In this document: piece after piece, positions 1-64,000 of the stretch
Position numbering within the stretch: position 1 is the first letter of the stretch
How the letters are laid out: each line of letters opens with the position of its first letter
Virus record (IMG/VR): IMGVR_UViG_3300029023_000077
Strand: one strand, 5' to 3'
Source: a virus
Length of the DNA stretch: 64,000 bases
Made by a program: the position numbers and the translations under genes
Notes under the pieces: model-generated
The model's input: the letters and a program-made list of their open reading frames with translations, nothing else
Databases searched by the model: none
What the model was told of the DNA's origin: nothing

Positions 1-84
1 TTTATCGCACTAGATAGTGTTTCACCTAAGGTAGCAGGCTGGTACAGAGAATCAGAAATTGTGAGAATATTGTAGGAGCAGGCT

Positions 85-276
85 ATGATTTATGAGGATC
101 TAGATATGAAAGAAGTATTGGAAAAAACAGAAAACAGTATTGCAAAAGCTAAAGCTAACGCAGGGGATTCAGTTATAGGACGTGATGAAAATCTGCATAT
201 ACCATTAGACACTAAGCACCAACAGGCTAAGGCTTTGTTTCGGATGCAGGCTTACTGTGGATTTTTCAGGAAGTAA
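85..276 (+). CDS. hypothetical small protein
   Basis: 63-aa ORF, weak start context. Confidence 0.3.
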   Translation: MIYEDLDMKEVLEKTENSIAKAKANAGDSVIGRDENLHIPLDTKHQQAKALFRMQAYCGFFRK

Positions 277-1027
277 TAATGTGAAGAAAAGAGTAGTAAA
301 TGTTTGTATAATTGCGCTAATGCTGGGGGTTTGTATTTACTTGGCTAAAGACCGAAGTGATATTCCTAGCTCACCTAATCAAGAAGAAGTTGAGGAGGTC
401 TTGGAAACAACTACAGCAGTGGCACAGGTAATTGATTGTAAGCCAGAATTGATTGTAAAAGAATCTGATCAGTTCAAGGCTTATTTTAGTTATGCAAATG
501 ATTCTTTAAGGATATGCGATGAATCGTTTGCAGAGTGTAAGTTGTCAAAGATAGGCACTGTAAAATACGATGGGTATTATGAGGTAGAGTATTTATTCAA
601 CCTTAGTGGATCGATTGAGGGTCTGTATTCTGATACACCATGCGTTGATACAGCAAAGTTAGATATTATTAACCCTTATTTAGTAGATATCGCAGGACAG
701 CAGATGATAGTTGAAGACTCAGCTTATCAGAGTATGCAGGATAAATATTACAAACTCAGTTATAAAACTGACAGTGATATTAAGATATCTAATGAAGTAT
801 TTCAGTATGGTATATATTCTGCTGATATTGAAGGTACTGTCACATATCATGTGAAGACAACAGAACCTTCTAGTGCATTGGGGTTGATAGAACGAACAAA
901 CCGTGTTGATTTGACACCACAAGCAGTTCGTATTCGTCATTCCCAGGCAGCTAACAGTATTTATGGTTACACAATCATCAGATTGCCTAAGGGTTTTAGT
1001 AAGGAGGATTTATGCAGAGACGTTTAA
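257..1027 (+). CDS. membrane-anchored hypothetical protein
   Basis: 256-aa ORF; N-terminal hydrophobic helix VVNVCIIALMLGVCIYLA. Confidence 0.5.
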   Translation: MDFSGSNNVKKRVVNVCIIALMLGVCIYLAKDRSDIPSSPNQEEVEEVLETTTAVAQVIDCKPELIVKESDQFKAYFSYANDSLRICDESFAECKLSKIGTVKYDGYYEVEYLFNLSGSIEGLYSDTPCVDTAKLDIINPYLVDIAGQQMIVEDSAYQSMQDKYYKLSYKTDSDIKISNEVFQYGIYSADIEGTVTYHVKTTEPSSALGLIERTNRVDLTPQAVRIRHSQAANSIYGYTIIRLPKGFSKEDLCRDV

Positions 1028-1566
1028 TGCCTGAAGTTTTGGATTATGCTAATAAGTCAAAGTTATTAGGTGTATTTATTGATGAAGCGTATGAATTAAC
1101 TGGAGATGTTCCATTGACTCAGGAAGAAAAGGAGAAAATTGTAGATGCTTTTCTAACGAATAATGGCGTGGTGCAGTTGCCACTTTCAGTTGTTAAACTG
1201 TTTGTAAAAGTAGAGGCATGTTTAGATAAATGCTTACTATTCTGCTTGCATCCACATGTCAATTACGTTGCACTGTCAAAATCACTTATGAGTATTCTTG
1301 ACAGTGATGTGACTCGTTGCTTCAGTGATGAGGTAGAACAGGCAATGTTGACATCAATTCAGTTATGCCAGACTGGTAGGCTGACAGCAGCATCTGTAAG
1401 AAGGTTTTATGAGATCTTCAGGTCTCGTCGTTCATTTGGTGATTACAACGATTTAATTGCCAAAATGATTGTAGCTGTTTATCTGATAAATGAAGGCGTA
1501 GACCCTATGCCAGCATTAGCAGGTAACTTTGGTTATTTTGATTACGGTGAAAGTATTGAACTGTAA
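1012..1566 (+). CDS. hypothetical protein
   Basis: 184-aa ORF overlapping upstream stop (translational coupling). Confidence 0.5.
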   Translation: MQRRLMPEVLDYANKSKLLGVFIDEAYELTGDVPLTQEEKEKIVDAFLTNNGVVQLPLSVVKLFVKVEACLDKCLLFCLHPHVNYVALSKSLMSILDSDVTRCFSDEVEQAMLTSIQLCQTGRLTAASVRRFYEIFRSRRSFGDYNDLIAKMIVAVYLINEGVDPMPALAGNFGYFDYGESIEL

Positions 1567-1681
1567 TGTATAGGTATCTTAAGGGTAGCGTTGAGAAATT
1601 ATGCTACCCTTTTTAGATATATAAAACACCCAACTAAATAAAACTGAATAAAGCAAATAAGAAAAAGGAGAAAAGAGAATT

Positions 1682-2908
1682 ATGAAGATTAAGGTAGCAG
1701 CAGGTACATTGGAGGAAGCAAAAGAGGTAAAGAGTGCACAGAGTGGTTTAAAGTCATTTTCAAAGGCAGTTGAGCTTGGTCATGACTACAGACTTGTTCT
1801 GAGAGTATCACCAGCATCTATTGCAGCTGGAAAGCCATCACTGCTGTCAGCATCATTCCCTATCAGAAAGCTGGAGAGATTCGTAAAGGGCAGTACATAC
1901 ATTCTGGAAGACTGGGACACTGATGAAATGACAGGTCGCTATATCGACAAGACTCCTATTGCACCATATGAGAATATCAGTAGAGTGGTTCACAAGGCAG
2001 AAGCAGCTCGCGAAAAACTCAAGAAGGAAAGAGAGCTTAATAACGATGCAGTAGATTCTGGTATTGATGTAAACTCACAGGATTTTGTGTCTAAGAGAGC
2101 AATTGAAATCAACAAGATTGATCTTAAATACTTTGGTGACAAGGATACAAAGACCTATGCAACTGTTCATCAGCTGGTTGGACCTATCACAACATATACT
2201 TGTACAGAAATGTATTTGATTCCTTGTGATGCAGGTGTGCCTGATTACAATAAGGCAGAATTAGTTTCATTTGATATTACTTCCGCATCAAGACTGCAGA
2301 AGCTCATCAATGTATTTAAATCTGTTTATCAGCCAGGAGATCAGTTTGTAGAGCTTAGCATTAAGTATGGCTATGGTTGCCAGGATAACAAGGCTGCTGG
2401 TCAGGCTTTATCATTTGATATTGTAAAACCTGAAGATCGTTTAAGTGCTACAACCCCAGAGAAGTGGGCTGAGTTTGCACCAAATCTTGAGCAGATTGCA
2501 ATTTCACCGGAACAGGTTGCATCCAGAAGTATGGCAGCAAGATACAATAATACTGCTAGTGCTCTGATTGCATCATTTAAAGAATATGTATCTAAGGTAC
2601 CTAACATGTTCCATAACCTGGACTTTGAGGATAATACAGTAAAGTATTCAGCACAGGATCTGCTTAATTCAGGTATCGTAGCTGAGAAGACTGTTCAGGA
2701 GAGATTGTTAGCCATTGTTCAGGAGACAGTAGGTGACGCTGCAGTGGCGGAAGCTAAGGAAGCTGAAGATAAGGCAGCAACAGAAGATTTCGATGCCAGC
2801 GCAGTAGCAAAGGCTGGTACAATTGATGAACTTGCAGAAGCAGTTACTAACACAAGTTCAGCAGGAGATTTATCCGCATTAGACTCTGGAGATATCGCAG
2901 ACATCTAA
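1682..2908 (+). CDS. hypothetical protein, probably abundant (acidic C-terminal tail)
   Basis: 408-aa ORF; strong RBS AAAAGGAGAAAAG 8 nt upstream; followed by a hairpin terminator. Confidence 0.6.
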   Translation: MKIKVAAGTLEEAKEVKSAQSGLKSFSKAVELGHDYRLVLRVSPASIAAGKPSLLSASFPIRKLERFVKGSTYILEDWDTDEMTGRYIDKTPIAPYENISRVVHKAEAAREKLKKERELNNDAVDSGIDVNSQDFVSKRAIEINKIDLKYFGDKDTKTYATVHQLVGPITTYTCTEMYLIPCDAGVPDYNKAELVSFDITSASRLQKLINVFKSVYQPGDQFVELSIKYGYGCQDNKAAGQALSFDIVKPEDRLSATTPEKWAEFAPNLEQIAISPEQVASRSMAARYNNTASALIASFKEYVSKVPNMFHNLDFEDNTVKYSAQDLLNSGIVAEKTVQERLLAIVQETVGDAAVAEAKEAEDKAATEDFDASAVAKAGTIDELAEAVTNTSSAGDLSALDSGDIADI

Positions 2909-2922
2909 GTGGATAGTAGAAA

Positions 2923-2956
2923 GGAGCTATCTCGTTTTGAGATAGCTCCTATTATG
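2923..2956 (+). terminator. candidate rho-independent terminator
   Basis: GGAGCTATCTC-GTTTT-GAGATAGCTCC perfect 11-bp stem followed by TATTATGTT. Confidence 0.5.
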
Positions 2957-2970
2957 TTGAGGTTAATTAA

Positions 2971-3894
2971 ATGAAAGTTGAATTAAAGAATGTGCAGAGC
3001 ATAAAGCATGCTCTTTATGAAATACCAGATACAGGTATTATTCAGATTGCTGGTGGTAATTCCAATGGTAAGTCCATCCTATTCAAGGCGATTGGTGCTG
3101 TTGTAAATCAGACTATGGAAAATAATGCCAAGCGCAAGTCTCTTATTCAGAGGCACTGCGATGATGCTGAAATAATAATGCAGCACAAGAACAAAGTTCT
3201 ATATACATACCTGCACCTGGATAGAAATAAGTGTTATGTGGCTTATCAAGAGGAAGGTAGTAAGCCAATTATCCGTACATTCAGGGATAAGGGTATTGAT
3301 AAATTGGTGCGGTCGTTTGGGTTCTACTGTTATGGCAAAAGCTCTGTTTGTTTACAGTTATATGAAACATTCGGTCCAATGCCATTTGTAAACGTGACTG
3401 ATGAAATCAATGGTGAAATTGTTGAATCCGTAACAGAAGATCAGGTGGCTAAGAAGTTCTTAGAGTCCTATAAGAACTTCACATACCCAAAAGCAATTGG
3501 CTACAAGAAAGAGCTCGATAAGAAGATCGACTCACTGATGCAGCTTAAAGCTTCAATTGTTATGTATGATTGGCGGAAATATGAAGAGTTTGGTAATAAG
3601 ATGCGTGAATTTTATCAGGTGCTAAAATTTGCAACTACTGCGCAATTGATACGAGTACACGTCCCGCCGGACATTACGCTCTATGAGGTTGAGCCAATGA
3701 AGTTAAAACATGTGAATGTACTACCATCCGGTGTAGTTTATGATGTGGAACCAGTACGGCTCAGAAAACCTAAAGTTGTATATGAACCTATTAATTGTGT
3801 GCTAACTAAGCCAACACAGTTAGTTTATGAGATGACTAAATTGTATGAAGGTGTCTGCCCGACATGTGGTAGACCATTGATTGATAAGGAGTAG
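2971..3894 (+). CDS. SbcC/Rad50-like ATPase, N-terminal half with zinc hook
   Basis: Walker A GGNSNGKS near N-terminus; C-terminal CPTCGRPL matches the Rad50 CPxCGR zinc-hook. Confidence 0.6.
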   Translation: MKVELKNVQSIKHALYEIPDTGIIQIAGGNSNGKSILFKAIGAVVNQTMENNAKRKSLIQRHCDDAEIIMQHKNKVLYTYLHLDRNKCYVAYQEEGSKPIIRTFRDKGIDKLVRSFGFYCYGKSSVCLQLYETFGPMPFVNVTDEINGEIVESVTEDQVAKKFLESYKNFTYPKAIGYKKELDKKIDSLMQLKASIVMYDWRKYEEFGNKMREFYQVLKFATTAQLIRVHVPPDITLYEVEPMKLKHVNVLPSGVVYDVEPVRLRKPKVVYEPINCVLTKPTQLVYEMTKLYEGVCPTCGRPLIDKE

Positions 3895-3899
3895 AGATT

Positions 3900-4520
3900 A
3901 TGGGGATATGCCCGTTATGCGGTTCAAAATTGAATAGTAAGAATATGTGTACGAATTTTACAGCATGCTCCTATGTGGGCACTAATAGTTTTGATTTGTA
4001 TTCGTTAAAAGATGGGGTTACAGACGAACTTCGGAATAATCTGGTGATTGTTGACCAGACAGTGGCTACAATGGATTTGCCTGCTACACCAGAATTTTTT
4101 ATTTTAGGCGGAGCAGCATTAGTATTTCATGGATTGACAGATCGCCCTACTATGGATATTGACACAGCCAACAGAATAGACGATAATCTACGTGAGGTTA
4201 TTGATGTATTTGTTAGTGATCAGGCAAGTGAGGTTACTCAGCTTGGAAAAGGGTATCAGTGCAGAGCAGTGCCATATATGGAGGAGTTAAGCAACATTAA
4301 GGTGTATCTGCTATCACAGGAAGACCTGATTATAACGAAGGTAATCAGTAATCGGAAAAAGGATATTGGGGATTTGTTGAAAACCAATATCTTGACAAAA
4401 CATAATGTACAGAAGGCGGTAAGTGTCCTTCAGGCAGAGTATCCTGCAGATGCAGCTAAAAGGTATTCTGCTTATATAAAGCATTTGTTAGCTCGAAAGG
4501 AGAACGCAGATTTTGAATAG
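3900..4520 (+). CDS. Pol-beta superfamily nucleotidyltransferase with N-terminal zinc ribbon
   Basis: CPLCGSK...C..C ribbon; ILGGAALVFHGLTDRPTMDIDT = GG-x14-DID NTase motif (AbiEii/Lnu-like). Confidence 0.5.
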   Translation: MGICPLCGSKLNSKNMCTNFTACSYVGTNSFDLYSLKDGVTDELRNNLVIVDQTVATMDLPATPEFFILGGAALVFHGLTDRPTMDIDTANRIDDNLREVIDVFVSDQASEVTQLGKGYQCRAVPYMEELSNIKVYLLSQEDLIITKVISNRKKDIGDLLKTNILTKHNVQKAVSVLQAEYPADAAKRYSAYIKHLLARKENADFE

Positions 4521-4905
4521 TAGGTTGGAATTTCCAGATATGTTGAAAAGGGTGTATGCTTATCGTAAAGAACGGTGTGATGGGGCTTGGAATATTGATA
4601 ATACTGAACAACTCGAAAAACTGTTAGATGATAGTGAACGTGAGTTTTACTTCTTTTTGACATATGCCTACATGTCAAATTTAGATTTAACGGGTATCAT
4701 TACAAATGAAAGTTTACCTATTAGATTGGCGGTTGCTATTTATACCAGCCAAGCTAAGGAGCAAGGGTATGGCTCTATTTGTGAGTACTTGAATCAGTTT
4801 ATAGTAGCAGATGAATCAGTTGTTCAGGCTAAAAAGGTAATCCATGAGATTACTATGGCTAAGCAGCGTGAGAGGATAGAAAATGACAGAAAATTACTGG
4901 ACTAA
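4513..4905 (+). CDS. hypothetical protein
   Basis: 130-aa ORF, overlaps neighbours by a few nt. Confidence 0.45.
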   Translation: MNSRLEFPDMLKRVYAYRKERCDGAWNIDNTEQLEKLLDDSEREFYFFLTYAYMSNLDLTGIITNESLPIRLAVAIYTSQAKEQGYGSICEYLNQFIVADESVVQAKKVIHEITMAKQRERIENDRKLLD

Positions 4906-5971
4906 CCTTTTGTTCGCAGGTGATTTGCACAAGAGGCATAAAGACATATCAACCATCGAAGGGTATGTGAAGTGTACGCATGCGGTACAGGCTCAGTTAG
5001 AACGTGTAATTCAAGATCGGCATGTTGATTACTTTATAAGTCTCGGTGATTGGTATGATAAAGGGTATGCTGCTGACATATCAGCTGCATTATCTGACTG
5101 TGATGCTGATATTCAGATGTCTAAGGTCTTGAATGGTAACTTCTATGGATTGATTGGAAACCATATACGATTGAGTATGGATTCTAATCCGGAGTTGCAC
5201 TTAATTCAACCGCATGCCTATTTGAGAAGCAGGCAGCCTGTTACACGCAAGGATCAAATCATACACACACCTGGAATGTTAAGGATAAATGACGTACAGA
5301 TATCATTCCAGCATTATGATATGGGTTTAAGTAGTGTGGCAGATTACAAGCCTAAGAGAGAATCTTGGGCAAAGTACCACATTGCATTATTCCATACACC
5401 ATTAGTTGTGCCGGGTTATAAGTTAATCGACACACAGTATGGTTACAATATCTCATCCAATAATGATATTGCTTATACATTGGAGAATGTAGATTTGGCA
5501 ATCTGTGGTGATATACATAAACCACTGGGACAATTTGATATTAACAAGCCAAATGGCACAAAGACTGTTATGATTGTGCCGGGCTCACTTACAAATACAG
5601 ACGCAGGTGATGCAAATCGCCATGCGTCTATTTCTATGCCTTTTATTCAGATAGGTCTTAATTCTGAAGTTAAGATTCAGTATATTCCGTTTGACTTGTT
5701 AACTAATACGGTGACGTTTAAAAAGAAGAATATTGAACAAGCACAGGACAAGATGAAAACGTTACGTGGTAAAAGTTTAGAGAATCTGTATAACCCTGAA
5801 GATGTTGTGGCGGCTCTAAGTCACAGAGAAGATACACTCTTATCACTAAATGCGTTTATGGAGTCTAAAGGGTACACTCAAACTGATAAACAGCTTATTC
5901 TGAGTGTAATGCAAAATCCAGAGGATATTTTAAACCTAGTGAAGATATGGCAGGGTGAGAAGATCGTATAG
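4883..5971 (+). CDS. calcineurin-like metallophosphoesterase, SbcD/Mre11-like nuclease
   Basis: Motifs GDLH, LGDWYDKG (GDxxD), IGNHI (GNH) in canonical order. Confidence 0.7.
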   Translation: MTENYWTNLLFAGDLHKRHKDISTIEGYVKCTHAVQAQLERVIQDRHVDYFISLGDWYDKGYAADISAALSDCDADIQMSKVLNGNFYGLIGNHIRLSMDSNPELHLIQPHAYLRSRQPVTRKDQIIHTPGMLRINDVQISFQHYDMGLSSVADYKPKRESWAKYHIALFHTPLVVPGYKLIDTQYGYNISSNNDIAYTLENVDLAICGDIHKPLGQFDINKPNGTKTVMIVPGSLTNTDAGDANRHASISMPFIQIGLNSEVKIQYIPFDLLTNTVTFKKKNIEQAQDKMKTLRGKSLENLYNPEDVVAALSHREDTLLSLNAFMESKGYTQTDKQLILSVMQNPEDILNLVKIWQGEKIV

Positions 5972-5989
5972 TAGGAAGGAGAAATTAAA

Positions 5990-6328
5990 ATGGATATAAA
6001 AGCTGCTGCTGAGAAATACAAGAAGTGTCAGGAAGATTTCATCTCCATGAGGACTAAGGAGGAAGTTATGCTTAACACATTCTTTGAGAGGATACGTTCC
6101 ATAAAGGAACCAATCTTTGAAGGGAAGGTAGCGATACCAGAAAATGCAAATCTCAAAACATTGGTGCCAGAATATTATGTGGAACATCCTAATCAGGAAG
6201 TTTTAGATGCACAAATTGATGCAGTTAATGAGATGCTTGATAAAATTAACGAAATTCTGGTTCTTAAATGTGAGGAGGCAGAAAAATGCTATTCAGAGTA
6301 TCAGGTGCTCGCTTCAGAGAAGCGCTGA
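5990..6328 (+). CDS. hypothetical protein
   Basis: 112-aa ORF with RBS GGAAGGAG. Confidence 0.45.
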   Translation: MDIKAAAEKYKKCQEDFISMRTKEEVMLNTFFERIRSIKEPIFEGKVAIPENANLKTLVPEYYVEHPNQEVLDAQIDAVNEMLDKINEILVLKCEEAEKCYSEYQVLASEKR

Positions 6329-7299
6329 TAGGTGTTGCAGGAGTTGGAACCAAGAAACCTGTGAACCTGACATTTACGCCTGGGTCTTTAAGGATTCAGT
6401 CGAGTAATATCATTATTGTAGAGGAAAACATTGAAGTGCTTGAGCAAGACACGGATTATGAATCTTTTTCTGCGACAATGAATAATACAGTGGATCTAAT
6501 AGATAGTGATGAAGTGCTTAACATTGCAGTAAATGGAGACACTATGACCTTGAGTCAAACGCTTCTGAATTATACAGTTGGTCGGGAATATGCAGAAGCA
6601 ATAGAGTATAAGGAAGTTTCTAATGACTATGAGCAGATTGACAGGAATCAATTAAGCAATATTGTCAAAGATATACGAGCTATAGAGCTTATAACTAAAA
6701 CACTTGGTAAAGATGCATTTGCAGTCTATGTTTATAATGGCAGGTGCTTTATAGATGGACAGTGTATTGCCTATGAAGCTCCGTTAAATCTGCCGAATGC
6801 TGGTGTTACAAATAAGGTCCTTAAGGAACTTGTACGTGTTTGCAGGGGCAATACAAGTGCTTGTGTACAGGATAAAGTTTTATCTGTGAAATCGGCAAAT
6901 AAAAGGATTTTGGTTGCGACAGATGTAGTGGATATGCAGCATGTTAAAGTGCTGCAGTCTATATCTTCAAATATGAAATTACTCACAAGTAATTTTGATA
7001 TTAGTCCGTACACAGGTATATTGGAGACATTCCTAAAGGTGTATAGTGGTTCTTTAGCAAATATCACTATTGGTGAAGATGGCATGTTTGTATTTATGGA
7101 TAATGGTGAAGCTAAAGTTGTTGCGGGTAAACAAGTTGATAGGATTTGTTCTATTCAGCTGTCTATGCAACAGGCTGTGTGTATGAGTCATATCATGGGA
7201 TCTCTAGGTGGAATAGATATTTATGGAGGTAATAATAAAATATGCTTAGTACAGAAGAGCAGCAACAAAAAATTAACTCTTGCAGGGAGCGTTTATTAA
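6286..7299 (+). CDS. hypothetical protein (weak resemblance to sliding-clamp N-termini)
   Basis: 337-aa ORF; MLFRVSGARFREAL... start resembles DnaN/gp45-type clamps, only by eye. Confidence 0.4.
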   Translation: MLFRVSGARFREALIGVAGVGTKKPVNLTFTPGSLRIQSSNIIIVEENIEVLEQDTDYESFSATMNNTVDLIDSDEVLNIAVNGDTMTLSQTLLNYTVGREYAEAIEYKEVSNDYEQIDRNQLSNIVKDIRAIELITKTLGKDAFAVYVYNGRCFIDGQCIAYEAPLNLPNAGVTNKVLKELVRVCRGNTSACVQDKVLSVKSANKRILVATDVVDMQHVKVLQSISSNMKLLTSNFDISPYTGILETFLKVYSGSLANITIGEDGMFVFMDNGEAKVVAGKQVDRICSIQLSMQQAVCMSHIMGSLGGIDIYGGNNKICLVQKSSNKKLTLAGSVY

Positions 7300-7901
7300 G
7301 CGCTATCGTGCAGGCGAGTGAAAGAACTGATATTGGGCGTAATAATGAAAAGAGGGCGCAGAGTCTGGATACTGAGTTGGATAATTATATTAAAGTAAGA
7401 GATACTGTTCGAGAGGTAATTAACCACATCTCCAGCATGTATAAGAATATCCAAAAATATGCTGATGACAGGCGGGAGCTCTCGATGGAGATGTTAAAAC
7501 TGGCTATTGCAAAAGCTGGATATATTGTTCCGGATGCTGCCATTGATAATATTCATTTGGAAGTTGAAGATAAAAAAGCCTGTATTGTAGACAATGAAGG
7601 TATTGATGTGAACCTGAAAGAAGGTTCAGCTTACCGTACAGTCATGAGTGCTTTGATTCGGTACACATTACTCATGGAATTGCCAGATGCTATAAAGATT
7701 ATTTTCTTTGATGAGGCTTTCGGCACATTGAGTGAAGAAACTATTAACCAGATGAGGGAGTACTTTAGTGTATTTCAAAAGGATGTTGCAATTGTAGGTA
7801 TTGAACAGAGAGACTCATTGTTCCAGGGATTGCCAAAAGTGAAATTTATTGCGACTAAAGATGCTGATGGTACAACGACAATCAGACAGGAGACGTTATG
7901 A
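7242..7901 (+). CDS. SbcC/Rad50-like ATPase, C-terminal half
   Basis: IIFFDEAFGTLSEETI = SbcC Walker B/D-loop (cf. LFIDEGFGTLD); preceded by coiled-coil-like region. Confidence 0.6.
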   Translation: MLSTEEQQQKINSCRERLLSAIVQASERTDIGRNNEKRAQSLDTELDNYIKVRDTVREVINHISSMYKNIQKYADDRRELSMEMLKLAIAKAGYIVPDAAIDNIHLEVEDKKACIVDNEGIDVNLKEGSAYRTVMSALIRYTLLMELPDAIKIIFFDEAFGTLSEETINQMREYFSVFQKDVAIVGIEQRDSLFQGLPKVKFIATKDADGTTTIRQETL

Positions 7902-8641
7902 AAAAATTAAAAGATCTACTTAATACTAGGTATGTATATAATAGTTATCTTACAAAGCTGGATCAGGTGCTGCGAGAGATTACTGAAAATGAGAGGGAAT
8001 TAGATTTAGCTGAATGTAATTTTACACCACAGGCAGCTGGTGTAATTCGCCACTATTATGGAAAAATCTATTTTGTTAATTCGGCAGATGCTAGGTTAAA
8101 TCAGTTATTACTTGCAAATAACGGATGCCTGACTGCAAAAATGGAGAATCCACAATTGTTGAAATTTGATTTCAAAAATGTTGAAGAATTTAAACAGTTG
8201 TTGATGAGTCTTGATAAAACAGGTAACTATGTGCTGGCGCCTGGACGTGATATCGCTACTATCGCTACAGCTACAATCATTATCATGATGTACCCTAATT
8301 TGATGTTGGACGTAGATAACCGCATTGGTGAGATATTTAAGTTTGCAAGAAACGAATGGCTGAAGTGCAATGAACATCATGATGCATATTGGCTTGTAGA
8401 TAATACAGGACTTGTTAAATTACCAGTGGACGAAGATGGGTATGTCAAGCTCATTGATAAACGACTTGTAAAAGAGAGTGTTCTTGTGAAGTTATATAAT
8501 GTAATGCCGGTCGACTTTGGAACTAGAGTAATTATAAAGGATGATGAATTCCGTCCGATTTTCCAAAATGCATTAAGGGTGCTGGATACAAAGCATGAGC
8601 CAGAACGTCGTATGTTGGATTTTTTGGAGAGGAGAGGTTAG
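7898..8641 (+). CDS. hypothetical protein
   Basis: 247-aa ORF, start overlaps upstream stop. Confidence 0.5.
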   Translation: MKKLKDLLNTRYVYNSYLTKLDQVLREITENERELDLAECNFTPQAAGVIRHYYGKIYFVNSADARLNQLLLANNGCLTAKMENPQLLKFDFKNVEEFKQLLMSLDKTGNYVLAPGRDIATIATATIIIMMYPNLMLDVDNRIGEIFKFARNEWLKCNEHHDAYWLVDNTGLVKLPVDEDGYVKLIDKRLVKESVLVKLYNVMPVDFGTRVIIKDDEFRPIFQNALRVLDTKHEPERRMLDFLERRG

Positions 8642-8642
8642 A

Positions 8643-10781
8643 ATGAGTGATACAGAAAAGATTCTGGAGGGTATGGATGCTTCCTTGTTGGAAGTAATAA
8701 GGTCTATTGATGCAAGAACAAATAGCTACTCTACAAATGAGCAAGTTGCCTTTGCGTCGGATTTCAGAAAGCCGATGATTTCCTTCTCTAACCCAGGAAC
8801 AGGAAAGACACACAGTATTGTTCATGGTCTTATTGTTGCCCAAACTTACCATGGTATACCAGGAAGGCAGATTAATGCCATGTCGTTTACGGACGCAGCA
8901 ACTGCGGAATTAAGTATTAGATATAAGAAGGCATGTAAAAAGTGTGATATGACTCCTACAGTGCAATTTAATACATTCCATAAGATTTGCTGGAATATTG
9001 TTAGGGAGGCTTATCCTGACATGACTTTGACTGGAACTTTCATACGTGAAGAGGACTTGGAAATGTTACACGGAATTATGGAAGACAATGGTTATGTCGA
9101 AGATGATATGGCTCAGGTTAAAAGAATCTATGAGGCTATAGAGAAGTTAAATCACGCTCTAATATATGACCCGGATAATATCAGGGAATCATACACTTTC
9201 AATCAACTTGACTTGGATATGGATATATTCCAGGAGCTGCGTAAGGGGCTTTTTAGACAGAAACTGTTTGGAAGGAGCATATCAGTTGGTGATATTCCGC
9301 TGTATGCTCTTTTTGCTTTGTGCAAAAAACAGTTCATCGGCTCTAAATATAGGGGTATGTATAAAATCATGGTTGTTGATGAGTTTCAGGATATGACAAA
9401 GCTATATCTCGTTATCTTATCAATGATTAGTGACAATCTGATTGCCATTGGTGACATGAAACAGCAAATTTATGGTTACAATGGTGCGAGCCCCTACATT
9501 GCAGATTTATATAAGAAGATGTACCCGGATGCAAGAGAAGTACCGTTGACACAATCTTTCCGGTGTGGCAATGAGATTGCAGAATATGCGACCCGTATAC
9601 AGGAGCCTAATTATCCAGGTATTGTTCCATTCAAAGGAGTATCTGATGGTGCAGAGGTTATTATTAAGCCTGTATCTGAATTAAGTTTAGATGACATAGT
9701 GAAGAAAATAGCTGAGGATAACGTAAGTGCTTATACTACTGGGAAAAGATGGACTACAATGTTCTTATTTAGAAATAATTATTCCATCACACCTATCGCA
9801 GAGGCGTTGTACAAGGCTGGGGTAAAATTCCGTGTCAAGAATTTTGCCATGATTATGACAATGCCAATCTACAAAGAATTGTGCTATTATGCAGATATTG
9901 CTGAAAATCCTGAAGATATTGAGTGTCTGAAGTATATACCGTTCATCATGCCTCAGTTTGAAAAGTACAAAAAAGAGCCATGGCTCAATCCGGTGTATAA
10001 ATGTGCACAGGAGAAGCATGATAGAGGTGAGCATGTAAACTTCTTTGAACTACCAGTTAAGTATAATGAGGACAGCTTGAAGATCATTTCTGTTCTTAAA
10101 GGTGTAAATTCCCGTATGTTAGAGGGTTGTAAAGCAGACACTGTTTTCTCATTGCTTGAGCCCCTATATGATGAATATGTTATTAAGGGCAAATGGTATA
10201 CACTTCAAAAGCCTGTAGAATATTATACAGGCATGGTGCAGCCTATTGCAGAAAAGAAGACATATTCTGTTTTAAAATCTGAGGAAAGAGCAAAGCTTGC
10301 TTTTACAAATGATGCAATAAAATTGAATATGGGTGTTCGGTGTTATACTATGCACTCTGCTAAGGGTTTGGAGGCAGATGAAGTATTTATCATTGATGCT
10401 GATGATGGTACATTGCCTGCAACTAAGCGTGTAAATAAAATGGTAAGGTCAGGTTGTGCATTCGAAGCGGCAAAGACTGTGAGAGAAGACAGGAACCTAC
10501 TTTATGTCGCAATTACGAGGGCAAAGTCAAAAGTAACGATTACCTACAATGGGCAGATTACGCCATTACTTGGTAGTCCAATGTACAATGAGTTCTCTGA
10601 GTTGGATGAGGTATACACACAGGCACGTCAGGACTATGACGACATGAAATATTTTAAACAAATTACAAATATTCATGAACGCATAGAAAGATTAGATACT
10701 CCCGAGACATATATAAGTGAGGATGCAATTGGAGATTCAGATATTGGCGATAACTTTGGCAAAGGATTGGAGATGATTTAG
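8643..10781 (+). CDS. UvrD/PcrA/Rep-family SF1 DNA helicase
   Basis: Motif I NPGTGKTH, motif II VVDEFQDMT, FRCGNEI, motif V HSAKGLEADEV, motif VI LLYVAITRAKSKV; start ATG 8643 after RBS GGAGAGGAGAGG. Confidence 0.85.
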   Translation: MSDTEKILEGMDASLLEVIRSIDARTNSYSTNEQVAFASDFRKPMISFSNPGTGKTHSIVHGLIVAQTYHGIPGRQINAMSFTDAATAELSIRYKKACKKCDMTPTVQFNTFHKICWNIVREAYPDMTLTGTFIREEDLEMLHGIMEDNGYVEDDMAQVKRIYEAIEKLNHALIYDPDNIRESYTFNQLDLDMDIFQELRKGLFRQKLFGRSISVGDIPLYALFALCKKQFIGSKYRGMYKIMVVDEFQDMTKLYLVILSMISDNLIAIGDMKQQIYGYNGASPYIADLYKKMYPDAREVPLTQSFRCGNEIAEYATRIQEPNYPGIVPFKGVSDGAEVIIKPVSELSLDDIVKKIAEDNVSAYTTGKRWTTMFLFRNNYSITPIAEALYKAGVKFRVKNFAMIMTMPIYKELCYYADIAENPEDIECLKYIPFIMPQFEKYKKEPWLNPVYKCAQEKHDRGEHVNFFELPVKYNEDSLKIISVLKGVNSRMLEGCKADTVFSLLEPLYDEYVIKGKWYTLQKPVEYYTGMVQPIAEKKTYSVLKSEERAKLAFTNDAIKLNMGVRCYTMHSAKGLEADEVFIIDADDGTLPATKRVNKMVRSGCAFEAAKTVREDRNLLYVAITRAKSKVTITYNGQITPLLGSPMYNEFSELDEVYTQARQDYDDMKYFKQITNIHERIERLDTPETYISEDAIGDSDIGDNFGKGLEMI

Positions 10782-10782
10782 T

Positions 10783-11322
10783 TTGAGTGAAATTAGGACT
10801 ATTGCTGAGATAGAAAAAGACAATGAAAAGCTGTCTAAGATGTACGCTCAGAAGGTGGAAAAGAGTGCACGTTACACACATACTGTCATGGAAGATGAAG
10901 GTTGGATAATAGATCCTGAAGTTGCAAAACAGGTTCTAAAATCCATAAAGCCAGAATATTCGCAGATTGAATGTAAACGCTATTATTTTATCAATGATAA
11001 GTATGATGCCGCTATTGTTGGTGTGGACTCAAAGAATATTGGATTATTTACGGCTGATATACCAAAAGAGGTGGCAGTTGCAGTAGACGATCCATACACC
11101 TTAAAGGAAACTTTGAAAACTTTTGAGACAGCGAGCAGCAGTATCAAACGCATCAGGATTATTGGTAATACTGTGCTGATTATTATATTTGCTGCTATCA
11201 CGTCAGCTGTTTTTCTTTTCGTCGGTCGTACCAAAATTGCGCTGTATGCACTGATTGGATCGGCAGTTGCTGGACTGATTGTATCTTTAATAAATGTAGG
11301 AGGTTCTAAAGATGGGGTTTAG
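10783..11322 (+). CDS. hypothetical protein with C-terminal transmembrane helices
   Basis: 179-aa ORF (TTG start); hydrophobic C-terminus VLIIIFAAITSAVFLFV. Confidence 0.45.
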   Translation: MSEIRTIAEIEKDNEKLSKMYAQKVEKSARYTHTVMEDEGWIIDPEVAKQVLKSIKPEYSQIECKRYYFINDKYDAAIVGVDSKNIGLFTADIPKEVAVAVDDPYTLKETLKTFETASSSIKRIRIIGNTVLIIIFAAITSAVFLFVGRTKIALYALIGSAVAGLIVSLINVGGSKDGV

Positions 11323-11899
11323 AGTTTGCAATCTCGTAAACTTTTTACCAGCGTGTGTGAAAGATGGGAAACTTTATTGCGATGGGATGTTAGACAGGCC
11401 TATCCAATTACCAAAGGGTATTCCAGACTTTCCATTGCAGCTGAATCAGGTGAGCAAGCCAGGCATTGCGTGCTATCTTAAAAATGGTGATGGCATGGAA
11501 TTAGTACTTAGGTTCACGAAAGATGGCTGCTTAGTGCAGAATAAATATTTGCGCAGTAGCTTCATACTGGATGACTGGCCAGTTTTGTCATTGTACTCCG
11601 CAAATGTTGTAGCATTCGCTACTCATGCAGACGGTAGTGCCAGACCAGTCAGGCATTTAAAACTGAAACAGGGTGTTGATATCATTTCGTGCAGCGCCAT
11701 GCCGGTGACGGTACTTATGGATGATTATGAAAATTCTTTCTTAAATGCTTGTAACAAGAAAGGTGTGTTGACGGTTGTTTATCTAAGGCGTAAGGATAAC
11801 TATCTTGTTTATAAAGATACTGAAAGACTGTTAGAAGGTGTTCAATATCATGCGTCAGGTATGTGTACAATAGGAGGTTACGGTTATGTCAAAGACTGA
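11312..11899 (+). CDS. hypothetical protein
   Basis: 195-aa ORF. Confidence 0.5.
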   Translation: MGFRVCNLVNFLPACVKDGKLYCDGMLDRPIQLPKGIPDFPLQLNQVSKPGIACYLKNGDGMELVLRFTKDGCLVQNKYLRSSFILDDWPVLSLYSANVVAFATHADGSARPVRHLKLKQGVDIISCSAMPVTVLMDDYENSFLNACNKKGVLTVVYLRRKDNYLVYKDTERLLEGVQYHASGMCTIGGYGYVKD

Positions 11900-12482
11900 A
11901 TGCGTTTTAAAGATAAGTAATCATGCCGAGCCATTCTATACAACATTTGATACAGAGACTGGGTTTATGCGTGAACATTATGAGTGGATTGAATCGGTCT
12001 ATAATGTGATGAATGTTAAGGAGTTTGATTGTAGACCACATTTGCTAAAGAGCAAGGACATTCTCTATGAAGTGATACTAACCATAGTGAATGCTAGGCT
12101 TGTCATGACTTATTACGATGATGAATTGCTTGTAATAACTGATAGTAGTTGGTATTTTTGTAATGAGAATGGGCAAATGATTGGAACGCCACACTATATT
12201 CATAAATCATTAATTAAGGTTCCAGTTACGGATGTTGGGCGGGCGTTAACTTTATGTTATTCGTTTGATATTTTTCACCCAGCATCAAAATTGGCAACAT
12301 TTATTTGGAATGGTTTAACATATGTAATGACACGTCATGGTGCTAAGCTTGTGTCTGATGATATTCTACAGGCAGATGAAACTGTTCATATTACACCAGC
12401 AATGATCCTAGATTCTGGGGTTGATGCTTATGGTGCATATTCCGTTAATGGTGAAATCCATTATATCAAGAAAGAGGGTTAA
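11886..12482 (+). CDS. hypothetical protein
   Basis: 198-aa ORF. Confidence 0.5.
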   Translation: MSKTECVLKISNHAEPFYTTFDTETGFMREHYEWIESVYNVMNVKEFDCRPHLLKSKDILYEVILTIVNARLVMTYYDDELLVITDSSWYFCNENGQMIGTPHYIHKSLIKVPVTDVGRALTLCYSFDIFHPASKLATFIWNGLTYVMTRHGAKLVSDDILQADETVHITPAMILDSGVDAYGAYSVNGEIHYIKKEG

Positions 12483-12485
12483 AAT

Positions 12486-12689
12486 ATGGTTATTAATATT
12501 AGTCAGATTATAAAATTTGCGTTGATTTTAGTTGCACTTTTTGTTGTGGGCTACATCTTTGTTGTAGGCTTTAAGGGGAACTCTGAGGAGCATGGTGTTA
12601 CCTCAGAAAAATCGTCAAAGAAAGAGTCAAAGAAAGCATCAGGTGCATCAACTTCCACTGCTAGCGAGACAACAGAGAAGAAAGGTTAA
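12486..12689 (+). CDS. small membrane protein
   Basis: 67 aa, one TM helix then S/T/K-rich tail. Confidence 0.45.
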   Translation: MVINISQIIKFALILVALFVVGYIFVVGFKGNSEEHGVTSEKSSKKESKKASGASTSTASETTEKKG

Positions 12690-12694
12690 TCAAT

Positions 12695-13066
12695 ATGTTT
12701 GGTGTTAAAACTAAGTCAGACGGTCTGTCTAGGGCAGACATTTCAAGACTAGATGAAATCGACTTAGCATATATGAGAGCCTACACCTTAAAAACAATTG
12801 ACGGTCTGAGGGGGATGCTTGCACCAGCTTGTCTAGATAAAGTAGGCTGGCTGGTGCATAGTTTTAATACTAAGTATTTTGCAGACGATAAATTTCGGCA
12901 TACTGACTGGACAGTGATGAATATATCAGGTAATATATACACTCTGAAGAAGCAAGTGACATTTGATAAAATCCGTATAAATGCTGCAAGTAATTATTCA
13001 GAAAGATGGATCATCAGTAAGAAAAATGGTCTTATTGTAATGGATATTGAAGCATGGAATTCTTAG
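12695..13066 (+). CDS. hypothetical protein
   Basis: 123-aa ORF. Confidence 0.5.
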   Translation: MFGVKTKSDGLSRADISRLDEIDLAYMRAYTLKTIDGLRGMLAPACLDKVGWLVHSFNTKYFADDKFRHTDWTVMNISGNIYTLKKQVTFDKIRINAASNYSERWIISKKNGLIVMDIEAWNS

Positions 13067-13677
13067 ACGACAGGAGTACGATTCTGAATTTAGAGAAGTC
13101 TCTAAATTATACAGATATACGTATAGAAAATACTGGAAATTATTTTAAATGTCATAAATGCCCAGTTGATAGAATTGGAGCTAATTTAATGCTTGATTGT
13201 ATTGAAATTGAGTATGAAGGAGAGCTTGGGCTAATGTATGGTGGATTCCAAGATCTATTCACGTCTGCCGTTGTAGCTGGTCCAATTACACAACTGTGTA
13301 GTAGATTTACAATTGTTGTTAGTTTGCCTGACGATAATTATGACTCGACAGAGTTGCAGAAAAATGCTGAAATTGTACAACATATAAATGAGAGGTGTCT
13401 ATTTAAATTAGACATACGAAGGTTTCGGGAATGTATGTGCTATGAAAATATCAGGAATGTTTTCATACCTAACGCCCCGAAGCCTGTTTTATTTAATAAG
13501 TTGTATTTTGAAGATGTCTATAGGCTCCGGTTTGACTATGAAATACCACTTAAGGAAATAGATGTGATCATTGCACAGAAGGGCTGGAGTGCGACAAGGG
13601 CGTCTAAATGCTTGTATGACAGGCATTGGTTAAGTACGTATGATTGTGGTGTGATTCTAAAACCTGATGTTAGTTAA
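13054..13677 (+). CDS. hypothetical protein
   Basis: 207-aa ORF. Confidence 0.5.
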   Translation: MEFLDDRSTILNLEKSLNYTDIRIENTGNYFKCHKCPVDRIGANLMLDCIEIEYEGELGLMYGGFQDLFTSAVVAGPITQLCSRFTIVVSLPDDNYDSTELQKNAEIVQHINERCLFKLDIRRFRECMCYENIRNVFIPNAPKPVLFNKLYFEDVYRLRFDYEIPLKEIDVIIAQKGWSATRASKCLYDRHWLSTYDCGVILKPDVS

Positions 13678-13699
13678 TGTTATGTAGGAGGCATTATGT

Positions 13700-14197
13700 A
13701 TGGATTTGAAAGCTAAAAGTAGGGAGATTTCGGAAAGTCTTGTAAAGCTCAAAGAAGAACTTCATCAGACAAAAGAAACTATTCAGCAAGAGATGGAAAT
13801 GAACCTGCATGAGTTAAAGGACGCATCCAGTAAAGGTGACCGTTCTGAGAATGCAGCATTTACAGCAGCAACAGAGAAAGCGCAGGATCTTACTATCCAG
13901 CTTGCTAATGTTGAAAAACTGTTAAATGACATTGAGAATATGAAGAAGGAAGAGAAGTACCGAAACATTGGTATGGTTGTTTACTATACAACTGTATTAC
14001 TTTATGTTCCGGCTAAGAATAGGAGATTTGTATTGAAGTTGTACCCTAATGGTGTATCTGATATTGGCAAAGGCATTCTTGCACGTAACTGTGCAGTTGG
14101 TAAAGCTATATGGCAGAAACATAAAGGTGATGAGGTTTTTGTTATTGATAAGTGTACAGGCGAAGACCTGAAATATATTATTGAGGACTTTTATTAA
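13700..14197 (+). CDS. GreA/GreB-like transcript cleavage factor
   Basis: GDRSENAAFTAATE matches GreA tip GDLKENAEYHAARE (catalytic D/E kept); C-terminal SDIGKGILARNCAVGK...GDEVFVIDKCTGED matches the GreA FKBP-like domain. Confidence 0.6.
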   Translation: MDLKAKSREISESLVKLKEELHQTKETIQQEMEMNLHELKDASSKGDRSENAAFTAATEKAQDLTIQLANVEKLLNDIENMKKEEKYRNIGMVVYYTTVLLYVPAKNRRFVLKLYPNGVSDIGKGILARNCAVGKAIWQKHKGDEVFVIDKCTGEDLKYIIEDFY

Positions 14198-14217
14198 GAA
14201 AGAGAGGAATTCTAAAA

Positions 14218-16260
14218 ATGATTGAATGTACGAAAGCGATTGATGGGTTAGTAAGTGCAGCTTTTGGGAAGAATATGGTGACTATCTCTGATTTGAAGAA
14301 GATGATGGACAGATTTGCACTTGATCCTAAGGTATCAGAAGTAGCCAGAGAAGCATTCATTGTCAGTGATGTTGACCTGAACAGACGCATGCTCAAGGAG
14401 TTTGAAAAGAAAGCAGCGGCTAAGCATGAAGAGGTTGTCATTATTTTTGTAGCAAAGAAAGGTCCTGCACCATTCAAAGAAATGGCAGGTGTTAATGCTA
14501 TTTTAGAAAAACCGACACCAGAAGATTTGAGTAAAACAACATTCGGTATTATCGAGAGCATTACACAGAAGAATGGCGTTGTACCTATTACTGGTGTAAC
14601 AGATAGCGCAAAAGATTTTGTGAGACAGGAAGAACCAGTTGATCTTGATGTACTTACAGATGAATTTGGTAACCCACTGGAATTTGACCTTAACCGGGTC
14701 GTTGAGGACGAGAAGCCACAGGAAGATACAGCACCGATTGACGTTCCTGTTCCTACTTTGGAGGAGCAGCCAGTTCAGGAAGAGCCGCCAGTCCAGTTTG
14801 ATAAGCCTGAGGATCTTGTTGACCGTATCAAGATGTGCGATAAAGTTAAGGACATTAATATCTTGACACGTGAGCTGACAGCTACAGCTGTCATTAAGGA
14901 GATGATCAAGTCTTCAGCAGACTACACAGGAATTGAAGAACGTTTGAAAGGGCTTAATGAGAAGATTCAAGCAGTATATCTTGATACAACAATTCCTGAG
15001 CAGGATAAGTTGGATAAGGTTCGTGCTCTACTCTATGATAAAGGTTATTACAGAACAAAGACTAACACTATTATTGAGCAGCGTGTAGAAGAGCTTATCA
15101 AGACTATTACTGACCGGACAAGAGAATGCTTGGATAAGCGATGCCAGGAATTAGAGAGGGCAATCGTTAATTATTCATCAGGAGTAAAAGCTCCTTTGGA
15201 TACTGCCAGGGTGTCTAGCCTGATTGATGATCGTGCAAACATTCTTCTGGAAATTACAGCTTTGCGTGAAGAAGTGCAGAATATCTATCTTAAGGTAAAC
15301 AAGTTTGCAGGTGATGCTACTGCTAATATTCTTGAAGACAGTGTGGTTCGCACAGGAAGCCCATTAATTGATGCTCGTTTAAGGTTAGCTGGAGATACTA
15401 CAGTACCTGAGCAGACAACAGAAATCATTGAGAAGATTTTAGAACTGTCAAGTACTAAGTCTGAGGAGTTTAAGGAAGCAAATAGAAAATTAATCATTCT
15501 TACACAGAAGTTGCAGACTGTTATGAATTTAGACAAAGATTTGATTGACGCCCTTACGCAGGCTGTTGAGCTTCTGCAGAGTAACAATATTGAGGATCGT
15601 ATCGTACAGGAGACACTGCTAAAGAAGTCACTTAGGTTCTTTGTGGCAAAAGAAGGCAGTGGAAGGACTGTTATCCCATACATTTGCTCTAAGTTGAAGT
15701 CCAGGACAAACTGTAATGTGCTTTATGTGGATATCGCAGGTGATTCTAAGCTCGCAGATTATACAGAGAGTTACATGAGTCTGGATGATTGGTTAGGTAA
15801 TCAGTATCAGGAGCAGTTCTGTGCAGTAGTTGGTACAATCTCAAATACGCCAGAGGCAGCACAGCGTTTGCTTGTTGCCTTAACAAAGGCAGCTGACTAC
15901 TATCGTGTAATTAATGTTGTAATGAGTCCTGAACAGAAAGAGATTTTTGACATTCTTGTTCCAGATACGGTATGTGTTAATTATATCGTTGACCCTACAT
16001 CACAGTCACTTGATTTCTTTAAGGGCTATATCAAGGAGACTAAATGTGAAAATGTGGCTCAGCGTGTAATTATTAACAAGTGTATCCCTAGTACGACTAG
16101 TATGATTCTTGAGAAGCTGGATCTTATCATGAATGGAGACGTACATGTCGTTACAGTACCGTATGAGCCTCTGATTACGGAATGTAGTCTGCGTGGTGTT
16201 AAGCCATATGAGTTGCAGGTCGTTACAGAAGCATTCAGAGAGGTGTGCAAAGTATGCTAA
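14218..16260 (+). CDS. large hypothetical protein with acidic, proline-rich linker
   Basis: 680-aa ORF; EEQPVQEEPPVQ low-complexity segment; RBS AAGAAAGAGAGG. Confidence 0.55.
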   Translation: MIECTKAIDGLVSAAFGKNMVTISDLKKMMDRFALDPKVSEVAREAFIVSDVDLNRRMLKEFEKKAAAKHEEVVIIFVAKKGPAPFKEMAGVNAILEKPTPEDLSKTTFGIIESITQKNGVVPITGVTDSAKDFVRQEEPVDLDVLTDEFGNPLEFDLNRVVEDEKPQEDTAPIDVPVPTLEEQPVQEEPPVQFDKPEDLVDRIKMCDKVKDINILTRELTATAVIKEMIKSSADYTGIEERLKGLNEKIQAVYLDTTIPEQDKLDKVRALLYDKGYYRTKTNTIIEQRVEELIKTITDRTRECLDKRCQELERAIVNYSSGVKAPLDTARVSSLIDDRANILLEITALREEVQNIYLKVNKFAGDATANILEDSVVRTGSPLIDARLRLAGDTTVPEQTTEIIEKILELSSTKSEEFKEANRKLIILTQKLQTVMNLDKDLIDALTQAVELLQSNNIEDRIVQETLLKKSLRFFVAKEGSGRTVIPYICSKLKSRTNCNVLYVDIAGDSKLADYTESYMSLDDWLGNQYQEQFCAVVGTISNTPEAAQRLLVALTKAADYYRVINVVMSPEQKEIFDILVPDTVCVNYIVDPTSQSLDFFKGYIKETKCENVAQRVIINKCIPSTTSMILEKLDLIMNGDVHVVTVPYEPLITECSLRGVKPYELQVVTEAFREVCKVC

Positions 16261-17648
16261 ATCTTGATGGTTATTTGGATTGTAATAAAGTCCTAGACAT
16301 CAATAGGTATACGAGTCTTAGATTTGCAGATTCACGTGTATTTAAAACGCCAGAGGCATTGTCTTTATATGAGCAGAATTACATGCTTGCATCGGATATT
16401 AAAAAATTGTGTGAGAAAGAATATGGTCTTGAGCTGTTTGAGCCAAGACCATCTTTTATACCAGATGATATCATAAATCATTACAACGGTTCAGGTTATG
16501 TACCTATAAAGTATGAACCTATGAAGAATATCTTGTTGTTGATGTATCTGCCTGAAGTAAAAACATTAGAAAGTCATTACCCTAATGTGCATATTGAGAC
16601 TAAGCCAACAACCATATATTACTATATGAAATATTATCAGAAGTATTATGGTGTTCACAGATCTCTGCGGGATATTCCAGCTAAGATGTTATTTGATTTT
16701 GTTGTAAAAGAAGCTATTGAGAAAGATGCTGCAGATATTACGATTTCAAATACTGGTAAAGCCACAGTTGTATATTACAATATACGCAAGCGGAAGGTAT
16801 GGTCAAACTATTGCTTTAGCCAAGAAATCATGGGTGACATTATAAAGTTTATCACTATAAGCTCACCATTAGACAGAGGGTCTCGTAAAGCTAAGGCTTT
16901 AGATATCGATTTAAATGAAAATTACCGTGGCAGAGTCATGATAAATCAATCATTTAAAGGCATGACTATTACAATTCGTGTTTTACCAAACGCAGCATTC
17001 TCTACTGATATAACAGAGTTAAATTTGACAAAAGAAGCCGAAGAGTGGATGTTGGATAATATTCTTGATATGGAGAAAGGGCTTCGCTTGATTGTAGGTG
17101 AGACAATGTCCGGGAAAAATACAGATGCTTTGTCCCTGTTACAGCGATTAGTAGAGACAGACAGGTATAAGATAGTGTCCGTAGAGATACCAGTGGAGCA
17201 AGAATTGCCTGGTGTTGAACAAATTAATTGTGATACGCCGGACGATTACTCAAACAACATAAAATCTTTAATCAGAGTGAATCCAGACTTTGTTTACATT
17301 ACAGAGATGCAGGATGCTACTGCATTAGACACTATTAAGATAACTAACACAGGTAAATGTGTTTTATCAACAGTACATGCAAACTCTGTCGGGGATACTA
17401 TCGTGAGGCTGATGGATATGACAGGTTTGCCTCAGGATAGAATTGTACAAACTTTGCATTCTGTAGTGTATCAGGAACTCGTAAGAGATGACTCTAAGGA
17501 TTTTGTATATCCAAGATGCCGGTATGTTCGTTTCACGCCTGAGTTGAAGTACCAGCTTTATGGGAAACCACTAGGTGTGATGTTAAAGATTATTCAGGAT
17601 TATGAGGAGGGGGATGTATGGACATCTATTCAGCATTTGGCACAATAG
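16245..17648 (+). CDS. GspE/PilT/VirB11-family traffic ATPase
   Basis: Walker A GETMSGKNT; Asp/His boxes RVNPDFVYITEMQDATA ... TGKCVLSTVHANSVGDTIVRLMDM as in PilT/VirB11. Confidence 0.65.
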   Translation: MQSMLNLDGYLDCNKVLDINRYTSLRFADSRVFKTPEALSLYEQNYMLASDIKKLCEKEYGLELFEPRPSFIPDDIINHYNGSGYVPIKYEPMKNILLLMYLPEVKTLESHYPNVHIETKPTTIYYYMKYYQKYYGVHRSLRDIPAKMLFDFVVKEAIEKDAADITISNTGKATVVYYNIRKRKVWSNYCFSQEIMGDIIKFITISSPLDRGSRKAKALDIDLNENYRGRVMINQSFKGMTITIRVLPNAAFSTDITELNLTKEAEEWMLDNILDMEKGLRLIVGETMSGKNTDALSLLQRLVETDRYKIVSVEIPVEQELPGVEQINCDTPDDYSNNIKSLIRVNPDFVYITEMQDATALDTIKITNTGKCVLSTVHANSVGDTIVRLMDMTGLPQDRIVQTLHSVVYQELVRDDSKDFVYPRCRYVRFTPELKYQLYGKPLGVMLKIIQDYEEGDVWTSIQHLAQ

Positions 17649-17887
17649 ACAGATCTGTTTTACAGGTTGTTAAGTCATTAATATCATTGGAGCCAGTAAA
17701 AGAGGAAGAGCAAGTAGATATGATCCGTGTTACCGAAAGTCCTCTTGTCCTTACAAAAGACATTATGGTGACAGGAAAAGTTGTGACAGCGCACAACCTG
17801 CACCAGTATAAGAACAATTTCTATAAGTTAAAAGTGACTGAGAATATTGAATGTCTGCTTGATGACTTATTAGAAATTGATGAGTAA
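17618..17887 (+). CDS. hypothetical protein
   Basis: 89-aa ORF. Confidence 0.35.
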   Translation: MDIYSAFGTIDRSVLQVVKSLISLEPVKEEEQVDMIRVTESPLVLTKDIMVTGKVVTAHNLHQYKNNFYKLKVTENIECLLDDLLEIDE

Positions 17888-18497
17888 TGGAGGTTGTATG
17901 TTAGAATTTGTTGCAATTGACTCACATAACCAGGTAGTGAACTTTACTCTTGAAGACTGTCCGGTCTTTCTAAATGAACGTCAGGTGATTTTAGCAAAGA
18001 CCGAAGGGTCTAACTTGATATATGCACACACAATAGTTAGACGTGATAAAACTGAGCGTGTAATGGAAGGAGATAAAGTTTTTATAGATAACCAGTTTGT
18101 AGGTATCGTTATCTATAATCAGGGGTTTTGCTTGCAAAAAAGTGATGGTACTTTAGAAAAATTTAAGAGATCCAGACATATATCAGTAAGAGTTGGTAAT
18201 TACTCTTCGATGCAAGAAGCTGTGCAAAGTTCAAATAGGCAGCCTATTATGTTTCGTTACAAAGAACGGACTTTCTCTATGAAAGCCCTGTTGTGTTATA
18301 ACAATGGTTTCGTAGTTGTCCATACATCAAATGACCACTATAAGAAAGTGTTGGCAAGTGATATCAGCTTAATGACAGGTGTAGGCAAATACTGTTTTGG
18401 CGATTTGACGGATGAAGGTGGCAGAATAGTCCTAAATCACTTACAGCCATGTGTTATGCTCAACAATAAAATCACAGAAATCAGCGAAGTAAATTAG
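17877..18497 (+). CDS. hypothetical protein
   Basis: 206-aa ORF. Confidence 0.45.
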   Translation: MMSNGGCMLEFVAIDSHNQVVNFTLEDCPVFLNERQVILAKTEGSNLIYAHTIVRRDKTERVMEGDKVFIDNQFVGIVIYNQGFCLQKSDGTLEKFKRSRHISVRVGNYSSMQEAVQSSNRQPIMFRYKERTFSMKALLCYNNGFVVVHTSNDHYKKVLASDISLMTGVGKYCFGDLTDEGGRIVLNHLQPCVMLNNKITEISEVN

Positions 18498-18510
18498 GAG
18501 GAAAGAAGAA

Positions 18511-19665
18511 ATGAGAAATGAGATTCGTGGTATTGCGGTCGATAATGGTGGTAGTGAAGTAAGAGTGATGGATGGTATGAATCCTGTATTAGAAGACATG
18601 ATCAAGCTGAAGAATGATTTTGTCTCTATCAAGGAGAAGGATTTCAGGGTAAAAGAGGTTGCTGAACCTGCAAAGCTTTGTAGGGTATTGGAAGCGCCTA
18701 ATCCTGATTTCATGGGAATCTTTGCACAAGGTTTGACAGGTAAAGCATATGAAGGTCAGGTTGTGGCTATTTCCAGCCAGAAAGAAAAGACTGCTGACCC
18801 AAATTATTATAAGCAGTTTATATTTGCAGTGGCACAAGATGCATTGAAAGCTTGGATTCAGTCAGGTGGTTACTCTATGTACTCTAACGGTAACTCTGAA
18901 TCACAGCAGCACCCGGACATTGCTGATTCGTACGATTACTGTATTGTGGCTTGCATCCCTATTCAGGAGTTCAGCGGTGCAAAAGATTGTGCAGGATTGT
19001 TAAAAAATACGTTGCAGGGTCATTATGTTGTAGAGTTTCCATTGTTAGATAAGAAACCTGTGATCTCTTTCAACATTAAAGCTGAGTTTATGGGTGCAGC
19101 ACCTGAAGGTGGTATTGCTGTTAAGGCTCTGAAAGATCAGTTAGAAGAAGATGATATTTCCTTATTGGTTGATATGGGTTGTGTTACAACAGATATTGCA
19201 TTATTTCAAGGTACACATCTCTTAGGTAGGGTGTCATCTGTTAAATTTGCAAGTAGTACATTAGTTGCAAATATTCGTGCTGTATTGGCAGATGAAGGCT
19301 ATTTCGTGTCAGAAGCACAGGCTGAAAATGTACTGATTGCAAAACGTGTTAAGGATGGTCATGAGTCCGTAGATGTTTCTGCCATTGTAGAGGAGCAGAG
19401 CCGTAATTTTGTTCGTAACTACTTACAGAATGAGATAATTGGTATCCTTAATGCAAATCATGTTAATGCAAGACAGGTTCAGAACTTTGTGCCAATAGGT
19501 GCTTCTTTTAATAACCCGGAAAGTAATGCACTTATTTCAGAGATTGTTGCTTGTGCTAATTTACAGAAAGCAAAGCTCTGCATTCTTGCTGACGATTTAC
19601 GTTATGTGAATATCCAGCAGGCTAGTCGTTTTGTCAAGAAGTTTGTTAAGAAAGCAAAGGCGTGA
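18511..19665 (+). CDS. actin-like ATPase (ParM/Alp family)
   Basis: Phosphate-1 GIAVDNGGSEVRV and phosphate-2 LLVDMGCVTTDIALF motifs of actin-fold segregation ATPases. Confidence 0.55.
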   Translation: MRNEIRGIAVDNGGSEVRVMDGMNPVLEDMIKLKNDFVSIKEKDFRVKEVAEPAKLCRVLEAPNPDFMGIFAQGLTGKAYEGQVVAISSQKEKTADPNYYKQFIFAVAQDALKAWIQSGGYSMYSNGNSESQQHPDIADSYDYCIVACIPIQEFSGAKDCAGLLKNTLQGHYVVEFPLLDKKPVISFNIKAEFMGAAPEGGIAVKALKDQLEEDDISLLVDMGCVTTDIALFQGTHLLGRVSSVKFASSTLVANIRAVLADEGYFVSEAQAENVLIAKRVKDGHESVDVSAIVEEQSRNFVRNYLQNEIIGILNANHVNARQVQNFVPIGASFNNPESNALISEIVACANLQKAKLCILADDLRYVNIQQASRFVKKFVKKAKA

Positions 19666-19671
19666 GGTTAA

Positions 19672-20055
19672 GTGCAGGTTTTGATAGATATTCCACGATC
19701 GCTATCAAAGTATATTGAGTATGTACCAGAGGAAGACCTACCTGCTGTAATTTTGCAGGCACTTGAAGACAAGATTAAATCAAATGGTCTTATGCCGCCG
19801 GATACTACTCAAGACAAGTTAGATAGTATTCTGTCTATATTAGGTGATATAAAGAGTGGTGCTCCTGTAGTTGTACAGGAGCATTATTCTTTACCTCAAA
19901 ATACAGAAGTAGTTGAGATACCTGCTGTAGAAGAGAATGTAGTACCACAAAATATTGTAGAGTTCAAACAAACTTCATTCAGCAGTAATAATAATGATGA
20001 TGACGATGAAGATGATGATGATGATGATGATTTGTTTGATGACTTAATAAAATAG
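19672..20055 (+). CDS. small protein with poly-acidic C-terminal tail (possible ParR-like adaptor)
   Basis: GTG start; NNNDDDDEDDDDDDDLFDDLIK tail; lies immediately 3' of the ParM-like gene. Confidence 0.4.
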   Translation: MQVLIDIPRSLSKYIEYVPEEDLPAVILQALEDKIKSNGLMPPDTTQDKLDSILSILGDIKSGAPVVVQEHYSLPQNTEVVEIPAVEENVVPQNIVEFKQTSFSSNNNDDDDEDDDDDDDLFDDLIK

Positions 20056-20068
20056 GAGATTAGTAGTT

Positions 20069-20689
20069 ATGGATATTATACCTCAAATACTGACTGAAGA
20101 TATGGCTAGTGCAATGACAAACTATCATTTGGAGCTACTAACAAAATGTACGACAGATAGGGTTATGGATTTTGTATTGAGATATTTAGAAAGTCCAGAT
20201 GCAGATCCTACCATTAAGCAACGGCTTAGTACTGCTTATGATTATATCATAAAGCGTAATGAATACCTTAACTCTGAAGAGACAAAGCAGAAGAGTGAGC
20301 TTTTACTGAATACTACCTATAACTCAGTGTCAGTTGCATTGACAGTCAAGCAGCTTCGGGATATTCAGGAAGCGATAGACTATATAACGAAAAGCGAATA
20401 CGCAGTCCCTTATATATCGACTGTGGGAAGTTCTGAGCTCGCTGAGTTACGGCAGGAATTGAAAGAATATACTAAAGATAATGGAAACTATCAGCTGAAA
20501 GTGTTGTTGAACAATTTGCAAAAGTATGGCGATCTATTCAGGGATGGTAGAGATTCTCAGAATAAGGGAACAGTTGTGAAGAAAGTTGTTCGTAACATGA
20601 CAACGTATGAAATCATTTCAAGAGGTATTGATTTCATTATTGGCGTAAAAGAAAGTGGCAAAACTTACCAGTCTTGGAGGTTTTTATAA
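20069..20689 (+). CDS. hypothetical protein
   Basis: 206-aa ORF. Confidence 0.5.
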   Translation: MDIIPQILTEDMASAMTNYHLELLTKCTTDRVMDFVLRYLESPDADPTIKQRLSTAYDYIIKRNEYLNSEETKQKSELLLNTTYNSVSVALTVKQLRDIQEAIDYITKSEYAVPYISTVGSSELAELRQELKEYTKDNGNYQLKVLLNNLQKYGDLFRDGRDSQNKGTVVKKVVRNMTTYEIISRGIDFIIGVKESGKTYQSWRFL

Positions 20690-21666
20690 TGAATTTACAT
20701 TTGTTCGATACATCCGAGTATATCTATAGTGGGTCTAGGAATTTGTGGATTCTGCGTGGTGGTATGCAAACTGATTCAGGTTATGTTGATGCATCACTGC
20801 CATGCGGAAGTTTGGCGTATGTCCTAAACACGTTTGAAGAATGGGGTGGAGAGAATGAAGTTCTTGTTCATTGCATAGACAGCCTACCCACCTACAAAAG
20901 AGCTTTACATGAGAAATACTTTTCTGGAGGGTACAAAGGTAACAGATCTACACCAACGCCTGAGATTACTGTTCAGAAAAAGATGGTACCAGAGATGCTT
21001 GAAATGATTGGTGCTAATACTGTGACAGCTCCTGGCTATGAAGCTGATGATATTATTGCATCTATTGTTAAGTATTATCATGATGATTTTGAAAAGATAT
21101 ATATTCATGCTGCTGATAGTGACTTGTTCTACCTTGTTGATGAAAAGGTTGAAATATTGCCGCTAGCAGGTGGGTTCGATTCTTTGCAAAAAAATTATTC
21201 AAACAACAAAAAAATTTCACCAGGCAGACATATATATTTGGAGAATTGGAAAAGTGTTGTAAGAAAAGGAAAAACTTGTCCTAGAAATGTTTTAACACTT
21301 TTTAAAATTTTAGATGGCGAACGTGGCGACAACGTACCCGCTGTATCTTATGAGATGGGCATGAAGATTGTTGACAGTATTCCGCATTCAGAGTACCCCT
21401 TATGTGGAGATAATGAATATCTCAGGGAGAAGATAAAGATTGCTGTAAACAATGATGAAATGGTAATGGCTGTTACTGATTTAATAATGCCAGTTATTCT
21501 GCCATTTAAAGATGTTGAAATTTTTGAATCTGATTTGGATATGACAAAATTCATGAATATGGCAGCTCTTTGTAAATGCAAATATGCACATTCGTGGAAA
21601 TATACAGCCAATGAAGAATGTGAGGCATTTATTAATAAGTATTTGCAAATTTATCTTAATGATTAG
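20689..21666 (+). CDS. FEN-family 5'-3' exonuclease / flap endonuclease
   Basis: GYEADDIIASIV and HAADSDLFYLV match Pol I 5'-nuclease/T5 exonuclease motifs; ATG 20689 with GGAGG 8 nt upstream. Confidence 0.65.
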   Translation: MNLHLFDTSEYIYSGSRNLWILRGGMQTDSGYVDASLPCGSLAYVLNTFEEWGGENEVLVHCIDSLPTYKRALHEKYFSGGYKGNRSTPTPEITVQKKMVPEMLEMIGANTVTAPGYEADDIIASIVKYYHDDFEKIYIHAADSDLFYLVDEKVEILPLAGGFDSLQKNYSNNKKISPGRHIYLENWKSVVRKGKTCPRNVLTLFKILDGERGDNVPAVSYEMGMKIVDSIPHSEYPLCGDNEYLREKIKIAVNNDEMVMAVTDLIMPVILPFKDVEIFESDLDMTKFMNMAALCKCKYAHSWKYTANEECEAFINKYLQIYLND

Positions 21667-21680
21667 GGAGGTGTTAATTT

Positions 21681-22094
21681 ATGAGTCGTATGGATAATCT
21701 GAGAAACCGTTCAAAGCTTTCTCAGGAAATTTATGACAAAAAGGTACAGCGTGCTTATTCCGCTGTAAAAGACTATATGAACAGTGAAACGTCTATGTTG
21801 ACTATTGCAAGGCGTGTTGCTGATACAGATTCAGGCAACTCTGCAGATATTGCTAAGTTTTCGCAGGAGATTGCTACATGTGTTACAGATGCAGTGCTTG
21901 ACCCTGTACAGGAATTTAGAGATGTATGTAATCTGCGTGGTTATACTGAAAAAGAGATTGAAAGTATTGTGCAGAATTATTCAAGACTGTTCCAGCTTGC
22001 TGTTGATGGGACGCTTGAAGAGAAAACTAAGGCAGTTGCAGAATACTTACAATATAACAGACCTTTGTATGAAGACTTGGAATGCTACAAATAG
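21681..22094 (+). CDS. hypothetical protein
   Basis: 137-aa ORF with RBS GGGAGGTG. Confidence 0.5.
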   Translation: MSRMDNLRNRSKLSQEIYDKKVQRAYSAVKDYMNSETSMLTIARRVADTDSGNSADIAKFSQEIATCVTDAVLDPVQEFRDVCNLRGYTEKEIESIVQNYSRLFQLAVDGTLEEKTKAVAEYLQYNRPLYEDLECYK

Positions 22095-22180
22095 CAGTTT
22101 TGTGCAAGAAAAGTAGATTATTTTAAAAATAATTTATGTATTTTGCCATATTAAAGTGTAAAGGAAATGAGGAAAAGGAA

Positions 22181-22726
22181 ATGCAAAAATACGAAATTAT
22201 TCCTGATGCACAACATTTGTTATGTATCTTTGCTAAAGACAGCGCAGTGAATGCCTTTCGGTTTCAAGATTGCATTAGCCTATGCATAGCTTATTCCGAA
22301 TACGTGCAATTTGTAAAGTTCTGTTTGAAAGCAAATTTGCAAGTCCTGCATTTTAAATCTGATGTGTATATGAATGCTTTGACCAAAGAACAGGTATTAA
22401 AGCGGCTATATCTTTTAGATTTGGCAGATGTTGTATTATTCGAGGTATTTCTTAGTTGCCAAGCGCAGAAACCCTGTACAAATATACGTCATTCTTTTGA
22501 TAGTAATGTTTCGTCTATTATTACAATGGATGAGTGCATAGACTTGTTCAATAAGCTTGATGGTAGCTGTAGGGAAAAGGGGTTGAATTTGCTGCAAAAG
22601 GAGACACCTGCAGATTTTGACTATAGTCAATTAGTCGGTAACGCTAAGATAAATTATTACTACGGTCTTACATTGCTTGCACTATCTTTTAAAACAGATT
22701 TAAAAGAGTTTAATATTGGAGGTTAG
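22181..22726 (+). CDS. hypothetical protein
   Basis: ORF from 22136; internal ATG 22181 has RBS GGAAAAGGAA. Confidence 0.45.
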   Translation: MQKYEIIPDAQHLLCIFAKDSAVNAFRFQDCISLCIAYSEYVQFVKFCLKANLQVLHFKSDVYMNALTKEQVLKRLYLLDLADVVLFEVFLSCQAQKPCTNIRHSFDSNVSSIITMDECIDLFNKLDGSCREKGLNLLQKETPADFDYSQLVGNAKINYYYGLTLLALSFKTDLKEFNIGG

Positions 22727-22727
22727 G

Positions 22728-24290
22728 ATGATGAAAATCACATTCAGTAAATCTACGCTGTCGAGCATGAAAAGTGCGTATAAACGTATCTTTGGTTTGA
22801 CAGATAAGGATTTAGCAGATCCTGAGCATAAAAAGATTATGGAATCAGCTCTCGAATCTGTTTGGAAATATTCTGGTAATTTTGAGGGGGAGCCTGATAC
22901 TCTAGCAGATAAGCGTAGAGCACTTACTTCTCCAAGTAAAGGAAACGTTGTGGATTTAGCGGCACATTTCAAGAACATGTACCCAGGCAAATATTCCAAG
23001 CTATCTAATTGGGATATTATCTACACAATATTTGCAAGAATGAACTCGTCAGAGCAAGATGAGACAGACGAGCCGGTTATGAATGAGGTAGAAGAAACTA
23101 CAGCCGAGCAGTCTCAGTTAGCGGAGAACGATTCAGATACAAAAAACACTGAGATAACAGTACAAAATGAAAAGGAGATCAAAACCATGAAAAACATCGA
23201 GAACGAAAGAGCAACAGAACAGCCAAGAATCGATATCAACGCATTACGTAGCGCAGGTGCTCCTGCTGGTGCAAATGTTAAGTCTACCGTAAACATGCAG
23301 CAGGCTGCTAGAGACGAAGTGAATGATACACGTGCTAGTCGTCAGGCAAACACTGATGGTAGCACAGTTACAAGAATTATTCTTAGCTCTAGACCACAGA
23401 AAGAGCGTCTGGAGAATGGCGAGGCTACAAAGGGTCATATCGCAAAGGATTCTATTAAGAAGATCAGAGACAGGTTCGTTGAAAATACAGGCTACAATGA
23501 GGCTGATGGCACATTCAGTAAGCTTGTAGCTGGTCAGGAAGAAAATGCACGCGCTATGCTTGATGCTATTGCAGCTGCAGAGGCTGATCCTGACTATGAA
23601 TTCGATATTAATCCTTCCAAGTCTGTAGGTTCTATCAAGGGTCTTGAAATCAAGAAGCCGGATGGTACAGTTGAACTTCAGAAGAAAGAGGAAACAATTA
23701 ACTTCCTCATCAATCAGACTGCTGGTTACATTAAGGCAGTAACAGCTGGTGCGCTTGCAAGAGTTAAAGTAGCTTCTGCATTCCGTACAAGCAAGAAGAA
23801 GAAAGCTTCTGAGAAGCTTGTAAATATCAGCGAAGTACAGAGCGTAGGCGAAATCGCTATTCTGCAGTTAGACAACAAGAAGCTGCTGCTTGAGGATGAG
23901 AGTGCTCATGCTTACTGGCAGAATATCTTACCTGAAATCGAGGAGCAGTCCGGTTGTAAGTCAGATCTTTCTGTTAAGTGCATTAAGAAGGGTAAGGATG
24001 GTAAGGATGCAACTTACACTTACAGATTACCATTAGTAGCAAGAATGCATAAGCAGGATGTTACTGATGCAGATCTTGATGCTAAGTTCGGTAAGCCAAA
24101 CAGAGTTGGTAGAACTTTTGATATCACAAACAAGGAAGATATGGCTAAGCATGAGGCAGATTTCATTTCCATGATCGCTTTGCTTGCTGAGTCTGGTATT
24201 GCTAACAACGATCTGGCTAAAGCTGTAAGATCTACAGCTTCTGCTAACGAAACAGCAGACAATGAGAAGGTTGCTGCAGACTTCCAGTAA
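22728..24290 (+). CDS. hypothetical protein, charged and low-complexity
   Basis: ORF from TTG 22716; ATG 22728 is 5 nt after GGAGG; followed by a long structured non-coding region. Confidence 0.55.
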   Translation: MMKITFSKSTLSSMKSAYKRIFGLTDKDLADPEHKKIMESALESVWKYSGNFEGEPDTLADKRRALTSPSKGNVVDLAAHFKNMYPGKYSKLSNWDIIYTIFARMNSSEQDETDEPVMNEVEETTAEQSQLAENDSDTKNTEITVQNEKEIKTMKNIENERATEQPRIDINALRSAGAPAGANVKSTVNMQQAARDEVNDTRASRQANTDGSTVTRIILSSRPQKERLENGEATKGHIAKDSIKKIRDRFVENTGYNEADGTFSKLVAGQEENARAMLDAIAAAEADPDYEFDINPSKSVGSIKGLEIKKPDGTVELQKKEETINFLINQTAGYIKAVTAGALARVKVASAFRTSKKKKASEKLVNISEVQSVGEIAILQLDNKKLLLEDESAHAYWQNILPEIEEQSGCKSDLSVKCIKKGKDGKDATYTYRLPLVARMHKQDVTDADLDAKFGKPNRVGRTFDITNKEDMAKHEADFISMIALLAESGIANNDLAKAVRSTASANETADNEKVAADFQ

Positions 24291-24372
24291 AATCAGGGTA
24301 GGGGTGCTTAACCGGCGCCCCACCAGTGTATGTTTTTAGAATTGTGTAAAAGGTAGGATTTTCCTATGGGTG

Positions 24373-24406
24373 CAAGGCACCATATCATACTAGATATGGT
24401 GCCTTG
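24373..24406 (+). terminator. 13-bp perfect hairpin inside the structured intergenic region
   Basis: CAAGGCACCATAT-catactag-ATATGGTGCCTTG followed by TTATAAAG. Confidence 0.45.
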
Positions 24407-24635
24407 TTATAAAGTGGCGTGAGCTGCTATATTGTAAGTTCGCTTGCAATAGCTTATTTACAATATTTATTTCGCTGAAGAAGCAGTCTCACAAAGTACA
24501 AATGTACGCACGCCACCCTGGAGACTGCCATATGCAGATTAAGGTCTGCATAGCACAATAATCACTCAGGGCTTAACTCGCTAAGCCCTACAACAGTAGT
24601 TCGCTGCTGTTGGCATAGAAACTGTTATCCAGATA

Positions 24636-25295
24636 TTGATAAAAGCAAGCACGCATGGTCGTGCTTGCTTGTGGTTTAGGTATATGAAAAATGAATATGT
24701 TTTAGTAAGGGACAATGTGATAGGTTATGGTATTGATGCGGAGTCCCGTGAAGAGGACTGGCTGATTAATAAGTTAGGCATGGAAGAAGAACTTCCATGG
24801 AAATATCGTAAAGAATTGATGGACTTCAGCCCATGGTTTCCTAACAAGCAGATGCTGCATATATCAGGTGTTGGCTGTTTAAAATACTCTAAGCAAACTT
24901 TGGTAAATACAGCAAATAATCAATCAGTAGAAGTTGCCAAGTGTGGTAAGAGTATTTACTACTATTTAATGAGAACTATCGGTATGCAGTTGGCTTATAA
25001 AGATATTAGAGTGACTTTAAGACCATATATAGAATCATTTTTTACGAACATATCAGTCGAATTTAATAGGTTAGTTGATTATGACACGATAATGGTTATG
25101 AATGACACTGACCTAGCTTATGGTACAAGGTATGATTTTGAATCATATTCAATATTCATGAGTGGCTCTATGTTAGGATTAAAGCCATTATTAGCAAAAC
25201 AATGGTACATACTTACTAATAGCTCTAATTGGGAATTTGATATCTGTTACTTAGCATACAGAGTAGGTATTGATGTCAAGGAGGTTATTTTATGA
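24636..25295 (+). CDS. hypothetical protein
   Basis: 219-aa ORF; true start may be ATG 24681. Confidence 0.45.
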   Translation: MIKASTHGRACLWFRYMKNEYVLVRDNVIGYGIDAESREEDWLINKLGMEEELPWKYRKELMDFSPWFPNKQMLHISGVGCLKYSKQTLVNTANNQSVEVAKCGKSIYYYLMRTIGMQLAYKDIRVTLRPYIESFFTNISVEFNRLVDYDTIMVMNDTDLAYGTRYDFESYSIFMSGSMLGLKPLLAKQWYILTNSSNWEFDICYLAYRVGIDVKEVIL

Positions 25296-25516
25296 TTATA
25301 CCAAATTTTAAAGCTGTATCAGATCCTGTTGTCTTAGCTCTAATAGCTGATTTGAATTGTATTGCAAGCAACATAGGTACTAATGGTATTTCAGAGTTTG
25401 ACAAAGGAAAGCTTGCGGCGTATGTAACTGTACTTTCGGCAGACGGGTTGTCAAATGAGTTTATAAAACAAATGTTTATTATGATTAACCCTAAATTAGA
25501 AGAAGTGGAGATATAA
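25292..25516 (+). CDS. hypothetical small protein
   Basis: 74-aa ORF, coupled start. Confidence 0.4.
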   Translation: MIIPNFKAVSDPVVLALIADLNCIASNIGTNGISEFDKGKLAAYVTVLSADGLSNEFIKQMFIMINPKLEEVEI

Positions 25517-25518
25517 AT

Positions 25519-25971
25519 ATGTTAAAGAATAGAATAGAATTAGTTCCAGAGCAAATAAATACAGTAGAAGATCTTATTAAAGTCTTAATGAAGGTTCCAG
25601 CTAAGTATAAGCTCAATGCGAATGAACAGCCTATTCAGATTTGTGTGGATCATGATTATGAGTGTGTCTATATGGGAGCATTTATGGAGATAGTTGATTA
25701 CGTGGATGATGTTGAAAAGGAGTTGGCGAAAACCGGGCAGGCATCTAAGATTAGTGTGCCAGATGAGAAACTGCAGACATTCCAGCAGGAACTGCATGCA
25801 GTTATGGGATATGCAGATGCTAACGAAAATGGAAGTTATGAAACTCAGCTGTATGGTGTATTTAGTAAAAAAGAAATTGCCGAGGAATGTGGTGATGAGC
25901 TCGTAGAGTGTGGTAATATTCATCACTATGAAATTGAGTGTCCCATGCTTGATGAGTTTGGATGGAAGTAG
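25519..25971 (+). CDS. hypothetical acidic protein
   Basis: 150-aa ORF. Confidence 0.5.
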   Translation: MLKNRIELVPEQINTVEDLIKVLMKVPAKYKLNANEQPIQICVDHDYECVYMGAFMEIVDYVDDVEKELAKTGQASKISVPDEKLQTFQQELHAVMGYADANENGSYETQLYGVFSKKEIAEECGDELVECGNIHHYEIECPMLDEFGWK

Positions 25972-25984
25972 AGGTGCTTAAATA

Positions 25985-27157
25985 ATGGTGGGTAAGATTG
26001 ATTCTTTTGATAAGGTAATTGGGCACAAGTCTTTAATTACGTACATACAGCATTGGATCGACACAGACACGACGCCTAATGTTCTGTTGTTTCATGGTAA
26101 TCCAGGTCTTGGTAAATCGTCTATTGCAAAATTGTTGGCGATTGCTCTTACAACAGATGAAAGTACGCGGAAGGATGCTGTAGAGAATGTAATTTACAAT
26201 AATAGGTCTACTGGAAGTATAAAACTATTCAGCATGTCAAAGATTCAGGACAAAGAAGAGGAGATTAAGAAAGTTTCTGGGGAACTACAGATGAACTTTG
26301 TTAATACAAAGCATAAGGTTCTAATTCTGGATGAAGCACATGAGATGTCAAAGGCAGCACAGGATTCTATTCTTGTTGAATTGGAACATCTACCTGAAGG
26401 ACTGCACGTTTTTATTTGTACAACAGAGATTAATGCATTTCGACCGGCTCTAGTTTCTCGTTGTAAGGTGCTTGAATTACATCCGTTATCTGAAAACGAA
26501 GCAAGACAGTTGTTTAACCGTGAAGTAAAAGAAAGGGATCTTACATTTGAGCTTCAGCAGGGGCTGGCTTCAACGCTTATCTGTGGATGGGCGGAAAACC
26601 AGCCACGTAAGATAATTAATCTGTTGGACAATTTTGAGAATCATGCATTAGTAAAGACAAGGGAGTTGGAAGTATTCATTAACACTGTCAACTCATCTTC
26701 AGTTATAGAGCTTGTTAAGTATCTCTATGGATCAATGCCATTAGGTATTGAATACATTCAATCCATCAAGCTGGATAATACTTTTGTGATGATGCTTATT
26801 GAGGTAACAAAGGTTGCAATGGGTGTGCCATCAAACAGACTTAGCCTACCTGATGTACAGTATATACAGGCTTTTATGCAGGATAAAGATATTAATAAAC
26901 TCTTGCAGTTTGTCATTGAGGTATCTGGGCTTAGTACATTATATAAGCGTCGTGTTATCTCTGCCTTTATGAGAGCACATGTAGATTTCAAGAGAGCAGT
27001 CCCAATAAATGAAGTCCATACAAGTGCAGGTGCGGATATACAGGCAGTAGCAGACAATATTGAAGATAAAAGTGCTATGATACAGCGACAGGAAGGTGTA
27101 CAAGGCGTTACACCTGTTGACATGCTATTTGATCAGCTTAGCACAGTGGAGGTGTAA
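25985..27157 (+). CDS. AAA+ clamp-loader subunit (RFC / Pol III gamma-tau / gp44-like)
   Basis: Walker A GNPGLGKSS, Walker B LILDEAHEM, sensor-1 ICTTE, SRC motif ALVSRCKVLEL. Confidence 0.7.
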   Translation: MVGKIDSFDKVIGHKSLITYIQHWIDTDTTPNVLLFHGNPGLGKSSIAKLLAIALTTDESTRKDAVENVIYNNRSTGSIKLFSMSKIQDKEEEIKKVSGELQMNFVNTKHKVLILDEAHEMSKAAQDSILVELEHLPEGLHVFICTTEINAFRPALVSRCKVLELHPLSENEARQLFNREVKERDLTFELQQGLASTLICGWAENQPRKIINLLDNFENHALVKTRELEVFINTVNSSSVIELVKYLYGSMPLGIEYIQSIKLDNTFVMMLIEVTKVAMGVPSNRLSLPDVQYIQAFMQDKDINKLLQFVIEVSGLSTLYKRRVISAFMRAHVDFKRAVPINEVHTSAGADIQAVADNIEDKSAMIQRQEGVQGVTPVDMLFDQLSTVEV

Positions 27158-27161
27158 ATAG

Positions 27162-27524
27162 ATGATATATACAAGCTATTACAAAAATGTTGCAGATGTC
27201 GGTCCTGCCTATACGTTGATACAAGTATCTAACTCAAAACCTAAATGGTTTCCTTGGGGTGTATGGCCTTTGCCAGAAGTGTATCCTGATTTTGAGAATG
27301 TTAAGGCTTTGAAAGATGGGGTAATGTCAGAAGATCGCTTTTCTCAGTTATATAGAGAGAAACTAGCTAAGTTAGATAGAACTGTCATTCTTAACAAGAT
27401 TAATGAGATTGTATCTTTGGGCGATGATAAGGATGCTATGCTGTTATGCTGGGAAAGCTCTGATAAGTTCTGTCATAGACATATATTAGCAGAGTGGTTA
27501 GGTAATAATATTCAGGAATGGTGA
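27162..27524 (+). CDS. hypothetical protein
   Basis: 120-aa ORF. Confidence 0.45.
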   Translation: MIYTSYYKNVADVGPAYTLIQVSNSKPKWFPWGVWPLPEVYPDFENVKALKDGVMSEDRFSQLYREKLAKLDRTVILNKINEIVSLGDDKDAMLLCWESSDKFCHRHILAEWLGNNIQEW

Positions 27525-27739
27525 GGGATTATATGAGTGAAATCACAGATGCATGGGAGAAAGTTAAAAATAAGTATATTGCAAGATACTATGAGCATTA
27601 CACAAAATACTTAGAAAATCCAAATGATTTGGTGAATAAAGGTGCAATGCTTGAGAATTGTTATGTACTTATTCATGTCTTCGGCTGCTCCGAGAGGTAC
27701 ATACTGGAAATCGAAAGGTGTGGATTTCCAAAGGAGTAG
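27518..27739 (+). CDS. hypothetical small protein
   Basis: 73-aa ORF. Confidence 0.4.
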   Translation: MVRDYMSEITDAWEKVKNKYIARYYEHYTKYLENPNDLVNKGAMLENCYVLIHVFGCSERYILEIERCGFPKE

Positions 27740-27787
27740 TTGAAATAGGATAATGACTATTATATAATAAAAGAGAAGGAACTTAAT

Positions 27788-28640
27788 ATGGCAGTAGATA
27801 TTAATGCAATGAGAAAATCTCAGTCCACAGTAGCTATAGATCTGGTTAATGATAAGTTTACGGAGAAGATGTCGAATATACAGCTATTAGACTATATTGC
27901 ATTGGTTCTTGCACGTAATATGGCATCCAATATTGCTTTTAAGGGTGGTTGGGTATTACGTCAGATTATGGAAGGTCATGCTAGGGCAACAAAGGATGTT
28001 GACCTTTCTGCGGAAACTGAAAAAAAGCTATGATGAAGTGAAAGCTGTTTTAAAGGAAATTGGGCAGTTATTACAAGCCAGAGGAATGATTAATGAATTT
28101 GTGATAAAAGAGGAGATAAAGCCAACACAATCCGGAGGTATCACAATGTATAAGGATGGCTCTATTGTTGCTGGTGTGGATGTTGGTCTGCATAACATAC
28201 ATTATGGCGTTCAGCACTATGAGCTTAATTATGGGTTTGACGCTTTTACGATAGAACGTATGTTGTCTGATAAGATATTGGCTATATTAACACGGAAGCA
28301 TTTTCGAAGAACAAAGGATTTGTATGATGTCTATGCCATTTCTCATGTTTTTGACTTCAGTTCGCAAAAGATAGTGGAATTTATGAGAGAACGAGGTGTG
28401 ACTCCTGAATGGGATAATATACCGTTTAGCGCTGTAGTTTTAGAACAATACGAGATTGCTTGGAATAAATTAAGGGTGCAGGCTATATCGACTGATGTTG
28501 AGGTGGAAAAGCCTTCATTCACGGCTGCTATAAGCACGTTTAATGAAATTGCTTATAAAGTAAAAGAAATATGGTTAGGACAGGACAGCTCTGTGTATGA
28601 GTGGAACCATAATAATTGTGGGTGGTCTGTTTCAGAATAG
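27788..28640 (+). pseudogene. AbiEii/DUF1814-like nucleotidyltransferase split at an A7 homopolymer
   Basis: Part 1 27788-28033 carries NIAFKGGWVLRQIMEGHARATKDVDLS (KGG...R.T.D.D NTase motif). Part 2 is the ORF from 27897 to 28640 in the adjacent frame. Deleting one A at 28020-28026 fuses them into one ~284-aa protein. Confidence 0.5.
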
Positions 28641-28648
28641 GAGAAAGT

Positions 28649-29071
28649 ATGAAGTATGATGGATTAGTTGTTGAATCTAGTATTATGTGTGGACAGTGCG
28701 CATTGGCTAGAAATGGCTTGACGACACATAACAGTGAGTCGCTGTGTTTTTGGACTTCCGTAAAAGAATTGGACGGCAAGGATTTTCGTTGTGTCACCTA
28801 CTATTACAAGAAGGATTTCGATACAGAACATTATCTAGCACCGGCTAAAACTAATCCACTCATTTTGATTCCAACGCCAGAACGTGCAATAGTTGAATAC
28901 ATTCAGAATGAAAAGTGGTGTGATGAGGGTACGCTAATTGAAGCATTGAAAAGCTACTTATTCAGGTATGGTAATACTGAGAAGTTGTTTGAGGTTGCAA
29001 GATTCTTTGGGCTATCTGAGGAGCATCTAAGCTATTGGATAACTGAAGCAGAGGAAGATGAGGAAATATAA
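28649..29071 (+). CDS. hypothetical acidic protein
   Basis: ATG 28649 with RBS GGAGAAAG; ORF open from 28616. Confidence 0.45.
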   Translation: MKYDGLVVESSIMCGQCALARNGLTTHNSESLCFWTSVKELDGKDFRCVTYYYKKDFDTEHYLAPAKTNPLILIPTPERAIVEYIQNEKWCDEGTLIEALKSYLFRYGNTEKLFEVARFFGLSEEHLSYWITEAEEDEEI

Positions 29072-29084
29072 ATAAACTGTAGGA

Positions 29085-29121
29085 AGACTGGGTATATTAC
29101 ACCCAGTCTTTTATTATGCTT
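29085..29121 (+). terminator. rho-independent terminator
   Basis: AAGACTGGGT-atattac-ACCCAGTCTT 10-bp stem then TTATTATGCTT. Confidence 0.6.
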
Positions 29122-29192
29122 AAAAATAATGATATGAACTGACATATCTAATTGGGAAGTAATTACAATTCAAGTGAAGAAGGTGAAATTTT

Positions 29193-29477
29193 ATGAAATT
29201 AGATTTAGCTAAATTATTTTCCGGTAACGAAGGTGAGCAGATTGTGGAGTTGACATATTGTCAGGTAAATCAGTTACCTGCTATTAGTGGATATTCCTAT
29301 TGGCTGGCTGTTAAAGGTTGCAATGCTATACAGTATTTTGGTGACGAAAGCGTTGAGGTTGTGGGAGAAACTGAAGAGTGTTTTGAACTGCGTAGTACAA
29401 CACGCAGCATTATTTCTCGTGACGATCGTGGATTCAAGTTAACAAAGGCTGAATTTGAAAATTTAGTAAAGGAGTAG
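29193..29477 (+). CDS. hypothetical protein
   Basis: 94-aa ORF with RBS GAAGGTG. Confidence 0.5.
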   Translation: MKLDLAKLFSGNEGEQIVELTYCQVNQLPAISGYSYWLAVKGCNAIQYFGDESVEVVGETEECFELRSTTRSIISRDDRGFKLTKAEFENLVKE

Positions 29478-29479
29478 TT

Positions 29480-29989
29480 ATGATATTAGGCATTACAGGA
29501 CCTAGACCATCCAAATTAAACTGGGGTTATGATATGAATAGCCCTAATTGGATGGCTTTACGTAGATATTTTATGCATTACTTCATTGAACATAATGTTA
29601 CTGAGGTTATTACAGGCATGGCCTTGGGTGTTGATACTGCAGCAGCATTAGCAGTTCTTGATTTAAAGGACCAAGGTTATGATATTATGTTACATTGTGC
29701 TATTCCGTGTCAGAATCAAGAGTCCAGATGGCTGCCGGAAAGTCAAAGGTTGTATAAGTCAATTCTGGATAGAGCTGATTTAGTCATCATTGTAACTGAT
29801 GCGCCATACTCACCTTGGTTAATGCAGACACGTAATCAGTACATTGTTAATATATCAGATCAAATGCTGGCTATTTGGGATGGTTCGCGTGGTGGTACAG
29901 CTAACTGCATTGATTATGCTCAAAAGATGCGGAAGCCGATTACTGTTGTACAACCTCTATTTGTTTTGGAGACTAATTATGGTTTATGA
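29480..29989 (+). CDS. SLOG-superfamily Rossmann protein (DprA/YpsA/LOG-like)
   Basis: ITGMALGVDTAAA and DGSRGGTANCIDYA resemble the GxD...PGGxGT signatures of DprA/YpsA/LOG proteins. Confidence 0.4.
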   Translation: MILGITGPRPSKLNWGYDMNSPNWMALRRYFMHYFIEHNVTEVITGMALGVDTAAALAVLDLKDQGYDIMLHCAIPCQNQESRWLPESQRLYKSILDRADLVIIVTDAPYSPWLMQTRNQYIVNISDQMLAIWDGSRGGTANCIDYAQKMRKPITVVQPLFVLETNYGL

Positions 29990-30155
29990 AGTGAAGGAAA
30001 GTAAGGAGTCATTGAATGGCATAGGAATGCGAGTTGGTATTTGTTCACATTGTGGGCAGCCAGTAACTTATTGGTTAAACAGATACACATGTCATTTCTG
30101 CCATGCTGAGGTTTTATGGAAGAATGGTGGACAGGATGATGAGAAGAAACAGTAG
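29979..30155 (+). CDS. small zinc-ribbon protein
   Basis: CSHCG ... CHFCH four-Cys/His ribbon; reading frame open from 29844. Confidence 0.35.
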   Translation: MVYEVKESKESLNGIGMRVGICSHCGQPVTYWLNRYTCHFCHAEVLWKNGGQDDEKKQ

Positions 30156-30753
30156 ATCTAGAGTATGTGAAATTAAAGAGGTAACGCAACATAAACTTGC
30201 AGCTTGTCCTAGCTGTAGTAAGATTATTGACCAGCTATCTAGTACAAAAGAATGTACTTATTGCGGTGTCAAGCTCCGTTGGCCCAAGGATAGCACAAAG
30301 GTTATCAGGTGTATTGATCCGTACAGGGGATTATACACGGGAGACATAGTAGTTCATTTTAAACGAGAACTTATGTCAGAAGAAGATCTGAAAGAGGAAC
30401 CTAATTTGTATATGTATGAAATTCTAGGGGAAGTAATGTCAGCAGACAATCTTGAAGAAATGGTCATTTACAGGGCACTTTATGAAGGTAACGCCATTTA
30501 TGCTCGTAAGAAATGTGAGTTCCTTGATAGTGTTGATAAAATTAAATACCCTGAAATCAAACAAATACATAGATTTGAGAAGATGGTACGTTGTATGGCT
30601 TCTGTAAATCAGGTGAGGGTTCATCATGCAGAGCTGTCTACTGCTGACCTTAGCGAGCTTGCCCAGATGCAGAGAGCTTGCAATAAGGCAGGAGATGGCA
30701 AAAGAGGAGAAGGAGGTATTTTATGCCAGATTATAGGAAAGTCCAAGAACTAG
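30103..30753 (+). CDS. zinc-ribbon protein
   Basis: CPSC ... CTYCG ribbon; start uncertain (ATG at 30103, 30124 or 30136). Confidence 0.5.
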   Translation: MLRFYGRMVDRMMRRNSRSRVCEIKEVTQHKLAACPSCSKIIDQLSSTKECTYCGVKLRWPKDSTKVIRCIDPYRGLYTGDIVVHFKRELMSEEDLKEEPNLYMYEILGEVMSADNLEEMVIYRALYEGNAIYARKKCEFLDSVDKIKYPEIKQIHRFEKMVRCMASVNQVRVHHAELSTADLSELAQMQRACNKAGDGKRGEGGILCQIIGKSKN

Positions 30754-31103
30754 AGTCAGCAAGGATACTAACAGAACAGTATTATGCAGATTGTGTTAAA
30801 TATATTGATGTGAAGCCAGGCAGTCCTGGAGTATCAACTTCTCTATACTATGCAAAAGATCATGAAGATGTTGTGCATAATTATATATTTACTACTTATT
30901 TTACAGAAACAACATACTTAACAATTATCATTGATACGACATGGTTAGTTGAAGTAGGCAGAGTATATACAGAAATAGATGGAGTAATGGCTACTACGTG
31001 CTTTGACGGGTCAGTTGGATATTTCAGTGGGTTGAGTGACATTGCTAGAGACATACGTAAACGTCTGTCAAAGGGAGTAAATAGTTATGTTGAAACAGTG
31101 TAA
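30723..31103 (+). CDS. hypothetical protein
   Basis: 126-aa ORF. Confidence 0.45.
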   Translation: MPDYRKVQELESARILTEQYYADCVKYIDVKPGSPGVSTSLYYAKDHEDVVHNYIFTTYFTETTYLTIIIDTTWLVEVGRVYTEIDGVMATTCFDGSVGYFSGLSDIARDIRKRLSKGVNSYVETV

Positions 31104-31275
31104 AGATACGAAGAGTAAGCATAGGAAACGGCTTCATGCTAAGGCTTTGTGTGACTCTAAGAAACAGACTCCTGAGCAGGTTCTTTATGGGTTAATTGTA
31201 AATGTGGACGGTTAGCCAGTCCGTTCAATGCAGAATGTTATTGGTGTTTTCAGAAATTAAAGAGAGGTATATAAA

Positions 31276-31500
31276 ATGAGTAAAGTTAGTGTATTCGTAG
31301 AAGAGCATTTAGTACGTGAATTGACGTTTGATGTACAAGATGAAGATGCAGACGCTAGAATGGTCAAAGCAGAAAAGTTAGCAAGAGAGCAAATTAAAGC
31401 TAGGGAGGTTGTTTTGAACGCTAATGATTTTAGCGGCACACGGTTGCTTATGGTGCGGGACCATCAGTCAGATTTTGAGACGAATTGGTTTAATTTTTAA
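31276..31500 (+). CDS. hypothetical small protein
   Basis: 74-aa ORF. Confidence 0.45.
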   Translation: MSKVSVFVEEHLVRELTFDVQDEDADARMVKAEKLAREQIKAREVVLNANDFSGTRLLMVRDHQSDFETNWFNF

Positions 31501-31525
31501 AGAAAGAGGAAGGAGAAATAATTAG

Positions 31526-32479
31526 ATGTTTTTAATTGTATTAAGTATTTTATTATTCATTGCAGCATTTGTTGGCTTAGGCTTCAAGAGGTTTGATGTA
31601 GAGGTAGATGGGTGTGTAGAAGATGTGATTAAGTGGAAGATCAATTTTAAGCAGGTATTAAGCCTACTTGCTTTTATTTTGATTATTCCAGCTTGTATTG
31701 CGAAGGTACCTGCTAATTCTGTTGGTATCTTATACTCGCCGTTTACAGGCACAAGTGAAATAACTTTATCGGAAGGCTACCATTCAAAGAACCCATTAGA
31801 TACTGTTTACAACATATCGTCTGAGGTGCAGACAATGTCCGTGTCTAATTTGACTACACAGACAAAGGATGCTCAATTTGTTAACTCAACGCTTGACATT
31901 AAGTACCGTGTCGATCAGGATAAAGCATTCTTAGTGTTTAAGCAGTTTAAGACTTTGGATAATATGTCACAGAATCTTATTATCCCTACAACACAGAGAG
32001 TATTGGAACTTATCACTACGAGATATAATGTTATGGACGTCCTTGGTGAGAGTAGAAGTCAGATTTATGCAGAACTTGAGGCAGACTTATCAAAAGAACT
32101 TGCTAAGTACGGTGTAGCATTTTATTCAATCTCTATTTCTGATATGGATGCAGGGTCTGAAATTGAAGCTGCTATTACTGCAGAGGCTGTAGCTAAGAAA
32201 GCTGTAGAAACTGCAGAGCAGGAGTTATTGAAGACAGAGACAGAAGCTAAGAAGAAGGCTGTAGAAGCACAGGCTGCTCAGGATGCTGCTAAGATTGAGG
32301 CTGAGACAAAGATTATTCAGGCACAGGCTGAAAAAGAAGCTAATGAGCTGTTACAGCAGTCTCTTTCACAGCATATTCTTGCTCAGGAATGGATTGCTAA
32401 GTGGAATGGTAAAACACCTACATATTATAGTGGTAGTGCCAATGACTTATTACTTAACATGGGTAATCTTGAGGAGTAG
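31526..32479 (+). CDS. SPFH / band-7 (stomatin-prohibitin-HflKC) membrane protein
   Basis: N-terminal TM helix, then SPFH core and alanine/glutamate-rich coiled-coil tail EAKKKAVEAQAAQDAAKIEAETKIIQAQAEKEA. Confidence 0.65.
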   Translation: MFLIVLSILLFIAAFVGLGFKRFDVEVDGCVEDVIKWKINFKQVLSLLAFILIIPACIAKVPANSVGILYSPFTGTSEITLSEGYHSKNPLDTVYNISSEVQTMSVSNLTTQTKDAQFVNSTLDIKYRVDQDKAFLVFKQFKTLDNMSQNLIIPTTQRVLELITTRYNVMDVLGESRSQIYAELEADLSKELAKYGVAFYSISISDMDAGSEIEAAITAEAVAKKAVETAEQELLKTETEAKKKAVEAQAAQDAAKIEAETKIIQAQAEKEANELLQQSLSQHILAQEWIAKWNGKTPTYYSGSANDLLLNMGNLEE

Positions 32480-32482
32480 CAG

Positions 32483-32593
32483 ATGGAAAAGAAAGAAGTT
32501 CATAAATATTATGCTTGCATTAAAGTTGTACCTGATGCAACATTTAATCTGAGCGATGGTTCTGTTAATACAATCAAAGCTACAATTACGTAA
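32483..32593 (+). CDS. small ORF (36 aa) followed in frame by a second ORF
   Basis: RBS GAGGAG; TAA at 32591-32593 separates it from an in-frame ATG at 32624. Confidence 0.3.
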   Translation: MEKKEVHKYYACIKVVPDATFNLSDGSVNTIKATIT

Positions 32594-32623
32594 AGTAAAA
32601 CAGGTTTTGTGAGAACTGACAGA

Positions 32624-32749
32624 ATGCCTAGCAATATGCAGGTGAAAGTGGGCACAGACATCACAGGAAGTATTACATCAACATCACAGCCTGGAGTCTG
32701 GGATGGCACTTTCAACTTTACAAGCAGTACGGAAAAATTAACAAATTAG
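32624..32749 (+). CDS. small ORF (41 aa), in frame with 32483 ORF
   Basis: MPSNMQVKVGTDITGSITS...; same reading frame as the upstream small ORF. Confidence 0.3.
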   Translation: MPSNMQVKVGTDITGSITSTSQPGVWDGTFNFTSSTEKLTN

Positions 32750-32818
32750 TGCAGAAGGTTAGGTAATTTCAAAATTACCTAACCTTCCCTACGAATTGAT
32801 TAGTTTAAGGAGAATGGG

Positions 32819-33742
32819 ATGAAATTTGAAGATATAGAGCCATATATAGTTTGTAAAGCAGCGCCTCTTCCTGCTGAACTTAATGGGAGAGTGAGTATTG
32901 GGTTTAAGAATGTAGAAATACATTTGGAAGAGTGGCATGTTAGAGATAATATTGTATCAGCAGTAGCAAGGCGTAATATCTTGCAGTCTGGTCTGAATGT
33001 TGTAGGTGTCCATGCACCGTTGAAGCACGATGAACTTGTCAACACATTAATTCCAGAAGTTTGCATTAACTCGGATATTCGTGGAGAAGTATCTAGAACA
33101 TTATCCCTTGCACAAGACTTGGCAGATGTGATGAAGCATAAAGTTTATGTTGTACTTCACTCATTGTCATCGGTAGAGCTGTTGAAGCAGGAAGGCCAAG
33201 TCTGGAATAGTATATCGAATTTCTTTTTGAAAAGCATACATGAATACCCGGATGTCGTATACACTTTTGAGAATATAACGCCAATATGTGAGGTAGGGAC
33301 GTTTGTTTCAGGGTCTTGTTTTGAGAATGTAAGTATGTGTAAAGCTCTAAGAGAGGAGATAGGGCAGTCCTATTTCTTTACAACATTAGATACATGCCAT
33401 GCATTGACGACGACACGGATGTACAATTTGTTGAATGAATATGATAACAATATTATATGCCAGAAGTTTGATACTTTTGCTAATATCAATCGAAAGTACG
33501 TGAATAATATACATTTATCCTATGTAGAACAGCTTGGATTTGCTCCCGGCACACATGGCATATCTCATGATTTAGCAAACCGTGAATCGTGCGATCATTT
33601 TAATGAGTGTATGGAGTACATTACATCATTGTCAGATAATATGCCTCATATCACGTTGGAGGTAAAAGAGCAGGATTATAGTAATCCACAAAGCTCTATT
33701 ATACAACGACAGAATATAGCAGAATATTTTAATAAGGAGTGA
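32819..33742 (+). CDS. xylose-isomerase-like TIM-barrel protein, endonuclease IV (Nfo)-like
   Basis: TFENITP (cf. VIENTAG) and FFTTLDTCHALT (cf. Nfo GVCIDTCHAFAAGY) metal-ligand motifs. Confidence 0.5.
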   Translation: MKFEDIEPYIVCKAAPLPAELNGRVSIGFKNVEIHLEEWHVRDNIVSAVARRNILQSGLNVVGVHAPLKHDELVNTLIPEVCINSDIRGEVSRTLSLAQDLADVMKHKVYVVLHSLSSVELLKQEGQVWNSISNFFLKSIHEYPDVVYTFENITPICEVGTFVSGSCFENVSMCKALREEIGQSYFFTTLDTCHALTTTRMYNLLNEYDNNIICQKFDTFANINRKYVNNIHLSYVEQLGFAPGTHGISHDLANRESCDHFNECMEYITSLSDNMPHITLEVKEQDYSNPQSSIIQRQNIAEYFNKE

Positions 33743-33746
33743 AAGT

Positions 33747-33968
33747 ATGTTCTTAGAAAATATTGACTCTCACACACTATTTATAATTGGGATAGCAATT
33801 GCTGTCTTAGTCATTGCAAAAATGATAGGCAAGGCGGTGAAGTTATGCGTAGCTTTAGTCATTGTGATTATAGTGCTTAGCTTTGCCGGTGTATTTGGGT
33901 CAGATGGGTTATTTAGTTCAAACATACCTGACACATATTATTGTCTTAATACAGGAGGTTATAGATGA
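33747..33968 (+). CDS. small two-TM membrane protein
   Basis: 73 aa with two hydrophobic helices. Confidence 0.45.
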   Translation: MFLENIDSHTLFIIGIAIAVLVIAKMIGKAVKLCVALVIVIIVLSFAGVFGSDGLFSSNIPDTYYCLNTGGYR

Positions 33969-34615
33969 ATCTTTGTGATTTGAAGATTGGTGATGCTATA
34001 ACAGTAAAAGCTTCACATGGTTTGGACTGTATTGAGTTCCAATCTACAATTGCAGGCAGTGTGAATGGTATAGCTGTAATGGATCCAGTTATCAGCTCGT
34101 CAAAGCTGGTAAATTTTGTATCAGATTTTGTTAAGACAGATATCCTGTATGAAGCTAGTAATAGTGCTACTTACATATTTACGAATGTACATATTCTTAA
34201 TGAAAAGGATATGAATGGTAAGTTAATGTCCTTTATCCATTGTAGGGATGAGGGTATGCTCTTAAATAGACGAGAGACTAAACGTTTTGTTGTAAATGAA
34301 GTTTGTGTTTTCTCACCTGGTCCACACAGGGCAGCTGTGAATGCTACGATTAGAGATATCAGCCTGGACGGTGTATGTATTGTAAGCACGCTAGTTGCAT
34401 CAGTTGGAAGTATCGGGAGATTCTCTTTTATTCCAGAGAAAGTAAAGGGATTAGGGAATATTTCAGAGGAGATAGAAATCTGTCGTGTTGTAAATGACCC
34501 AGAGAGTGATCGTGTTATGTGTGGTTGTAAATTTACATCACGTAACAATATGATAAATAAGTACATTGCAGCTTATCAGAGACAACTGCTGAAAGATAAG
34601 GCTAATCCTAGTTAA
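33965..34615 (+). CDS. PilZ-domain protein (putative c-di-GMP receptor)
   Basis: RRETKR (RxxxR) followed ~30 aa later by RDISLDGVCIV (D-x-S-x-x-G). Confidence 0.5.
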   Translation: MNLCDLKIGDAITVKASHGLDCIEFQSTIAGSVNGIAVMDPVISSSKLVNFVSDFVKTDILYEASNSATYIFTNVHILNEKDMNGKLMSFIHCRDEGMLLNRRETKRFVVNEVCVFSPGPHRAAVNATIRDISLDGVCIVSTLVASVGSIGRFSFIPEKVKGLGNISEEIEICRVVNDPESDRVMCGCKFTSRNNMINKYIAAYQRQLLKDKANPS

Positions 34616-34708
34616 ATTGGGTTAGCCTATCTGTTGAAGAATATTATTTTATGTAAAACTTGACGTAAAGTTGTAAGGAACTATATTATATAATGAGGTG
34701 GTGATAAA

Positions 34709-35839
34709 ATGATTGATATTTCAAAAGAAAGAGCTGGCATGACCAAAGAAGTTACTATAAACCTTGAGTCAGTTAGATATAGCTGCGAATTACAGTTACG
34801 CAATAAATTAACATGTATTGTTGGAGATAGTGGTAGAGGAAAAACAGAGTTTACACGACAGCTACAGTATCCATTAACAAGAGTAGCTGTATCTAATGGG
34901 TATCAAGTTGTAAATTTAACAAATGTGTTATTTCAACAGTCATTACAATTTGCACTAAGACACAATAAGAATAATGATAAAGTGTCCAAATTCTTAAATG
35001 AATATTGGAGTAATTTAGATAACGTGCCATATCAAAATTGTATTTTGATAATTGATGATGAAGAATTTATTAAAACAGAAGAATTTGCAGTATATTATAA
35101 TACAGATATATCAAATTACTTTGTTATAATTGATAGATCTGATCTACATCAGTTGTCATACTCACCGTCCTCTATATATAAATTTGTAGCACAAGGAAAA
35201 AATCACTATATAGCAGAATATTATGATTTTAATTGGGACCCAGAGGCATGCATTGATTACATTATAGTAGAAGGAGTTGGTTCTGATTATATCTTTTTCA
35301 AAGAGATGTTCAAGTCTAAATTTGTTGTCTGTAATCCTATGCAATTTTCTGACTTGAATAGTGGTGGTAGATTTAATGTAGTGAAAATGTTAGAGACAAA
35401 CACTAATATATTTCAGGGAAAAACTATTATGCTGCTGGTTGATTATTGTGCATTTGGTAGTAATATTCAAAGTTTGCAGAACTTGTGTTCCAAATTAAAT
35501 ATGAGGTTACTTTTGAATCCAAAATACCTTTCATTTGAGTATATGCTGCTGAAAAGTAATCTAATTAAATGTGATATTGATAATTTATTGTCTAAAGAGC
35601 AAGTTACTTGTAGTAATGTAGAAGAATACTGTACTAGGAAGCTGAGAGAAGTGACTAATGGTACTTATTATGCTTATAGTAAGGCTGGTTCTGATTTTAG
35701 TGTATGCTATTATAAAGATTGTTGTCAAAATCAGAGTAATAGGGGTGACTGCTCACATAGACTGCAGTACATTAATAAATCTAAAATTATGGAACTTCTA
35801 AGGAAAACAGATTTTGAATTTCTTTTAGACTTAAAGTAG
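34709..35839 (+). CDS. P-loop NTPase with Toprim-like C-terminal region (OLD/DUF4435-like?)
   Basis: Walker A GDSGRGKT, Walker B-like CILIIDDEE, later YIIVEGVGSDYIFF (Toprim-type Glu); lies in a markedly AT-rich segment. Confidence 0.45.
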   Translation: MIDISKERAGMTKEVTINLESVRYSCELQLRNKLTCIVGDSGRGKTEFTRQLQYPLTRVAVSNGYQVVNLTNVLFQQSLQFALRHNKNNDKVSKFLNEYWSNLDNVPYQNCILIIDDEEFIKTEEFAVYYNTDISNYFVIIDRSDLHQLSYSPSSIYKFVAQGKNHYIAEYYDFNWDPEACIDYIIVEGVGSDYIFFKEMFKSKFVVCNPMQFSDLNSGGRFNVVKMLETNTNIFQGKTIMLLVDYCAFGSNIQSLQNLCSKLNMRLLLNPKYLSFEYMLLKSNLIKCDIDNLLSKEQVTCSNVEEYCTRKLREVTNGTYYAYSKAGSDFSVCYYKDCCQNQSNRGDCSHRLQYINKSKIMELLRKTDFEFLLDLK

Positions 35840-35846
35840 GAGGTAT

Positions 35847-36314
35847 ATGTGTATGTTGTATATCTATATCGAAGAAGATGATAAGCCATTGCCAAGTGAT
35901 TATATGTCAAGGGTTTCCGACTGCTTTGATGGTATTTATTTGCCTGAATGGTTTAGTGATCCATTTGTCAGAGAAATGATTGAAATTATTGATAACTCTG
36001 TTGTTGAGCAAAACAATACTACAGACAGCATTAATATCTTTAATTCTGTTTTAGGTAACATACCTCCACAGAATTTGTCAACTGGTGTAAAAGCTCTTAT
36101 ACTGTTGTATAAAACAGATCTGAAGATTGATGGTGACAGGCTAGGTGATAATTGTATACCATTATTATTAAGAATTGCAGACAAGAAAGATATAACCATA
36201 TCCCTTGGGCATTTTCCAGCGTTTCCTGATAAGTTTGATGCAATAATTGTCAATAACGGTGTAAAGATTCACTCAGACATGGAGTTCTTTCATTGGAGAA
36301 TAAACCTAGTGTGA
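35847..36314 (+). CDS. hypothetical protein in the AT-rich islet
   Basis: 155-aa ORF with RBS GGAGG; LSTGVKALILLY resembles an ABC signature motif. Confidence 0.45.
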   Translation: MCMLYIYIEEDDKPLPSDYMSRVSDCFDGIYLPEWFSDPFVREMIEIIDNSVVEQNNTTDSINIFNSVLGNIPPQNLSTGVKALILLYKTDLKIDGDRLGDNCIPLLLRIADKKDITISLGHFPAFPDKFDAIIVNNGVKIHSDMEFFHWRINLV

Positions 36315-36329
36315 TATAAATAGATAAAC

Positions 36330-36364
36330 AGCTTAGACTTGAAATAGTCTGGGCTGTTTTTTCA
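36330..36364 (+). terminator. rho-independent terminator
   Basis: AGCTTAGACT-tgaaat-AGTCTGGGCT (two G-U pairs) then GTTTTTTC. Confidence 0.6.
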
Positions 36365-36579
36365 ATTGCCTTAAAATTTTATTATCAGCTTACCATATAT
36401 ATTTGAGGATATATTTTATATATCAGAAAGTGAGGAATTTATTTTATGAGACACAAAATGCGTAAAGGTTTTATCTTAGGTGTAGTTTCAACAGTCGTTA
36501 GTTATTGTTGTTACTGTATGGTAGAGGATTACGTTATGTCAAAGAAAACAACTATTTAAAATCAGAAAGGAGTAATTTT

Positions 36580-37806
36580 ATGTTAAAGAGAATGTGTAAA
36601 GTAGGTTTAGGTGTGGCTGGTGTTGTAGGAGCTTATGGTTTATATAAGCTCACTAAGGATATGAATACAGCTGTAGAGACCTGTGATGTAACAGACAGTC
36701 AAGAAGATAGTAGCGCTACTGCTGAAGATACTGAAGCTAAGATAAAGAGGCTTCGGGTTGAATTAACAGGAATGTTTAAGGAAACAGGTGACTATCAGTT
36801 CGTAAACCACTTAGAGGAAGCTATAAGGGAAGGAAGTACAGTTCTTATTGTTGGCCTGATTAGTTATAGAATTTCCCTTATTAATTGGATGAAAGAGTAT
36901 TACGAAGCATCCGGTAAGAATTTGAATATTGTAGATCCAGTACTTAATGCTAAAGCAGTTAAAGCTTGCAATGAACCTACAGTATATGGGGCATCAAGAG
37001 TATTAGAATCTGATGCAATTGATGTAATATTTAAAATTGATCCCCCTAATGATGTTACAGATATTGAATTGTTACCAACTGTATCAGTACATCTACCAGG
37101 TTATCAGCTGTTTGAAGGTATTGACATTATTGAGGATGGTTACACGAAGCAGTATATCGATAAGGCTGTTGAGCTGGGTAGTCATGTTCTTATTGCTGGT
37201 GAAAATTCGGGATTCAAAGCTCAGTTTATAGACCATCTTGGAAGATATGCAGAGGATAAGTTAGGTTATTTACTCAATTCCTGGGATATTGAAGACATAT
37301 TGCCTTCTTCTGGAGCAAGTAAAAGATTTAGTTTGACTGTTGCAGAGAAGGATATTTCTGAGTTGGAACATAAATTCTATACGCCACATGATTATGATCT
37401 GATTTTAAATGTTTGTAAGGTTGAGGAAATGACGCATCTACAGGTTGTGGCAAGATCATTCAGCTTGGACACATCTATTGAATTGTACAATGCTCTGAAA
37501 CTGGTTGGATATACTTTTGAACAGCCTGTTGAAGGCATCAATTTTCTTGTAAAGATTTTGCAGAAAGAGGCTGAGGTTATTGTTGTTGGTCCAGACAGTA
37601 CTGACAGAAGTATACTCTGTGGTATTCTTAATACAGCAGCTTCTGACCTTTCTGAAATTAAAGTTATTGATTCTAAGTGCGTATCTAAAGAAGATGCGTT
37701 ACAAAAAGGAATTGTTAAAGAATCATGCGTCATACTCAATATTTCAGGATTAGGAGGAGCTAAGCGGATTAGCTATACATTTTGTGAAAGAGAAAAGGAG
37801 AATTAA
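36580..37806 (+). CDS. membrane-anchored hypothetical protein
   Basis: ATG 36580 after RBS GAAAGGAG; N-terminal helix VGLGVAGVVGAYGLY; ORF open from 36505. Confidence 0.5.
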   Translation: MLKRMCKVGLGVAGVVGAYGLYKLTKDMNTAVETCDVTDSQEDSSATAEDTEAKIKRLRVELTGMFKETGDYQFVNHLEEAIREGSTVLIVGLISYRISLINWMKEYYEASGKNLNIVDPVLNAKAVKACNEPTVYGASRVLESDAIDVIFKIDPPNDVTDIELLPTVSVHLPGYQLFEGIDIIEDGYTKQYIDKAVELGSHVLIAGENSGFKAQFIDHLGRYAEDKLGYLLNSWDIEDILPSSGASKRFSLTVAEKDISELEHKFYTPHDYDLILNVCKVEEMTHLQVVARSFSLDTSIELYNALKLVGYTFEQPVEGINFLVKILQKEAEVIVVGPDSTDRSILCGILNTAASDLSEIKVIDSKCVSKEDALQKGIVKESCVILNISGLGGAKRISYTFCEREKEN

Positions 37807-37809
37807 ATA

Positions 37810-38616
37810 ATGAATTACTGGACAGATAAGGAAAGAAGAAGAATAGCTGCGGTTGAATGGAATGAATATATCCATAATAATTATAAGGCTGAAATCAATG
37901 AGTGCATTAAGAAGACTGAGTTATGGGATGAGTTTTGTCCTTTAGAATATTCTGATGTTGTAGGTAGTGAGGTTGAATCTATGAAGGTTCTACAATTAAC
38001 CACAACACAGGCAATCAAACACTGCAGCCAAGAAGGTGAGAGAATAGCAGTATTGAATTTTGCTAGTTTCAAAAATCCTGGTGGTATGTTTTTAAATGGT
38101 TCTGGTGCGCAGGAGGAATCCCTATGCCATGAATCTCTACTGTACCCTGTATTAAAAGCATTCAATGCAAGTTATTATGCGGTTAACCATAATAACCTGA
38201 ATAGGGCTCTGTATAAAGATAAGTTGCTGTATTCTGTGGATATTCCATTCTTTGATATGAAGGCAAAGAAACCAGCAGACAAGGCGGATGTTATCACATG
38301 TGCAGCTCCTAATTGGGGTGCCTACGCAAAGTATCATGAGCCTATTTCTGATAGAGACATTGCTTTAAATCGTGAGATGCTTCGTTCACGGTTTGAGAAG
38401 CTCTACTTTGTTGCAGCAAAACATAATGTTGATACATTGATTCTTGGTGCATGGGGATGTGGTGTTTTCAAACAGAATATACATACTGTTATTGATGTAA
38501 TGCTTGAAGTAATAATGTCATATCAGGCAAATATTAAACATATTGTATTTGCTGTGCCTGATGCGGATAGTTTTAGAATATTTGATAGCAGGGTGAGAAA
38601 AGCAGTAGAAGCATAA
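37810..38616 (+). CDS. microbial-type poly(ADP-ribose) glycohydrolase (DUF2263/TIGR02452 macro domain)
   Basis: VLNFASFKNPGGMFLNGSGAQEESLCHESLLY = PARG GGG-x6-8-QEE signature; LILGAWGCGVFKQN second conserved block. Confidence 0.8.
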   Translation: MNYWTDKERRRIAAVEWNEYIHNNYKAEINECIKKTELWDEFCPLEYSDVVGSEVESMKVLQLTTTQAIKHCSQEGERIAVLNFASFKNPGGMFLNGSGAQEESLCHESLLYPVLKAFNASYYAVNHNNLNRALYKDKLLYSVDIPFFDMKAKKPADKADVITCAAPNWGAYAKYHEPISDRDIALNREMLRSRFEKLYFVAAKHNVDTLILGAWGCGVFKQNIHTVIDVMLEVIMSYQANIKHIVFAVPDADSFRIFDSRVRKAVEA

Positions 38617-38644
38617 AAGAATGTGCAATAGCAGTTTAAAGCTT

Positions 38645-38681
38645 GGGATGGCTAAATTTGAACCATCCCTATTATTTTATT
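38645..38681 (+). terminator. rho-independent terminator
   Basis: GGGATGG-ctaaatttgaa-CCATCCC then TATTATTTTATT. Confidence 0.6.
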
Positions 38682-38697
38682 AAAAGAGGTAGTTAAA

Positions 38698-38976
38698 ATG
38701 ATGGGATTAAAAGAATTTAAAACACCGGCAGTGAAGATCATTACGTCTGAGAATATAACAGATAATTATGCTACATGGATTCATCGTAACAGGATTGGAG
38801 GCAGGTCCGGGCATTGTATTGGGGAATCACTTGAATTGACAGTCAAGAGGCTTCTGTTATTTTGTGATACATTTGCTTCTGCTGGGGACGTGATTGAGGT
38901 AAAGACAAATTTTGATAAGAATTTGTTTTTAGATGCCATTAAAGTTGAGCGCCCTTACATTATTTCTCTTGTTTAA
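38698..38976 (+). CDS. hypothetical protein
   Basis: 92-aa ORF with RBS AGAGG. Confidence 0.5.
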   Translation: MMGLKEFKTPAVKIITSENITDNYATWIHRNRIGGRSGHCIGESLELTVKRLLLFCDTFASAGDVIEVKTNFDKNLFLDAIKVERPYIISLV

Positions 38977-39024
38977 TGAAATAATGCAGTTTCTCTTGAC
39001 ATATATAAATGAAGAAAGGTATAG

Positions 39025-39885
39025 GTGATTTTTGTGAATAAATCTGTAAGAATGGGTTCAATGTTAATTCTTACTTGTTTGCTGTCAGCTTGTGGGAAAA
39101 ATACAGAAACTGACAATACACTTGCTGTAGATACTGTAGTTGAGTCGTCAGAGCCAGAAGATATTGCAGTCAGTTTACCCGAATACTCAGTTCTTGATGA
39201 CCATTATGGTTTTCAGGCTTCTAAGGTTCGTAATGATGGGTCAGCTACATATATTGCTTCAGTAGTTAAAGATGGTACTAATCAGTCATACTCAGTATAC
39301 AATAGTTATTCGCAGGAAGACAATAATTCTGTTGATTATGTCAATATGTCGTTGGTTTTTGTAGGTGGTGACTGTTATTTGTACGAAACACATGGCTCTA
39401 TTGGCTCTACTCCAGACACAGATACAGTCTATAAAGTAGCTGATCCAAATTTCCAGTCATTTGATTTCACAGCATTTGATTTCTATACTACGATAGTTAG
39501 TATGTTAAGCTCTGTATCTTCTTACGAAGACATGGGTGTTACAACTTTTGAAACGGAATCTGGCAGCTATGAAGTAAATAACTATGATTGTACATCCACA
39601 GTGGGTATTGCAGTTGATGGTTTGATAAAGCTCCAAATTGACAAAGATTCTAATTTATTACGAGAAGTATCATTTACTGGCACTGCAATGAATACAGAAT
39701 ATACTCTGTATGAATATCAGGATGACGGCATGTTTTCTGATTTAGGGCAGGTATCAGATACAATCAGCTACACTGAGGCTTTAAGTCTTTTTAAAGATGC
39801 TGTATATAATGCTGAAGTTATTGTAGCAAGCGAGAGTAATGAGGTTCAGAAAGAGTCGTTTAAATATGAAGAGGTGCTTGAATGA
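39025..39885 (+). CDS. lipoprotein
   Basis: Signal peptide with lipobox LSAC-G; GTG start (alternative ATG 39052). Confidence 0.55.
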   Translation: MIFVNKSVRMGSMLILTCLLSACGKNTETDNTLAVDTVVESSEPEDIAVSLPEYSVLDDHYGFQASKVRNDGSATYIASVVKDGTNQSYSVYNSYSQEDNNSVDYVNMSLVFVGGDCYLYETHGSIGSTPDTDTVYKVADPNFQSFDFTAFDFYTTIVSMLSSVSSYEDMGVTTFETESGSYEVNNYDCTSTVGIAVDGLIKLQIDKDSNLLREVSFTGTAMNTEYTLYEYQDDGMFSDLGQVSDTISYTEALSLFKDAVYNAEVIVASESNEVQKESFKYEEVLE

Positions 39886-40736
39886 GGTTGAAGTTATTGT
39901 GTGTTGCAGTCATCCTTATGCTATTGACTGGCTGTTCACGGCAGGACGAGGCTGACGGATCTTTACGAGTAAAAGAATCTACGAGTTACAATAAAGTATA
40001 TTTTAATATCTCGGATGACATCTACTACCCAGTACATATTCCAGATGATTTGAACTATGTGACTGATAATACTAAATATATCTACGCTGATGATAACAAG
40101 CTTAATGTATCTGTCATATCTGGTGCAGATTATTACAAATTTTCGGAGTCTGTCTTAACTAAAAATACGGAGACAGTGCGAAAAAATATAGTTGCCACTA
40201 AAGACTGGGAGACTGCAGATGTTGCAGAGGCAGCTATTTACTTATATAACGATAAAGCTGTCCGTGTGCATGTAGAGGGAAATCCTGGTGCATTTGCAAC
40301 GATATTGGACGGCTTACAATCAGAGTGGTGCGAAAGATCAAAATATACGTCTTTGACAGTTCCTGAGGATTGTGTATTGGATGCACTCCCTACCTATACA
40401 GGCACTACAGAGATTTCTGCTGGTTTAGGTGGGCAGTTACGTAAGGTCTATTCCCTGAATAATGGAGAGGGTAGTCTTAGTGTATCACAGGAGTTCAGGA
40501 AATTTGATGAAGCCATTCAGTTGTACGAACAGCGAATAGCTACAATAGCAGATTCAGACTATGCAGCATGCCAGTATAAGTCAGATAATATCTATTATGC
40601 AGAAGTCAAGGATTATGTTGTTGGCGTCTATAAGGTTAATTTCAACACAGTATTGACCTGTTACGGAGTTGGTGACTCCGCCAAGTTAAATACTGTGTTC
40701 TTTTTATCAAATCAGACAAGTGAGGTGACTAAATAA
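39882..40736 (+). CDS. lipoprotein
   Basis: MRLKLLCVAVILMLLTGCSRQ lipobox. Confidence 0.55.
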   Translation: MRLKLLCVAVILMLLTGCSRQDEADGSLRVKESTSYNKVYFNISDDIYYPVHIPDDLNYVTDNTKYIYADDNKLNVSVISGADYYKFSESVLTKNTETVRKNIVATKDWETADVAEAAIYLYNDKAVRVHVEGNPGAFATILDGLQSEWCERSKYTSLTVPEDCVLDALPTYTGTTEISAGLGGQLRKVYSLNNGEGSLSVSQEFRKFDEAIQLYEQRIATIADSDYAACQYKSDNIYYAEVKDYVVGVYKVNFNTVLTCYGVGDSAKLNTVFFLSNQTSEVTK

Positions 40737-40738
40737 TT

Positions 40739-41338
40739 ATGGGATTCTTTGATAATCTTGGTAAGAGTATTGTAAATAGCGCTAAATCTGAGTTGCAATA
40801 TGAATTGCAGCGTGGTGTTAGGCAGGGTATACAGTCTGCTATATTAAATGGTAAGAAAGCCATGTCAAAGAACTGGAGATGTTCTTGTGGTGCAATGAAT
40901 GACGGGAAGTTCTGTAAGAATTGTGGTAAAGAACGAAATGCTGTTGTTTCTGTGTGTAAGAAATGTGGTTGGAGTTCAGATGATTCTAATGTAAAATTTT
41001 GCCCTAATTGTGGCAATGACCTAGAATCTGGTGCACAGGCAGGCTCTGATGTCAACTTAGGTAATATGTCAGAGTATATGAAAGAAGTACCTGAAGAGCT
41101 TGAAGAAAGAATTACGGCAGCTGAAGAGATGCAGCCAGGTCAGTCAGGGACTGAGTACCTGCGTAATATGTTATCTGTAGCTAAAGATGCGAGGAATTTG
41201 ACATTTGAAAATATGTCTGTCTTGACAAAAGCTATGGCTAATACGACAAAGCAGGCAGGCGGAAGTTCTATGGCTGACAAGATAGATGAGCTATCTGATA
41301 ATTCCAGAGATATTGCAAGAGGTAAATACGATAAGTAG
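40739..41338 (+). CDS. double zinc-ribbon protein
   Basis: CSCG...CKNCG and CKKCG...CPNCG. Confidence 0.5.
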   Translation: MGFFDNLGKSIVNSAKSELQYELQRGVRQGIQSAILNGKKAMSKNWRCSCGAMNDGKFCKNCGKERNAVVSVCKKCGWSSDDSNVKFCPNCGNDLESGAQAGSDVNLGNMSEYMKEVPEELEERITAAEEMQPGQSGTEYLRNMLSVAKDARNLTFENMSVLTKAMANTTKQAGGSSMADKIDELSDNSRDIARGKYDK

Positions 41339-41353
41339 TAAGGAGTGTTCAGT

Positions 41354-41590
41354 ATGACAAGTATTAAAGTAAATTTGGATTCTGTTAATAAGGTAAAGGA
41401 GTTTGTAGAAATTACAGGGAAATTCCCTGAAGATTTAGATTTGGCTCATGGAAAGTACGTAATTGATGCTAAATCCCTGATGGGTATTTTCAGCCTTGAT
41501 TTGTCAAAGCCACTGGACCTGACAATCAACTCAGATGATGAGGATAGAGTTGAAGAGATTTCAGCTGCATTCAGTTCATTTAGGGTGTAA
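41354..41590 (+). CDS. HPr-like fold protein lacking the phosphorylatable histidine
   Basis: GKYVIDAKSLMGIFSLDLSKPLDLTINSDDEDRVEEI parallels HPr [32 protein letters not shown]; no His at the His15-equivalent position. Confidence 0.4.
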   Translation: MTSIKVNLDSVNKVKEFVEITGKFPEDLDLAHGKYVIDAKSLMGIFSLDLSKPLDLTINSDDEDRVEEISAAFSSFRV

Positions 41591-41679
41591 GACTGTCTTA
41601 TTAAGGAGAAAGAAAACTCTTAAAACTCTATACGGAGTTTAACTCTATATCTTCCTCACAATAAGGCAGAGGATCTCAT

Positions 41680-42073
41680 AGGCCTGTAATGGTTTCGACA
41701 GGGTTATGAGGTTAAGTATTGCATCGGTCAGTCACCTATAACCAAAAAACAAAAAAATAGACGCTACAAGACGCCCTATGGCTATTGCTGCTTAATCTCG
41801 TGAGAGGTTGGTTGTTATAGTTCCGTTGCTACCGGGTAATGGGACGATGGTGATAGCTACCTCAACGTTTGCTACTATAAAGTAAATAGCTATGATGCTA
41901 GACTCCCAATCTTAGTATTGATATACAGCCTCGCAAGGAGGCTAGGTGCACAAACAATGGCCATGTAAGGTTTGTTAATTTTACCTGTATATGACTGTAA
42001 CGAAAATTAACTAAGATGTAGATATACTTATTAGTACTTTCTTTGGACACGGGTTCGATTCCCGTCAGGTCCA
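41680..42073 (+). ncRNA. ssrA: tmRNA (SsrA-like transfer-messenger RNA), tag ATRRPMAIAA
   Basis: 5' AGGCCUGUAAUGGUUUCGACAGGG parallels GGGGCUGAUUCUGGAUUCGACGGG. AAAAAAAUAGAC-GCU... parallels E. coli AAAAAAUAGUC-GCA at the resume codon. The tag frame GCU ACA AGA CGC CCU AUG GCU AUU GCU GCU UAA lies at 41763-41795. 3' end is T-arm ACGGG-UUCGAUU-CCCGU plus acceptor CAGGUCC-A pairing with 5' GGCCUG (G3:U). Length ~394 nt. Confidence 0.8.
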
Positions 42074-42161
42074 CTTAGATACTAGGAGAGGCTAAGACTC
42101 TAGTAGTGATGAGACCATCACACTAGTAGCTTTAAGTAAACAAAGCGAAGGAGATTTATTT

Positions 42162-42914
42162 ATGCGAGTAATATCTATGCAAGGTAAAGTAGTCTGGGAC
42201 ATTCTACAGAGAGATAAGGTGTATTATGCTGATAAGGCCTTACTGCGAGAAGACAACTACTATAGTAAGGATATTAAGCGACTTAATGGGGCTATACCTA
42301 TTTGGTGTTATAGTTGGCCAGATTTAAGTTTTCATTCAATGTATAACGGGGAAGTTCTAGATTATTTAAGAATGGAAATGAGTCTAGAACAAAAGAATTG
42401 CTGGGATTCTTTTGTAATGTTTGAGTTAGATATCCCAGATGATTCTTTAATTGGGTACACGCACAATGCAAGTGCATATTCTGTGATAATACCTAGATTA
42501 AGCTTAGATATGGTAAAAGCTGTTTATACAGTAAGGGACGCAAATAATGCTAATCCTTACTGGAAAGTAATAAACCCTATATGGATTAGTGAGACAGATA
42601 AGTGTGACATTATTACTAAGACAGAGTTAAACTGTGAATTGCTTACAGAAATGGAAGAAAGTATATCAGATGTTTTCGTTGAAGACGAAAGTGGAAGGTG
42701 CTTATGGTGTAATAAAGAAAGTACTTATACTGTTGATGGAAAGCATTTCTGTTCCCTGGGTTGTAAATGGGAGCATGAAAGAAGATTTATTAATGTGCTA
42801 AGAAGCAGAGGCATTTCTAGGTGTAGAGCGCTATGTATTCACTCTAGTTTTACAGATGCTGATTTTGCGCATGGAATTGTAAAGGCAGCTAGGAACGTAG
42901 TATCTAATAAGTAA
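42162..42914 (+). CDS. hypothetical protein with C-terminal Cys/His cluster
   Basis: 250-aa ORF; CLWCN...CSLGCKWEH. Confidence 0.5.
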   Translation: MRVISMQGKVVWDILQRDKVYYADKALLREDNYYSKDIKRLNGAIPIWCYSWPDLSFHSMYNGEVLDYLRMEMSLEQKNCWDSFVMFELDIPDDSLIGYTHNASAYSVIIPRLSLDMVKAVYTVRDANNANPYWKVINPIWISETDKCDIITKTELNCELLTEMEESISDVFVEDESGRCLWCNKESTYTVDGKHFCSLGCKWEHERRFINVLRSRGISRCRALCIHSSFTDADFAHGIVKAARNVVSNK

Positions 42915-43131
42915 CTTAGGAATGAAGAACAGTTCTATTGTAGGGGTTCGATTGGATTAAAGTGTATCGTCTGCGTAATTCATTTCATCTCTCACCGCAT
43001 TGCTAGGATATATAGAGAGAGCCATACGATAGCATATCCTAGACCTATTAAAGATCGTCTTGCTGTTGGTGCTTCGTGGTAGCAAGAGTAATTAAGATTG
43101 CTGCGAATTCTTTTCTAATAATATTTATGAG

Positions 43132-43329
43132 GTGAAATTTATGACTTATGAAGAGTTTAAAGAGTCACGTAAGGATGTTAAGTATTCGGATGGTACACAT
43201 AAATGTATTGTATGTGGTAAGATTCCAGCTTATTGGGAAGTAGGAGATGCCAGGTACTATTGCTCGGCATGTGAAGAACATTCTGGATTAAAAGATAACT
43301 ATAAACGTTACTGTAGAAGATTACAGTAA
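43132..43329 (+). CDS. small zinc-finger protein
   Basis: CIVCG ... CSAC. Confidence 0.45.
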   Translation: MKFMTYEEFKESRKDVKYSDGTHKCIVCGKIPAYWEVGDARYYCSACEEHSGLKDNYKRYCRRLQ

Positions 43330-43413
43330 TGTCTTGTTTAATTAGTGGATTTAGACCACTTCCAGTCTTCCTATTAAAATTAAAATTAAAATCATTTAAG
43401 GAGAATTTAAATT

Positions 43414-43716
43414 ATGTCAGATGTAGTTCAGTGGATAGTTGTTTTTGTATTAGCACTATTAATTTACCTTATGTATATACGTGGTTTCATTAAATACATG
43501 AGGTCTAATAAGGTAGTTATAGGTATGTCAGAAAAGCAGGTAAGGCATCTTATTGGTAGACCAGACAAAATCAAGGGTACCGGTAATTCAAAGGTTGTAA
43601 TCTACAGATTTCACTATGCAAACAGGTTATCTGCTGAGACAAGCGTAAAAGTTTGTATTGAGTTTAGGAATAATGAAGTGGCACATGTTTATAGGTCTAT
43701 TGATAAGTGGAATTAA
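43414..43716 (+). CDS. small membrane-anchored protein
   Basis: N-terminal TM helix VVQWIVVFVLALLIYLMYI. Confidence 0.5.
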   Translation: MSDVVQWIVVFVLALLIYLMYIRGFIKYMRSNKVVIGMSEKQVRHLIGRPDKIKGTGNSKVVIYRFHYANRLSAETSVKVCIEFRNNEVAHVYRSIDKWN

Positions 43717-43740
43717 AGTATTTTATGAGGGGGTGTAATT

Positions 43741-43908
43741 ATGTCAAAAGTAAACATGAGTAACTTAATACTATTCTTATGTGCATCATCAAAGATACCT
43801 ACCATTGTATTCGCACATCATACTACAGCGGAGGGTTGCACAAAGCTATGCAAGTTAATTAAGGAGACTTACGATAATGAAGAGAAATATGGTAGCTCCC
43901 ACACATAG
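43741..43908 (+). CDS. small ORF (55 aa) at 5' edge of the ncRNA locus
   Basis: RBS GAGGGGGTG; ends 10 nt before T-arm module A. Confidence 0.3.
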   Translation: MSKVNMSNLILFLCASSKIPTIVFAHHTTAEGCTKLCKLIKETYDNEEKYGSSHT

Positions 43909-43918
43909 TGTAATTATG

Positions 43919-44030
43919 TGGGGTTCGATTCCCTATCGAGGCGTTCAGGTGAAGGGTAGTCCAATCCTGTGGGCGGGTGCGGTTAGAGTGCAGAGGGTGA
44001 GTTTGGGTAACACGCTGTACTGGAACCTGA
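43919..44030 (+). ncRNA. repeat unit A: tRNA-like T-arm/acceptor module plus conserved ~85-nt element
   Basis: TGGGG-TTCGATT-CCCTA T-arm plus TCGAGGC-G, then AGGTGAAGGGTAGTCCAAT...CACGCTGTACTGGAACCTGA. No matching 5' acceptor within 95 nt, so not a canonical tRNA. Confidence 0.35.
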
Positions 44031-44096
44031 TGTATTGAGAGGAGTTCTGTATTTTATGTAACAAAGATAGTTAGTAGAATTGATGGGGGAATTACT

Positions 44097-44216
44097 ATGA
44101 GTAATGATAAAAATAAAAATGTAAATAATGCAAAGAAGCAGGCCTGTGGTAGACATACATTTTTAGCTGATGTATCAAAGAAAGCTACAGAGGCTGCTAA
44201 AAAGAAAAAATATTAA
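44097..44216 (+). CDS. small lysine-rich ORF (39 aa) between the two ncRNA units
   Basis: RBS GGGGGA; MSNDKNKNVNNAKKQACGRH... Confidence 0.3.
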   Translation: MSNDKNKNVNNAKKQACGRHTFLADVSKKATEAAKKKKY

Positions 44217-44234
44217 AATAACAATTGAATAAAT

Positions 44235-44390
44235 AGAATATTAGTTCATTGGCAGAACGACCATATGTGTATGTAGTTGGTTCGATTCCAACATATTCTA
44301 TTAGGTGAAATGGTAGTCCAAATGTCTGTTGGGTGGCTGAGGTTAAAGTGCATGAGGGTGAAATTGGGTAGCACGCTGTACAGGAACCTA
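44235..44390 (+). ncRNA. repeat unit B: 66-nt tRNA-like element plus second copy of the conserved ~90-nt element
   Basis: Acceptor AGAATAT/ATATTCT-A, U8A9, D-arm GTTC-ATTGGCA-GAAC, perfect T-arm GTTGG-TTCGATT-CCAAC, but only 16 nt where anticodon arm and variable loop should be. Then AGGTGAAATGGTAGTCCAAA...CACGCTGTACAGGAACCTA, about 80% identical to unit A. Confidence 0.35.
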
Positions 44391-44475
44391 TTTTAATATA
44401 GCTGGCAGAGCAAAAGAAATAAGAGAGGGTCGGCACTCTCTTAAAGTATTTGGTGGTTAAGCTCTTGCACTTAAT

Positions 44476-44509
44476 CGTGTAGATGATGGGTTCAATTCCC
44501 ACTCCAGCT
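44476..44509 (+). ncRNA. third tRNA-like T-arm/acceptor module
   Basis: ATGGG-TTCAATT-CCCAC then TCCAGCT; possible 5' partner GCTGGCA at 44401 gives a 109-nt span, too long for a standard tRNA. Confidence 0.25.
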
Positions 44510-44588
44510 GTTTCTAATAAAAATATGCAAGGAGATAGAAGAAATTAGACTAGGTTCGTTGTTACATGTTAATTAAAATTAGAAAGGA

Positions 44589-44843
44589 ATGGATAAGATT
44601 ATGGCAAAGAGAATTGAAGATTTAAGAAGTAGTAAGTCATCAGAGCATAAAGGAGGGAGAAAATGTATGATTAAAGTTTTAGGCGATGCAGATGATAATA
44701 TTTTAACTTGTCCATCATGTAAGCGAAATTTGGCTTATAAAGACTCAGATGTAAGAGAGTATCGTGTGGATATACAATCTTGGGAAAGAGGTATTACATG
44801 TCCAGTTTGCAAAAGTATGATACAAGTTCCACAGATATTTTGA
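44589..44843 (+). CDS. small zinc-ribbon protein
   Basis: CPSCKRN ... CPVCKS. Confidence 0.5.
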   Translation: MDKIMAKRIEDLRSSKSSEHKGGRKCMIKVLGDADDNILTCPSCKRNLAYKDSDVREYRVDIQSWERGITCPVCKSMIQVPQIF

Positions 44844-44967
44844 GTAGTTAGATGCACATGGCATTTATGATGAGGATTAAGTTATAAATAATATTTATGT
44901 ACTCTCGAAGTCTTCTAAATGAAGCATTCCGAGAGTACATATATTTTATGAATGGAGGTTTTTTATT

Positions 44968-45189
44968 ATGGCAATAGATATTAAAGAAGCAAGAAAGAAT
45001 TCGTTAGACATGACATTTAGCGAGTTCTTGAGTAACTGTACTGCATGTGGCGGTAATTGGGGTGCCATGTTATTAACTGGTATTAAGAGAGTATTTCCAG
45101 ATAACTATGAGGAAGTAGAGAAGAAATACAATTCTATGGATTTTTCTCATGGTGGTGTTTATCCATTTATGTTTTATGCGAGTGGTTAA
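44968..45189 (+). CDS. hypothetical protein, MAIDIKEARK N-terminal family
   Basis: RBS GGAGGTTTTTTATT-ATG; shared N-terminal motif. Confidence 0.5.
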   Translation: MAIDIKEARKNSLDMTFSEFLSNCTACGGNWGAMLLTGIKRVFPDNYEEVEKKYNSMDFSHGGVYPFMFYASG

Positions 45190-45260
45190 CTGCACATGGT
45201 ATCTATAGTGAAGACAAGAGTTAAGTTTAAAAATAATATTTTATGGATGGAGGTTTTATT

Positions 45261-45641
45261 ATGCTAGATATTAATAAGATGAGAGAAAAACAGGCTTCTG
45301 TTAAAGAAGGTTTAGAATACGATAAGGTTCATGATTTCGACGATTTACAGATGGAAGAAATTAGATTAGGGCTCACTGATGGGCTAGATGTATCTGTCTA
45401 TGCTAAACATGAGTTTGATAGTGAGCAAATGTCAAAAATTAGATTAGGACTTCTCAATGGATTGGATGTATCTGTCTATGCTAAGCCTGAGCTCTCTTGG
45501 AAGCAGATGGAAGAAATTAGATTAGGACTCGCTGATGGACTGGATGTATCTGTTTACGCTAAGCCTGAGCTCTCTTGGAAGCAGATGGAAGAAATTAGAT
45601 TAGGGTTTACCACGTTAACTAAAATTAGAAATATTTTATGA
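45261..45641 (+). CDS. hypothetical protein with 26-aa tandem repeats, MLDINKMREK N-terminus
   Basis: ATG 45261 after GGAGGTTTTATT; 3.5 tandem 78-nt repeats LGLxDGLDVSVYAKPELSWKQMEEIR. Confidence 0.5.
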   Translation: MLDINKMREKQASVKEGLEYDKVHDFDDLQMEEIRLGLTDGLDVSVYAKHEFDSEQMSKIRLGLLNGLDVSVYAKPELSWKQMEEIRLGLADGLDVSVYAKPELSWKQMEEIRLGFTTLTKIRNIL

Positions 45642-45657
45642 AAGAAGGATTTTTATT

Positions 45658-46647
45658 ATGGCAGTAGATATTAAAGAAATGAGAGATAATGGTAAAGGAT
45701 TTACTAGACTGGTTACTTTCCAGTCTAGTAATGTTACGAACGCTATTCTTAAATACGATATAGTCGAAACCCTAGACTCCGTCGAAAACTCTATGCCACA
45801 TGGTGTCAGAAACTGGGAGAAAGATAAATCCTACATAAAAATGAGTGATGGCAGTATCATGACGTTTACTGATAATGAGTCTGATAGAGACAAGATTTAC
45901 TTATTAGCTAAGGATAGGAACAAGATGAAGGTATGGCCTTTCTATGCATATGAGAAACATAGATATTGTGGTGATTTGTATAACATGAGTGTACGTACCG
46001 TGTATAGATTAGCTTCTCATTTTATGGGATATATGGAGTATGAAGGCAGAGATATTATTGAGCTAGTTGTGCCAGAAGAGTATATTTTAGAGTCTCGTGA
46101 AAATGATAATTACCTTGAATGTTTACTGCCATGCATAAAGAAGGAATGGGTTGTTAGCATACTTAGATTTGATGATTATGTAGCAGAGCCTGTGCATGGA
46201 GAGAATGCATTAAGGTACAAGAATGAAGTATACAGGACGGATACCTATCGAATGTGTTATGGGGATGACATAATTCTTAATGGACATGGTTATGGCGATA
46301 ATGTTGAATACTGCATGAGTCCAAGTCTATTAGGCAGAGTAGATGATGTATCAATTCAGAGAGATTACGTTCAGCGCAATATATGGAATCTCTATAAGAA
46401 ATACTTATACATTATAAGACATGGATTAAACATTAATGATATTGTTAGTGTTGATCTTAGGGCTGCAACGGCAGAGATGCCTGATAAGTTAAACTTGGCT
46501 ACAGTACATTCATTTGCATCCTGTTTAGACAAACTGCGTCAGTATACAGGTGTAGATGTTTTAGATAACTCAACACCTTATAGTTTACGTGTTAAGAGTG
46601 TTTCATCAGAATATTGTGAACAGCTTGATAATGACGATGAAAGTTAG
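45658..46647 (+). CDS. hypothetical protein, MAVDIKEMRD N-terminal family
   Basis: 329-aa ORF; acidic C-terminus. Confidence 0.55.
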   Translation: MAVDIKEMRDNGKGFTRLVTFQSSNVTNAILKYDIVETLDSVENSMPHGVRNWEKDKSYIKMSDGSIMTFTDNESDRDKIYLLAKDRNKMKVWPFYAYEKHRYCGDLYNMSVRTVYRLASHFMGYMEYEGRDIIELVVPEEYILESRENDNYLECLLPCIKKEWVVSILRFDDYVAEPVHGENALRYKNEVYRTDTYRMCYGDDIILNGHGYGDNVEYCMSPSLLGRVDDVSIQRDYVQRNIWNLYKKYLYIIRHGLNINDIVSVDLRAATAEMPDKLNLATVHSFASCLDKLRQYTGVDVLDNSTPYSLRVKSVSSEYCEQLDNDDES

Positions 46648-46715
46648 ATGTATGTTAATAAAATTGAGGCGAGGATTTAAAATCCATACAGTAATATCAC
46701 AGGAGTGAAATTGTT

Positions 46716-47021
46716 ATGAGAAAAAGAATAAAGGAAGTCATTAGACTTATTGTTGGATCGGCACTCATTGGTATGAGTGCCGTTATCATTTTAGGTGGAG
46801 CTATTTTGGTGCTATGTAAAGGGTCATATCCTGAATCTATGGTATTTTGGTTATTCACAATATTTTATCTAACCTTTGCCTTGTTTCTTGGCACTTCGTT
46901 AATTTACGCATGTAATAAAGAGATGTGGAACCAGGTCTATGACTCAGGTGGATTACTACAAAAGTTGTTATCAAATTTACGAATTTTCTATGAGTTTGTA
47001 ATGTTTATGACAGTCCTATAG
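46716..47021 (+). CDS. membrane protein
   Basis: 101 aa with three hydrophobic helices. Confidence 0.5.
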   Translation: MRKRIKEVIRLIVGSALIGMSAVIILGGAILVLCKGSYPESMVFWLFTIFYLTFALFLGTSLIYACNKEMWNQVYDSGGLLQKLLSNLRIFYEFVMFMTVL

Positions 47022-47235
47022 ATTAGGAGGAAAGGTAAATGCAAGAAGATATTAGTTTGGCTTTAAATTGTATTCAGTAGTCTTGGTATTAGCCTACATA
47101 TTATGTTCTATATTTATTATTTGTGCTACCTTTACAATTATTGCTGAAGAATGTGGTTGGAGTTTAGATAATTCAGTTTGTCAAATGATAATAGCAATAG
47201 ATAATTGGTTTAAATAGGAATTTGAGGTGAAAATA

Positions 47236-47559
47236 ATGCAGGATGAATTTACAAGTGCAGTCTTAAGGACAATTGCATTTCATGAGCAAGAGATAAAAAG
47301 GTTAAGAGGGATGCTTAACAATAGTACTAGCTATGCAGCTAAGTTGTCAAATAAGCTAGCCGAGATGCATGTAACACAAACAGAGTTGGCGAAGAGTTGT
47401 GGCGTTTCTCAAAAGATAATATCTCGTTATTGTAATGGTGATGTAACTCCTGATGAAGTTATGCAGCAGAAGATTAACGCTGCTCTTGGTTGGGGTAAAA
47501 CAATTGAGGATGCTCTAAAGGGAGGTCCAGCTGATCCTAACGAAGCAACATTCTTTTAG
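47236..47559 (+). CDS. XRE-family helix-turn-helix transcriptional regulator
   Basis: VTQTELAKSCGVSQKIISRYCNGDVTP = HTH_3 pattern; ATG 47236. Confidence 0.6.
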   Translation: MQDEFTSAVLRTIAFHEQEIKRLRGMLNNSTSYAAKLSNKLAEMHVTQTELAKSCGVSQKIISRYCNGDVTPDEVMQQKINAALGWGKTIEDALKGGPADPNEATFF

Positions 47560-47570
47560 AGAGGTAGTAA

Positions 47571-47750
47571 AATGAAAATCTTAGTCAGGTTAAGAAAATC
47601 TTTTGTAGCTATTATAGGTTATATGTTAGTATTTATTGCTATACCGAGCCTTGTAAGAGTTTTGACAGACATTGAAGTATTATCTATCTTGACCGGTATA
47701 GCAATTACCATTCTAGCTACAGTTTTCTTTTTCTTTACTGGAAGATGAGG
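47571..47750 (+). CDS. small membrane peptide (58 aa)
   Basis: Two hydrophobic helices; RBS GAGAGG. Confidence 0.35.
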
Positions 47751-47760
47751 GGGAATAAAT

Positions 47761-48441
47761 ATGTCAACTGATATAAAAGTAACAAGAACTATTTGTGATA
47801 ATCAGAGGAAAAGTGATTTTATTACTATTGGACATTTAATAAATGAGCTTATGCATCAGCAGGACGAAGATACAGATTATGGAGTTGGATTAGGTTATTG
47901 TGAGTATCTTAAGAGTAATGGATGTGACTCCTATCCTGATGCAGTAGTGAAGAAATTATTGGTTAAAGTTGGCTTTTCTAGTGTGGAAGTCTTTAATTTT
48001 ATTAAAGACGACCAGATGTTTCGAGGCATTCCTTGTATTACAGATCCATTACCCGTTAGTCATGCTCATGCACACTGCACATTGCAGTTATACTCTAATG
48101 TAGATTTAAGCTATCTGAAAAGTCAGAATAAGTGTTATGCAGATTATATAGTCCAGATGGTTCAAAAGTATGGAACCTTTATTGTACTTGATAATCTTGT
48201 AAGTCTTAAACCGGGATCTGGCAGAGAATTAGTGCAGCATATTCAAAATACATTACACTATCCGATTGTATTACAGGCAGGGTTCTTGAAATATGGTGAT
48301 TATGTAACTTTTCAGAATACAGGTAATAAATGGGTAATTGAAAAACTTGTAAAGTATTACGAGAGTCTTGGTTTTAAAAATGGTAATAATGAGATGGGCT
48401 ATTATAGTGAAGCAGTGACGATGTTATATGTCCCTAAGTAA
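47761..48441 (+). CDS. hypothetical protein (MSTDIKVTRT N-terminus)
   Basis: 226-aa ORF with RBS GGGGGA. Confidence 0.5.
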   Translation: MSTDIKVTRTICDNQRKSDFITIGHLINELMHQQDEDTDYGVGLGYCEYLKSNGCDSYPDAVVKKLLVKVGFSSVEVFNFIKDDQMFRGIPCITDPLPVSHAHAHCTLQLYSNVDLSYLKSQNKCYADYIVQMVQKYGTFIVLDNLVSLKPGSGRELVQHIQNTLHYPIVLQAGFLKYGDYVTFQNTGNKWVIEKLVKYYESLGFKNGNNEMGYYSEAVTMLYVPK

Positions 48442-48453
48442 GGAGGAATTGAT

Positions 48454-48648
48454 ATGGCTAAAGTTGTGTTAGTTGATAACCTCAATAGAGAAATTATTGA
48501 GGACAAAATCTTAAAGGAGAATGTTACAGAACAAGAAGCTCATAAGCTTGCTGACGCCTATAATCAGAAGCATCCACATGATTCTTGGTTTGCAAGAGTT
48601 GTAGATGATAACTACAAATTGTGGCGTGGTATGGCTGAGTTGATTTGA
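48454..48648 (+). CDS. hypothetical small protein
   Basis: 64-aa ORF with RBS AGGAGG. Confidence 0.5.
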   Translation: MAKVVLVDNLNREIIEDKILKENVTEQEAHKLADAYNQKHPHDSWFARVVDDNYKLWRGMAELI

Positions 48649-48664
48649 ATGGAGGATTTATTTT

Positions 48665-49090
48665 ATGGGAAAACGCTTAAGTACCTGTTCTTACTTGATT
48701 TATAGCTTACTAGGTATAGCAACCGCAATGTGTGGTTTATACTGGGGTTTTAAATATTTGTTCGAGGGGTCTGGTATATTCTCGGTGTATAGTATTTGTT
48801 CTATTCTAAGTTCACTATTCTTCCTAGATTCAAGGATAGACTGTAAGAATGTAGTGGCTGTAATGACATATGAGGAGTTCCTAGATACTTGTACTCTGCA
48901 TAGTGGTAATTGGAGCGAGACTTTGCTTGATGGTGTACGAAAAATGTACCCTGCAAAGTATGAAAATGTTGCTGTCAGGTGTCATGCTATAGTTGCTCAG
49001 CATGGTGATATACAAGGTGTGCAATTCTTATGTAGTTGGTTAAAAGATCAAGGAATTTCTTTTGACCATGAGAAATCAACAGATACGTAA
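48665..49090 (+). CDS. membrane-anchored hypothetical protein
   Basis: N-terminal TM helices. Confidence 0.45.
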   Translation: MGKRLSTCSYLIYSLLGIATAMCGLYWGFKYLFEGSGIFSVYSICSILSSLFFLDSRIDCKNVVAVMTYEEFLDTCTLHSGNWSETLLDGVRKMYPAKYENVAVRCHAIVAQHGDIQGVQFLCSWLKDQGISFDHEKSTDT

Positions 49091-49316
49091 AGTATCATAT
49101 AGTGAAGCTTTAAGTGATGTCACATTATTTATTGTACAGATTTGTGCAATGGTTGTATTCACAATAGTTACATTATATTTTGCTATTATTGTTGCGTGTG
49201 CTGAGGACAATCTAAGTTTTGTTGGTGGATGTATTTTACTAAATAGTGTGATTTATTTTATTGGACGTAAGCCATTAAAAGCGCTATTTAGGTTAATCAA
49301 GTCAGTAATGAAATAA
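49062..49316 (+). CDS. small membrane protein
   Basis: 84 aa, two TM helices. Confidence 0.4.
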   Translation: MTMRNQQIRKVSYSEALSDVTLFIVQICAMVVFTIVTLYFAIIVACAEDNLSFVGGCILLNSVIYFIGRKPLKALFRLIKSVMK

Positions 49317-49329
49317 GTGGGGTGTTATT

Positions 49330-49437
49330 ATGGTTGTTAATGGTCATAAATTACTAGACTATCTAAATCTTTTAGGAGATGTAACACCTGAGCTTACTAT
49401 GCAGACTATGAACGCTTTATCTGTCGTAGAAATATAG
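49330..49437 (+). CDS. small ORF (35 aa), paralogue of the N-terminus of the 49709 ORF
   Basis: NGHKLLDYLNLLGDVTPELTMQTMNALSVVEI vs DGKKLLSLLNLSEEDVTPALVMQALNLLSIVE. Confidence 0.3.
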   Translation: MVVNGHKLLDYLNLLGDVTPELTMQTMNALSVVEI

Positions 49438-49443
49438 AGGAGG

Positions 49444-49707
49444 ATGCATATGGCATTTTATGCAGAATTGCTTAGAAGGCGTTGGTATTGTGTATGCGAA
49501 GAAAACTGGATTCAGTTCTATCGTAAATTTACCTATGACACATGGTATGCTTCTTTAACAGCATCACAGAAAGAGCAAGTTCGTCTTGCTGAGGAGAAAA
49601 GCGCAAGAAGGGACGAGTATGAATTACATACTGCACTGGCAGAACTCTTTGCTATAGATAGTATAGTTGCAAGTATATACAGTAGAACTAATAATTGGAG
49701 GTATTAA
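49444..49707 (+). CDS. hypothetical protein
   Basis: 87-aa ORF with RBS GAGGAGG. Confidence 0.5.
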   Translation: MHMAFYAELLRRRWYCVCEENWIQFYRKFTYDTWYASLTASQKEQVRLAEEKSARRDEYELHTALAELFAIDSIVASIYSRTNNWRY

Positions 49708-49708
49708 T

Positions 49709-50068
49709 TTGGTTATTGATGGTAAGAAACTATTATCTCTACTAAATCTTTCAGAAGAAGATGTAACGCCTGCGCTTGTGATGCAAGCCCTAAATTTATT
49801 ATCTATCGTAGAGAGAAATCAGATTCTGCGAGATTGCATTATAATGGAAGATTTAGTTAAAAATCCAGTCTTATCGTTATCCGACTTGGAATTTGCAAGA
49901 GATACTGAGTATGTTGGTTCACTTAGTAGTGATCCAACAATAAAACAGAAGCTTAAATATGAAAAATCGTATTTAGCTTCTAAAGAGATGAGACGAAATC
50001 TTGGTCCTGGGATAGGCGAACATGGGAAACATTATAAAGGTTGTAAACGTAAAAGAAAGGTAAGGTAA
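49709..50068 (+). CDS. hypothetical protein
   Basis: TTG 49709 after GGAGG; ORF open from 49667. Confidence 0.4.
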   Translation: MVIDGKKLLSLLNLSEEDVTPALVMQALNLLSIVERNQILRDCIIMEDLVKNPVLSLSDLEFARDTEYVGSLSSDPTIKQKLKYEKSYLASKEMRRNLGPGIGEHGKHYKGCKRKRKVR

Positions 50069-50073
50069 TTGTG

Positions 50074-50223
50074 ATGAAAAGATCATGTCCTAATTTTAGT
50101 TGTAGCAAATATGGCAAGACATGTGCCAGTTGTAAGGACACTGGTGCACTTTGTGCACCTACTTGTGATGACTGCAAGAATAAAAAGACTTGCAAGTTAC
50201 CTAAAGATTTAAATAAGGAATAG
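50074..50223 (+). CDS. cysteine-rich small protein (49 aa, 9 Cys)
   Basis: MKRSCPNFSCSKYGKTCASCKDTGALCAPTCDDCKNKKTCKLPKDLNKE. Confidence 0.35.
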   Translation: MKRSCPNFSCSKYGKTCASCKDTGALCAPTCDDCKNKKTCKLPKDLNKE

Positions 50224-50363
50224 GAGAAGTAGGATAAAATGAATTTTGTAGATGTAATTACTTGGTATGAAGTGCTGGCAGAGCACATCAAATAATAAAT
50301 ATTAGTCTTTTTGTCATATATAATTAGAAGGTTATTTATTGTTCAGTTATGGAGGTTTGGAAT

Positions 50364-50672
50364 ATGGAAGATAAATCAATTAACGAGAAGAAAATTGACG
50401 AAACAGTAGCACGCTGTAAGAAGATGCTGGATGCTTCATATTACAAATATGGCGAAGCAAGGAAGAATTATGGAGAGGGTCGACTTGATGCACTTGGATC
50501 ACTGGATAACTGTCTTATTAAATTTAATAAGACAAAGAATACAGAGTATCTACATGATGCTATTAACTACTTGCTACTGCGTATGTTATTTCCATTGCCA
50601 GGTGATCACTATGAACCAACAGATTCAAATGAATCTGCAGGTATAGTGGGTACACCTATTAATATGGAATAG
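50364..50672 (+). CDS. hypothetical protein
   Basis: ATG 50364 is 7 nt after GGAGG. Confidence 0.5.
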   Translation: MEDKSINEKKIDETVARCKKMLDASYYKYGEARKNYGEGRLDALGSLDNCLIKFNKTKNTEYLHDAINYLLLRMLFPLPGDHYEPTDSNESAGIVGTPINME

Positions 50673-50700
50673 GAACATAGAGTTTATTACTCTAAGGAGG

Positions 50701-51465
50701 TTGTTTATGTTAGATATTCAGAGTATGAGAAAAACAGAAAGCAAGCCATTTGACTTATGGTCAGATAAATTGAAGGTTGCTCACTTTGCAGCAGTTGTAA
50801 AAGCAACTGGAGGGTTTTTCAAAGAAACTGATTCAAATACGCTGTTGAGTGGGATCAGCTGGCAATTGTTATCAAAAATGATGGAACCGTATTACGACGA
50901 GAATGTACGTTATAGTGATGTATGTTATGCGCTAGAAAATTCTAAAGGAATGACGATTATGGGTGAATACATTGTCACTGATGTTAAACTCAGATGTAAT
51001 CTGCAGTTTTTTCGTAGATTCTTAAACGGCTTAAGAAACCACGGGGCGTCACGTAAAATTCTAGAAGGTGAACTCTCGTATGAGGATAGTATATACAGTC
51101 TAGATATATCAGCTACAGCTAGGAGCTTCTTGTGCTATCGAGATATTGATTCAATAAGTTATTTACAAAGTATACTTAATGGAGATTCTGAGTTAGATGA
51201 AGTTGGTCAGCTTTGGTTTAATGAATATCGTAATGATATTATAGAGGCCATAGATCGACCAAGATTGGTACTTGGTAAAGGTGCTGAAATTACTAGCGTG
51301 GAGTCTAATTGTCAAAGGACTTTTACGACACGTTTGGATATTTACCAGACAATTATGGAAGTTTGTCGTACTGAGACTAGCTGTGTACATTGTAAATTCT
51401 ATATAGATGGTGCGTGTATCTTTGAGAAGGCGCCTAAAAGTGTTGAAAATACTGGGCAGAAGTAG
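50701..51465 (+). CDS. hypothetical protein, MLDIQSMRKT N-terminal family
   Basis: 254-aa ORF with RBS AAGGAGG. Confidence 0.55.
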   Translation: MFMLDIQSMRKTESKPFDLWSDKLKVAHFAAVVKATGGFFKETDSNTLLSGISWQLLSKMMEPYYDENVRYSDVCYALENSKGMTIMGEYIVTDVKLRCNLQFFRRFLNGLRNHGASRKILEGELSYEDSIYSLDISATARSFLCYRDIDSISYLQSILNGDSELDEVGQLWFNEYRNDIIEAIDRPRLVLGKGAEITSVESNCQRTFTTRLDIYQTIMEVCRTETSCVHCKFYIDGACIFEKAPKSVENTGQK

Positions 51466-51657
51466 TCATAAACATTGGTCGAGATGCTGAGGGGCGTGCA
51501 TGTATGGATGTAATCAGGCACTATATCTAAAGTATTTATCATTTGGATATATTTTCGGATAATCGAGAAAAGTTATGGCGGAATAACTAAATTATTGCAT
51601 AGAATGAGAAGAGTGTAGAAATCTGCACTCTTCTCTGAGTAGAGAGGATTTTATTTT

Positions 51658-52722
51658 ATGAAGAAAGATTCAGGGGCAGAATTTACCATGTTACAAGATA
51701 ATGAGATTAAAGTTTTTGATTTGAAGGAGCTAGAGCATTGTATGCTTACTCTTATAAATCAGAATAAAGAATTAAATCTAACTGTACATAAGTATGACAA
51801 AAATAAGCTTATACTTCAGGACTGCATATACATTAATATCTATGATCTTGATAAAGCAAGGAACAGTTTCCCTATAACAGGTATTCTGGAATTACCATAT
51901 TTCCGTGTCAATGGTGTTACGTGTGGAGAGTCTAAATTTATAGATAGATTTGTTAACCCATTTAATTTAGCTTCCGTTTTAGTAAATAAATGTGATTTCA
52001 ATATGAACACATTTTATGCTACAGTAAAACCCTACAAGGTTATTAGCAAATTTTCCAATTGGTATTGGGAATATCAGCATTATTTTCCAGACACTATTAT
52101 AAAGAGGGTACCGTCTTATAGAGAGAAATGTGGATTTATGGATACAAGCTGGAGCACATTTCATGAGCTCTGCCAACATTTAGATATGAATTATTTTGAA
52201 TTATGCAAGGCTATACATGAAGGTCAAACGTTAGATGATATATGTACGGACAGATTAGGTAAGAAAACATATGGTCATGAAACATGGTATAGCTGGCTTG
52301 AATTTGCAAAGGATTATTCATTTGGGAAATATTACTATGGTATATCTAATGACTACGTAAAGATATTACAGGAGTTTAAAGAATCTACGGAAATATCAGT
52401 AGTAGAAAAGCCTGAAATTAGATTTAATTATGTATTTGAATCTAAAATACCTGACAGTATTGTTGTTACGATAAATATTACAGGTATACATTATCTATCT
52501 CGAGATAAACAGATTGAGAAAATAAAGGAAGCTAAAAGTGTTTTAGACAATCAAGTAATTGAAGCGCTTAAAAAGAATAAGGTATTTCAAAAGCTTAATG
52601 TGCCTGTGAATTGTCTTAAATTAACACGTAAAACTTATACACAGGCAGAAGAGCTTGTTTATTATTTTGGTTGGAAAGAAATATCTAAGGATACAGCACA
52701 AGCAAGAGAAGATCAGGTATGA
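51658..52722 (+). CDS. hypothetical protein
   Basis: 354-aa ORF; RBS AGAGAGGA; hairpin 22 nt upstream. Confidence 0.55.
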   Translation: MKKDSGAEFTMLQDNEIKVFDLKELEHCMLTLINQNKELNLTVHKYDKNKLILQDCIYINIYDLDKARNSFPITGILELPYFRVNGVTCGESKFIDRFVNPFNLASVLVNKCDFNMNTFYATVKPYKVISKFSNWYWEYQHYFPDTIIKRVPSYREKCGFMDTSWSTFHELCQHLDMNYFELCKAIHEGQTLDDICTDRLGKKTYGHETWYSWLEFAKDYSFGKYYYGISNDYVKILQEFKESTEISVVEKPEIRFNYVFESKIPDSIVVTINITGIHYLSRDKQIEKIKEAKSVLDNQVIEALKKNKVFQKLNVPVNCLKLTRKTYTQAEELVYYFGWKEISKDTAQAREDQV

Positions 52723-52740
52723 CCCCTATTGTAAAAGGAA

Positions 52741-53493
52741 GTGATTATATTGAGTAGTTCTAAAGACATCTTGTTAATGGAGTCTACGTTGAAGAAACAT
52801 AAAATAGACCCAACAGATAGTTATGCTTATAAGATGTATGAGTTACGTCAGGCAAAGCACCATTTTAGTTTCAATGAACATGTTGAAGCAATGGTGCTTT
52901 CTTTATTATCTGCAAATCGACCTTGGAAACAAATTGTAGAGAATTTGGATAATCTCAGAGAAATATTTTGCAACTGGGATGCTGAGTTGATTAAGCATAA
53001 AAATCCAGCAACATTAGAATTTGAAATTGGCTCGGTAGGTTGTGGTAATCGTGCAATAAGCCGTCAGATGCAAGGTCTAGCTGCTAATATTGAGTTATTG
53101 CAGAGATTGCAGGAAAGAGTAGAAGACTTAGAGTATCTTGTCGCTGAAGATCCGTATGAAGTTTCAGATTTGCTATCTTCCTACCCATGGAAACTAAATG
53201 GCTTTGCTCAGACGTTAGCTTTGCAGTATTTACGTAATGTTGGTGTAGATACTTGTAAGCCGGATGTACATATCAGACGAATACTGGCTCGTATAGGCTT
53301 CACAAGTTATGAAGATTGCTCTATATCTGAGATTATATCTGTCATGAAACAATTAAGTGCTGAGTTGGGATTGCCTGTAACATTAATCAATGAGATTGTT
53401 TGGTATTATGGAGCATCTGGGTATGTTGAGATGTGCGCTAAGTCACCTAAATGTTCTATTTGCCAGATTATGGATTGTAGGTATAGGAGTTAA
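52741..53493 (+). CDS. HhH-GPD DNA glycosylase, endonuclease III-like with [4Fe-4S] loop
   Basis: HhH segment NVGVDTCKPDVHIRRILARIGF (cf. VDTHVxRVxxRLG); C-terminal CAKSPKCSICQIMDC (C-x5-C-x2-C-x5-C). Confidence 0.55.
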   Translation: MIILSSSKDILLMESTLKKHKIDPTDSYAYKMYELRQAKHHFSFNEHVEAMVLSLLSANRPWKQIVENLDNLREIFCNWDAELIKHKNPATLEFEIGSVGCGNRAISRQMQGLAANIELLQRLQERVEDLEYLVAEDPYEVSDLLSSYPWKLNGFAQTLALQYLRNVGVDTCKPDVHIRRILARIGFTSYEDCSISEIISVMKQLSAELGLPVTLINEIVWYYGASGYVEMCAKSPKCSICQIMDCRYRS

Positions 53494-53507
53494 GTAAGGA
53501 GAATTTT

Positions 53508-53849
53508 ATGAATACATTAACAATTGATGATTTTGGAGACGTTGTAATTACTAAGCCAGAGATTATTGAAAAGCTGCTTGAGTTGTATTCTAAAGCAGGT
53601 GAAGAAAAGAATGTACTGGCAGCGTATAAGATTACAGCAGAACAATTTCATGAGGCATGTAAGCAAGAGTTACTGATTGAAGGTATGACCTTATCAATTG
53701 CATGGAATGCATTGAAGTTTTTAGCTACTGCAGTTTCTGTAGGAGATCTAGGTAATTCTGTCAATCAGGCTATTCGCAGTAGTATTGCTCTTGCAGCTGT
53801 ATATGTAACAAATGTTAGTCCGGAGCAACGGCGTAAATTAGAGAGCTAA
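53508..53849 (+). CDS. hypothetical protein
   Basis: 113-aa ORF with RBS AAGGAG. Confidence 0.5.
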   Translation: MNTLTIDDFGDVVITKPEIIEKLLELYSKAGEEKNVLAAYKITAEQFHEACKQELLIEGMTLSIAWNALKFLATAVSVGDLGNSVNQAIRSSIALAAVYVTNVSPEQRRKLES

Positions 53850-53880
53850 GTTGGCTCTTATTTTATTTATGGAGGTTTAC

Positions 53881-54363
53881 ATGGTAGATATTAGAGAACA
53901 AAGACAATTGGAAAATGATGACATTTGTAGTAAGTTTATAGGCTTACATGTGACTGATGCTATAGCATTTGCATATATGTTAAATACACCTGTATCTTTT
54001 GCAGATAACAAAGGTAATAAGGTTGAAGAGGTTACACCCGATGGCACGCCTATGGTTATCACTAGTGCAAGAAGGGAAGGCATGAAGATCATTGTAGACA
54101 CTGCTGCCAAGGGTACTCAAGCTGCTGATGATGTGTCTAATGGAAGAGTAAAAGAATATTACACCGCTGGTGAGATTGCTAAAGCTCTCTACTTTGTTAA
54201 CCCTTACATATGTGTAGCGGAGATTGAGCCACGACAGATATACTTTGTCAATATGACAAAGCTGTATTTCATTAAGACATTATTGAAAAACTACTATAAC
54301 ATATTAAATGGTATAAAACCAGTAGATTACGCTGAGTTATATGATTGGAAAGAAAATAGATAG
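53881..54363 (+). CDS. hypothetical protein, MVDIREQRQL N-terminal family
   Basis: ATG 53881 after GGAGGTTTAC. Confidence 0.5.
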   Translation: MVDIREQRQLENDDICSKFIGLHVTDAIAFAYMLNTPVSFADNKGNKVEEVTPDGTPMVITSARREGMKIIVDTAAKGTQAADDVSNGRVKEYYTAGEIAKALYFVNPYICVAEIEPRQIYFVNMTKLYFIKTLLKNYYNILNGIKPVDYAELYDWKENR

Positions 54364-54415
54364 GTATAGAAACAAAGAGTTGATATGGCTCTTTTATTTT
54401 TAAGGAGGTTTAATT

Positions 54416-55267
54416 ATGAAGGATATAAGATTAATGCGCTTAACACAGGGTAATGGGTTGATAGGTCATACTGTAGAAGAGGCTGAAAATATGCTTAATC
54501 AGATAGATGATAGTATAAATATCTGTGATGAATCAGGTGTCAGACCATGCCTTCAGGATGATTTAGGCAGACCCTTAGTTATTGTTAAAGTTTTAGTGGC
54601 AACTTCACACAGTATAAATGTGCACACAATACCAAATAATTCGCAAGTTGTGAATTATAGTTCAATGAAAGGTATGACAGTTGAAGACATAGTAAACAAT
54701 TTACAAAGATATGCAGCTAATTCTTACAAAGTTACACTTCAATTACAAAACACAGAATTTGAATTTGATATAAATCATGGTAGATGTACCAGAGATTTAC
54801 ACAATTTCAGCCAGTTAGTTGTAACAGGTTTAAGTGTCAAAGCACCAGATATAAACGCACCTGTAGAAATTCGTTTAGTACCACAGAATGTACCAGATTC
54901 AATGCAGAGTCTATGCATAATTGATGTGGATAAACTACTCAAGGATTCTAATAATGATAAAGATTCTGCCTCACACGACACGAAGGATTATGTCAGTGCT
55001 AGGTCAGATCTTGAGATATTTATAGCTTCTATGTTTTGTGCTAATACCAAGGTGGATCTAGAAGACGTGGGTATATTGACACATACTATTGTAGGGGCTT
55101 TAAAGTATGCTGGAGTAACATCTGTAAATGATAAACTAGCAGTTTTAGTTGGTGGGATGTGTTTGCGTGCTGATTTAGACACTCTAGTAGGAGGACCCTG
55201 CTCATTTGTAAAACGGGCCAAAGCTATTTGTAAATGTATATCTGAATTACCAGAAGAAGATGTTTAA
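54416..55267 (+). CDS. hypothetical protein, MKDIRLMRL family; paralogue of next gene
   Basis: Shares L-G..V.EA..LL.Q...........G..L.I...V.V.T.P.N.Q.VN...MKGM.V.D......YKVT with the next gene. Confidence 0.55.
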   Translation: MKDIRLMRLTQGNGLIGHTVEEAENMLNQIDDSINICDESGVRPCLQDDLGRPLVIVKVLVATSHSINVHTIPNNSQVVNYSSMKGMTVEDIVNNLQRYAANSYKVTLQLQNTEFEFDINHGRCTRDLHNFSQLVVTGLSVKAPDINAPVEIRLVPQNVPDSMQSLCIIDVDKLLKDSNNDKDSASHDTKDYVSARSDLEIFIASMFCANTKVDLEDVGILTHTIVGALKYAGVTSVNDKLAVLVGGMCLRADLDTLVGGPCSFVKRAKAICKCISELPEEDV

Positions 55268-55279
55268 GGAGGGTAATAT

Positions 55280-64000: not shown

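Follow-up and report, generated by a model that had tools for sequence, protein, structure and literature searches.

The locus examined here raises the question of whether one Rad50/SbcC ATPase can be encoded by two genes that lie several genes apart. Rad50 is normally a single chain. The window analyzed, a 64-kb stretch of a genome that spans at least 350 kb, derives from a large, uncultivated, phage-like element originating in gut metagenomes. An initial annotation read two of its ORFs as the halves of such an ATPase (here N-half and C-half), with five genes between them, and all of the ORFs that it listed are present at those coordinates on the + strand (Table 1). On the evidence below, it is likely that the two ORFs encode halves of a single Rad50/SbcC-type ABC ATPase, naturally split at the coiled-coil apex and recruiting an Mre11/SbcD-like nuclease. 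Computational support for this reading covers complementary motifs, fold, conservation, and synteny.

Gene layout of the locus

The gene layout is identical in several independent assemblies, and the 307-aa and 219-aa products are reproduced by independent gene calls; a frameshift or assembly artefact as the cause of the split is therefore ruled out. Genes of the operon overlap or are tightly packed, and none of the gaps between the halves contains a terminator. The hairpin directly 5' of the N-half gene probably marks the end of the transcription unit of the preceding gene; no comparable terminator was found within 2971-10781, where two 6-bp stems in coding sequence are at chance level. Both half genes have Shine-Dalgarno sequences and conserved N termini. 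The surroundings consist of co-directional replication genes; those for an SSB-like protein and a UvrD helicase are close by, and that for a clamp loader lies ∼18 kb further downstream.

Table 1. Features of the split-ATPase locus. Residue numbers refer to the respective product; AF2, AlphaFold2 model.
Feature	Coordinates	Strand	Details
Terminator-like hairpin, 13-bp stem	2922..2950	+	directly 5' of N-half gene
N-half of split Rad50-like ATPase, 307 aa	2971..3894	+	N-lobe, ascending arm, C-terminal zinc-hook motif
Walker A/P-loop, G28-G-N-S-N-G-K-S35	3052..3075	+	G28, N30, S31, N32, G33, K34, S35 invariant (N-half alignment)
Ascending arm helices, residues 158-195 and 201-219	3442..3627	+	AF2, pLDDT about 90-96
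Proline-rich linker in ascending arm, residues 230-276, predicted non-helical	3658..3798	+	variable length; pLDDT <50; indel-rich alignment
Zinc-hook-like motif, C296-P-T-C-G-R301	3856..3873	+	short helix 281-292 before; just 6 residues after
DUF6036/AbiEii-like nucleotidyltransferase	3900..4520	+	own N-terminal four-Cys ribbon; Pfam DUF6036 E 6.7e-21
130-aa ORF, no family match	4513..4905	+	similar small gene precedes nuclease gene in several loci, not all
Mre11/SbcD-like metallophosphoesterase, 362 aa	4883..5971	+	Pfam Metallophos E 1.7e-8; in 12/12 loci
Conserved small ORF, 112 aa, no family match	5990..6328	+	relatives 101-243 aa; synteny
Conserved 337-aa ORF, no family match	6286..7299	+	3' end overlaps C-half start by 58 nt
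C-half of split Rad50-like ATPase, 219 aa	7242..7901	+	descending arm helix and C-lobe
Predicted descending coiled-coil arm, single 92-residue helix, C-half residues 4-95	7251..7526	+	AF2 helix 311-402 in joined numbering, pLDDT mostly 79-96
E127-G128-S129, ABC signature position (LSGGQ/E), helix N-cap	7620..7628	+	E127, G128 invariant in 33 sequences; helix start from AF2
Walker B I153-IFFDE158 and D-loop A159-FGTLS164, SbcC-type	7698..7733	+	D157, E158, F160, S164 invariant in 33 homologues
G186-I-E-Q189 at H-loop position	7797..7808	+	aligned to gp46 'iisHk' region
Conserved 247-aa ORF	7898..8641	+	follows C-half in every locus
UvrD/Rep-type SF1 helicase, conserved downstream end of module	8595..10781	+	Pfam UvrD-helicase E 1e-28; PHROG 1967 E 6.9e-63; synteny

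Complementary motifs and fold of the two halves

The catalytic motifs of the two products are complementary: Walker A is confined to the N-half, and the signature-position motif, Walker B, and D-loop to the C-half, so that neither half alone is a complete ATPase. The initial assignments held at this level, ORF 2971-3894 carrying the Walker A (G28-GNSNGKS-35) and ending in EGVCPTCGRPLIDKE, and ORF 7242-7901 carrying the SbcC-type Walker B/D-loop IIFFDEAFGTLSEET and lacking a Walker A. At the ABC signature position, the C-half has EGS, a non-canonical form, EG[SG] rather than SGG; the wider family has EGGG there. At the H-loop, an invariant Glu and a near-invariant Gln stand in for the usual histidine. 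Head engagement driven by ATP, or ATP hydrolysis, may for these reasons depart from the usual pattern.

Sequence matches of both halves to canonical proteins are weak and colinear with them. The N-half matches the T4 gp46 N-lobe (residues 7-163; E 4.4e-5) and the Escherichia coli SbcC N terminus (residues 2-51; E 3e-4), and its profile matches the Pyrococcus furiosus Rad50 N-lobe (1II8; E 6e-3). The C-half matches the E. coli SbcC C terminus (970-1006, FLDEGFGTLDSET; E 2e-3) and Pfam SbcC_Walker_B (E 1.4e-4; 22.4 bits against a cut-off of 27), and its profile matches gp46 residues 497-544 (E 0.02), with no significant match among PDB sequences. Every match to a curated Rad50/SbcC model is sub-threshold, AAA_23 scoring 19.7 against the curators' cut-off of 27 bits and the NCBIfam Rad50/SbcC models falling far below theirs.

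An AF2 model was obtained from an artificial end-to-end fusion of the halves with an unpaired alignment, an input that forces the apex together; it reached a pLDDT of 84.3 and a pTM of 0.66, linker 230-276 being the sole unconfident part and the ascending arm being helical only in part. Rather than adopting unrelated folds, the joined halves are predicted to form a Rad50/SMC-type head: the top 50 PDB matches, with E between 1e-12 and 1e-8, are all SMC/Rad50/RecN heads. In BFVD, the leading matches are viral Rad50/gp46 "endonuclease subunit" proteins made as one chain of 548 to 625 aa, as compared to 526 aa for the two halves together. Rad50 catalytic heads function when rebuilt from N- and C-terminal segments that were expressed separately, and the deposition of N-segments in the PDB as separate chains (1F2T_A, 149 aa; 1II8_A, 195 aa) is consistent with this.

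Conservation of the split

Each of the related loci (12 of 12; 24 to 63% identity) contains both halves, and their order does not change; together with the motifs, the colinear matches, and the joined model, this supports the initial proposal of two halves of one ATPase. No fused Rad50 form was found among the 58 N-half matches (all 289-356 aa) or the 189 C-half clusters drawn from 1.84 billion representative proteins; full-length C-half relatives, comprising 40 word-index matches and these clusters, are stand-alone proteins of about 200 to 240 aa. Likewise, no separate, complete single-chain sbcC is present in the 64-kb window of the genome. The split is ancient and family-wide, and it encloses conserved functional genes. 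Such a conserved split-at-hook layout across a whole family is unusual, since Rad50 is normally one chain.

The sub-threshold family scores, the non-canonical motifs, and the mobile-looking cargo genes adjoining the N-half would also be expected if an sbcC gene had been broken by gene insertion and decayed into non-functional fragments, or if unrelated proteins merely resembled the halves. This is highly improbable, however, as both halves are intact and of constant length, with catalytic motifs invariant down to 24% identity in different host bins, both genes retain their translation signals and N termini, and a complete head is confidently modeled for the joined halves. In addition, the N-half differs from near-identical strains by 29 synonymous and 3 nonsynonymous changes (pN/pS about 0.03) and is under purifying selection.

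The zinc-hook-like motif at the end of the N-half

The initial annotation had likened the C terminus of the N-half, CPTCGRPL, to a Rad50 zinc hook, and the family bears this out. A CP[TMI]C motif lies 5 to 26 residues from the C terminus in 58 of 58 N-half homologues, and C296, P297, and C299 are invariant in an alignment of 24 sequences; together with the invariant D157, E158, F160, and S164 of the C-halves, this goes beyond what chance would give. A profile of the N-half finds the hook structures of P. furiosus Rad50, 6ZFF and 1L8D (E about 2e-3), while Pfam Rad50_zn_hook is sub-threshold (E 0.028; 14.7 against 24.3 bits).

It was also proposed that the halves dimerize through the hook. A two-chain Rad50 is retained from that proposal, but joining of N- to C-half by the hook is not: the hook would link two N-halves, and N- and C-halves would meet through coiled coil and head. 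A different role for CPTCG in a split Rad50/SMC-type ATPase is that of an intra-chain zinc knuckle, or of a staple fastening the N-half tail to the C-half N terminus in place of the covalent apex link. Potential ligands for such a site do occur: 19 of the 58 N-halves have at least two extra Cys/His residues (CxC, CxH, HxH, or CC) 5 to 10 residues past CPTCG and 9 more have one, and in about half of 154 C-halves a Cys occupies position 13-14, near the predicted apex (C14 in the window; CRECLL in locus L002). Yet 30 of the 58 N-halves, that of the window included, lack further Cys/His residues, the first 30 residues are free of Cys in 78 of the 154 C-halves, and locus L005 has neither. A bare CxxC without extra ligands must find its two remaining ligands on another copy, as in Rad50, and the flanks of the motif (helix-G-x-CPxCGRxL) match the P. 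furiosus hook specifically. A knuckle or staple is thus rather unlikely, and an inter-molecular hook is the preferred reading.

The putative nuclease gene and its neighbors

The metallophosphoesterase gene lies between the halves in all of the related loci, its fold being mostly Mre11/SbcD-like, and its product is the presumed nuclease partner of the split ATPase. In this protein, the phosphoesterase core is joined by a disordered linker (278-321) to three helices that form a C-terminal module (322-356), and the metal-binding motifs are invariant (D14, H16, G55-D56..D59, G92-N93-H94, H171, G209..H212, and H247). In a Foldseek search of the PDB with its AF2 model (pLDDT 75, pTM 0.72), about 30 of the best 50 matches were Mre11/SbcD; other phosphoesterases score alike, and the predicted fold leaves Mre11 and other calcineurin-like phosphoesterases unseparated.

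This ambiguity would suit a split SMC/Rad50-like ATPase with no Mre11-Rad50 role, acting instead in tethering, partition, as a replication accessory, or in defence or anti-defence, with the phosphoesterase independent of it. SMC, cohesin, condensin, and RecN heads match the joined model as well as Rad50 does, the signature and H-loop are non-canonical, and the N-half has weak generic matches to the defence ATPases mad3, GajA, and PtuA. These matches are mostly limited to the N-terminal P-loop region, although that to mad3 reaches residue 219, and no PADLOC system matched beyond generic P-loop similarity. A hinge domain is absent, and its place is taken by the CPxCGR hook, a hallmark of Rad50/SbcC; the Walker B/D-loop is SbcC-type, the phosphoesterase gene sits between the halves throughout, and recombination endonuclease subunits of the gp46 type lead the structural matches among viral proteins. 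We accordingly regard a function outside Mre11-Rad50 as quite improbable and retain the split Rad50 with its nuclease.

The count of five genes between the halves stands, but only three of the five are conserved across the family. The nucleotidyltransferase is variable cargo outside the core, missing or replaced in L005, L006, L007, and L008, and conservation of the 130-aa ORF is only partial. As a partner for the hook, the nucleotidyltransferase's N-terminal CPLCG was rejected because it is part of that protein's own ribbon, which is absent from some orthologues (L002 and L009). The profile of the 337-aa ORF was recognized in 10 of 11 related loci searched (a set outside which L007 falls), L018 having an unmatched 344-aa ORF in its place. 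One homologue matches the DNA_pol3_beta N-terminal domain (E 0.007), and a comparison of the 337-aa ORF with E. coli DnaN by hhalign was not significant; a sliding-clamp-like protein is a weakly supported possibility.

Proposed mechanism

Assembly of the two chains, their binding of zinc, catalysis by ATPase and nuclease, and the biological role are inferred along the following lines. The Walker A lobe, ascending arm, and terminal CPTCGR hook would come from the N-half, and the descending arm and the lobe with signature-position motif, Walker B, and D-loop from the C-half. The antiparallel arm and the bipartite head would hold the halves together non-covalently as one Rad50-like protomer, two of which may engage head to head and sandwich ATP. 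One zinc ion would be held by two N-half hooks, the ring being closed by N-half chains alone. The complex would recruit the co-encoded Mre11/SbcD-like nuclease, probably via the C-terminal helical module of the nuclease, and may act on DNA ends or hairpins, serving the recombination-dependent replication or the repair of the element.

Comparison with known systems

Consistent with the initial view that this is neither a canonical single-chain SbcC nor gp46, both of those proteins are single chains. T4 gp46/gp47 and single-chain viral relatives, which are the best structural matches, resemble the split ATPase in combined size, in joining a short coiled coil to a bipartite ABC head, in a nearby metallophosphoesterase partner gene, and in their replication/recombination context. 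Unlike gp46, the protein described here comes from two genes divided at the apex, with three conserved genes, that of the nuclease among them, in between; other residues take the place of the H-loop His and signature Ser, and sequence similarity is marginal. E. coli SbcCD (SbcC, 1048 aa; SbcD, 400 aa) shares a nearly identical Walker B/D-loop pattern (FFDEAFGTLSEET here, FLDEGFGTLDSET in SbcC), an N-terminal P-loop lobe, a CxxC hook between the arms, and a nuclease in the same operon; SbcC, however, has far longer coiled coils, as compared to arms of about 60 to 90 residues here. The hook context (L.EG.CPTCGRPL) resembles that of P. furiosus Rad50 (KAKGKCPVCGREL). Rad50 heads have been crystallized from separate N and C segments, and a two-chain head is thus physically viable; those were laboratory constructs without arms or hook, whereas the present split is natural and its N-chain keeps the full arm and hook.

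Other systems share single aspects. The T4 topoisomerase II large subunit, gp39/gp60, likewise has a single-chain ancestor that is now two genes parted by inserted DNA (T4 record), but it is an unrelated enzyme, and its split, limited to T4 and close relatives, encloses a homing-endonuclease remnant. RloC, an ABC ATPase tRNase, is another non-canonical ABC ATPase with a CxxC zinc hook in a Rad50-like coiled-coil insert (PMC2610378). RloC consists of one chain that carries its anticodon-nuclease domain at the C terminus, of which the split ATPase has no counterpart, and is not known to have a Metallophos partner. Viral Mre11-Rad50 proteins have been recognized by the same hallmarks as used here (Metallophos, AAA_23 or SbcC_Walker_B, and a CPxC hook), and viral Mre11-Rad50 fusions and intein-containing Rad50-like proteins illustrate that these modules vary in gene architecture (bioRxiv 10.64898/2026.07.21.739742). 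Intein motifs are absent from the split ATPase, which has no room for an intein. Where those viral proteins place nuclease and ATPase in one chain or carry an intein, the arrangement described here is the opposite, a fission of Rad50.

Organization of the locus

The two halves of a predicted Rad50/SbcC-type ATPase are encoded in the window as separate genes, here termed the N-half and the C-half. The ORFs that the initial annotation had described between positions 2971 and 7901 were all found on the + strand, including the five genes that it placed between the halves. Genes of the locus overlap or pack tightly, and Shine-Dalgarno sequences precede both the N-half and the C-half genes. The 337-aa ORF runs 58 nt into the start of the C-half (7242-7299), and most relatives show an overlap of 49-58 nt, suggesting that the C-half gene may be translationally coupled to this preceding, conserved gene. 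The layout was repeated in independent assemblies, with gene calls again of 307 and 219 aa, and is therefore real rather than a frameshift artifact; such recurrence, together with that in divergent relatives, likewise rules out assembly error or recent insertion. Joining of the halves by a split intein or an intron was also rejected, because the termini are neither intein-sized nor intein-like and the 3.3 kb that separates N-half from C-half consists of conserved protein-coding genes. Across positions 1-64000, every credible gene lies on the + strand, and GC skew is strongly positive throughout (0.17-0.33 in each 2-kb bin) at a GC content of 32-40%.

Table. Coordinates of the split locus, other features of the window and cargo islands of related loci
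Feature	Coordinates	Strand	Remarks
408-aa protein	1682-2908	+	No family match; acidic C-terminal tail ...LDSGDIADI
Hairpin	2922-2950		13-bp stem; follows 408-aa gene, upstream of N-half; sole strong terminator-like hairpin
N-half	2971-3894	+	307 aa; Walker A G28-GNSNGKS-35; C-terminal end ...YEGVCPTCGRPLIDKE
Cargo island, window	3895-4882
DUF6036/AbiEii-like nucleotidyltransferase	3900-4520	+	Pfam E 6.7e-21
Four-Cys ribbon of nucleotidyltransferase	3900-3971		CPLCG...C...C
130-aa ORF	4513-4905	+	Without Pfam match
Calcineurin-like phosphoesterase (nuclease gene)	4883-5971	+	Metallophos E 1.7e-8
112-aa ORF	5990-6328	+	Without Pfam match
337-aa ORF	6286-7299	+	Without Pfam match
C-half	7242-7901	+	219 aa; carries IIFFDEAFGTLSEET; P-loop absent
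C14 of C-half	7281-7283
T2SSE (PilB/VirB11-type) ATPase and partition-like protein	16245-17648, 18511-19665		ATPase E 5.6e-36
Clamp-loader gene	25985-27157
Weak HipA_C-like protein	58840-60123
598-aa protein	60165-61961		N-terminal P-loop AKGTSGKS at residue 25; C-terminal Metallophos, E 5.5e-7
Cargo island, related locus L009	4792-10253
Cargo island, related locus L007	3792-7990
Cargo island, related locus L008	10926-12022

Conservation of the split

The 58 N-half homologues are each 289-356 aa in length. Relatives of the C-half numbered 40 by word-index search and 189 clusters when a full set of 1.84 billion representative proteins was scanned with HMMER. Those of full length stand alone at about 200-240 aa, and shorter matches are fragments; of the two long matches, one is a low-complexity protein of 1291 aa and the other an unannotated protein of 412 aa. 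The initial annotation had proposed looking for a fused gene in homologues, and none was found among the 58 N-half matches, the 40 C-half matches or the 189 C-half clusters. Twelve related loci (N-half identity 24-63%) were drawn from gut metagenomes (human, mouse, and other), from one IMG/VR viral contig, and from contigs assigned to the bins of Lachnospiraceae and Endomicrobiellum MAGs. IMG/VR held this single distant locus, and GenBank phages yielded no detectable homologue by blastn or tblastn.

All 12 loci share a common order, in which a ~400-aa protein, the N-half, zero to seven variable genes, and the Metallophos gene are followed by a small ORF, a ~340-aa ORF, the C-half, a ~245-aa ORF, and a UvrD helicase. 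The first of these, matched by position, is a ~384-446-aa ORF that directly precedes the N-half in all loci but L001 (11 of 12), and the contig of L007 ends inside the C-half, with the ~245-aa ORF and UvrD helicase outside its sequence. Invariant genes between the halves are thus the phosphoesterase, the small ORF, and the ~340-aa ORF. Cargo between the N-half and the nuclease gene is hypervariable: this island ranges from no genes in locus L006 to seven in L009, and encodes DUF6036/AbiEii-like nucleotidyltransferases, SLFN/AlbA_2-HATPase, AAA-ATPase_like/PDDEXK_9, and S24-like proteins, which are candidate defense or anti-defense genes. Since the nuclease gene of L006 directly follows the N-half, the nucleotidyltransferase of the window is cargo in this island.

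Compared with near-identical strains, the N-half exhibits 29 synonymous and three nonsynonymous differences, indicative of strong purifying selection. A pseudogene or recent disruption is ruled out, and that the two ORFs are remnants, or unrelated proteins, is extremely improbable. In three otherwise nearly identical strains (L013, L014, and L016), pS relative to the window is about 0.15 in the N-half and <=0.015 in neighboring genes, a divergence that looks like a recombination tract ending at the junction of N-half and cargo island.

Sequence and predicted structure of the halves

A bipartite ABC head, with Walker A in the N-half and Walker B and D-loop in a C-half devoid of Walker A, had been read from the window by the initial annotation and was borne out. 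The N-half carries GGNSNGKS, and the C-half carries IIFFDE (Walker B) and AFGTLS (D-loop), with D157, E158, F160, and S164 invariant in homologues. In Pfam scans, the N-half matched AAA_23 (E 1.4e-3) and Rad50_zn_hook (E 0.028) and the C-half matched SbcC_Walker_B (E 1.4e-4), all below gathering cut-off. A match to PHROG 77 'SbcC-like' (E 7e-4) spanned just 40 residues, and the NCBIfam Rad50/SbcC models gave no usable match, with all scores under cut-offs; the curated Rad50/SbcC thresholds of Pfam and NCBIfam are thus reached by neither half. Among PDB sequences, the N-half profile matched the Pyrococcus furiosus Rad50 zinc hook (6ZFF, 1L8D; E about 2e-3), aligning ...elkel.egkCPtCGReL with IEELKKAKGKCPVCGREL, and a second region of P. 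furiosus Rad50, the N-lobe (E 6e-3), while the profiles of the C-half, nuclease, and 337-aa ORF matched nothing significant. By hhalign, the N-half aligned with T4 gp46 residues 7-163 (E 4.4e-5) and with Escherichia coli SbcC residues 2-51 (E 3e-4). The C-half matched the extreme C termini of SbcC (residues 970-1006, FLDEGFGTLDSET; E 2e-3) and gp46 (E 0.02). Each of these matches is weak singly, yet at the level of sequence all are colinear with canonical Rad50/SbcC. By itself, neither ORF can be an ATPase; the pair makes one, and we infer that the halves assemble, bind zinc, and are active.

The two halves, concatenated as one chain, were modeled by AF2 with a mean pLDDT of 84.3 and pTM of 0.66, using an unpaired alignment of homologues (30 for the N-half, 11 for the C-half). 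This structural test carries more weight than the sequence matches. The C-half alignment was limited to close homologues because MAFFT misaligned divergent C-halves when unpaired, and the end-to-end fusion pushes the apex ends together in this model. From its N terminus, the model comprises an N-lobe, arm helices (residues 158-219), a linker (230-276), a further, short helix (281-292), and the CPTC turn; the C-half portion is a single 92-residue helix (residues 4-95) followed by an alpha/beta C-lobe. The arm helices of both halves were predicted at high confidence, and the ascending arm is interrupted by the linker, a proline-rich stretch of 47 residues predicted without confidence as non-helical. 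The initial annotation had allowed that structure prediction might place the two ORFs in unrelated folds. Instead, the top 50 Foldseek matches of the joined model in the PDB were exclusively SMC/Rad50/RecN heads (E 1e-12 to 1e-8), with alignments running through both halves, consistent with a single predicted head. Leading matches among viral models were single-chain 'endonuclease subunit'/Rad50 proteins of 548-625 aa; N-half and C-half sum to 526 aa, a size comparable to these proteins and to T4 gp46 (560 aa).

The predicted zinc hook and departures from canonical motifs

The zinc-hook motif initially noted at the end of the N-half is a property of the whole family: CP[TMI]C terminates the ascending arm in 58 of 58 homologues, followed by 5-26 residues. 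Together with the profile matches to the P. furiosus hook, the motif points, at the sequence level, to a CxxC hook at the coiled-coil apex. In 19 of the 58 N-halves, a second ligand pair (CxC, CC, CxH, or HxH) comes shortly after CPTCG, and roughly half of the C-halves place a Cys at residue 13-14 (that of the window has C14), so that an intrachain zinc site, or one linking N-half to C-half, could replace the shared hook in some clades. We consider this unlikely, as 30 N-halves, that of the window included, have no extra ligands, and their bare CxxC must therefore draw its remaining ligands from another copy, as Rad50 does; half of the C-halves are without the Cys, and locus L005 is without both features. 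Across paired loci, the extra N-half ligands and the C-half Cys do not correlate cleanly. A zinc ribbon shared between the end of the N-half (CPTCG) and the start of the next ORF (MGICPLCG) was rejected, given that this ORF lies in another frame and is preceded by a Shine-Dalgarno sequence of its own, and that its product, the nucleotidyltransferase, itself holds four Cys. The nucleotidyltransferase ribbon is also present in the orthologue of locus L003 and missing from those of L002 and L009, and the gene is wholly absent from several loci.

The position of the ABC signature motif, remnants of which the initial annotation had suggested seeking in the C-half, reads EG[SG] (EGGG in most of the family) rather than SGG. 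The H-loop position reads I-E-Q, with the His replaced by an invariant Glu next to a near-invariant Gln. Neither the canonical LSGGE/Q signature nor the H-loop histidine is therefore present. The ascending arm is partly non-helical and variable in length among homologues. Given the non-canonical signature, H-loop, and arm, the protein may depart from textbook Rad50 in its ATP turnover and in the mechanics of its arms.

Putative nuclease partner, neighboring genes, and host element

In all 12 loci, the interval between the halves includes a Metallophos gene whose metal-binding motifs are complete, the invariant motifs being D14-x-H16, G55-D56-x-x-D59, G92-N93-H94, H171, G209-x-x-H212, and H247. 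Its AF2 model (pLDDT 75, pTM 0.72) consists of a phosphoesterase core, a disordered segment (residues 278-321), and a C-terminal three-helix module. Mre11 and SbcD possess a flexible linker and Rad50-binding helices, a layout that the predicted linker and helical module resemble. Mre11 or SbcD accounted for about 30 of the 50 best fold matches in the PDB; Lmo2642, Rv0805, and purple acid phosphatases scored alike in this search, and similarity to gp47 and SbcD sequences was marginal. A putative role as the Mre11-like partner is well motivated by synteny and consistent with the fold. Compared with known anti-phage defense ABC ATPases (Gabija GajA, Septu PtuA, OLD-type, and mad3), PADLOC returned weak matches only (E 9e-5 to 0.03), mostly to the first 45-80 residues and for mad3 to residue 219, and recognized neither a defense system nor partner genes of defense ABC ATPases. 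With the hook, the SbcC-type D-loop, and the invariant phosphoesterase also speaking against it, a function unrelated to Mre11 is very unlikely.

The 337-aa family showed no significant hhalign match to E. coli DnaN; one homologue weakly matched the N-terminal domain of the DNA polymerase III beta-clamp (E 0.007). The window contains a clamp-loader gene, and relatives encode DNA polymerase A, primase, and RNase H. Also among replication genes are the T2SSE ATPase and partition-like protein in the window and, downstream of loci L002, L003, and L008, a GreA/GreB-like protein. The 408-aa protein could be SSB-like. Elsewhere in the window, the 598-aa protein, with its P-loop and Metallophos domain, is reminiscent of kinase-phosphatase end-healing enzymes and adjoins the HipA_C-like protein.

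No capsid or terminase gene was recognized among the 20 largest ORFs scanned, and the element may be a huge phage or, instead of a conventional phage, a plasmid-like replicon. An identical nuclease protein was recorded on 83 contigs (149 blocks of the collection in the index), and members of its cluster occur on contigs up to 608 kb. The element is common in gut metagenomes and likely larger than 350 kb. A separate, complete sbcC, raised by the initial annotation as the alternative to a split, did not appear: no canonical sbcC was found within the 64-kb window, itself part of an element whose split-locus genes sit on 350-608 kb contigs.

Discussion

Rad50/SbcC is a universal DNA-repair ATPase, and signaling from its coiled coil and zinc hook to the head is an active research question. 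In the mechanism we propose, the C-half helix would pair antiparallel with the N-half arm, N-lobe and C-lobe would together build a single ABC head, and ATP would be sandwiched between two of these protomers. One zinc ion would be shared by two N-half hooks and, because the N-half runs uninterrupted from head to hook, N-chains alone could close the ring, with the C-half completing the active site and stiffening the arms. Two-chain Rad50 heads are viable, as in the classical reconstituted catalytic domains, and the PDB holds Rad50 N-segments as separate chains (e.g., 1F2T_A, 1II8_A). By analogy with T4 gp46/47, the genomic context (the ~400-aa acidic-tail protein upstream, UvrD helicase, clamp loader, and the replication genes of relatives) suggests that ends or hairpins are processed to serve recombination-dependent replication.

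Fission at the hook may be functional rather than neutral, a possible, if speculative, reading. The ring would be made by N-half chains alone, the C-half would be separate and exchangeable, and its free N terminus at the apex would provide an openable gate or zinc-stapled joint, yielding a regulated three-gene MR machine. If true, this would directly demonstrate that a natural Rad50 coiled coil can do without a covalent connection at its apex. A natural, family-wide split at the hook would show that an unbroken apex hairpin is not required, and would supply a ready-made two-chain system for biochemistry and structure, in which the arms can be labeled, mutated, and titrated separately. A further question is why a nuclease gene and two unknown genes have stayed within the split in this lineage. 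The family is large, with 189 or more clusters at 50% identity, and is found in huge phage-like elements of gut metagenomes. Pfam, NCBIfam, and PHROG models miss it, so that annotation pipelines call both halves hypothetical.

No naturally split Rad50/SbcC was encountered in full-text searches of the literature. The opposite rearrangement, viral Mre11-Rad50 fusion, has been catalogued along with intein-bearing variants (bioRxiv 10.64898/2026.07.21.739742). Phage gene fission has a precedent in a different enzyme, T4 topoisomerase II, split into gp39 and gp60. SMC proteins proper (Smc, MukB, cohesin, condensin) have an apex hinge and a kleisin partner, whereas here CPxCG ends the N-half, leaving no room for a hinge, and no kleisin-like match was found in Pfam or NCBIfam. 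RecN and RecF are single chains with neither hook nor nuclease partner, in contrast to the hook-bearing N-half; the NCBIfam RecF match scored 17.8 bits against a cut-off of 172, and RecN appeared only far down the fold-match list of the joined model. With Rad50/SbcC the pair shares the bipartite head and hook, and differs in curated-model scores, signature, H-loop, and its two genes in place of a single polypeptide, a departure from single-chain SbcC and gp46 that the initial annotation had rightly stressed. Its mode of action would nevertheless resemble that of gp46/gp47, SbcCD, and Mre11-Rad50.

Follow-up and report, generated by a model that had tools for sequence, protein, structure and literature searches.

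A giant mobile element encodes its own Gre factor within a conserved replication module. In the 64,000-nt stretch of DNA analyzed here (the window; IMG/VR virus record IMGVR_UViG_3300029023_000077), a plus-strand ORF at 13,700–14,197, running from an ATG at 13,700 to a TAA ending at 14,197, encodes a 165-aa protein. Judged by its sequence and its predicted structure, this protein is a genuine but divergent relative of GreA and GreB, with its biochemical activity predicted from homology. Proteins of this type, and the mechanism that this one probably uses, are already well known; the novelty lies in a large and divergent Gre clade, specific to these elements, that belongs to the core gene set of an unclassified giant-element lineage. 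The explanation that we favor, and consider probable, is that the gene encodes a functional GreA/GreB-family secondary-channel factor that serves a giant-element lineage as an anti-backtracking activity, acting most probably on the RNA polymerase (RNAP) of the host.

The ORF is a real gene. An AGGAGG Shine–Dalgarno (SD) motif, seen directly in the sequence, lies at 13,686–13,691 on the plus strand, 8 nt 5′ of the ATG, and the flanking same-strand genes are 22 nt and 20 nt away, an operon-like spacing. Independent samples and assemblers have yielded 169 contigs that encode the identical Gre protein in one and the same context, and full-length orthologues extend down to ~30% identity with the coiled-coil tip invariant and synteny kept. 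Three other readings, namely a chance ORF, a passenger gene in decay and mis-assembled host DNA, would fit the subthreshold Pfam match of the C-domain (below) and the absence of any cultured or annotated family member from the reference phage and plasmid collections searched. Against these readings stand the strong SD site, the operon-like spacing, the recurrence across assemblies and the conservation among orthologues, so that together they are extremely improbable, and a chance ORF or assembly artifact is effectively excluded.

Every sequence, profile and fold test that we ran bears out the first-pass annotation of the ORF as a Gre-factor homologue, and the JGI pipeline had likewise already annotated the protein as a GreA/GreB family factor. 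The protein matches the Pfam N-domain model GreA_GreB_N above its gathering score (29.4 vs. 24.5 bits, E = 9.2e-07), while the C-domain model GreA_GreB, matched at residues 92–148, is subthreshold for the window protein alone (19.2 vs. 26.9 bits); PF01272 matches are precomputed for many of its relatives. We used the curated cut-offs of NCBIfam TIGR01462 and the NF0012xx models as the test for a cellular GreA equivalog. The NCBIfam greA model is matched at E = 1.2e-14 with 54.7 bits, below its equivalog cut-off of 139, and the remaining greA models score 17.8–54 bits against cut-offs of at least 145 bits. Scores for the greB models are 27.9 and 23.2 bits (cut-offs 188 and 171). Since these scores fall below the equivalog cut-offs, the protein is a member of the Gre family and not a cellular-GreA equivalog. 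Membership of the DksA/TraR family is not indicated, as the NCBIfam dksA model is matched only at E = 0.066 (13.6 bits vs. a cut-off of 115.5); moreover, the protein contains only two cysteines (C131 and C152) and therefore has no Cys4 zinc finger.

Alignment-based comparisons reach both domains and place the tip in register with that of cellular GreA. A phmmer comparison with Escherichia coli GreA (1grj; E = 1.5e-3) sets D47 and E50 on D41 and E44, so that the earlier assignment of the acidic residues in GDRSENAAF to these GreA positions is upheld and both acids are kept (the sequences that served as E. coli GreA and GreB references are consistent with the stretches of 1grj and 2p4v printed by HMMER). 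A profile built from 14 relatives and run against the PDB matched GreA (1grj, E = 1.8e-07), a GreA/Gfh1 chimera with a GreA tip, and GreB, whereas native Gfh1 was not matched at E ≤ 1. When a 29-member clade profile was compared by hhalign with a 29-member profile of cellular GreA/GreB, the alignment ran through both domains over 146 columns and kept the tip in register (99.7% probability, E = 1.6e-26). The earlier statement that the C-domain can be aligned with GreA thus holds for profile and fold comparisons, both of which span this domain, even though its own Pfam match is subthreshold.

Structure prediction likewise yielded a coiled coil followed by a Gre-type C-domain. In the AlphaFold2 model (pLDDT 83, pTM 0.71), helices at residues 3–44 and 49–79 are joined by the tip loop and followed by a linker of low confidence and a beta-rich C-domain. 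The N-terminal antiparallel coiled coil accordingly spans residues 3–79 (13,706–13,936, plus strand; Pfam GreA_GreB_N covers residues 12–77), and the tip, G46-D47-R48-S49-E50-N51-A52-A53-F54, lies at 13,835–13,861 on the same strand. The globular Gre-type domain at residues 92–165 (13,973–14,194, plus strand), supported by Pfam, the AlphaFold2 model, Foldseek and hhalign, is presumed to bind RNAP. The best Foldseek matches in the PDB are GreA, Gfh1 and GreB (E = 1.5e-07 to 1e-05, TM ~0.5–0.6, ~150 columns), with Rnk and the N-domains of HelD at lower ranks; differing inter-domain orientation probably depresses the TM values. Counted from D47, helix 2 extends 32 residues to its end at residue 79; the corresponding stretch of E. 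coli GreA, from D41 to residue 75, where its N-domain ends in the alignment, has 34. The coiled coil is thus full length and not Rnk-like. Rnk has a Gre-like C-domain and a much shorter coiled coil (PMC4598747), and its structure (3bmb) gives a weak, partial Foldseek match (E = 9e-3, 96 columns).

E. coli GreA is the closest known counterpart, ranking first by sequence and profile and among the top matches by fold. The two proteins are of similar length (165 vs. 158 aa) and share an antiparallel coiled coil with a globular C-domain, a tip of the form G-D-x-x-E-N-A plus an aromatic residue in register with D41/E44, an S-P-V-G-K-A-L region of the C-domain that is conserved in most clade members, and an acidic or neutral coiled coil that lacks the basic character of GreB. 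Identity, however, is only ~18–30%, three residues are inserted into helix 1 of the window protein, and the two N-termini differ. E. coli GreB (2p4v) has the same fold and an identical tip heptapeptide, GDRSENA, but carries a large basic patch, its N-domain having a net charge of +6 with 18 K+R, whereas the N-domain of the window protein has a net charge of −6 with 11 K+R (clade mean −4.1; E. coli GreA −2).

The tip is the most constant part of the family. D47, E50 and N51 are invariant in 29/29 clade members, among which overall identity falls to 32%, and in an alignment of 58 sequences reaching down to 21% identity, too diverse to yield pattern scans, G46, D47, E50 and N51 are the sole four invariant columns. 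The GDxxEN motif is also present in 123/141 further best library representatives from an exhaustive search, most of the others having xDxxEN. That search, of 1.84 billion representatives, returned 53 at E ≤ 1e-30, 493 at E ≤ 1e-10 and 4314 at E ≤ 1e-3. An initial word-index search had found ~30 full-length relatives, all metagenomic, and an apparent gap between the clade and cellular GreAs (E ~1e-11); we dropped this gap, as the exhaustive search shows a continuum.

The tip also bears on whether the protein promotes RNA cleavage or only occupies the secondary channel. The first-pass annotation offered two functions, rescue of backtracked host RNAP and competition with host secondary-channel regulators, and sequence and fold comparisons do not by themselves separate them. 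A blocker or competitor like Gfh1, Rv3788 or DksA/TraR would bind host RNAP without cleavage, and would reprogram or inhibit transcription or keep host GreA/DksA out, to the advantage of the element. Secondary-channel factors that act on host RNAP are indeed carried by mobile elements, examples being TraR of the F plasmid and Orf73 of lambda (PMC9239242, PMC2613031), and both Gfh1 and Mycobacterium tuberculosis Rv3788 retain acidic tips and yet inhibit RNAP, the tip acids being necessary but not sufficient for cleavage (PMC4598747). An acidic tip that does not suffice for cleavage, together with the habit of elements to encode secondary-channel regulators, leaves some room for an inhibitor or competitor role. 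Overexpressed GreA is, in addition, toxic independently of its antipause activity (PMC7527559). The window protein shares its fold with Gfh1 of Thermus/Deinococcus, which scores as high in Foldseek (3aoi/3aoh) as GreA and GreB do, so that fold does not discriminate between them. The clade lacks basic-patch character and several residues that are invariant in cellular Gre factors, among them the R26–E59 pair, the window protein also lacking S121 and S124.

Several features nonetheless make a blocker somewhat unlikely. The tip is the canonical G-D-x-x-E-N-A plus aromatic of GreA and GreB and does not vary across the clade, and the conservation of N51, A52 and F54 would be needless in a pure blocker. 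The tip of Gfh1, by comparison, is an acidic cluster without G-D-x-x-E-N (for the Gfh1 sequence compared, the C-domain part was checked against the 4wqt alignment). The PDB profile matches, which include the chimera with a GreA tip and exclude native Gfh1, point the same way, as do the marginal dksA score and the missing zinc finger. TraR and Orf73 themselves belong to the DksA family and fold, with a zinc-binding globular part and, in TraR, a single helix; they regulate initiation and do not promote transcript cleavage, and show no meaningful sequence similarity to the window protein. A cleavage factor of the GreA/GreB type hence remains our preferred reading.

Away from the tip, the clade departs from cellular Gre factors at several positions, some of which matter in E. 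coli GreA. Relative to the cellular proteins, R37 is replaced by S and E47 by A, and neither the R26–E59 pair nor L21 is conserved. The positions of GreA S121, S124 and P125 are occupied in the clade by A/S, S/C and P/A, respectively, and in the window protein by A128, C131 and A132. In E. coli, the GreA mutants S121P, S124L and E59G are defective in binding or antipause activity, and E59G lowers antipause activity by disrupting the R26–E59 pair (PMC7527559). Clade members also carry a signature “KLYP” in place of the “R/K-[IL]-V-G” strand of cellular Gre factors and end in D-x-Y. These departures may reflect a different or co-evolved polymerase surface. The closest cellular matches share no more than 33% identity and come from scattered taxa, which argues against recent capture from a host, and by these sequence comparisons the clade is strongly divergent and element-specific and no copy of a host greA.

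The Gre gene is a core gene of a replication module and not an accessory passenger. It lies within a 20-kb block of co-directional genes. A UvrD/PcrA-like helicase is encoded upstream (8,595–10,781, plus strand; Pfam UvrD-helicase, 1e-28) and is syntenic in loci L001–L006, L011 and L015. Immediately downstream is the gene for a 680-aa ParA-like protein (14,218–16,260, plus strand), the invariant neighbor of Gre in every relative examined; its end is overlapped by the gene for a T2SSE/ComGA-like hexameric ATPase (16,245–17,648, plus strand; Pfam T2SSE, 5.6e-36; NCBIfam ComGA, 1.4e-33). A 5′–3′ (FEN-type) exonuclease (20,674–21,666, plus strand; Pfam 5_3_exonuc_N) lies toward the 3′ end of this conserved block. 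The window further encodes a metallophosphatase, an actin/FtsA-like protein and a clamp-loader-like AAA protein, and 5′ of it are genes for a family-A DNA polymerase (PolA), RNase H, an RNase T-like exonuclease, an HD protein and a DnaG-like primase.

This arrangement is old. Four distant relatives, with Gre proteins 34–47% identical to that of the window, preserve the order UvrD … Gre – ~670-aa ParA-like protein – T2SSE ATPase … FEN, and the divergence of Gre roughly keeps pace with that of its neighbors. Synteny over such distances, together with neighbor-like divergence, indicates that Gre has since ancient times belonged to the core gene set of a deep lineage. One of the four relatives has a 290-aa Gre variant. 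Some clade variants carry a 100-aa insertion. A test for synonymous-only change among loci L001–L006 was discarded as invalid: these loci were chosen as encoding the identical protein, so amino-acid differences are zero by construction.

The proteins encoded next to Gre do not look like parts of a transcription or secretion apparatus. The AlphaFold2 model of the 680-aa neighbor (pLDDT 74) has an alpha/beta domain at its N terminus, a linker without order, long coiled coils and, at its C terminus, a domain for which Foldseek finds FleN, FlhG, ParA and MinD (TM 0.6–0.7 relative to the targets); this ParA/MinD/FlhG fold rules out the idea that the protein is an RNAP subunit or other transcription protein. 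PDB sequence searches with three neighbor proteins gave no match. We also considered whether the block around the T2SSE ATPase might encode a pilus or secretion machine, but this was unsupported, as a hydropathy scan detected no membrane-spanning segments in nine of its proteins; with no such segments, the block downstream of Gre instead looks like a cytoplasmic ParA/ATPase/actin-like module.

These neighbors also bear on which polymerase the factor would serve. Some jumbo phages encode their own multisubunit RNAP, and Gre might have co-evolved with an RNAP of its own replicon, either the multisubunit enzyme of a giant element or that of a much reduced cellular genome. Such an origin would suit the great divergence of the clade from all cellular Gre factors (≤33% identity), the antiquity of Gre as a core gene, and contigs that reach 608–631 kb and carry a tmRNA gene; the visible part of the replicon, moreover, is only ~85 kb of an element of at least 350 kb. 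However, Gre is the sole transcription-related gene seen in the region inspected. Among the reported Pfam and PHROG matches in the window and its 10-kb flanks there are no RNAP subunits, sigma factors or phage structural hallmarks (one Pfam summary behind this result covers 25 of 35 matched families, and very divergent phage RNAPs could escape Pfam), and the conserved neighbors are a ParA/MinD-like protein and ATPases rather than RNAP parts. A reduced cellular genome in particular is at odds with the gene content, since only ~1/5 of genes have a Pfam match and housekeeping genes, ribosomal or otherwise, were not seen. It is also at odds with a peptide-pattern scan of 185,579 GTDB species representatives, which found ordinary cellular GreAs only and no clade member, although distant members could be missed by such a scan. 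We therefore regard a dedicated polymerase partner as unlikely, and the host enzyme as the probable target.

If so, Gre would act much as its cellular homologues do. In E. coli GreA, the C-domain binds the beta′ rim helices and D41/E44 are the acting tip residues (PMC7527559), and the general Gre mechanism has been described (PMC4598747). By analogy, the C-domain of the window protein would dock on the secondary-channel rim of a bacterial-type multisubunit RNAP, most probably that of the host, and the ~75-residue coiled coil would extend to the RNAP active site. There, D47 and E50 would contribute to binding of the catalytic Mg2+ and promote endonucleolytic cleavage of backtracked RNA, allowing elongation to restart. 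An acidic coiled coil that lacks a basic patch makes GreA-type action, directed at short backtracks, likelier than GreB-type action. The likely benefit to the element would be an RNAP kept moving on long element transcripts.

The pattern of terminators is weakly compatible with such transcripts. Terminator-like hairpins show no excess in the 4–24 kb block that contains Gre (8 vs. 10.1 ± 3.0 expected), which is weakly consistent with a long co-directional transcription unit, whereas there is a strong excess at 40–60 kb (19 vs. 7.0 ± 2.5 expected), weakly suggesting that bacterial-type intrinsic termination may be in use. Matches to sigma70-type promoters are not enriched, with counts at or below the shuffle expectation, and do not inform on the matter.

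A further likely benefit is that backtracked polymerases would be cleared from the path of the element’s own replication forks. Gre factors are anti-backtracking and reduce replication arrest from stalled RNAP, and UvrD is pro-backtracking (PMC13296718), so that placement of Gre near a UvrD-like helicase, in the replication module, suggests a possible role in avoiding transcription–replication conflict. In the strongest form of this idea, Gre would be a dedicated replication and genome-maintenance part, kept across the lineage because replicons of 350–630 kb with long co-directional transcription units could be replicated only if backtracked polymerases were removed, and it would work with or against the element’s UvrD or serve an element RNAP. 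We consider this strong form improbable, but if true it would describe an element-specific system for transcription–replication conflict and not a generic host-like elongation factor. More generally, a core, syntenic Gre with an intact tip suggests that very large replicons may need an anti-backtracking activity of their own, whether for long transcripts or to avoid transcription–replication collisions.

Gre factors are seldom found in reference phages. Mobile elements are known to carry secondary-channel regulators of the DksA type (TraR, Orf73), whereas Gre homologues were matched in only 20/50,697 reference phage records, mostly in host-like DNA. The one clear jumbo-phage case among these matches is gp168 of the Salicola jumbo phage SCTP-2, a “GreA-like protein”. 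Like the window gene, it resides on a very large genome (440 kb), but its tip (...SLSTEDESELGQF...) is non-canonical, lacking G-D-x-x-E-N, and only its C-domain matched GreA. By tblastn the window protein itself matches nothing in the phage collection, so gp168 is not closely related to it. A limited literature search found no report of Gre factors as core genes of huge phages or giant elements. The window Gre also differs from GreA in residing on a giant mobile element as a core gene of the replication module rather than on a cellular chromosome. With its acidic coiled coil, altered C-domain contacts and 100-aa insertions, the divergent clade could help dissect the features that Gre factors use for binding from those used for cleavage.

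The carrier of this Gre is a large, unclassified giant mobile element that has so far been seen only in metagenomes. The ENA contig ERZ27239532:k119_29866 (350,828 bp) matches the window over the three genes compared, members of the 90% cluster lie on contigs of up to 631,695 bp, and element contigs carry a tmRNA gene. With contigs of 350 to ~630 kb, the carriers represent a deep lineage of giant extrachromosomal elements that are either huge phages or plasmid-like. Nucleotide- and protein-level searches found no clade member among INPHARED phages or PLSDB plasmids, and a scan of IMG/VR with short clade-specific peptide patterns, which could miss distant members, found none there. Stop-codon recoding, as in Lak-type megaphages, was considered and rejected, since all three stop codons end long ORFs; the standard genetic code is used, with a coding density of 92% under table 11. 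The element also cannot be shown to be an Inocle, and this identity was set aside: Inocles have 24–32% GC, Pol III, gyrase, RecD, VirB4/VirD4 and the InoC marker, whereas the window has 35–39% GC, PolA, a DnaG-like primase and UvrD. Genes of at least 120 aa that look real are all on the plus strand, and GC skew is strongly positive throughout the window.

Two observations bear on the host. SD-like motifs precede 37/45 window genes, which we take to argue against a Bacteroidota-type host. The T2SSE-like ATPase has as its best NCBIfam match ComGA, a competence ATPase known mainly from Firmicutes, a weak hint of a Firmicutes-type host.

The whole window, together with loci L001–L013 and L015, falls within a diverse giant-element lineage, whose contigs span 350–631 kb and in which about four-fifths of genes have no Pfam match. 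No member of this lineage was detected among GTDB representatives, IMG/VR, INPHARED or PLSDB. These elements may be either huge phages or plasmid-like, and they do not match Inocles as published.

Gre factors vary in architecture among the orthologues of the window protein. One subgroup, 250–320 aa in length, carries an insertion of ~100 aa that separates the coiled coil from the C-domain, and its coiled-coil tip reads GD[AS][SR]ENAPL[ED]. This subgroup includes P0183, P0186, P0187–P0189, P0197 and P0200–P0211, among others; P0186 (10001–10873 of L015, the locus of a distant relative), the sole member viewed in genomic context, occupies an unchanged syntenic position. A Gre-like protein is also encoded by the 440 kb jumbo Salicola phage SCTP-2 (MF360958.1), where gp168 is annotated as a "GreA-like protein" (L014, the phage locus, 3821–4285). 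Because gp168 combines a Gre C-domain with a noncanonical tip (...STEDESELGQF...), its sequence suggests a noncleaving secondary-channel factor.

Directly after the Gre gene lies a conserved cytoplasmic module (window 14218–20689, + strand) that may constitute a segregation or positioning system. The first gene product, 680 aa long, has a C-domain of ParA/MinD/FlhG type, and its Walker A motif is atypical (GSGRT; family consensus GxGRT). It is followed by an ATPase similar to T2SSE/ComGA, two proteins of 89 aa and 206 aa, a 384-aa actin/FtsA/ParM-like protein, and further proteins of 127 and 206 aa. The module resembles TadZ-TadA but is without the membrane platform, and no membrane segments are predicted in any of its proteins.

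Terminator-like hairpins are in strong excess at window 40001–60000 (19 versus 7.0 ± 2.5), a region rich in small ORFs, and show no excess at 4001–24000 (8 versus 10.1 ± 3.0). Neither region is enriched in sigma70-type promoter matches. The window also encodes a tmRNA (41680–42076, + strand), which aligns over the full length of the Rfam model RF00023 and scores 87.3 bits against a gathering score of 47, with ATRRPMAIAA as the tag peptide predicted by ARAGORN. No SmpB was seen within the window. A tRNA-like gene (44235–44300, + strand; RF00005, 44.2 bits, gathering score 29) sits in a 366-nt gap without ORFs. Its anticodon arm is short, at 7 nt versus 13 in the Rfam model, and it was detected neither by ARAGORN nor by a whole-window scan at the gathering threshold.

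Genes of conflict or NAD/ADP-ribose type cluster in the window and just downstream. These comprise an AbiEii-like nucleotidyltransferase, a YpsA/SLOG protein and a microbial PARG (window 27897–28640, 29480–29989 and 37810–38616) and, in the downstream DNA, a DarT1-associated NADAR (L013 21307–21797); DUF488, PilZ and Band_7/SPFH proteins are likewise encoded. Upstream of the window (L012 1–1512), a 1032-aa ORF with no Pfam match directly precedes a 445-aa ORF carrying a family-A DNA polymerase domain, and this polymerase may be split or have a large novel N-terminal partner.

Follow-up and report, generated by a model that had tools for sequence, protein, structure and literature searches.

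A 64-kb stretch of DNA (the window) encodes a member of a distinct clade of PilT/VirB11 (T2SSE) superfamily motor ATPases whose non-canonical active site is fixed; it is coupled to a new family of probable scaffold proteins, with no platform found, in uncatalogued giant gut elements. Traffic-ATPase features had been recognized in the original prediction; to these we add the architecture of the partner protein, the fixed catalytic signature and a unit of at least three genes. The genes of the block are as follows.

13700-14197, + strand: GreA/GreB-like transcript-cleavage factor (PF03449, E 9e-7), heading the partner-ATPase block
14218-16260, + strand: partner, a putative scaffold protein of 680 aa, pI 4.85, sharing 7 nt at its stop with the start of the ATPase gene
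16254-17648, + strand: predicted motor ATPase of the PilT/VirB11 (T2SSE) superfamily, 464 aa (PF00437, PDB matches, hhalign)
17618-17887, + strand: 89-aa protein, the third chained gene, starting 31 nt inside the ATPase 3' end
17898-18497, + strand: ~199-aa protein directly after the ~100-aa gene, in every related locus

The predicted ATPase ORF at 16245-17648 exists on the + strand and opens at GTG 16245, but its true start is ATG 16254, because all relatives begin MLNL, a GAGAGG Shine-Dalgarno sequence lies upstream and databases call the 464-aa product. The overlap with the 3' end of the partner gene, correctly noticed before, is therefore 7 nt (ATGCTAA) rather than 16. The protein matches PF00437 (T2SSE) with E 5.6e-36 and 124.4 bits (cutoff 24.9) over residues 147-415; the best match did not fall in a non-T2SSE P-loop family, the outcome set in advance as fatal to the traffic-ATPase assignment, which holds. 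Solved GspE, PilB and PilT structures match it in a PDB sequence search (E 2e-18 to 1e-15), and hhalign against GspE references gives a probability of 99.85% (E 1.4e-30). With a family-specific N-terminal domain (residues 1-140) followed by N2 and C-terminal ATPase domains (about 141-412), it is a divergent superfamily member closest to the GspE/PilB/ComGA branch; clustering at 90% identity divides its clade into well over a thousand groups.

The label "GspE/PilT/VirB11-type" is sound for the superfamily but does not narrow to any of the three, because subfamily scores are below cutoff, the Zn Cys4 motif is missing and no GSPII N1 domain is independently detectable. All NCBIfam models scored far under their cutoffs: ComGA 116 bits (cutoff 300), GspE 101.9 (630), PilB 96 (675.7), PilT/PilU TIGR01420 84.2 (319.1), TrbB 41.5 (305), TIGR02788 (testing TadA/CpaF and VirB11/TrbB) 39.8 (250) and TadA TIGR03819 32.6 (373), with TadA and VirB11 models (VirB11 ~20-40 bits) giving the lowest values among T2SSE subfamilies. 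Judged by these scores, the ATPase lies outside every named subfamily. PilT/PilU retraction ATPases are about 345-370 aa long, lack an N1 domain and carry a C-terminal AIRNLIRE motif; we rejected this identity on the sub-cutoff score, the 464-aa length with its extra N-terminal domain, and an alignment containing no AIRNLIRE-like motif. GspE references carry four invariant cysteines (C469, C472, C480 and C483), and in the family alignment no Cys is conserved after the His box. The 140-aa N-terminal domain found no Pfam or PDB sequence match, and hhalign with this domain alone scored 15.2 (E 0.14), which 3 of 20 shuffles equaled or exceeded. An N-terminal GSPII (N1) domain is a feature of GspE/PilB/ComGA assembly ATPases (PMC11656802). 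That the N1 domain used by PilB and GspE for docking on their machines was not detected in this ATPase is an observation against docking on a host machine.

We counted motif conservation in 120 ATPase relatives, down to 47% identity.

17097-17123, + strand: Walker A, GETMSGKNT, residues 282-290; G282, T284, G287, K288 and N289 identical in 120/120
17175-17201, + strand: Asp box, VSVEIPVEQ, residues 308-316; E315 in 120/120, E311 in 117/120
17289-17315, + strand: Walker B with the catalytic Glu, FVYITEMQD, residues 346-354; E351 in 120/120, D354 in 118/120
17346-17384, + strand: His box, NTGKCVLSTVHAN, residues 365-377; N365, T366, G367, K368, T373, H375 and N377 in 120/120

The order of Walker A, Asp box and His box was predicted correctly, including LSTVHANS (residues 371-378 in the 464-aa numbering), but their form departs from the canonical one. 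Walker A of the family reads GxTxSGK-N, keeping Lys288 and placing Asn289 where Ser or Thr is usual; canonical GxxxxGK[S/T] was ruled out by the Asn present in every relative, against GSGK[ST]T in the references, and the ATPases of loci L006 and L007 (42-44% identity) likewise read GKN. The Asp box has no Asp, position 312 being M or I within a family signature of E-[MI]-P-V-E-Q (E311, P313, E315 and Q316 conserved), and the first His of the His box is replaced by the invariant Lys368 (TGK...H), the second, His375, being invariant as well. Two N2-domain arginines, R227 and R242 (Arg fingers), are identical in 120/120 relatives, and together with the Asp box, Walker B and His box they are all present and collinear with the T2SSE superfamily. 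The nucleotide site is complete but altered, in a form fixed across the family, and we argue that it works because K288, N289, E315, E351, K368, H375, R227 and R242 never vary among the 120. With Asn in place of Ser/Thr in Walker A, Mg2+ may be coordinated less strongly, which leaves motor activity a prediction; the invariant GK-N P-loop offers a natural experiment on Mg2+ coordination in such motors. Like GspE, PilB and ComGA, which give its best sequence matches, the ATPase has a similar length, an extra N-terminal domain before N2, collinear N2 and C-terminal domains and motifs in order; unlike them, it has neither the Zn tetracysteine nor an independently detectable GSPII N1, carries fixed Asn, Met/Ile and Lys in its catalytic motifs and has no adjacent platform gene.

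The partner is acidic and contains a Pro/Glu-rich linker, as predicted. It had no match in Pfam, NCBIfam, PHROG or PADLOC, and a profile search of 1.84 billion proteins returned 172 representatives and nothing beyond its own family; this family is new and closed. Its predicted architecture is as follows.

14218-14571, + strand: CheY-like pseudo-receiver domain, residues 1-118 (AF2 and Foldseek)
14572-14811, + strand: disordered acidic Pro-rich linker, residues 119-198 (pLDDT below 50)
14812-15612, + strand: long helices, a presumed coiled-coil stalk, residues 199-465 (AF2 model)
15613-16257, + strand: ParA/MinD-fold domain with degenerate catalytic residues, residues 466-680

The AF2 model of the first domain (pLDDT 88.6, pTM 0.83) matched the receiver domains of NtrC1, NtrX, KdpE and CpaE/TadZ in Foldseek (TM 0.56-0.66, probability 0.96-1.0, E at least 4e-3), suggesting an atypical receiver domain at the level of fold only, with no match below E 1e-3. 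D53 at the end of beta-3 and L96 and P99 in beta-5 are invariant, and the acidic pair after beta-1 is missing. The linker (pI 4.05, 22 D/E, 11 P) averages 23% identity across the family, and DSSP assigns helices to residues 234-255, 261-321, 329-376 and 398-455 of the AF2 model. The C-terminal part is predicted to be an atypical ParA/MinD-type domain, with FlhG, MinD and ParA closer as fold neighbors than TadZ (rank 18). Its P-loop is EGSGRT, and the family pattern, EGxG(R/K/L/G/S)T, leaves the Lys position variable; Asn566 is invariant at the Walker-B position, an equivalence taken from motif spacing rather than residue-level superposition. The domain therefore differs from FlhG/FleN, MinD and ParA/Soj in having EGxGRT for KGGxGK[ST] and Asn for the Walker-B-position Asp, as well as in its fusion to a receiver-like domain and coiled coil; on the missing deviant Walker A and the Asp-to-Asn change we rejected its membership of the ParA/MinD positioning ATPases, in which these features support a dimer cycle driven by ATP. 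No MinD-type amphipathic membrane helix was recognized in the partner, and no DNA-binding domain was detected in either the partner or the ATPase.

The closest architectural precedent is TadZ/CpaE with TadA/CpaF, where the gene for a receiver plus ParA/MinD protein likewise sits directly upstream of that for a PilT/VirB11-superfamily ATPase. The partner fold search recovered the receiver domains 4dad, 4n0p, 4myr and 4lda and full-length TadZ 3fkq, and by analogy the domain logic of the partner appears to be that of TadZ/CpaE. Unlike TadZ/CpaE, the partner carries an acidic linker (80 aa) and a coiled coil (~270 aa) between its two domains and shows no sequence-level relationship outside its 172-member family, and GspE/PilB/ComGA are closer to the ATPase than TadA is. 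The TadZ rank of only 18 for the C-terminal domain and the weak E-values of the receiver fold are observations against the analogy. Membership of the TadZ family itself was rejected, there being no Pfam/NCBIfam match and, in the window or flanks, no tad locus with TadB/C, Flp pilin, TadV and RcpA; adjacency to a T2SSE ATPase is the one feature shared with such a locus.

The anticipated coupling of the ATPase to the 680-aa protein was recovered across 11 loci (the window, L002-L007, L010-L012 and L018, down to 42% ATPase identity), 5 of which are near-identical, including copies L002-L005, leaving about 8 independent lineages. In 11/11 the partner gene, the ATPase gene and a gene of ~100 aa stand side by side, and the partner stop overlaps the ATPase start by 4-14 nt in 10/11. 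Every locus has a gene of ~92-104 aa that either overlaps the ATPase stop or directly adjoins it; in the window, the GGAGG Shine-Dalgarno sequence of the 89-aa gene is encoded by the conserved C-terminal EEGDVW codons of the ATPase. The ~199-aa protein is conserved by blastp in L005, L006 and L007, a gene of the same size is present in L010-L012 and L018, and Pfam and PDB searches with it gave no match. The "two-protein machine" proposed earlier is accordingly right in its coupling but too small in its gene count, which is at least three chained genes; the partner, the ATPase and the ~100-aa and ~200-aa genes together form what appears to be a translationally chained, vertically inherited core module of a large family of giant elements. 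The roles suggested earlier for the ATPase, DNA translocation, virion assembly or export of element proteins, are conjecture. Every locus examined has a GreA-like gene ahead of the partner gene (in the window its product aligns over its full length with E. coli GreA 1grj, E 0.0015), and the flanks are constant: UvrD and an Mre11-like phosphoesterase accompany GreA on one side, FEN and a clamp loader lie on the other, and upstream are genes for PolA, RNase H and a DnaG-like primase. In blastp comparisons the ATPase was 61% identical in L005 (neighbors 24-53%), 44% in L006 (23-38%) and 42% in L007 (23-36%); in each of these three loci no other protein compared from the replication block was as well conserved.

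Neither the 64-kb window nor the +-10 kb around related loci contains platform, pilin, peptidase or secretin genes, including the PilC/GspF-like polytopic partners whose search had been suggested, and TadB/C, Flp pilin, prepilin peptidase, secretin and other tad genes were likewise not found there. T4SS genes, such as those for a relaxase, VirB4 and VirD4, were not seen either. The earlier statement that no other secretion components lie nearby is correct for platform, pilin, peptidase and secretin genes, but it overlooked the TadZ/CpaE-like partner and a PilZ-domain gene with intact c-di-GMP motifs 16 kb downstream. In five control GspE loci, GspE was always beside GspF, GspD or pseudopilin genes, supporting the view that a traffic ATPase in a replication and repair module is unusual. 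The carriers are giant mobile elements of at least 350 kb from gut Clostridia (Lachnospiraceae/Oscillospiraceae); the inspection covered ~85 kb of such an element, so platform genes may sit elsewhere on it. To our knowledge, motors of the PilT/VirB11 family drive only pili, archaella, secretion systems and machines for DNA uptake, and their genes accompany those of the platforms.

Because platform and pilin genes were not found near the motor gene, the most likely reading, which we hold tentatively, is that the partner positions the motor and that the motor docks on a host platform for type IV filaments. Like TadZ/CpaE in relation to the motor of Tad pili, the partner would be a non-hydrolysing scaffold. 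Its coiled coil and ParA-like domain would mediate dimerisation, and the partner, anchored at a landmark in the cell (the membrane or a pole), would bring in the hexameric ATPase and hold it in place; the ATPase would plug into a host T4P, Tad or Com platform. During infection the element could thereby take charge of the pili, competence or secretion of its host, much as the GreA-like neighbor plausibly targets host RNA polymerase. The PilZ-domain protein on this element and two small membrane proteins conserved in the block are further observations in favor of this reading. TadZ localizes to the pole and is required for apparatus assembly, and ParA/MinD-family proteins that position pilus or secretion machines include TadZ/CpaE, BcsQ and VirC1 (PMC11407121). 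The phage inhibitors Tip, Aqs1 and Zip are a precedent for phage control of the host type IV pilus motor PilB (PMC11656802), although these are small peptides binding PilB or PilZ, whereas here a full-length motor homolog comes with a scaffold. If docking on host machinery is correct, mobile elements would have a new way to commandeer type IV filament systems, by a replacement motor and positioning factor instead of a small inhibitor.

A doubtful but possible alternative is an element-autonomous cytoplasmic motor, in which the scaffold would tether the hexameric ATPase to a replication/recombination factory or to element DNA, and the ATPase would act on DNA or protein, moving or remodelling it while the giant genome is replicated, segregated or packaged. 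Host-manipulation accessory genes usually evolve fast and are patchily distributed; an element-autonomous function fits better than such an accessory because the ATPase is a conserved core gene in a replication/recombination block across two host families. The module always lies inside that block, between UvrD/Mre11-like/GreA and FEN/clamp loader, its ATPase is the best conserved there, no platform or pilin genes were found, and DNA is a common matrix of ParA-family proteins (PMC11407121). In further support, no DnaB-type replicative helicase was seen in the ~85 kb inspected. Against this reading, that absence rests on partial sequence, the ParA-like domain has lost the catalytic residues for ParA-type dynamics, neither protein has a detected DNA-binding domain, and phage-like gene order reflects expression timing as much as function. 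We also know of no PilT/VirB11-family member that acts on DNA, which weighs against a cytoplasmic motor. That a platform-less PilB-like motor with a receiver/coiled-coil/pseudo-ParA scaffold would perform a core function of the replication block, in the cytoplasm and on element DNA or a replication compartment, we consider rather unlikely; if true, the superfamily would have its first role outside filaments and secretion, and a motor working alone would widen that superfamily's functional range.

It is less likely still that the motor belongs to an apparatus encoded by the element itself, a type IV filament, Tad-like or transfer system serving egress, adhesion or passage between cells, with the remaining genes (platform, pilins, peptidase) elsewhere. 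Only ~85 kb of at least 350 kb were inspected, the partner-ATPase pair resembles tadZ-tadA in domain logic and in the order of the genes, a gene for a c-di-GMP receptor with a PilZ domain lies 16 kb away, the 64-kb window holds no virion genes, and searches of IMG/VR, INPHARED and PLSDB did not find the family; against this, motors in all five control loci cluster with platform and pilins, of which none occurs within +-10 kb in 11 loci, TadA and VirB11 models score the ATPase worst among T2SSE subfamilies, and the two small membrane proteins conserved in the block have no prepilin signature. VirC1, a ParA-like protein, spatially couples the DNA substrate to the VirB/D4 type IV secretion system (PMC11407121), and here too a ParA/MinD-family protein would stand beside a PilT/VirB11-superfamily ATPase, as VirC1 does beside a machine that includes VirB11, but no T4SS genes were seen and VirB11 models match weakly.

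Ser/Thr-to-Asn at this P-loop position is a classic dominant-negative change in small GTPases. A catalytically crippled decoy, a nucleotide-locked mimic of host PilB/PilT that would poison motors or occupy the platform and so exclude superinfection by a dominant-negative mechanism, would agree with the invariant GKN and with phages disabling PilB through small proteins (PMC11656802), but it is highly improbable, since a mere decoy would need none of the invariant catalytic Glu351, two arginines, His375 and Asp-box glutamates, and neither its standing as the best-conserved core gene nor its need for a 680-aa scaffold would be expected.

T2SSE-like phage families in PHROGs (phrog_26606, phrog_19065) are annotated only as "unknown function". 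Docking of the motor on a host platform, our preferred reading, and its alternatives all concern a question that is experimentally approachable, because a relative is present in the cultured strain Pseudoflavonifractor capillosus ATCC 29799.

The open reading frame predicted at window positions 16245-17648 (+) is real, and its product is a T2SSE-family ATPase, as the original prediction of a GspE/PilT/VirB11-type motor had held. In a Pfam profile search, PF00437 (T2SSE) matched residues 147-415 with an E-value of 5.6e-36 (124 bits; cutoff, 24.9 bits) and was the sole family returned, ruling out SpoIIIAA and other named T2SSE-like families. The best solved-structure matches in the PDB were all of T2SSE type (GspE/EpsE, E 2e-18; PilB, 3e-17; PilF and PilT, ~1e-15), followed by stepwise weaker matches to DotB, BfpD, PilU, FlaI, and VirB11, so a non-T2SSE P-loop family as the closest match can be discarded. 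The predicted start at 16245 did not hold: every relative begins with MLNL, gene calls give 464 aa, and a GAGAGG Shine-Dalgarno lies upstream, placing the true start at ATG 16254. Every NCBIfam subfamily model that matched the ATPase scored far under its cutoff (bits/cutoff: ComGA 116/300, GspE 102/630, PilB 96/676, PilT 84/319, TraJ 71/368, VirB11 40/250, TadA-type 33/373), and the protein represents a separate clade, nearest to the GspE/PilB/ComGA branch. Each search for the family returned more than 500 clusters; among the 240 matches listed, all were 446-480 aa long, on contigs of up to 335 kb, and in gut metagenomes the family comprises well over 1,000 clusters at 90% identity.

Alignment of the best 120 ATPase relatives (47-83% identity to the window protein) revealed altered catalytic motifs that are fixed across the family. 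Walker A reads G-x-T-x-S-G-K-N (K288 and N289, each 120/120), the Asp box reads S-[IV]-E-[MI]-P-V-E-Q and holds no Asp (E315, 120/120), Walker B reads Y-[ILV]-T-E-x-x-D (E351, 120/120), and the His box reads N-T-G-K-x-V-x-S-T-x-H-A-N (K368 and H375, each 120/120); the N2-domain arginines R227 and R242 are both present in all 120 sequences, and GKN persists at 42-44% identity as well, in the two genomic relatives furthest removed. GspE references, by contrast, carry GSGK[ST]T and four invariant cysteines, which are missing from this family. Full conservation of a non-canonical site points to a working nucleotide pocket, probably with altered Mg2+ coordination, rather than to decay. Residues 1-140 form a family-specific domain without a match in Pfam or PDB sequence searches. 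A full-length profile-profile (hhalign) alignment extended into this region; the N-terminal region alone scored 15.2 (E 0.14), a value reached or beaten by 3 of 20 column shuffles. We do not claim a GSPII/T2SSE_N (N1) identity for it, as a likeness seen by eye was unsupported by Pfam, PDB, or shuffles.

To place the ATPase in its genomic setting, we examined 11 loci (the window and the related loci L002-L007, L010-L012, and L018), with ATPase identity down to 42%. Among their sources are a termite-gut MAG labelled Endomicrobium, the isolate Pseudoflavonifractor capillosus ATCC 29799, and MAGs of Lachnospiraceae; since L002-L005 represent a single lineage (P0016) in nearly identical copies, the set amounts to about eight independent lineages. 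The order of genes is constant: a Mre11-like phosphoesterase, UvrD, 4-5 small genes, a GreA-like factor, the partner protein (653-815 aa), and the ATPase, then a ~100-aa gene, a ~200-aa gene, an optional pair (an actin-like protein of ~350-400 aa and a ~110-127-aa gene), and a ~200-228-aa gene, and finally FEN, the clamp loader, and, in most loci, DUF488. The predicted coupling of the ATPase to its 680-aa partner was borne out, the two genes adjoining in all 11 loci, with an overlap of 4-14 nt in 10 and a 5-nt gap in one; in the window, the junction ...AGT-ATG-C-TAA makes the partner stop and the ATPase start overlap by 7 nt. The pair is a genuine, well-conserved feature and no artefact. The gene after the ATPase starts inside or at the ATPase stop, and its GGAGG Shine-Dalgarno lies in the codons of the conserved ATPase C terminus, E-[EG]-G-D-[VI]-W, so that at least three genes are translationally chained. 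This dual coding falls at 17604-17648 (+) in the window, where GAGGAGGGGGATGTATGG contains the ATPase EEGDVW codons together with the next gene's Shine-Dalgarno and start codon; conservation of EEGDVW may therefore partly reflect nucleotide-level constraint. Blastp comparison of three loci showed the ATPase to be better conserved than any of its neighbors in the block: 61% in L005 (neighbors 24-53%), 44% in L006 (23-38%), and 42% in L007 (23-36%). Within the first sizeable intergenic gap past the ATPase block (24291-24635), at 24373-24406, two perfectly matching 14-bp inverted arms enclose a 6-nt loop. This repeat may be a terminator or an operator at which the transcription unit ends; promoter and terminator scans gave counts no higher than shuffled expectation.

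The partner is acidic (pI 4.85) and carries an acidic, Pro-rich linker at residues 119-198 (pI 4.05, 22 D/E, 11 P), both as originally described. It has no match in Pfam, NCBIfam, PHROG, or PADLOC searches, and its HMM, run against 1.84 billion representative proteins, returned 172 matches only, nearly all full-length (640-820 aa), never reaching cellular ParA, MinD, or TadZ. AlphaFold models residues 1-118 as a CheY-like (beta-alpha)5 domain (pLDDT 88.6, pTM 0.83), residues 119-198 as disordered, residues 199-465 as long helices, and residues 466-680 as an alpha/beta domain (pLDDT 80-90). We class the N-terminal domain as a pseudo-receiver: an invariant Asp closes beta-3 and L-x-x-P lies at beta-5, but the acidic pair after beta-1 is missing. 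Its fold matches are the receiver domains of NtrC1, NtrX, and KdpE as well as isolated CpaE/TadZ receiver domains (4dad, 4n0p, 4myr, 4lda), at TM 0.56-0.66 and probability 0.96-1.0, none with E <1e-3. The ParA-like domain is the most conserved region of the partner (58% mean identity), and its catalytic residues are degenerate: the P-loop reads EGxGRT, with the Lys position occupied by R in 21/24, K in L006, L in L007, and elsewhere G/S, and the Walker-B position is an invariant Asn. From these residues, we read the domain as a putative non-hydrolysing scaffold.

This architecture resembles that of TadZ/CpaE, which likewise combines an atypical receiver with an atypical ParA/MinD domain and whose gene immediately precedes that of a T2SSE ATPase; polar localization is known for TadZ/CpaE, and assembly of the Tad apparatus depends on it (PMC11407121). 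We do not, however, assign the partner to the TadZ/CpaE family, with no sequence link and no further tad genes found. Its acidic linker and presumed 270-aa coiled coil are insertions relative to TadZ/CpaE, and other ParA/MinD proteins are structurally nearer to it. Together, the two genes represent a new PilT/VirB11-superfamily motor with a family-specific active site and a new family of candidate TadZ-like scaffolds.

No other secretion components accompany the pair, in agreement with the original prediction. We found no polytopic PilC/GspF-like proteins and no prepilin-type N-termini in the 64-kb window, and no platform, pilin, peptidase, or secretin families in a Pfam/PHROG sweep of 83 window ORFs or, by precomputed Pfam annotations, in the flanking 10 kb of related loci. 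By comparison, all five plasmid GspE genes used as controls lay beside GspF, GspD, or pseudopilin genes.

Window genes considered alongside the partner and ATPase
10783-11322 (+), tail-anchored membrane protein, 112-179 aa across loci, right after UvrD
12486-12689 (+), single-pass membrane protein, 53-87 aa across loci, with a Gly/Ser/Asn/Lys-rich tail
13700-14197 (+), GreA/GreB-like factor (PF03449; matches E. coli GreA 1grj over the full length, E 0.0015)
18511-19665 (+), actin-like protein (weak ParM/FtsA Pfam matches; phrog_691 'partition protein', E 1e-9)
19672-20055 (+), 127-aa protein with an RHH-like N terminus and a poly-Asp tail ending DDLFDDLIK
33965-34615 (+), PilZ-domain protein, 216 aa (PF07238, E 9.1e-8, above cutoff)

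Both small membrane proteins keep their position in the window and in 5/5 other loci checked and could serve as an anchor for the machine; the Gly-cleavage/Glu5 pattern is absent from both, so they are not pilin-like. The GreA-like factor, always directly upstream of the partner-ATPase pair, retains the GDxSENA catalytic coiled-coil tip (GDRSENAAF), and its presence implies that the element tunes a multisubunit RNA polymerase. The PilZ protein, 16 kb downstream of the ATPase, is probably an element-encoded c-di-GMP receptor, since both canonical c-di-GMP-binding motifs are intact (RRxxxR as RRETKR and DxSxxG as DISLDG). The actin-like and 127-aa proteins look like an optional ParM/ParR-type partition module; no centromere-like repeats were found near the actin-like gene. 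We rejected the actin-like protein as a PilM/GspL-type motor partner, as it is missing, along with the RHH-like gene, from L006, L007, L010, and L011.

We propose that the partner acts as a TadZ-like scaffold that would position the hexameric motor, and that the motor in turn may engage a type IV filament platform of the host. With no platform of its own encoded nearby, the motor would most likely work on that of the host, a reading we favor tentatively and with well under even confidence. The GreA-like factor is plausibly another protein directed at host machinery, and phages are known to target PilB, although with small peptides (PMC11656802). The core status of the ATPase and its replication context argue against host docking and for an element-autonomous cytoplasmic role, which we consider unlikely. 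Because our view covers ~85 kb of at least 350 kb, the motor might also belong to a self-encoded filament or transfer system with its other parts elsewhere on the element, which we judge improbable. A nucleotide-locked decoy is highly unlikely, given that the entire catalytic apparatus is conserved.

A contig of 350,828 bp (ENA ERZ27239532 k119_29866) encodes proteins identical to those of the window (e.g., 1682-2908 and 55280-56608); the window falls at roughly 117-181 kb of this contig, and the element measures at least 350 kb. Genes for PolA, RNase H, a NERD nuclease, an HD protein, and a DnaG-like primase lie upstream; the element's genes are all on one strand, with strong GC skew, and its proteins are mostly orphans. 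We found no close DNA relatives in phage, viral-contig, or plasmid collections, and the ATPase family was not found in IMG/VR (two pattern sets), INPHARED, or PLSDB (generic GspE or TraJ matches only). Matches in phages by tblastn reached at most 34% identity, and jumbo-phage reviews do not mention PilT-type ATPases. We refrain from labelling the element a phage, as the window has no capsid, terminase, portal, or tail PHROGs and the replication proteins reach a maximum of just 23-28% identity to anything in the INPHARED phage collection. It appears to represent an uncatalogued giant-element lineage of Lachnospiraceae and Oscillospiraceae, in which the motor sits in an orphan context, with no platform genes nearby. 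A relative of the whole block is present in a cultured type-collection strain, P. capillosus ATCC 29799 (L007; NZ_AAXG02000028.1, 282-304 kb of a 317-kb contig). YonO-like single-chain RNA polymerases have been noted in 'Bacteroides capillosus' and 'B. pectinophilus' (PMC5467207), and at loci L009 and L011, proteins of 1011-1032 aa flank the block.

Accessory domains and tmRNA in the window
3900-4520, DUF6036
4883-5971, Metallophos
27162-27524, DUF488
41680-42076 (+), full-length tmRNA (Rfam RF00023, 87.3 bits; ARAGORN tag peptide ATRRPMAIAA)
58840-60123, HipA_C
60165-61961, Metallophos

The window also encodes a microbial PARG, YpsA SLOG, DprA, an AbiEii-type nucleotidyltransferase, a HipA-like kinase, SPFH/Band 7, an HPr-like protein, and DUF4869. 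Judged by its predicted domains, this accessory repertoire is of a kind typical of conflict or host-takeover functions; PADLOC matches were marginal (E >1e-3), and we assign no known anti-phage defence system. A 142,853-bp Logan contig with the same ATPase ends about at the tmRNA (window position 16254 corresponds to position 10001 of locus L001), suggesting an assembly break at sequence shared with the host tmRNA.

Follow-up and report, generated by a model that had tools for sequence, protein, structure and literature searches.

Results

Location and composition of the gap

The window, which is the whole stretch of DNA analyzed here, comprises 64,000 nucleotides (64 kb) of IMG/VR virus record IMGVR_UViG_3300029023_000077, and its large ORFs all lie on the + strand. 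A replication module within it has the order UvrD helicase, T2SSE-type ATPase, 5'-3' exonuclease (20674-21666), a gene encoding a 524-aa protein (22716 or 22728 to 24290), a long non-coding gap, a gene encoding a 203-aa protein (24684-25295) and a clamp loader (25985-27157). The proteins that flank the gap are both orphans. The 203-aa protein has no match in Pfam, PHROG or PDB, although a sliding-clamp or gp62-like identity is conceivable, and one of the two orphans has a confident predicted fold for which there is no structural match. The 203-aa gene, which is presumed to be the regulated gene, is conserved in all lineages and adjoins or overlaps the clamp-loader gene in relatives. The composition of the 524-aa gene is that expected under high expression.

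The gap extends from 24291 to 24683 and is 393 nt long. The initial annotation had placed it at 24291-24635 (345 nt); the left end stands, but the right end moves to 24683, and the gap therefore includes a further hairpin, Pt. Position 24635 is merely the first TTG of the downstream open frame, and the same gene-caller error occurs in one relative, L059. Alignment of the downstream protein across eight lineages identifies ATG 24684 (MKNEYV...) as the start. No + strand ORF of at least 20 aa lies within the gap, which agrees with the earlier statement that it has none, and no conserved + strand ORF with a codon-like substitution pattern was found there. Short AUG- or GUG-initiated frames noted by eye over helix Pd differ in length and sequence by lineage, and the stem substitutions beneath them are compensatory. 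A leader peptide over Pd was rejected, as the peptides are not conserved. The GC content of the gap (0.41-0.445) is higher than that of the window (0.37), as had been noted, but it does not exceed that of the upstream gene (0.40-0.46).

All five inverted repeats of the initial annotation are found where it had them. The five are the perfect 14-nt repeat I1 (24373-86/24393-24406), I20, GCAGTCTC/GAGACTGC (24483-90/24521-28), I16 (TATGCAGA/TCTGCATA), I21 (AGGGCTTA/TAAGCCCT) and I22 (CAACAGTAG/CTGCTGTTG). One repeat had been described as enclosing an inner palindrome. The outer pair, Pc below, is kept among relatives, but the inner GTAC..GTAC is lineage-specific, is paired in 74% of cases and does not covary. 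Three hairpins were missing from that list, T0 (24301-24324), Pb (24429-24466) and Pt (24643-24670).

RNAfold, which had been proposed as a check, gives the gap a minimum free energy of -155.7 kcal/mol, with z = -8.0 on the + strand, far beyond chance, and z = -7.5 on the - strand. In a separate dinucleotide-shuffle test the gap has z = -9.8. The values for the 24 further non-coding stretches of the window that were tested run from -4.4 to +1.1, which makes the gap unique among the 25, and the tmRNA gene of the window scores only -2.1 in the dinucleotide-shuffle test. The earlier view that there is more structure here than a terminator needs was correct.

Architecture of the predicted RNA

In the predicted layout, one to three terminator-like hairpins occupy a variable 5' part, a core of ~210 nt with five helices follows, and the terminator-like hairpin Pt stands at the 3' end. 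All features described below are on the + strand.

The 5' part begins with T0 (GGGGUGC/GGCGCCCC; 24301-24324), a GC-rich hairpin that directly follows the stop codon of the 524-aa gene and includes a U-G wobble on the + strand. T0 is present in the window, L001, L002, L056 and L057; the other lineages have a different hairpin in its place. A small hairpin, UAGGA-UUU-UCCUA (24354-24366), also belongs to the variable part and is absent in L010. H1 (24373-24406) is a perfect 14-bp hairpin with a U-rich tail and resembles a terminator. Its sequence is hypervariable even between close relatives, its stem is always fully compensated, and every lineage has a positional equivalent of it.

H1 is followed by the 5' strand of P1 (GUGGCGUG; 24414-24421), which has two candidate partners, P1a and P1b. 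Pb (24429-24466) is a hairpin of 11 bp plus 3 bp with an invariant apical GCUUGCA. Between Pb and Pc lies a junction (24467-24482) containing UAUUUCGC, or UAUUUCRC, which is kept in every lineage, even in L062 and L068, which cannot otherwise be aligned. Pc (24483-24528) is an 8-bp helix, GCAGUCUC/GAGACUGC, that is almost invariant; distant lineages swap C-G for G-C and U-A for C-G. Its loop bears a conserved CAC(G/A)CC motif at 24509-17. Pd (24531-24552) is an 8-bp hairpin with the loop UUAAGG. Pe (24568-24589), the most widely conserved module, is a hairpin whose loop carries CUC(G/A)C. Nearly all lineages examined, L062, L068 and L065 included, have this motif within the loop of a hairpin; in L069 the predicted fold pairs part of it. 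Pf (24591-24612) is a 9-bp hairpin with a UNNG tetraloop, UUCG in the window.

Pf is followed by the block AGAAACUGUUAU (24617-24628), which does not vary among the eight closest sequences and is almost unchanged in L058, L059 and L067. A weak 5-bp hairpin, Pg (UUAUC/GAUAA; 24625-24642), abuts Pt. By eye its equivalent in L010, L058 and L059 may overlap the 5' arm of Pt, but RNAfold predicts no overlap. Pt (24643-24680) is an 11-bp GC-rich hairpin (24643-24670) with a U-rich tail (UUGUGGUUU), and the hairpin ends 13 nt before the start codon.

The stems of this RNA drift, and its loops and junctions are fixed in sequence. The fixed sequences are UUGUAAGUnnGCUUGCA (Pb), UAUUUCRC, GCAGUC...GRCUG (Pc), CAC(G/A)CC, CUCGC (the Pe loop) and AGAAACUGUUAU.

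Relatives and conservation

Relatives of the 524-aa protein fall into four clusters at 96, 79, 51 and 36% identity in a word-indexed protein search, and an exhaustive HMM search with the same protein yielded 88 clusters. A DNA-motif scan of JGI metagenomes gave two close relatives only, L056 and L057. The gene order is the same in every contig fetched, with a long gap after the 524-aa homologue each time. Comparison with related genomes had been suggested as a check, and the equivalent gap is present in every relative recovered: a gap of 234-920 nt occupies the same place in all those found via either flanking protein, down to 30% identity. Its length is 338-402 nt in L001, L002, L008, L009 and L010. 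It is shorter in L058 (329 nt), L067 (312 nt), L059 (307 nt) and L062 (296 nt) and shortest in L068 (234 nt). The longest gaps are in L065 (920 nt) and L069 (683 nt). Since synteny is kept on both sides, linkage to the downstream gene is no more informative than linkage to the upstream gene.

Eleven distinct sequences can be aligned. They represent about seven lineages, namely the window group, L002, L008/9, L010, L058, L059 and L067. In L062, L068, L065 and L069, which make up three or four additional lineages, the gap is rich in hairpins but cannot be aligned. At close to medium distance the core is conserved above the flanking coding DNA. Its conservation is 98% in L002, where the two flanking coding regions have 82% and 94%, and 77% in L008, where they have 64% and 59%.

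Hairpins with a CUC(G/A)C loop and with an RCCAC loop recur even in the unalignable versions. The recurring loops are UGAACUCGCUUAAG and GAUACCACUA in L062, AUCUCAC and GACGCCACA in L068, and CUCGCG and AAGCCACUAA in L069. In L069 the CUCGC-type and RCCAC-type hairpins are in the opposite order, and both L069 and L065 have hundreds of nucleotides between the conserved loop modules and the start codon. Modules that are distant and reordered in this way fit modular binding sites rather than a compact aptamer.

Each locus has one copy of the RNA. No second copy was found in the window or its relatives, and the + strand of the window has no other hairpins with CUCGC or RCCAC loops. The covariance model did not detect L062, L065 or L068 and gave only 13.5 bits on L069.

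The contigs that carry the relatives are 130-200 kb long and reach 335 kb for one protein cluster; all are from gut-type metagenomes. The source element looks like a large uncultivated phage. The structured RNA was not found outside a single group of large, uncultivated phage-like elements of the gut.

Searches of RNA and genome databases

A scan of the whole window against Rfam 15 at the gathering threshold returned only a tmRNA at 41680-42076. Rfam 15 has 4227 models, among them riboswitches, T-box, ribozymes, 6S, RNase P and tmRNA as well as GOLLD, ROOL, HEARO, pRNA and group I/II introns. A permissive scan of 24100-24900 gave as its best match the SR1 antisense RNA at 23 bits, against a threshold of 45, and this match is driven by the terminal hairpin. 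The Rfam check that had been recommended thus gives no family match in the gap. ARAGORN reported only the distant tmRNA, and no tRNA or tmRNA in the gap. A hammerhead core (CUGANGA) was considered and rejected; CUGAAGA is present in the window but is not conserved in L010, L058 or L059.

INPHARED contains no match to the locus (blastn) or to the 524-aa protein (tblastn), and a tblastn search with the clamp loader gave remote matches only, at 28% identity or less. IMG/VR, scanned once for a protein pattern and three times for DNA motifs, gave chance matches only. The 45 IMG/VR matches to TTGTAAGTNNGCTTGCAA all lack the other motifs, and those inspected resemble coding sequence. Two motif scans of the GTDB species representative genomes found nothing.

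A conserved structured RNA in a phage operon is a known kind of element. As far as these tools can tell, the family, its architecture and its pair of exclusive folds are new relative to Rfam 15; the RNA may be an unnamed candidate in the large published catalogues of RNA motifs from phages and microbiomes (PMC10690425, PMC8040213).

Covariation and the folding strand

RNAalifold applied to six sequences predicts Pb, Pc, Pd, Pe, Pf and Pt, with compensatory changes in 22 of 73 pairs. When a hand-drawn structure is placed on a MAFFT alignment of eight sequences, 96% of cells pair; sliding the partners by 1-3 columns reduces this to only 25-43%. The same alignment has 22 pairs with double changes, against 2-8 in the slid controls, and none of 500 shuffles reaches the observed number.

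A covariance model of the core, R1, has 210 positions and 44 pairs, and the 11 sequences were realigned to it. In the resulting alignment 98.1% of cells pair over the five helices, and double changes occur in 21 of the 44 pairs (59 cells) compared with 1-5 in slid controls and with none of 500 shuffles reaching the observed value; this alignment leans towards structure because it was fitted to the model, but the MAFFT counts agree. The effective sequence number is 1.81, with about seven independent lineages, and because all the sequences come from one clade the independent events are few. Covariation is strongest in three helices, with double changes in all 5 pairs of Pe, in 6 of the 8 pairs of Pd and in 5 of the 9 pairs of Pf. 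In H1 and Pt the sequence shifts even among close relatives and the stems stay perfect.

The supported helices contain 34 G-U cells and only 2 A-C cells. The G-U pairs would be mismatches on the - strand, and it is therefore the + (gene-sense) strand that folds. On this comparative evidence the gap encodes a real, evolutionarily conserved folded + strand RNA. A structured RNA had been among the options named in the initial annotation, and conservation and covariation support it strongly.

Alternative, mutually exclusive pairings

When conserved complementarity was searched for, an 8-bp hairpin, (A/G)UUGUAAG-UNNG-CUUGCAA(U/C), emerged at 24431-38:24443-50 as a structure that the Pb 5' strand can form instead. 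This alternative, alt2, pairs in 88 of 88 cells; six sequences close it with A-U and the other five with G-C. The long stem of Pb, which has the 5' strand in common with alt2, has three pairs with double changes. Both exclusive helices are maintained, as each has covariation of its own, and use in both would explain why the 5' strand of Pb is invariant. The exclusivity of Pb and alt2 suggests a switch or a conserved co-transcriptional intermediate.

The P1 strand GUGGCGUG (24414-21) pairs either with CACGCCAC at 24509-16, forming a pseudoknot across Pc (P1a), or with CGCUG at 24473-77 (P1b). P1a and P1b each have some covariation, and L058, L059 and L067 do not favor either. The ACUGUU of the AGAAACUGUUAU block can pair with the 5' arm of Pf or with that of Pc in 11 of 11 sequences, without double changes.

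None of these exclusive pairings (alt2/Pb; P1a/P1b; ACUGUU with the Pf or Pc 5' arm) involves Pt. No covarying antiterminator that competes with Pt was found, and the alternative pairings that are conserved are located 150-200 nt further upstream. Pairing of the Pb loop GCUUGC with the 5' arm of Pt was tried as an antiterminator and rejected, because the sequence of Pt changes in L010, L058, L059 and L067 and the loop stays invariant.

Terminator and promoter signals

Of 11 lineages, 10 carry Pt, which ends 10-25 nt upstream of the start codon; the exception is L068, which lacks it. The ~60 nt that bear it fold with -17 to -27 kcal/mol in RNAfold, and its sequence varies by compensation across lineages. 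Intrinsic terminators were defined as a GC-rich hairpin with a U-tract (5 or more U in 8) directly behind it. The stems of T0, H1 and Pt are strong, but their U-tracts are interrupted, and for this reason a scan with the consensus flags none of the three on the + strand. A canonical terminator is located downstream at 29082-29112.

Neither the interval from Pt to the ATG nor the spacer of 22 nt between H1 and the core leaves space for a promoter, and the spacer has no conserved promoter-like element. The sole sigma-70-like match would begin transcription inside Pb. Given this lack of promoter room, we infer that the downstream genes must be transcribed through the RNA. The motif TTGTAAAAG after H1 was considered as a phage promoter and rejected, most of its copies being inside genes or beside start codons.

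Discussion

A possible control RNA in the replication module

The order of a conserved core, a variable terminator-like hairpin and a start codon within 10-25 nt is the layout of a cis-acting leader or attenuator. The presence of sequence-specific loops on variable stems, reshuffled in distant relatives, points to a macromolecular reader (protein or RNA) rather than a small ligand. We tentatively favor, at a little below an even chance, the reading that the RNA is a leader or an intercistronic element that controls the 203-aa gene together with the clamp-loader cluster, and that a trans factor probably reads it. It would act in cis on the mRNA that carries these genes. The loops GCUUGCA, CAC(G/A)CC and CUC(G/A)C together with the AGAAACUGUUAU block would form the recognition surface for the trans factor, most likely a phage protein and less likely a small ligand or another RNA. 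No candidate for the binding protein emerged, and the two flanking proteins are orphans. Binding, together with the alternative pairings (Pb or alt2; P1a or P1b), could set the extent of read-through at Pt or the frequency of ribosome starts at ATG 24684, and the dosage of the replisome genes would thereby be tuned relative to the strongly expressed upstream gene. The initial annotation had offered a protein-binding array as one option. The invariant loops CUCGC, RCCAC and GCUUGCA do resemble recognition sites, but they would be on the RNA.

The comparative evidence shows that the element exists and is conserved, and it establishes the secondary structure with its alternative pairings, the folding strand and the fixed position relative to the downstream gene. 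Transcription of the element, termination or attenuation at Pt, binding of a factor and an effect on the downstream genes are inferred from anatomy and analogy. If this interpretation is right, a well-supported new family of structured RNA lies at the heart of the replication module of uncultivated, very large gut phage-like elements. The RNA also provides a tractable case of two conserved, mutually exclusive folds, a handle on the roles of the two orphan flanking proteins, and a specific metagenome marker for this phage clade.

Other explanations

The RNA could instead be a stable non-coding RNA that stands alone and acts in trans after being freed between H1 and Pt by termination, processing or both. 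It would then be a component of a ribonucleoprotein (RNP), a decoy or sponge, or a self-assembling scaffold, and the downstream genes would be expressed via read-through only. We regard this as the main rival, somewhat less likely than the cis-acting reading. Terminator-like hairpins bracket the core in most lineages, and the size of ~210-280 nt with five or more helices exceeds that of most leaders that bind protein. The combination of invariant loops with drifting stems is typical of RNPs and RNA-RNA contacts, the loop modules have a different order in L069, and the apical palindrome UUGCAA of Pb (UGCA in 11 of 11 sequences) could form a kissing dimer. Against this, the promoter that such an RNA would use has no conserved candidate in the H1-core spacer, the loop motifs have no complementary targets within the 64-kb window, whose + strand carries no extra hairpins of either loop type, and essential replication genes begin 13 nt after Pt with no promoter of their own. 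A more passive role, as a stack of terminators, as stabilizers of the 3' end of the upstream mRNA or as processing hairpins for RNase III/E, is a good deal less probable. T0, H1 and Pt resemble terminators or stabilizers, H1 and Pt evolve as pure structure, and the upstream gene looks highly expressed; in T7-type phages, cistrons are separated by processing hairpins. Such a role leaves unexplained the invariance of loops and junctions at 30-36% identity of the flanking proteins, the conservation of the core above adjacent coding DNA and the two exclusive pairings, and no other intergenic region of the window is built in this way.

A metabolite or ion riboswitch of a new class, with the core as aptamer and Pt as expression platform, seems improbable. 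The conserved domain does lie directly upstream of a variable platform and an ORF. Likenesses to riboswitch and attenuator leaders extend to the folded domain with invariant junctions and loops, the compensating U-tailed hairpin, the ORF ~10-25 nt further on, and exclusive helices that include the possible pseudoknot P1a. However, no antiterminator coupled to Pt was found, and the gap RNA matches no Rfam riboswitch family or other Rfam class; it precedes replisome components rather than metabolic or transport genes, it occurs in one phage clade and in none of the bacterial genomes scanned (GTDB representatives), and its modules are reordered in distant lineages. The least probable reading, to which we give very little weight, is an element acting as DNA, whether a replication origin, a single-strand initiation site (ssi) or ssDNA promoter, or a packaging site. 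The location within a module of replication genes (5'-3' exonuclease, clamp loader) and the abundance of hairpins on both strands speak for it, and a replication or packaging cis-element had been proposed earlier. That proposal does not hold up well, as the ratio of G-U to A-C cells (34:2) assigns the fold to the + strand only. The gap contains no tandem repeats (TRF), no iterons or direct repeats of at least 15 nt (all direct-repeat families are at most 14 nt) and, at its GC content, no AT-rich unwinding block. Cumulative GC skew climbs monotonically across the site with no turn or inflection. The features by which an origin, ssi or ssDNA promoter was to be recognized (iterons or an AT-rich element, a GC-skew inflection, folding of the - strand) are thus absent from the gap, and pair-by-pair compensation is not expected of duplex protein-binding sites. 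The sequence alone is compatible with folding of the + strand as ssDNA in place of RNA.

Comparison with known systems

In its combination of a structured RNA, a terminator and a ~200-aa gene the locus resembles type III toxin-antitoxin systems (ToxI repeats-terminator-ToxN), in which this layout sets the ratio of RNA to protein. Unlike these, the gap lacks tandem direct repeats of ~34-36 nt, no ToxN-like domain (that of the ToxN-family endoribonucleases) is present, and the setting is a syntenic replication module rather than a mobile defence island. The put RNAs of phage HK022 are likewise phage cis RNAs found among operon terminators, and they act on the transcribing polymerase; a similar action would explain how polymerase could pass through T0, H1 and Pt. 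The put element consists of two hairpins and is ~70 nt long. The gap RNA has no likeness to it in sequence or structure, and H1 is upstream of the core.

GOLLD and ROOL are described as large phage-associated RNAs of unknown function that form RNA-only assemblies (cryo-EM preprint, bioRxiv 10.1101/2024.12.08.627333), and they serve as precedent for a trans-acting RNA. They share with the gap RNA a multi-helix fold, covariation and conserved loops, and they are often flanked by terminators. By analogy with them, the palindromic apical loop of the gap RNA could mediate self-association. They differ in length (~580-800 nt, against ~270 nt), and the gap RNA has no match to their Rfam models and lies in an operon directly 5' of a start codon. 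A bolder reading, which we consider unlikely, is that the RNA represents a new class of phage RNA machine, bistable, pseudoknotted and ~270 nt long, in a clade of gut phages of 130-330 kb. Its invariant loops might dock a replisome protein, or the UUGCAA palindrome might promote self-association, and the RNA would be a subunit or scaffold of a replication-associated ribonucleoprotein. The CUCGC and RCCAC loops would then be portable binding units that have been shuffled or multiplied in the versions of 680-920 nt.

For the cis-acting control RNA that we favor, the closest parallel in function would be found in T4-type phages, where gp32, gp43 and RegA repress replication genes via operators in leader RNAs (PMC3014915). 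The gp32 operator is a pseudoknot, that of gp43 is a hairpin ~40 nt upstream of the AUG, and RegA has sites on genes 44/45/62 (PMC3014915). The T4 operators, too, are structured leader RNAs of replisome genes, to which a replication protein of the phage binds and so sets gene dosage, and the loop of the gp43 hairpin is sequence-specific; the gap RNA correspondingly has sequence-specific loops upstream of a gene that adjoins the clamp loader. The T4 operators differ in being single hairpins or pseudoknots of 20-60 nt, whereas the gap RNA has a five-helix core of ~210 nt plus terminator-like hairpins. If the parallel is valid, RNA-level control of replisome genes, known mainly from T4-type operators, would extend to a larger and more elaborate RNA. 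A T4-type operator is expected to overlap the ribosome-binding site or to lie within ~40 nt of it, but Pe is ~100 nt from the AUG. As T4 operator motifs we took a UAAC loop and an AU-rich, AUG-containing RegA site (PMC3014915). The partial likenesses seen, UAAC in the Pe loop of the window and UGUUAU compared with the RegA SELEX site, either lack conservation between lineages or are tentative leads. UAAC occurs only in the window-type Pe loop (UUAACUCGC), and the other lineages have UAUCUCGC, CAAACUCGC and UUUCUCGC at this position.

Boundaries of the RNA and its enlarged forms

The start of the downstream gene, which encodes a 203-aa protein, bears on the 3' boundary of the conserved structured RNA (24291-24683, + strand). 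The longest-ORF rule places this start at TTG 24636 and carries the gene through the terminator-like hairpin that ends the RNA (24636-24683), and the gene caller likewise extends the corresponding gene of the relative L059 through its hairpin (L059 4389-4430). Protein alignment shows that the gene actually begins at the ATG immediately 3' of the hairpin, and automated annotation will therefore hide about 50 nt of the RNA. Moving downstream from the RNA, no consensus terminator occurs before a canonical intrinsic terminator at 29082-29112 (+ strand; 12-bp stem, U-rich tail); the transcription unit headed by the RNA may end there.

Two distant relatives have hairpin arrays at the same position, of 920 nt (L065 4016-4935) and 683 nt (L069 2818-3500), both folding at -0.36 kcal/mol per nt. 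The L065 array contains a unit in three copies, each with a GC hairpin and then UUUUUGUAG...CUACAAAA. The RNA element appears to grow through addition of hairpin modules.

The upstream 524-aa protein

The gene upstream of the RNA (22728-24290, + strand) encodes a 524-aa protein whose family comprises 88 clusters. Its AlphaFold2 model is confident (pLDDT 78.6) and matched no fold in the PDB. Residues 108-184 form an acidic disordered linker, and the C-terminal tail, ...A(A/E)DFQ, is conserved. High expression of the gene is suggested by its base composition, because its GC content (0.40-0.46) is well above that of neighboring genes (0.30-0.36).

Other non-coding regions and the mobile element

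Two further stretches are candidate structured RNAs: the gap 32480-32818 (fold z = -4.4) and the 1.5-kb stretch 43717-45242, whose final third (44717-45242) has a fold z of -3.8 and which has no ORF of at least 100 aa on the + strand and no Rfam or tRNA match. The mobile element encodes its own tmRNA (41680-42076, + strand; Rfam RF00023, 87.3 bits; ARAGORN), with the ARAGORN-predicted tag peptide ATRRPMAIAA. Several hundred nucleotides of non-coding sequence flank this gene (41339-42161).

Besides replication genes, the element carries a T2SSE/VirB11-type ATPase, a HipA-like kinase, PARG, and DUF488, YpsA/DprA-like and DUF932 genes (mixed content: window 16245-17648 and 58840-60123; relatives L002 12770-13560 and L058 7153-7650). 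Candidate identities for it are a phage, a phage-plasmid and some other giant mobile element. A homolog of the downstream 203-aa protein is deposited in a MAG labeled Alphaproteobacteria, a placement that is probably a binning artifact.

Follow-up and report, generated by a model that had tools for sequence, protein, structure and literature searches.

A stretch of viral DNA of 64,000 nucleotides (IMG/VR record IMGVR_UViG_3300029023_000077; here called the window) carries a gene of the AbiEii/DUF1814 toxin family that is cut in two by a frameshift at a run of seven adenines (A7). We conclude that this copy is probably a genuine null ("off") allele that arose by slippage, and that it belongs to a wider pattern in which the toxin has been lost repeatedly and its partner gene kept. 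The evidence comes from the structure of the split gene and its joined product, from the same locus in related contigs, where the state of the adenine run and other lesions could be read side by side, and from the neighbouring gene, a putative antitoxin.

The split gene and the other features of its cassette lie on the plus strand. Its upstream part (27788-28033) is an 81-codon N-terminal fragment of an AbiEii-family nucleotidyltransferase (NTase) that starts with an ATG at 27788, encodes motifs I and II, and ends at a premature TGA at 28031-28033. The downstream part (28026-28640) lies in the +1 frame and carries the remaining 204 C-terminal codons of that gene; it starts at S80, stops with a TAG at 28638-28640, and encodes motifs III and IV; this frame is open from 27891 up to that TAG. 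The frameshift site is the A7 homopolymer at 28020-28026, which has a G on either side and for which the in-frame state of relatives is A6. When one A is removed from the run, the two parts give a 283-aa protein (...SAETEKSYDEVKAVLKE...), and an uninterrupted 283-aa protein with 98% identity to this joined product is present in public data (P0001). The open reading frame (ORF) at 27788-28033 and the ORF in the +1 frame that ends at 28640 make up one AbiEii/DUF1814 gene in two halves, and they are not joined by chance, since a single PF08843 match spans the junction at residue 79/80. The initial annotation had described an AbiEii-like NTase split at the A7, with the NTase motif in 81 N-terminal codons ending at the TGA at 28031 and with the C-terminal part in the adjacent frame, open back through the run. 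These coordinates match ours, motifs I and II are indeed encoded in the first part, the +1 frame is open as proposed, and the PF08843, PADLOC AbiEii and AbiGII (9hlo_B) matches all agree on the family. Removal of one A also restores a full-length DUF1814 protein as had been foreseen, although its length is 283 aa and not ca. 284 aa. The proposal that MAVDINAMR is a family N-terminal motif did not survive; these residues are conserved in near relatives only, and the Pfam match starts at residue 45.

Within the C-terminal frame, we also read from the sequence an internal GGAGG-7 nt-ATG arrangement (28134-28148; start codon M120), from which a 164-aa C-terminal fragment without catalytic motifs might be translated on its own. 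Gene callers chose the 164-aa ORF from M120 on several A7 contigs. Certain 68-aa "members" of the N-fragment protein cluster were considered as a further truncation of the toxin and rejected, as they are in fact the upstream gene.

The family assignment of the joined protein is clear. It matches PF08843 (AbiEii; Pfam) at residues 45 to 208 with 59 bits against a cutoff of 22.5, it matches 23 PADLOC AbiEii models, and the listed homologues all carry PF08843 except P0035 and P0058. By sequence, its best solved relative is AbiGII (PDB 9hlo_B; E of 1e-6, residues 33 to 187, across the junction); no direct sequence match to MenT structures was found. The DUF1814 motifs have been defined as hG[G/S]-x15-DhD together with a conserved motif II arginine (Dy et al. 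2014). In the joined protein, motif I is FKGG (residues 51 to 54, with G53 and G54), the spacer between motifs I and II is exactly 15 residues, and motif II is D70-V-D72, accompanied by the family-specific R66 and by T68; motif III is KILAILTR (162 to 169), and motif IV is KDLYD (176 to 180). R66 lies four residues ahead of D70, as R63 does with respect to D67 in Streptococcus agalactiae AbiEii, and the R63A form of that toxin, the equivalent of a change at R66, is non-toxic (Dy et al. 2014). T68 aligns with T65 of the same protein, which is its phosphoacceptor (bioRxiv 2026 preprint). The frameshift site falls between motifs II and III, and the 81-aa product lacks motifs III and IV; motifs I to IV stand on one polypeptide in the A6 relatives and not in the window allele. 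In S. agalactiae AbiEii, mutating either motif III or motif IV abolishes toxicity (Dy et al. 2014). By analogy, the 81-aa product should be non-toxic, since both of these required motifs are missing from it.

The toxin gene appears to be the first cistron of a self-contained unit that comprises a promoter, the toxin, the antitoxin, and a terminator. A candidate sigma-70-like promoter (TTGAAA-17-TATAAT; 27740-27768), recognized by its consensus match at 11 of 12 positions, lies ahead of it. A 140-aa partner gene (28649-29071), the putative antitoxin, starts 9 nt past the toxin stop with its own Shine-Dalgarno (SD) sequence (GGAGAAAG), and a hairpin with a 12-bp stem and a T-run (29082-29112), picked out by a consensus scan as resembling an intrinsic terminator, follows. 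Against the PADLOC AbiEi models, the partner matches only at model positions 69 to 186 of 198, i.e., in the C-terminal two-thirds. Its AlphaFold2 model (pLDDT of 94.9) had chains A and D of S. agalactiae AbiEi (6y8q) as its top Foldseek matches, with an E value of 3.3e-4, a probability of 1.00, and a TM score of 0.64; the alignment covered 130 columns, of the 195 residues in 6y8q, at 16% identity. In the same search, Mycobacterium tuberculosis Rv2827c ranked third and MenT1 was a weak fold match, and a weak profile match of the partner fell on the same region of both 6y8q (AbiEi) and 9hlo_A (AbiGI). Judged by this predicted structure, the partner folds like the C-terminal, toxin-neutralizing domain of AbiEi, and it lacks the winged helix-turn-helix (wHTH) domain. 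The C-terminal domain of AbiEi alone suffices for toxin neutralization (Dy et al. 2014).

The partner is well conserved. All 23 of the homologues that we found are 135 to 165 aa long and lack the wHTH domain, the gene is intact in each of the 44 loci in which its full 423 nt could be read, and its between-clade dN/dS is ca. 0.02. The AbiE-type order, with the antitoxin upstream, was not what we found; the toxin (27788-28640) comes ahead of the partner. Since a toxin followed by a gene of ca. 141 aa is also found at homologues with 44 to 47% identity on other large contigs, the reversed order is a conserved variation on the AbiE design. By analogy with the characterized systems, we infer that the intact first protein is toxic and that its partner is antitoxic.

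We then turn to the A7 allele in relatives of the window. Its exact 81-aa product was found on 31 contigs (P0094) and an R66S variant of it on 43 (P0096), at least 74 contigs in sum, from ENA, JGI, NCBI, and Logan and from independent human-gut metagenomes. All 18 non-redundant A7 loci that were fetched read A7 in the DNA, and among the ca. 50 related loci fetched, from differing cohorts and assemblers, the split genes were all A7 and the 283-aa genes were all A6. A6 was present in 26 of 45 non-redundant fetched loci, with all three diverged clades included, and ca. 60% of close relatives have A6 and an intact gene. A census of ca. 93 contigs, sampled through four antitoxin alleles and blind to the state of the toxin, counted ca. 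55 intact copies, 36 with A7, 1 nonsense allele, and 1 allele dead at the DxD motif, with each collapsed "similar place" assumed to be in the same state as the representative shown. Other runs of at least 5 bases in the surrounding 8.9 kb showed no length variation across ca. 45 loci.

The adenine run itself behaves quite differently, and is a slippage (mutational) hotspot. Close relatives differ in its length, on which the reading frame depends, and A6, A7, A8, and A9 are all found on near-identical backgrounds. A8 was seen in two samples (L059 and L060), and A9 was seen once (L058), in frame and with one extra Lys; both alleles sit on the otherwise unmutated H0 background. A7 is carried by three gene haplotypes that are told apart by private single-nucleotide polymorphisms (SNPs) 35 to 66 nt from the run and further out, namely H1, the haplotype of the window (D102N), H2 (G92V and P206T), and H3 (R66S, Q142H, and R200K, with or without H143R). 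One locus (L001) has A6 on the derived H3b haplotype, of which the seven other sampled copies are A7, and another (L020) is a recombinant with the 5′ part of H3. The A8, A9, and L001 calls each come from no more than one or two contigs, all of them short (1 to 4 kb). Overall, at least ca. 6 tract-length changes are needed in the clade, against ca. 14 point substitutions over 852 nt. Site-by-site inspection showed the population to be mosaic, and part of the A7 recurrence could for this reason reflect short-patch gene conversion rather than new mutation. A first tree, based on flanking sequence, had made A7 look near-monophyletic; a recombinant block downstream was responsible for this, and the gene-level tree was used instead.

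The toxin gene has been damaged in other ways as well. There is an E109* nonsense allele (L010), whose product (P0149) occurs on 3 contigs, and a cluster of seven substitutions (L011; P0080, on 6 contigs) that turns KDVDL into SFVAL (K69S/D70F/D72A) and removes both catalytic aspartates (DxD to FxA). R66S, which replaces the motif II arginine, is found on all H3 copies, and an allele that combines H2 and A7 has an extra 5-bp deletion (28191-28195) in two samples. E109*, the DxD loss, and R66S all occur in the shallow clade that carries A7. The diverged clades (L013-19, L040-44, and L045-51) are all A6 and all intact. Between clades, dN/dS for the toxin is ca. 0.05 (0.03 to 0.08 for most pairs, at a dS of 0.1 to 0.35), and the gene is functional in the long term and under strong purifying selection between clades. 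The residues hit by the point and motif changes are essential in the model toxin, and this lends support, by analogy, to toxic activity of the intact protein in vivo. We also considered relaxed constraint within the clade, by a McDonald-Kreitman-style contrast that gave 12 non-synonymous or nonsense changes to 2 synonymous ones in the AbiEii gene. This was dropped, as small neighbouring genes gave 13:0; because the neighbours, too, are mostly non-synonymous, the contrast shows no relaxation specific to AbiEii.

Three other accounts of the split gene have to be weighed against a genuine null allele. Indel errors classically arise in homopolymers, which might suggest that the true sequence is A6 and that the extra A is a miscall. 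However, the identical allele recurs on those 74 or more contigs, under MEGAHIT k119/k141, SPAdes NODE_, METAG scaffold, Logan, and JGI names, and it is linked to specific SNP haplotypes. Moreover, of five homopolymers of at least 7 bases in the window, the A7 at 28020-28026 alone interrupts an ORF and the four others disrupt none, and none of the other runs in the 8.9 kb varies across the ca. 45 loci. We regard an artefact of sequencing or assembly as scarcely credible. An allele that still yields full-length toxin by programmed recoding is hardly easier to defend and seems very improbable. It would call for a +1 (or -2) shift of tRNA-Lys on A AAA A or, alternatively, for polymerase slippage that removes one A or adds two. 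A-runs are slippage sites for polymerases and ribosomes alike, on this run tRNA-Lys can pair again without mismatch in the +1 frame, which would give exactly the A6 protein, and the C-terminal frame is open for its 204 codons in 18 of the 18 non-redundant A7 loci that were read fully. Against this, most relatives and all three diverged clades have the gene in a single frame with A6, and since this single-ORF state in the three sister clades goes with low dN/dS, the toxin is evidently made without a frameshift, and under constraint, as a rule. In more distant homologues the run is absent, and unrelated codons occupy the site. Nor does the context favour a shift; the 20 nt upstream of the run (GACCTTTCTGCGGAAACTG) hold no SD-like stimulator, the 84 nt downstream fold with -9.7 kcal/mol (z = 0.28 against shuffles), which is no stable structure, and the next zero-frame codon, AAG, is not slow. 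The A8 alleles and the A7 allele with the 5-bp deletion would need other shifts, and selection would remove such a deletion if the downstream frame still mattered. The nonsense and catalytically dead alleles found alongside argue for loss of function. A -1 shift at the in-phase A_AAA_AAG heptamer was also considered and rejected, as the -1 frame closes after six codons (KKAMMK*) and the homologous part is in the +1 frame. The initial annotation had left open a choice between a homopolymer error, genuine inactivation, and +1 frameshifting or transcriptional slippage. The error is contradicted by the spread of A7 over many cohorts and several assemblers, and recoding by a configuration that is not conserved, that shows neither RNA structure nor an SD-like element, and that has taken on a 5-bp deletion; inactivation is borne out by the in-frame A6 of relatives and by the independent nonsense, catalytic-motif, and second-frameshift lesions. 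The comparison with orthologues that had been suggested there did turn up A6, which tells against the recoding idea, although not in the sense of an assembly error.

The third account, selected and reversible phase variation, strikes us as unlikely, if less so than the other two. It holds that the A-tract is a contingency locus, with the toxin ON at A6 and A9 and OFF at A7 and A8, which would let the element or its host hedge its bets by keeping both toxin-active and toxin-silent lineages. There are four natural tract lengths, one of which, A9, brings the ORF back into frame with an extra Lys, A7 is found on three haplotypes, and the single A6 copy on H3b (L001), beside seven with A7, fits a reversion from A7 to A6. 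The number of tract changes (at least 6, in a clade with only ca. 14 point substitutions over 852 nt) points the same way, and homopolymer tracts of ca. 7 nt are reported to be phase variable in M. tuberculosis (PMC10334774). On the other hand, A6 and A7 are short for high-frequency switching, and lesions that cannot revert (E109*, the DxD loss, R66S, and the 5-bp deletion) suggest one-way loss. The three diverged clades are uniformly A6, the A8, A9, and L001 states are each known from only one or two short contigs, and an in-frame A9 is expected in one-third of random walks. A bolder version, which we think somewhat less likely still, is that the A-tract reversibly switches an AbiE-like, tRNA-targeting toxin and that the wHTH-less partner acts in OFF variants as an orphan antitoxin, in counter-defence. 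If this were true, phase variation would let the cassette serve either as an addiction or exclusion weapon or purely as an anti-defence gene, and the orphan antitoxin would counter AbiE-type systems of hosts or competitors.

The null-allele reading, which we prefer, may be put together as follows. An extra A would have been inserted into A6, most likely through replication slippage, turning GAA AAA AGC into GAA AAA AAG C, and translation would end two codons past the insertion. Within one shallow clade, the toxin has been knocked out repeatedly, by tract expansion as well as by other lesions, and the antitoxin-like gene has stayed intact. Presumably, loss of the toxin is tolerated or even favoured because the antitoxin-like gene is still there and no addiction penalty is paid. 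If the A7 allele gives any full-length protein at all, this would come from unprogrammed, low-level slippage by the polymerase or the ribosome and nothing more.

The carrier of the cassette is a large, uncultivated, and mostly unannotatable mobile element of the human gut. Coding in the window is almost wholly on one strand, at 37% GC, and its genes include those for a clamp loader, a UvrD-like helicase, a 5′-3′ exonuclease, a ParB-like protein, an ATPase of the type II/type IV secretion system (T2SS/T4SS) type, and a tmRNA; most of the other ORFs have no family match, and Pfam and PHROG scans of ca. 40 ORFs came back mostly empty. The element was seen on human-gut metagenome contigs of up to 608 kb. 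Among GenBank phages, nothing was found by megablast of 27000-29600 or by tblastn of the joined protein, IMG/VR and the GTDB species representatives held no relatives, and a pattern scan of JGI metagenomes gave a single locus (L012), with A6. A tblastn search with the T2SS/T4SS-type ATPase of the element against phages and PLSDB plasmids gave remote matches only, at less than 35% identity. The oral giant elements known as "Inocles" were considered as relatives and rejected; their reported GC content is 32% or 24%, versus 37% here, and nothing links the two.

What do these results mean? The data decide between error, pseudogene, and recoding, and the answer is a real null allele; this averts a false annotation of a programmed frameshift. 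A module of the AbiE/MenAT type, with its gene order reversed and its antitoxin reduced to the C-terminal domain, is kept across several lineages of very large, essentially unannotated gut elements. The alleles amount to a natural mutagenesis series of the toxin (A7, A8, A9 with its extra Lys, E109*, R66S, D70F/D72A, and the 5-bp deletion). The toxin is silenced in ca. 40% of the sampled contigs and the antitoxin is kept, which bears on the decay or repurposing of toxin-antitoxin (TA) modules carried by mobile elements. There is nothing unusual in a frameshifted TA toxin or a homopolymer indel as such, and the novelty is modest; what is newer is the reversed, wHTH-less, AbiE-like architecture and the resolved allelic series. 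None of these results overturns current understanding.

The cassette shares with AbiE of Lactococcus lactis and S. agalactiae, a type IV system for which type VII has lately been proposed, a DUF1814/PF08843 NTase toxin of the polymerase-beta type with the hGG-x15-DhD signature, the motif II Arg, a Thr at the phosphoacceptor position, motif III, and a +DxxD motif IV. A partner that folds like the C-terminal domain of AbiEi and a compact bicistronic layout are further features in common with AbiE. However, the toxin gene comes first here, whereas in AbiE the antitoxin gene does (Dy et al. 2014), and the 140-aa antitoxin lacks the N-terminal wHTH/COG5340 DNA-binding domain, so that autoregulation of the AbiEi type is impossible. 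The setting differs as well, being a giant uncultivated element of the gut instead of a bacterial chromosome or a small plasmid; the toxin is polymorphic for null alleles, and sequence identity to solved members is low (16% to 6y8q for the partner). With AbiG (AbiGI/AbiGII; PDB 9hlo), the likeness is that AbiGII is the best solved-structure match by sequence, across the frameshift site; the similarity is nevertheless remote, and the AbiGI partner has 196 aa, compared with 140 aa here, and another architecture. MenAT of M. tuberculosis (MenT1, MenT3, and MenT4, which are DUF1814 NTases acting on the tRNA acceptor stem) has the toxin superfamily in common with our cassette. In MenAT operons, the antitoxin gene stands first. 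By analogy with MenT, the toxin described here likely acts by adding nucleotides to the 3′ end of tRNA, and it would be neutralized through phosphorylation induced by the antitoxin or through binding (bioRxiv 2026 preprint).

Outside this superfamily, the window invites comparison with three further systems. The A7 creates exactly the A_AAA_AAG of dnaX-type -1 sites, in the zero-frame phase (GAA AAA AAG), but here the -1 frame closes after 6 codons, the C-terminal part is in the +1 frame, and stimulators are absent. Phase variation at homopolymers or recurrent homopolymer frameshifting, for example in M. tuberculosis (PMC10334774) and Bordetella pertussis (PMC1891110), likewise involves homoplasious changes, among very close relatives, in the length of short intragenic tracts that switch the frame; the differences are that the A6 base state lies at the short end and that a TA toxin on a mobile element is hit. 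Finally, the "off" alleles resemble phage orphan antitoxins, such as the antitoxin-like anti-DarTG1 enzymes (PMC11825919) and an antitoxin mimic of a vibriophage (PMC11481870), in keeping an intact, conserved antitoxin-like gene beside no functional toxin. Unlike these, the partner gene still adjoins its own, recently inactivated, toxin.

Around the cassette, the related contigs fall into two types, G1 and G2, which are distinguished by two diverged versions of a sequence block. The switch between them is abrupt, and the divergence runs from about 600 bp 3′ of the cassette onward (seen in the fetched loci L002-L011; about 29650-31300 in window coordinates). A separate diverged block lies upstream and is common to L011, which carries the toxin allele lacking the DxD motif, and L023. 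Both the sharp G1/G2 switch and this shared upstream block thus show the elements to be mosaics produced by recombination. In the blind sample, where contigs were picked through the downstream antitoxin allele irrespective of toxin state, the toxin was inactivated in all G2-type contigs and intact in all G1-type contigs.

The L011 allele (protein P0080) carries seven substitutions within 15 nt, AAGGATGTTGACCTT to TCCTTTGTTGCCCTA, at L011:3345-3359 (equivalent to window 27992-28006). These convert KDVDL to SFVAL, so that both catalytic aspartates are lost. Across the first five altered bases of the cluster, the new sequence, TCCTT, is the exact reverse complement of the original AAGGA; template switching and a patch from a divergent copy are both possibilities for the origin of this cluster.

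Neighboring genes were also found to be disrupted in places on related contigs. In L029, a clamp-loader gene (L029:2199-3370) has a 1-bp deletion outside any homopolymer (GCTTGTTAAG to GCTT-TTTAG), and a DUF488 gene (L027:3375-3737, the same as L036:2514-2876, this being one contig under two handles) carries a W32* nonsense change. These disruptions offer a rough idea of how many lesions or errors to expect as background in such assemblies. Both are singletons, rare and unique, in contrast to the AbiEii lesions. We also noted an Illumina adapter remnant, CGCTCTTCCGATCT, at the start of the public contig L061 (L061:1-14), which is an assembly artifact at the contig's end.

As to the nature of the element, the window contains a full-length tmRNA gene on the plus strand (41680-42076), identified by ARAGORN, which predicts the tag peptide ATRRPMAIAA*, and by Rfam (RF00023; 87.3 bits versus a gathering threshold of 47). 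A tmRNA is unusual cargo if the carrier is a plasmid or phage, and its presence provides a hint as to the element's identity. Also on the plus strand is a gene for a T2SS/T4SS-family ATPase (16245-17648; PF00437, E 6e-36), and another, at 18511-19665, encodes a partition protein resembling ParB (phrog_691). These two favor a plasmid-like or conjugative element, although the closest database relatives share less than 35% identity.

Three further regions of note also lie on the plus strand. A second nucleotidyltransferase gene (3900-4520) matches DUF6036 (PF19502, E 7e-21), with a weak, subthreshold match to AbiEii, and may be another toxin-like gene of this class on the same element. A HipA_C-like kinase domain is weakly matched at 58840-60123 (PF07804, 23.5 bits, below the cutoff), and a comparably faint match (L054:797-1918) adjoins the AbiEii homologue of a different large element, L054, where MNT/HEPN-type pairs occur as well, along with a Metallophos gene. 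Taken together, these matches suggest that toxin-antitoxin or defense-type genes are clustered on such elements. Finally, a match to the catalytic domain of microbial-type PARG (PF10021, E 2e-27) marks the product of the gene at 37810-38616 as a macrodomain-type enzyme that removes ADP-ribose. Because phages carry orphan DarG-like antitoxins (PMC11825919), this protein could, by analogy, have a DarG-like or anti-DarT function.
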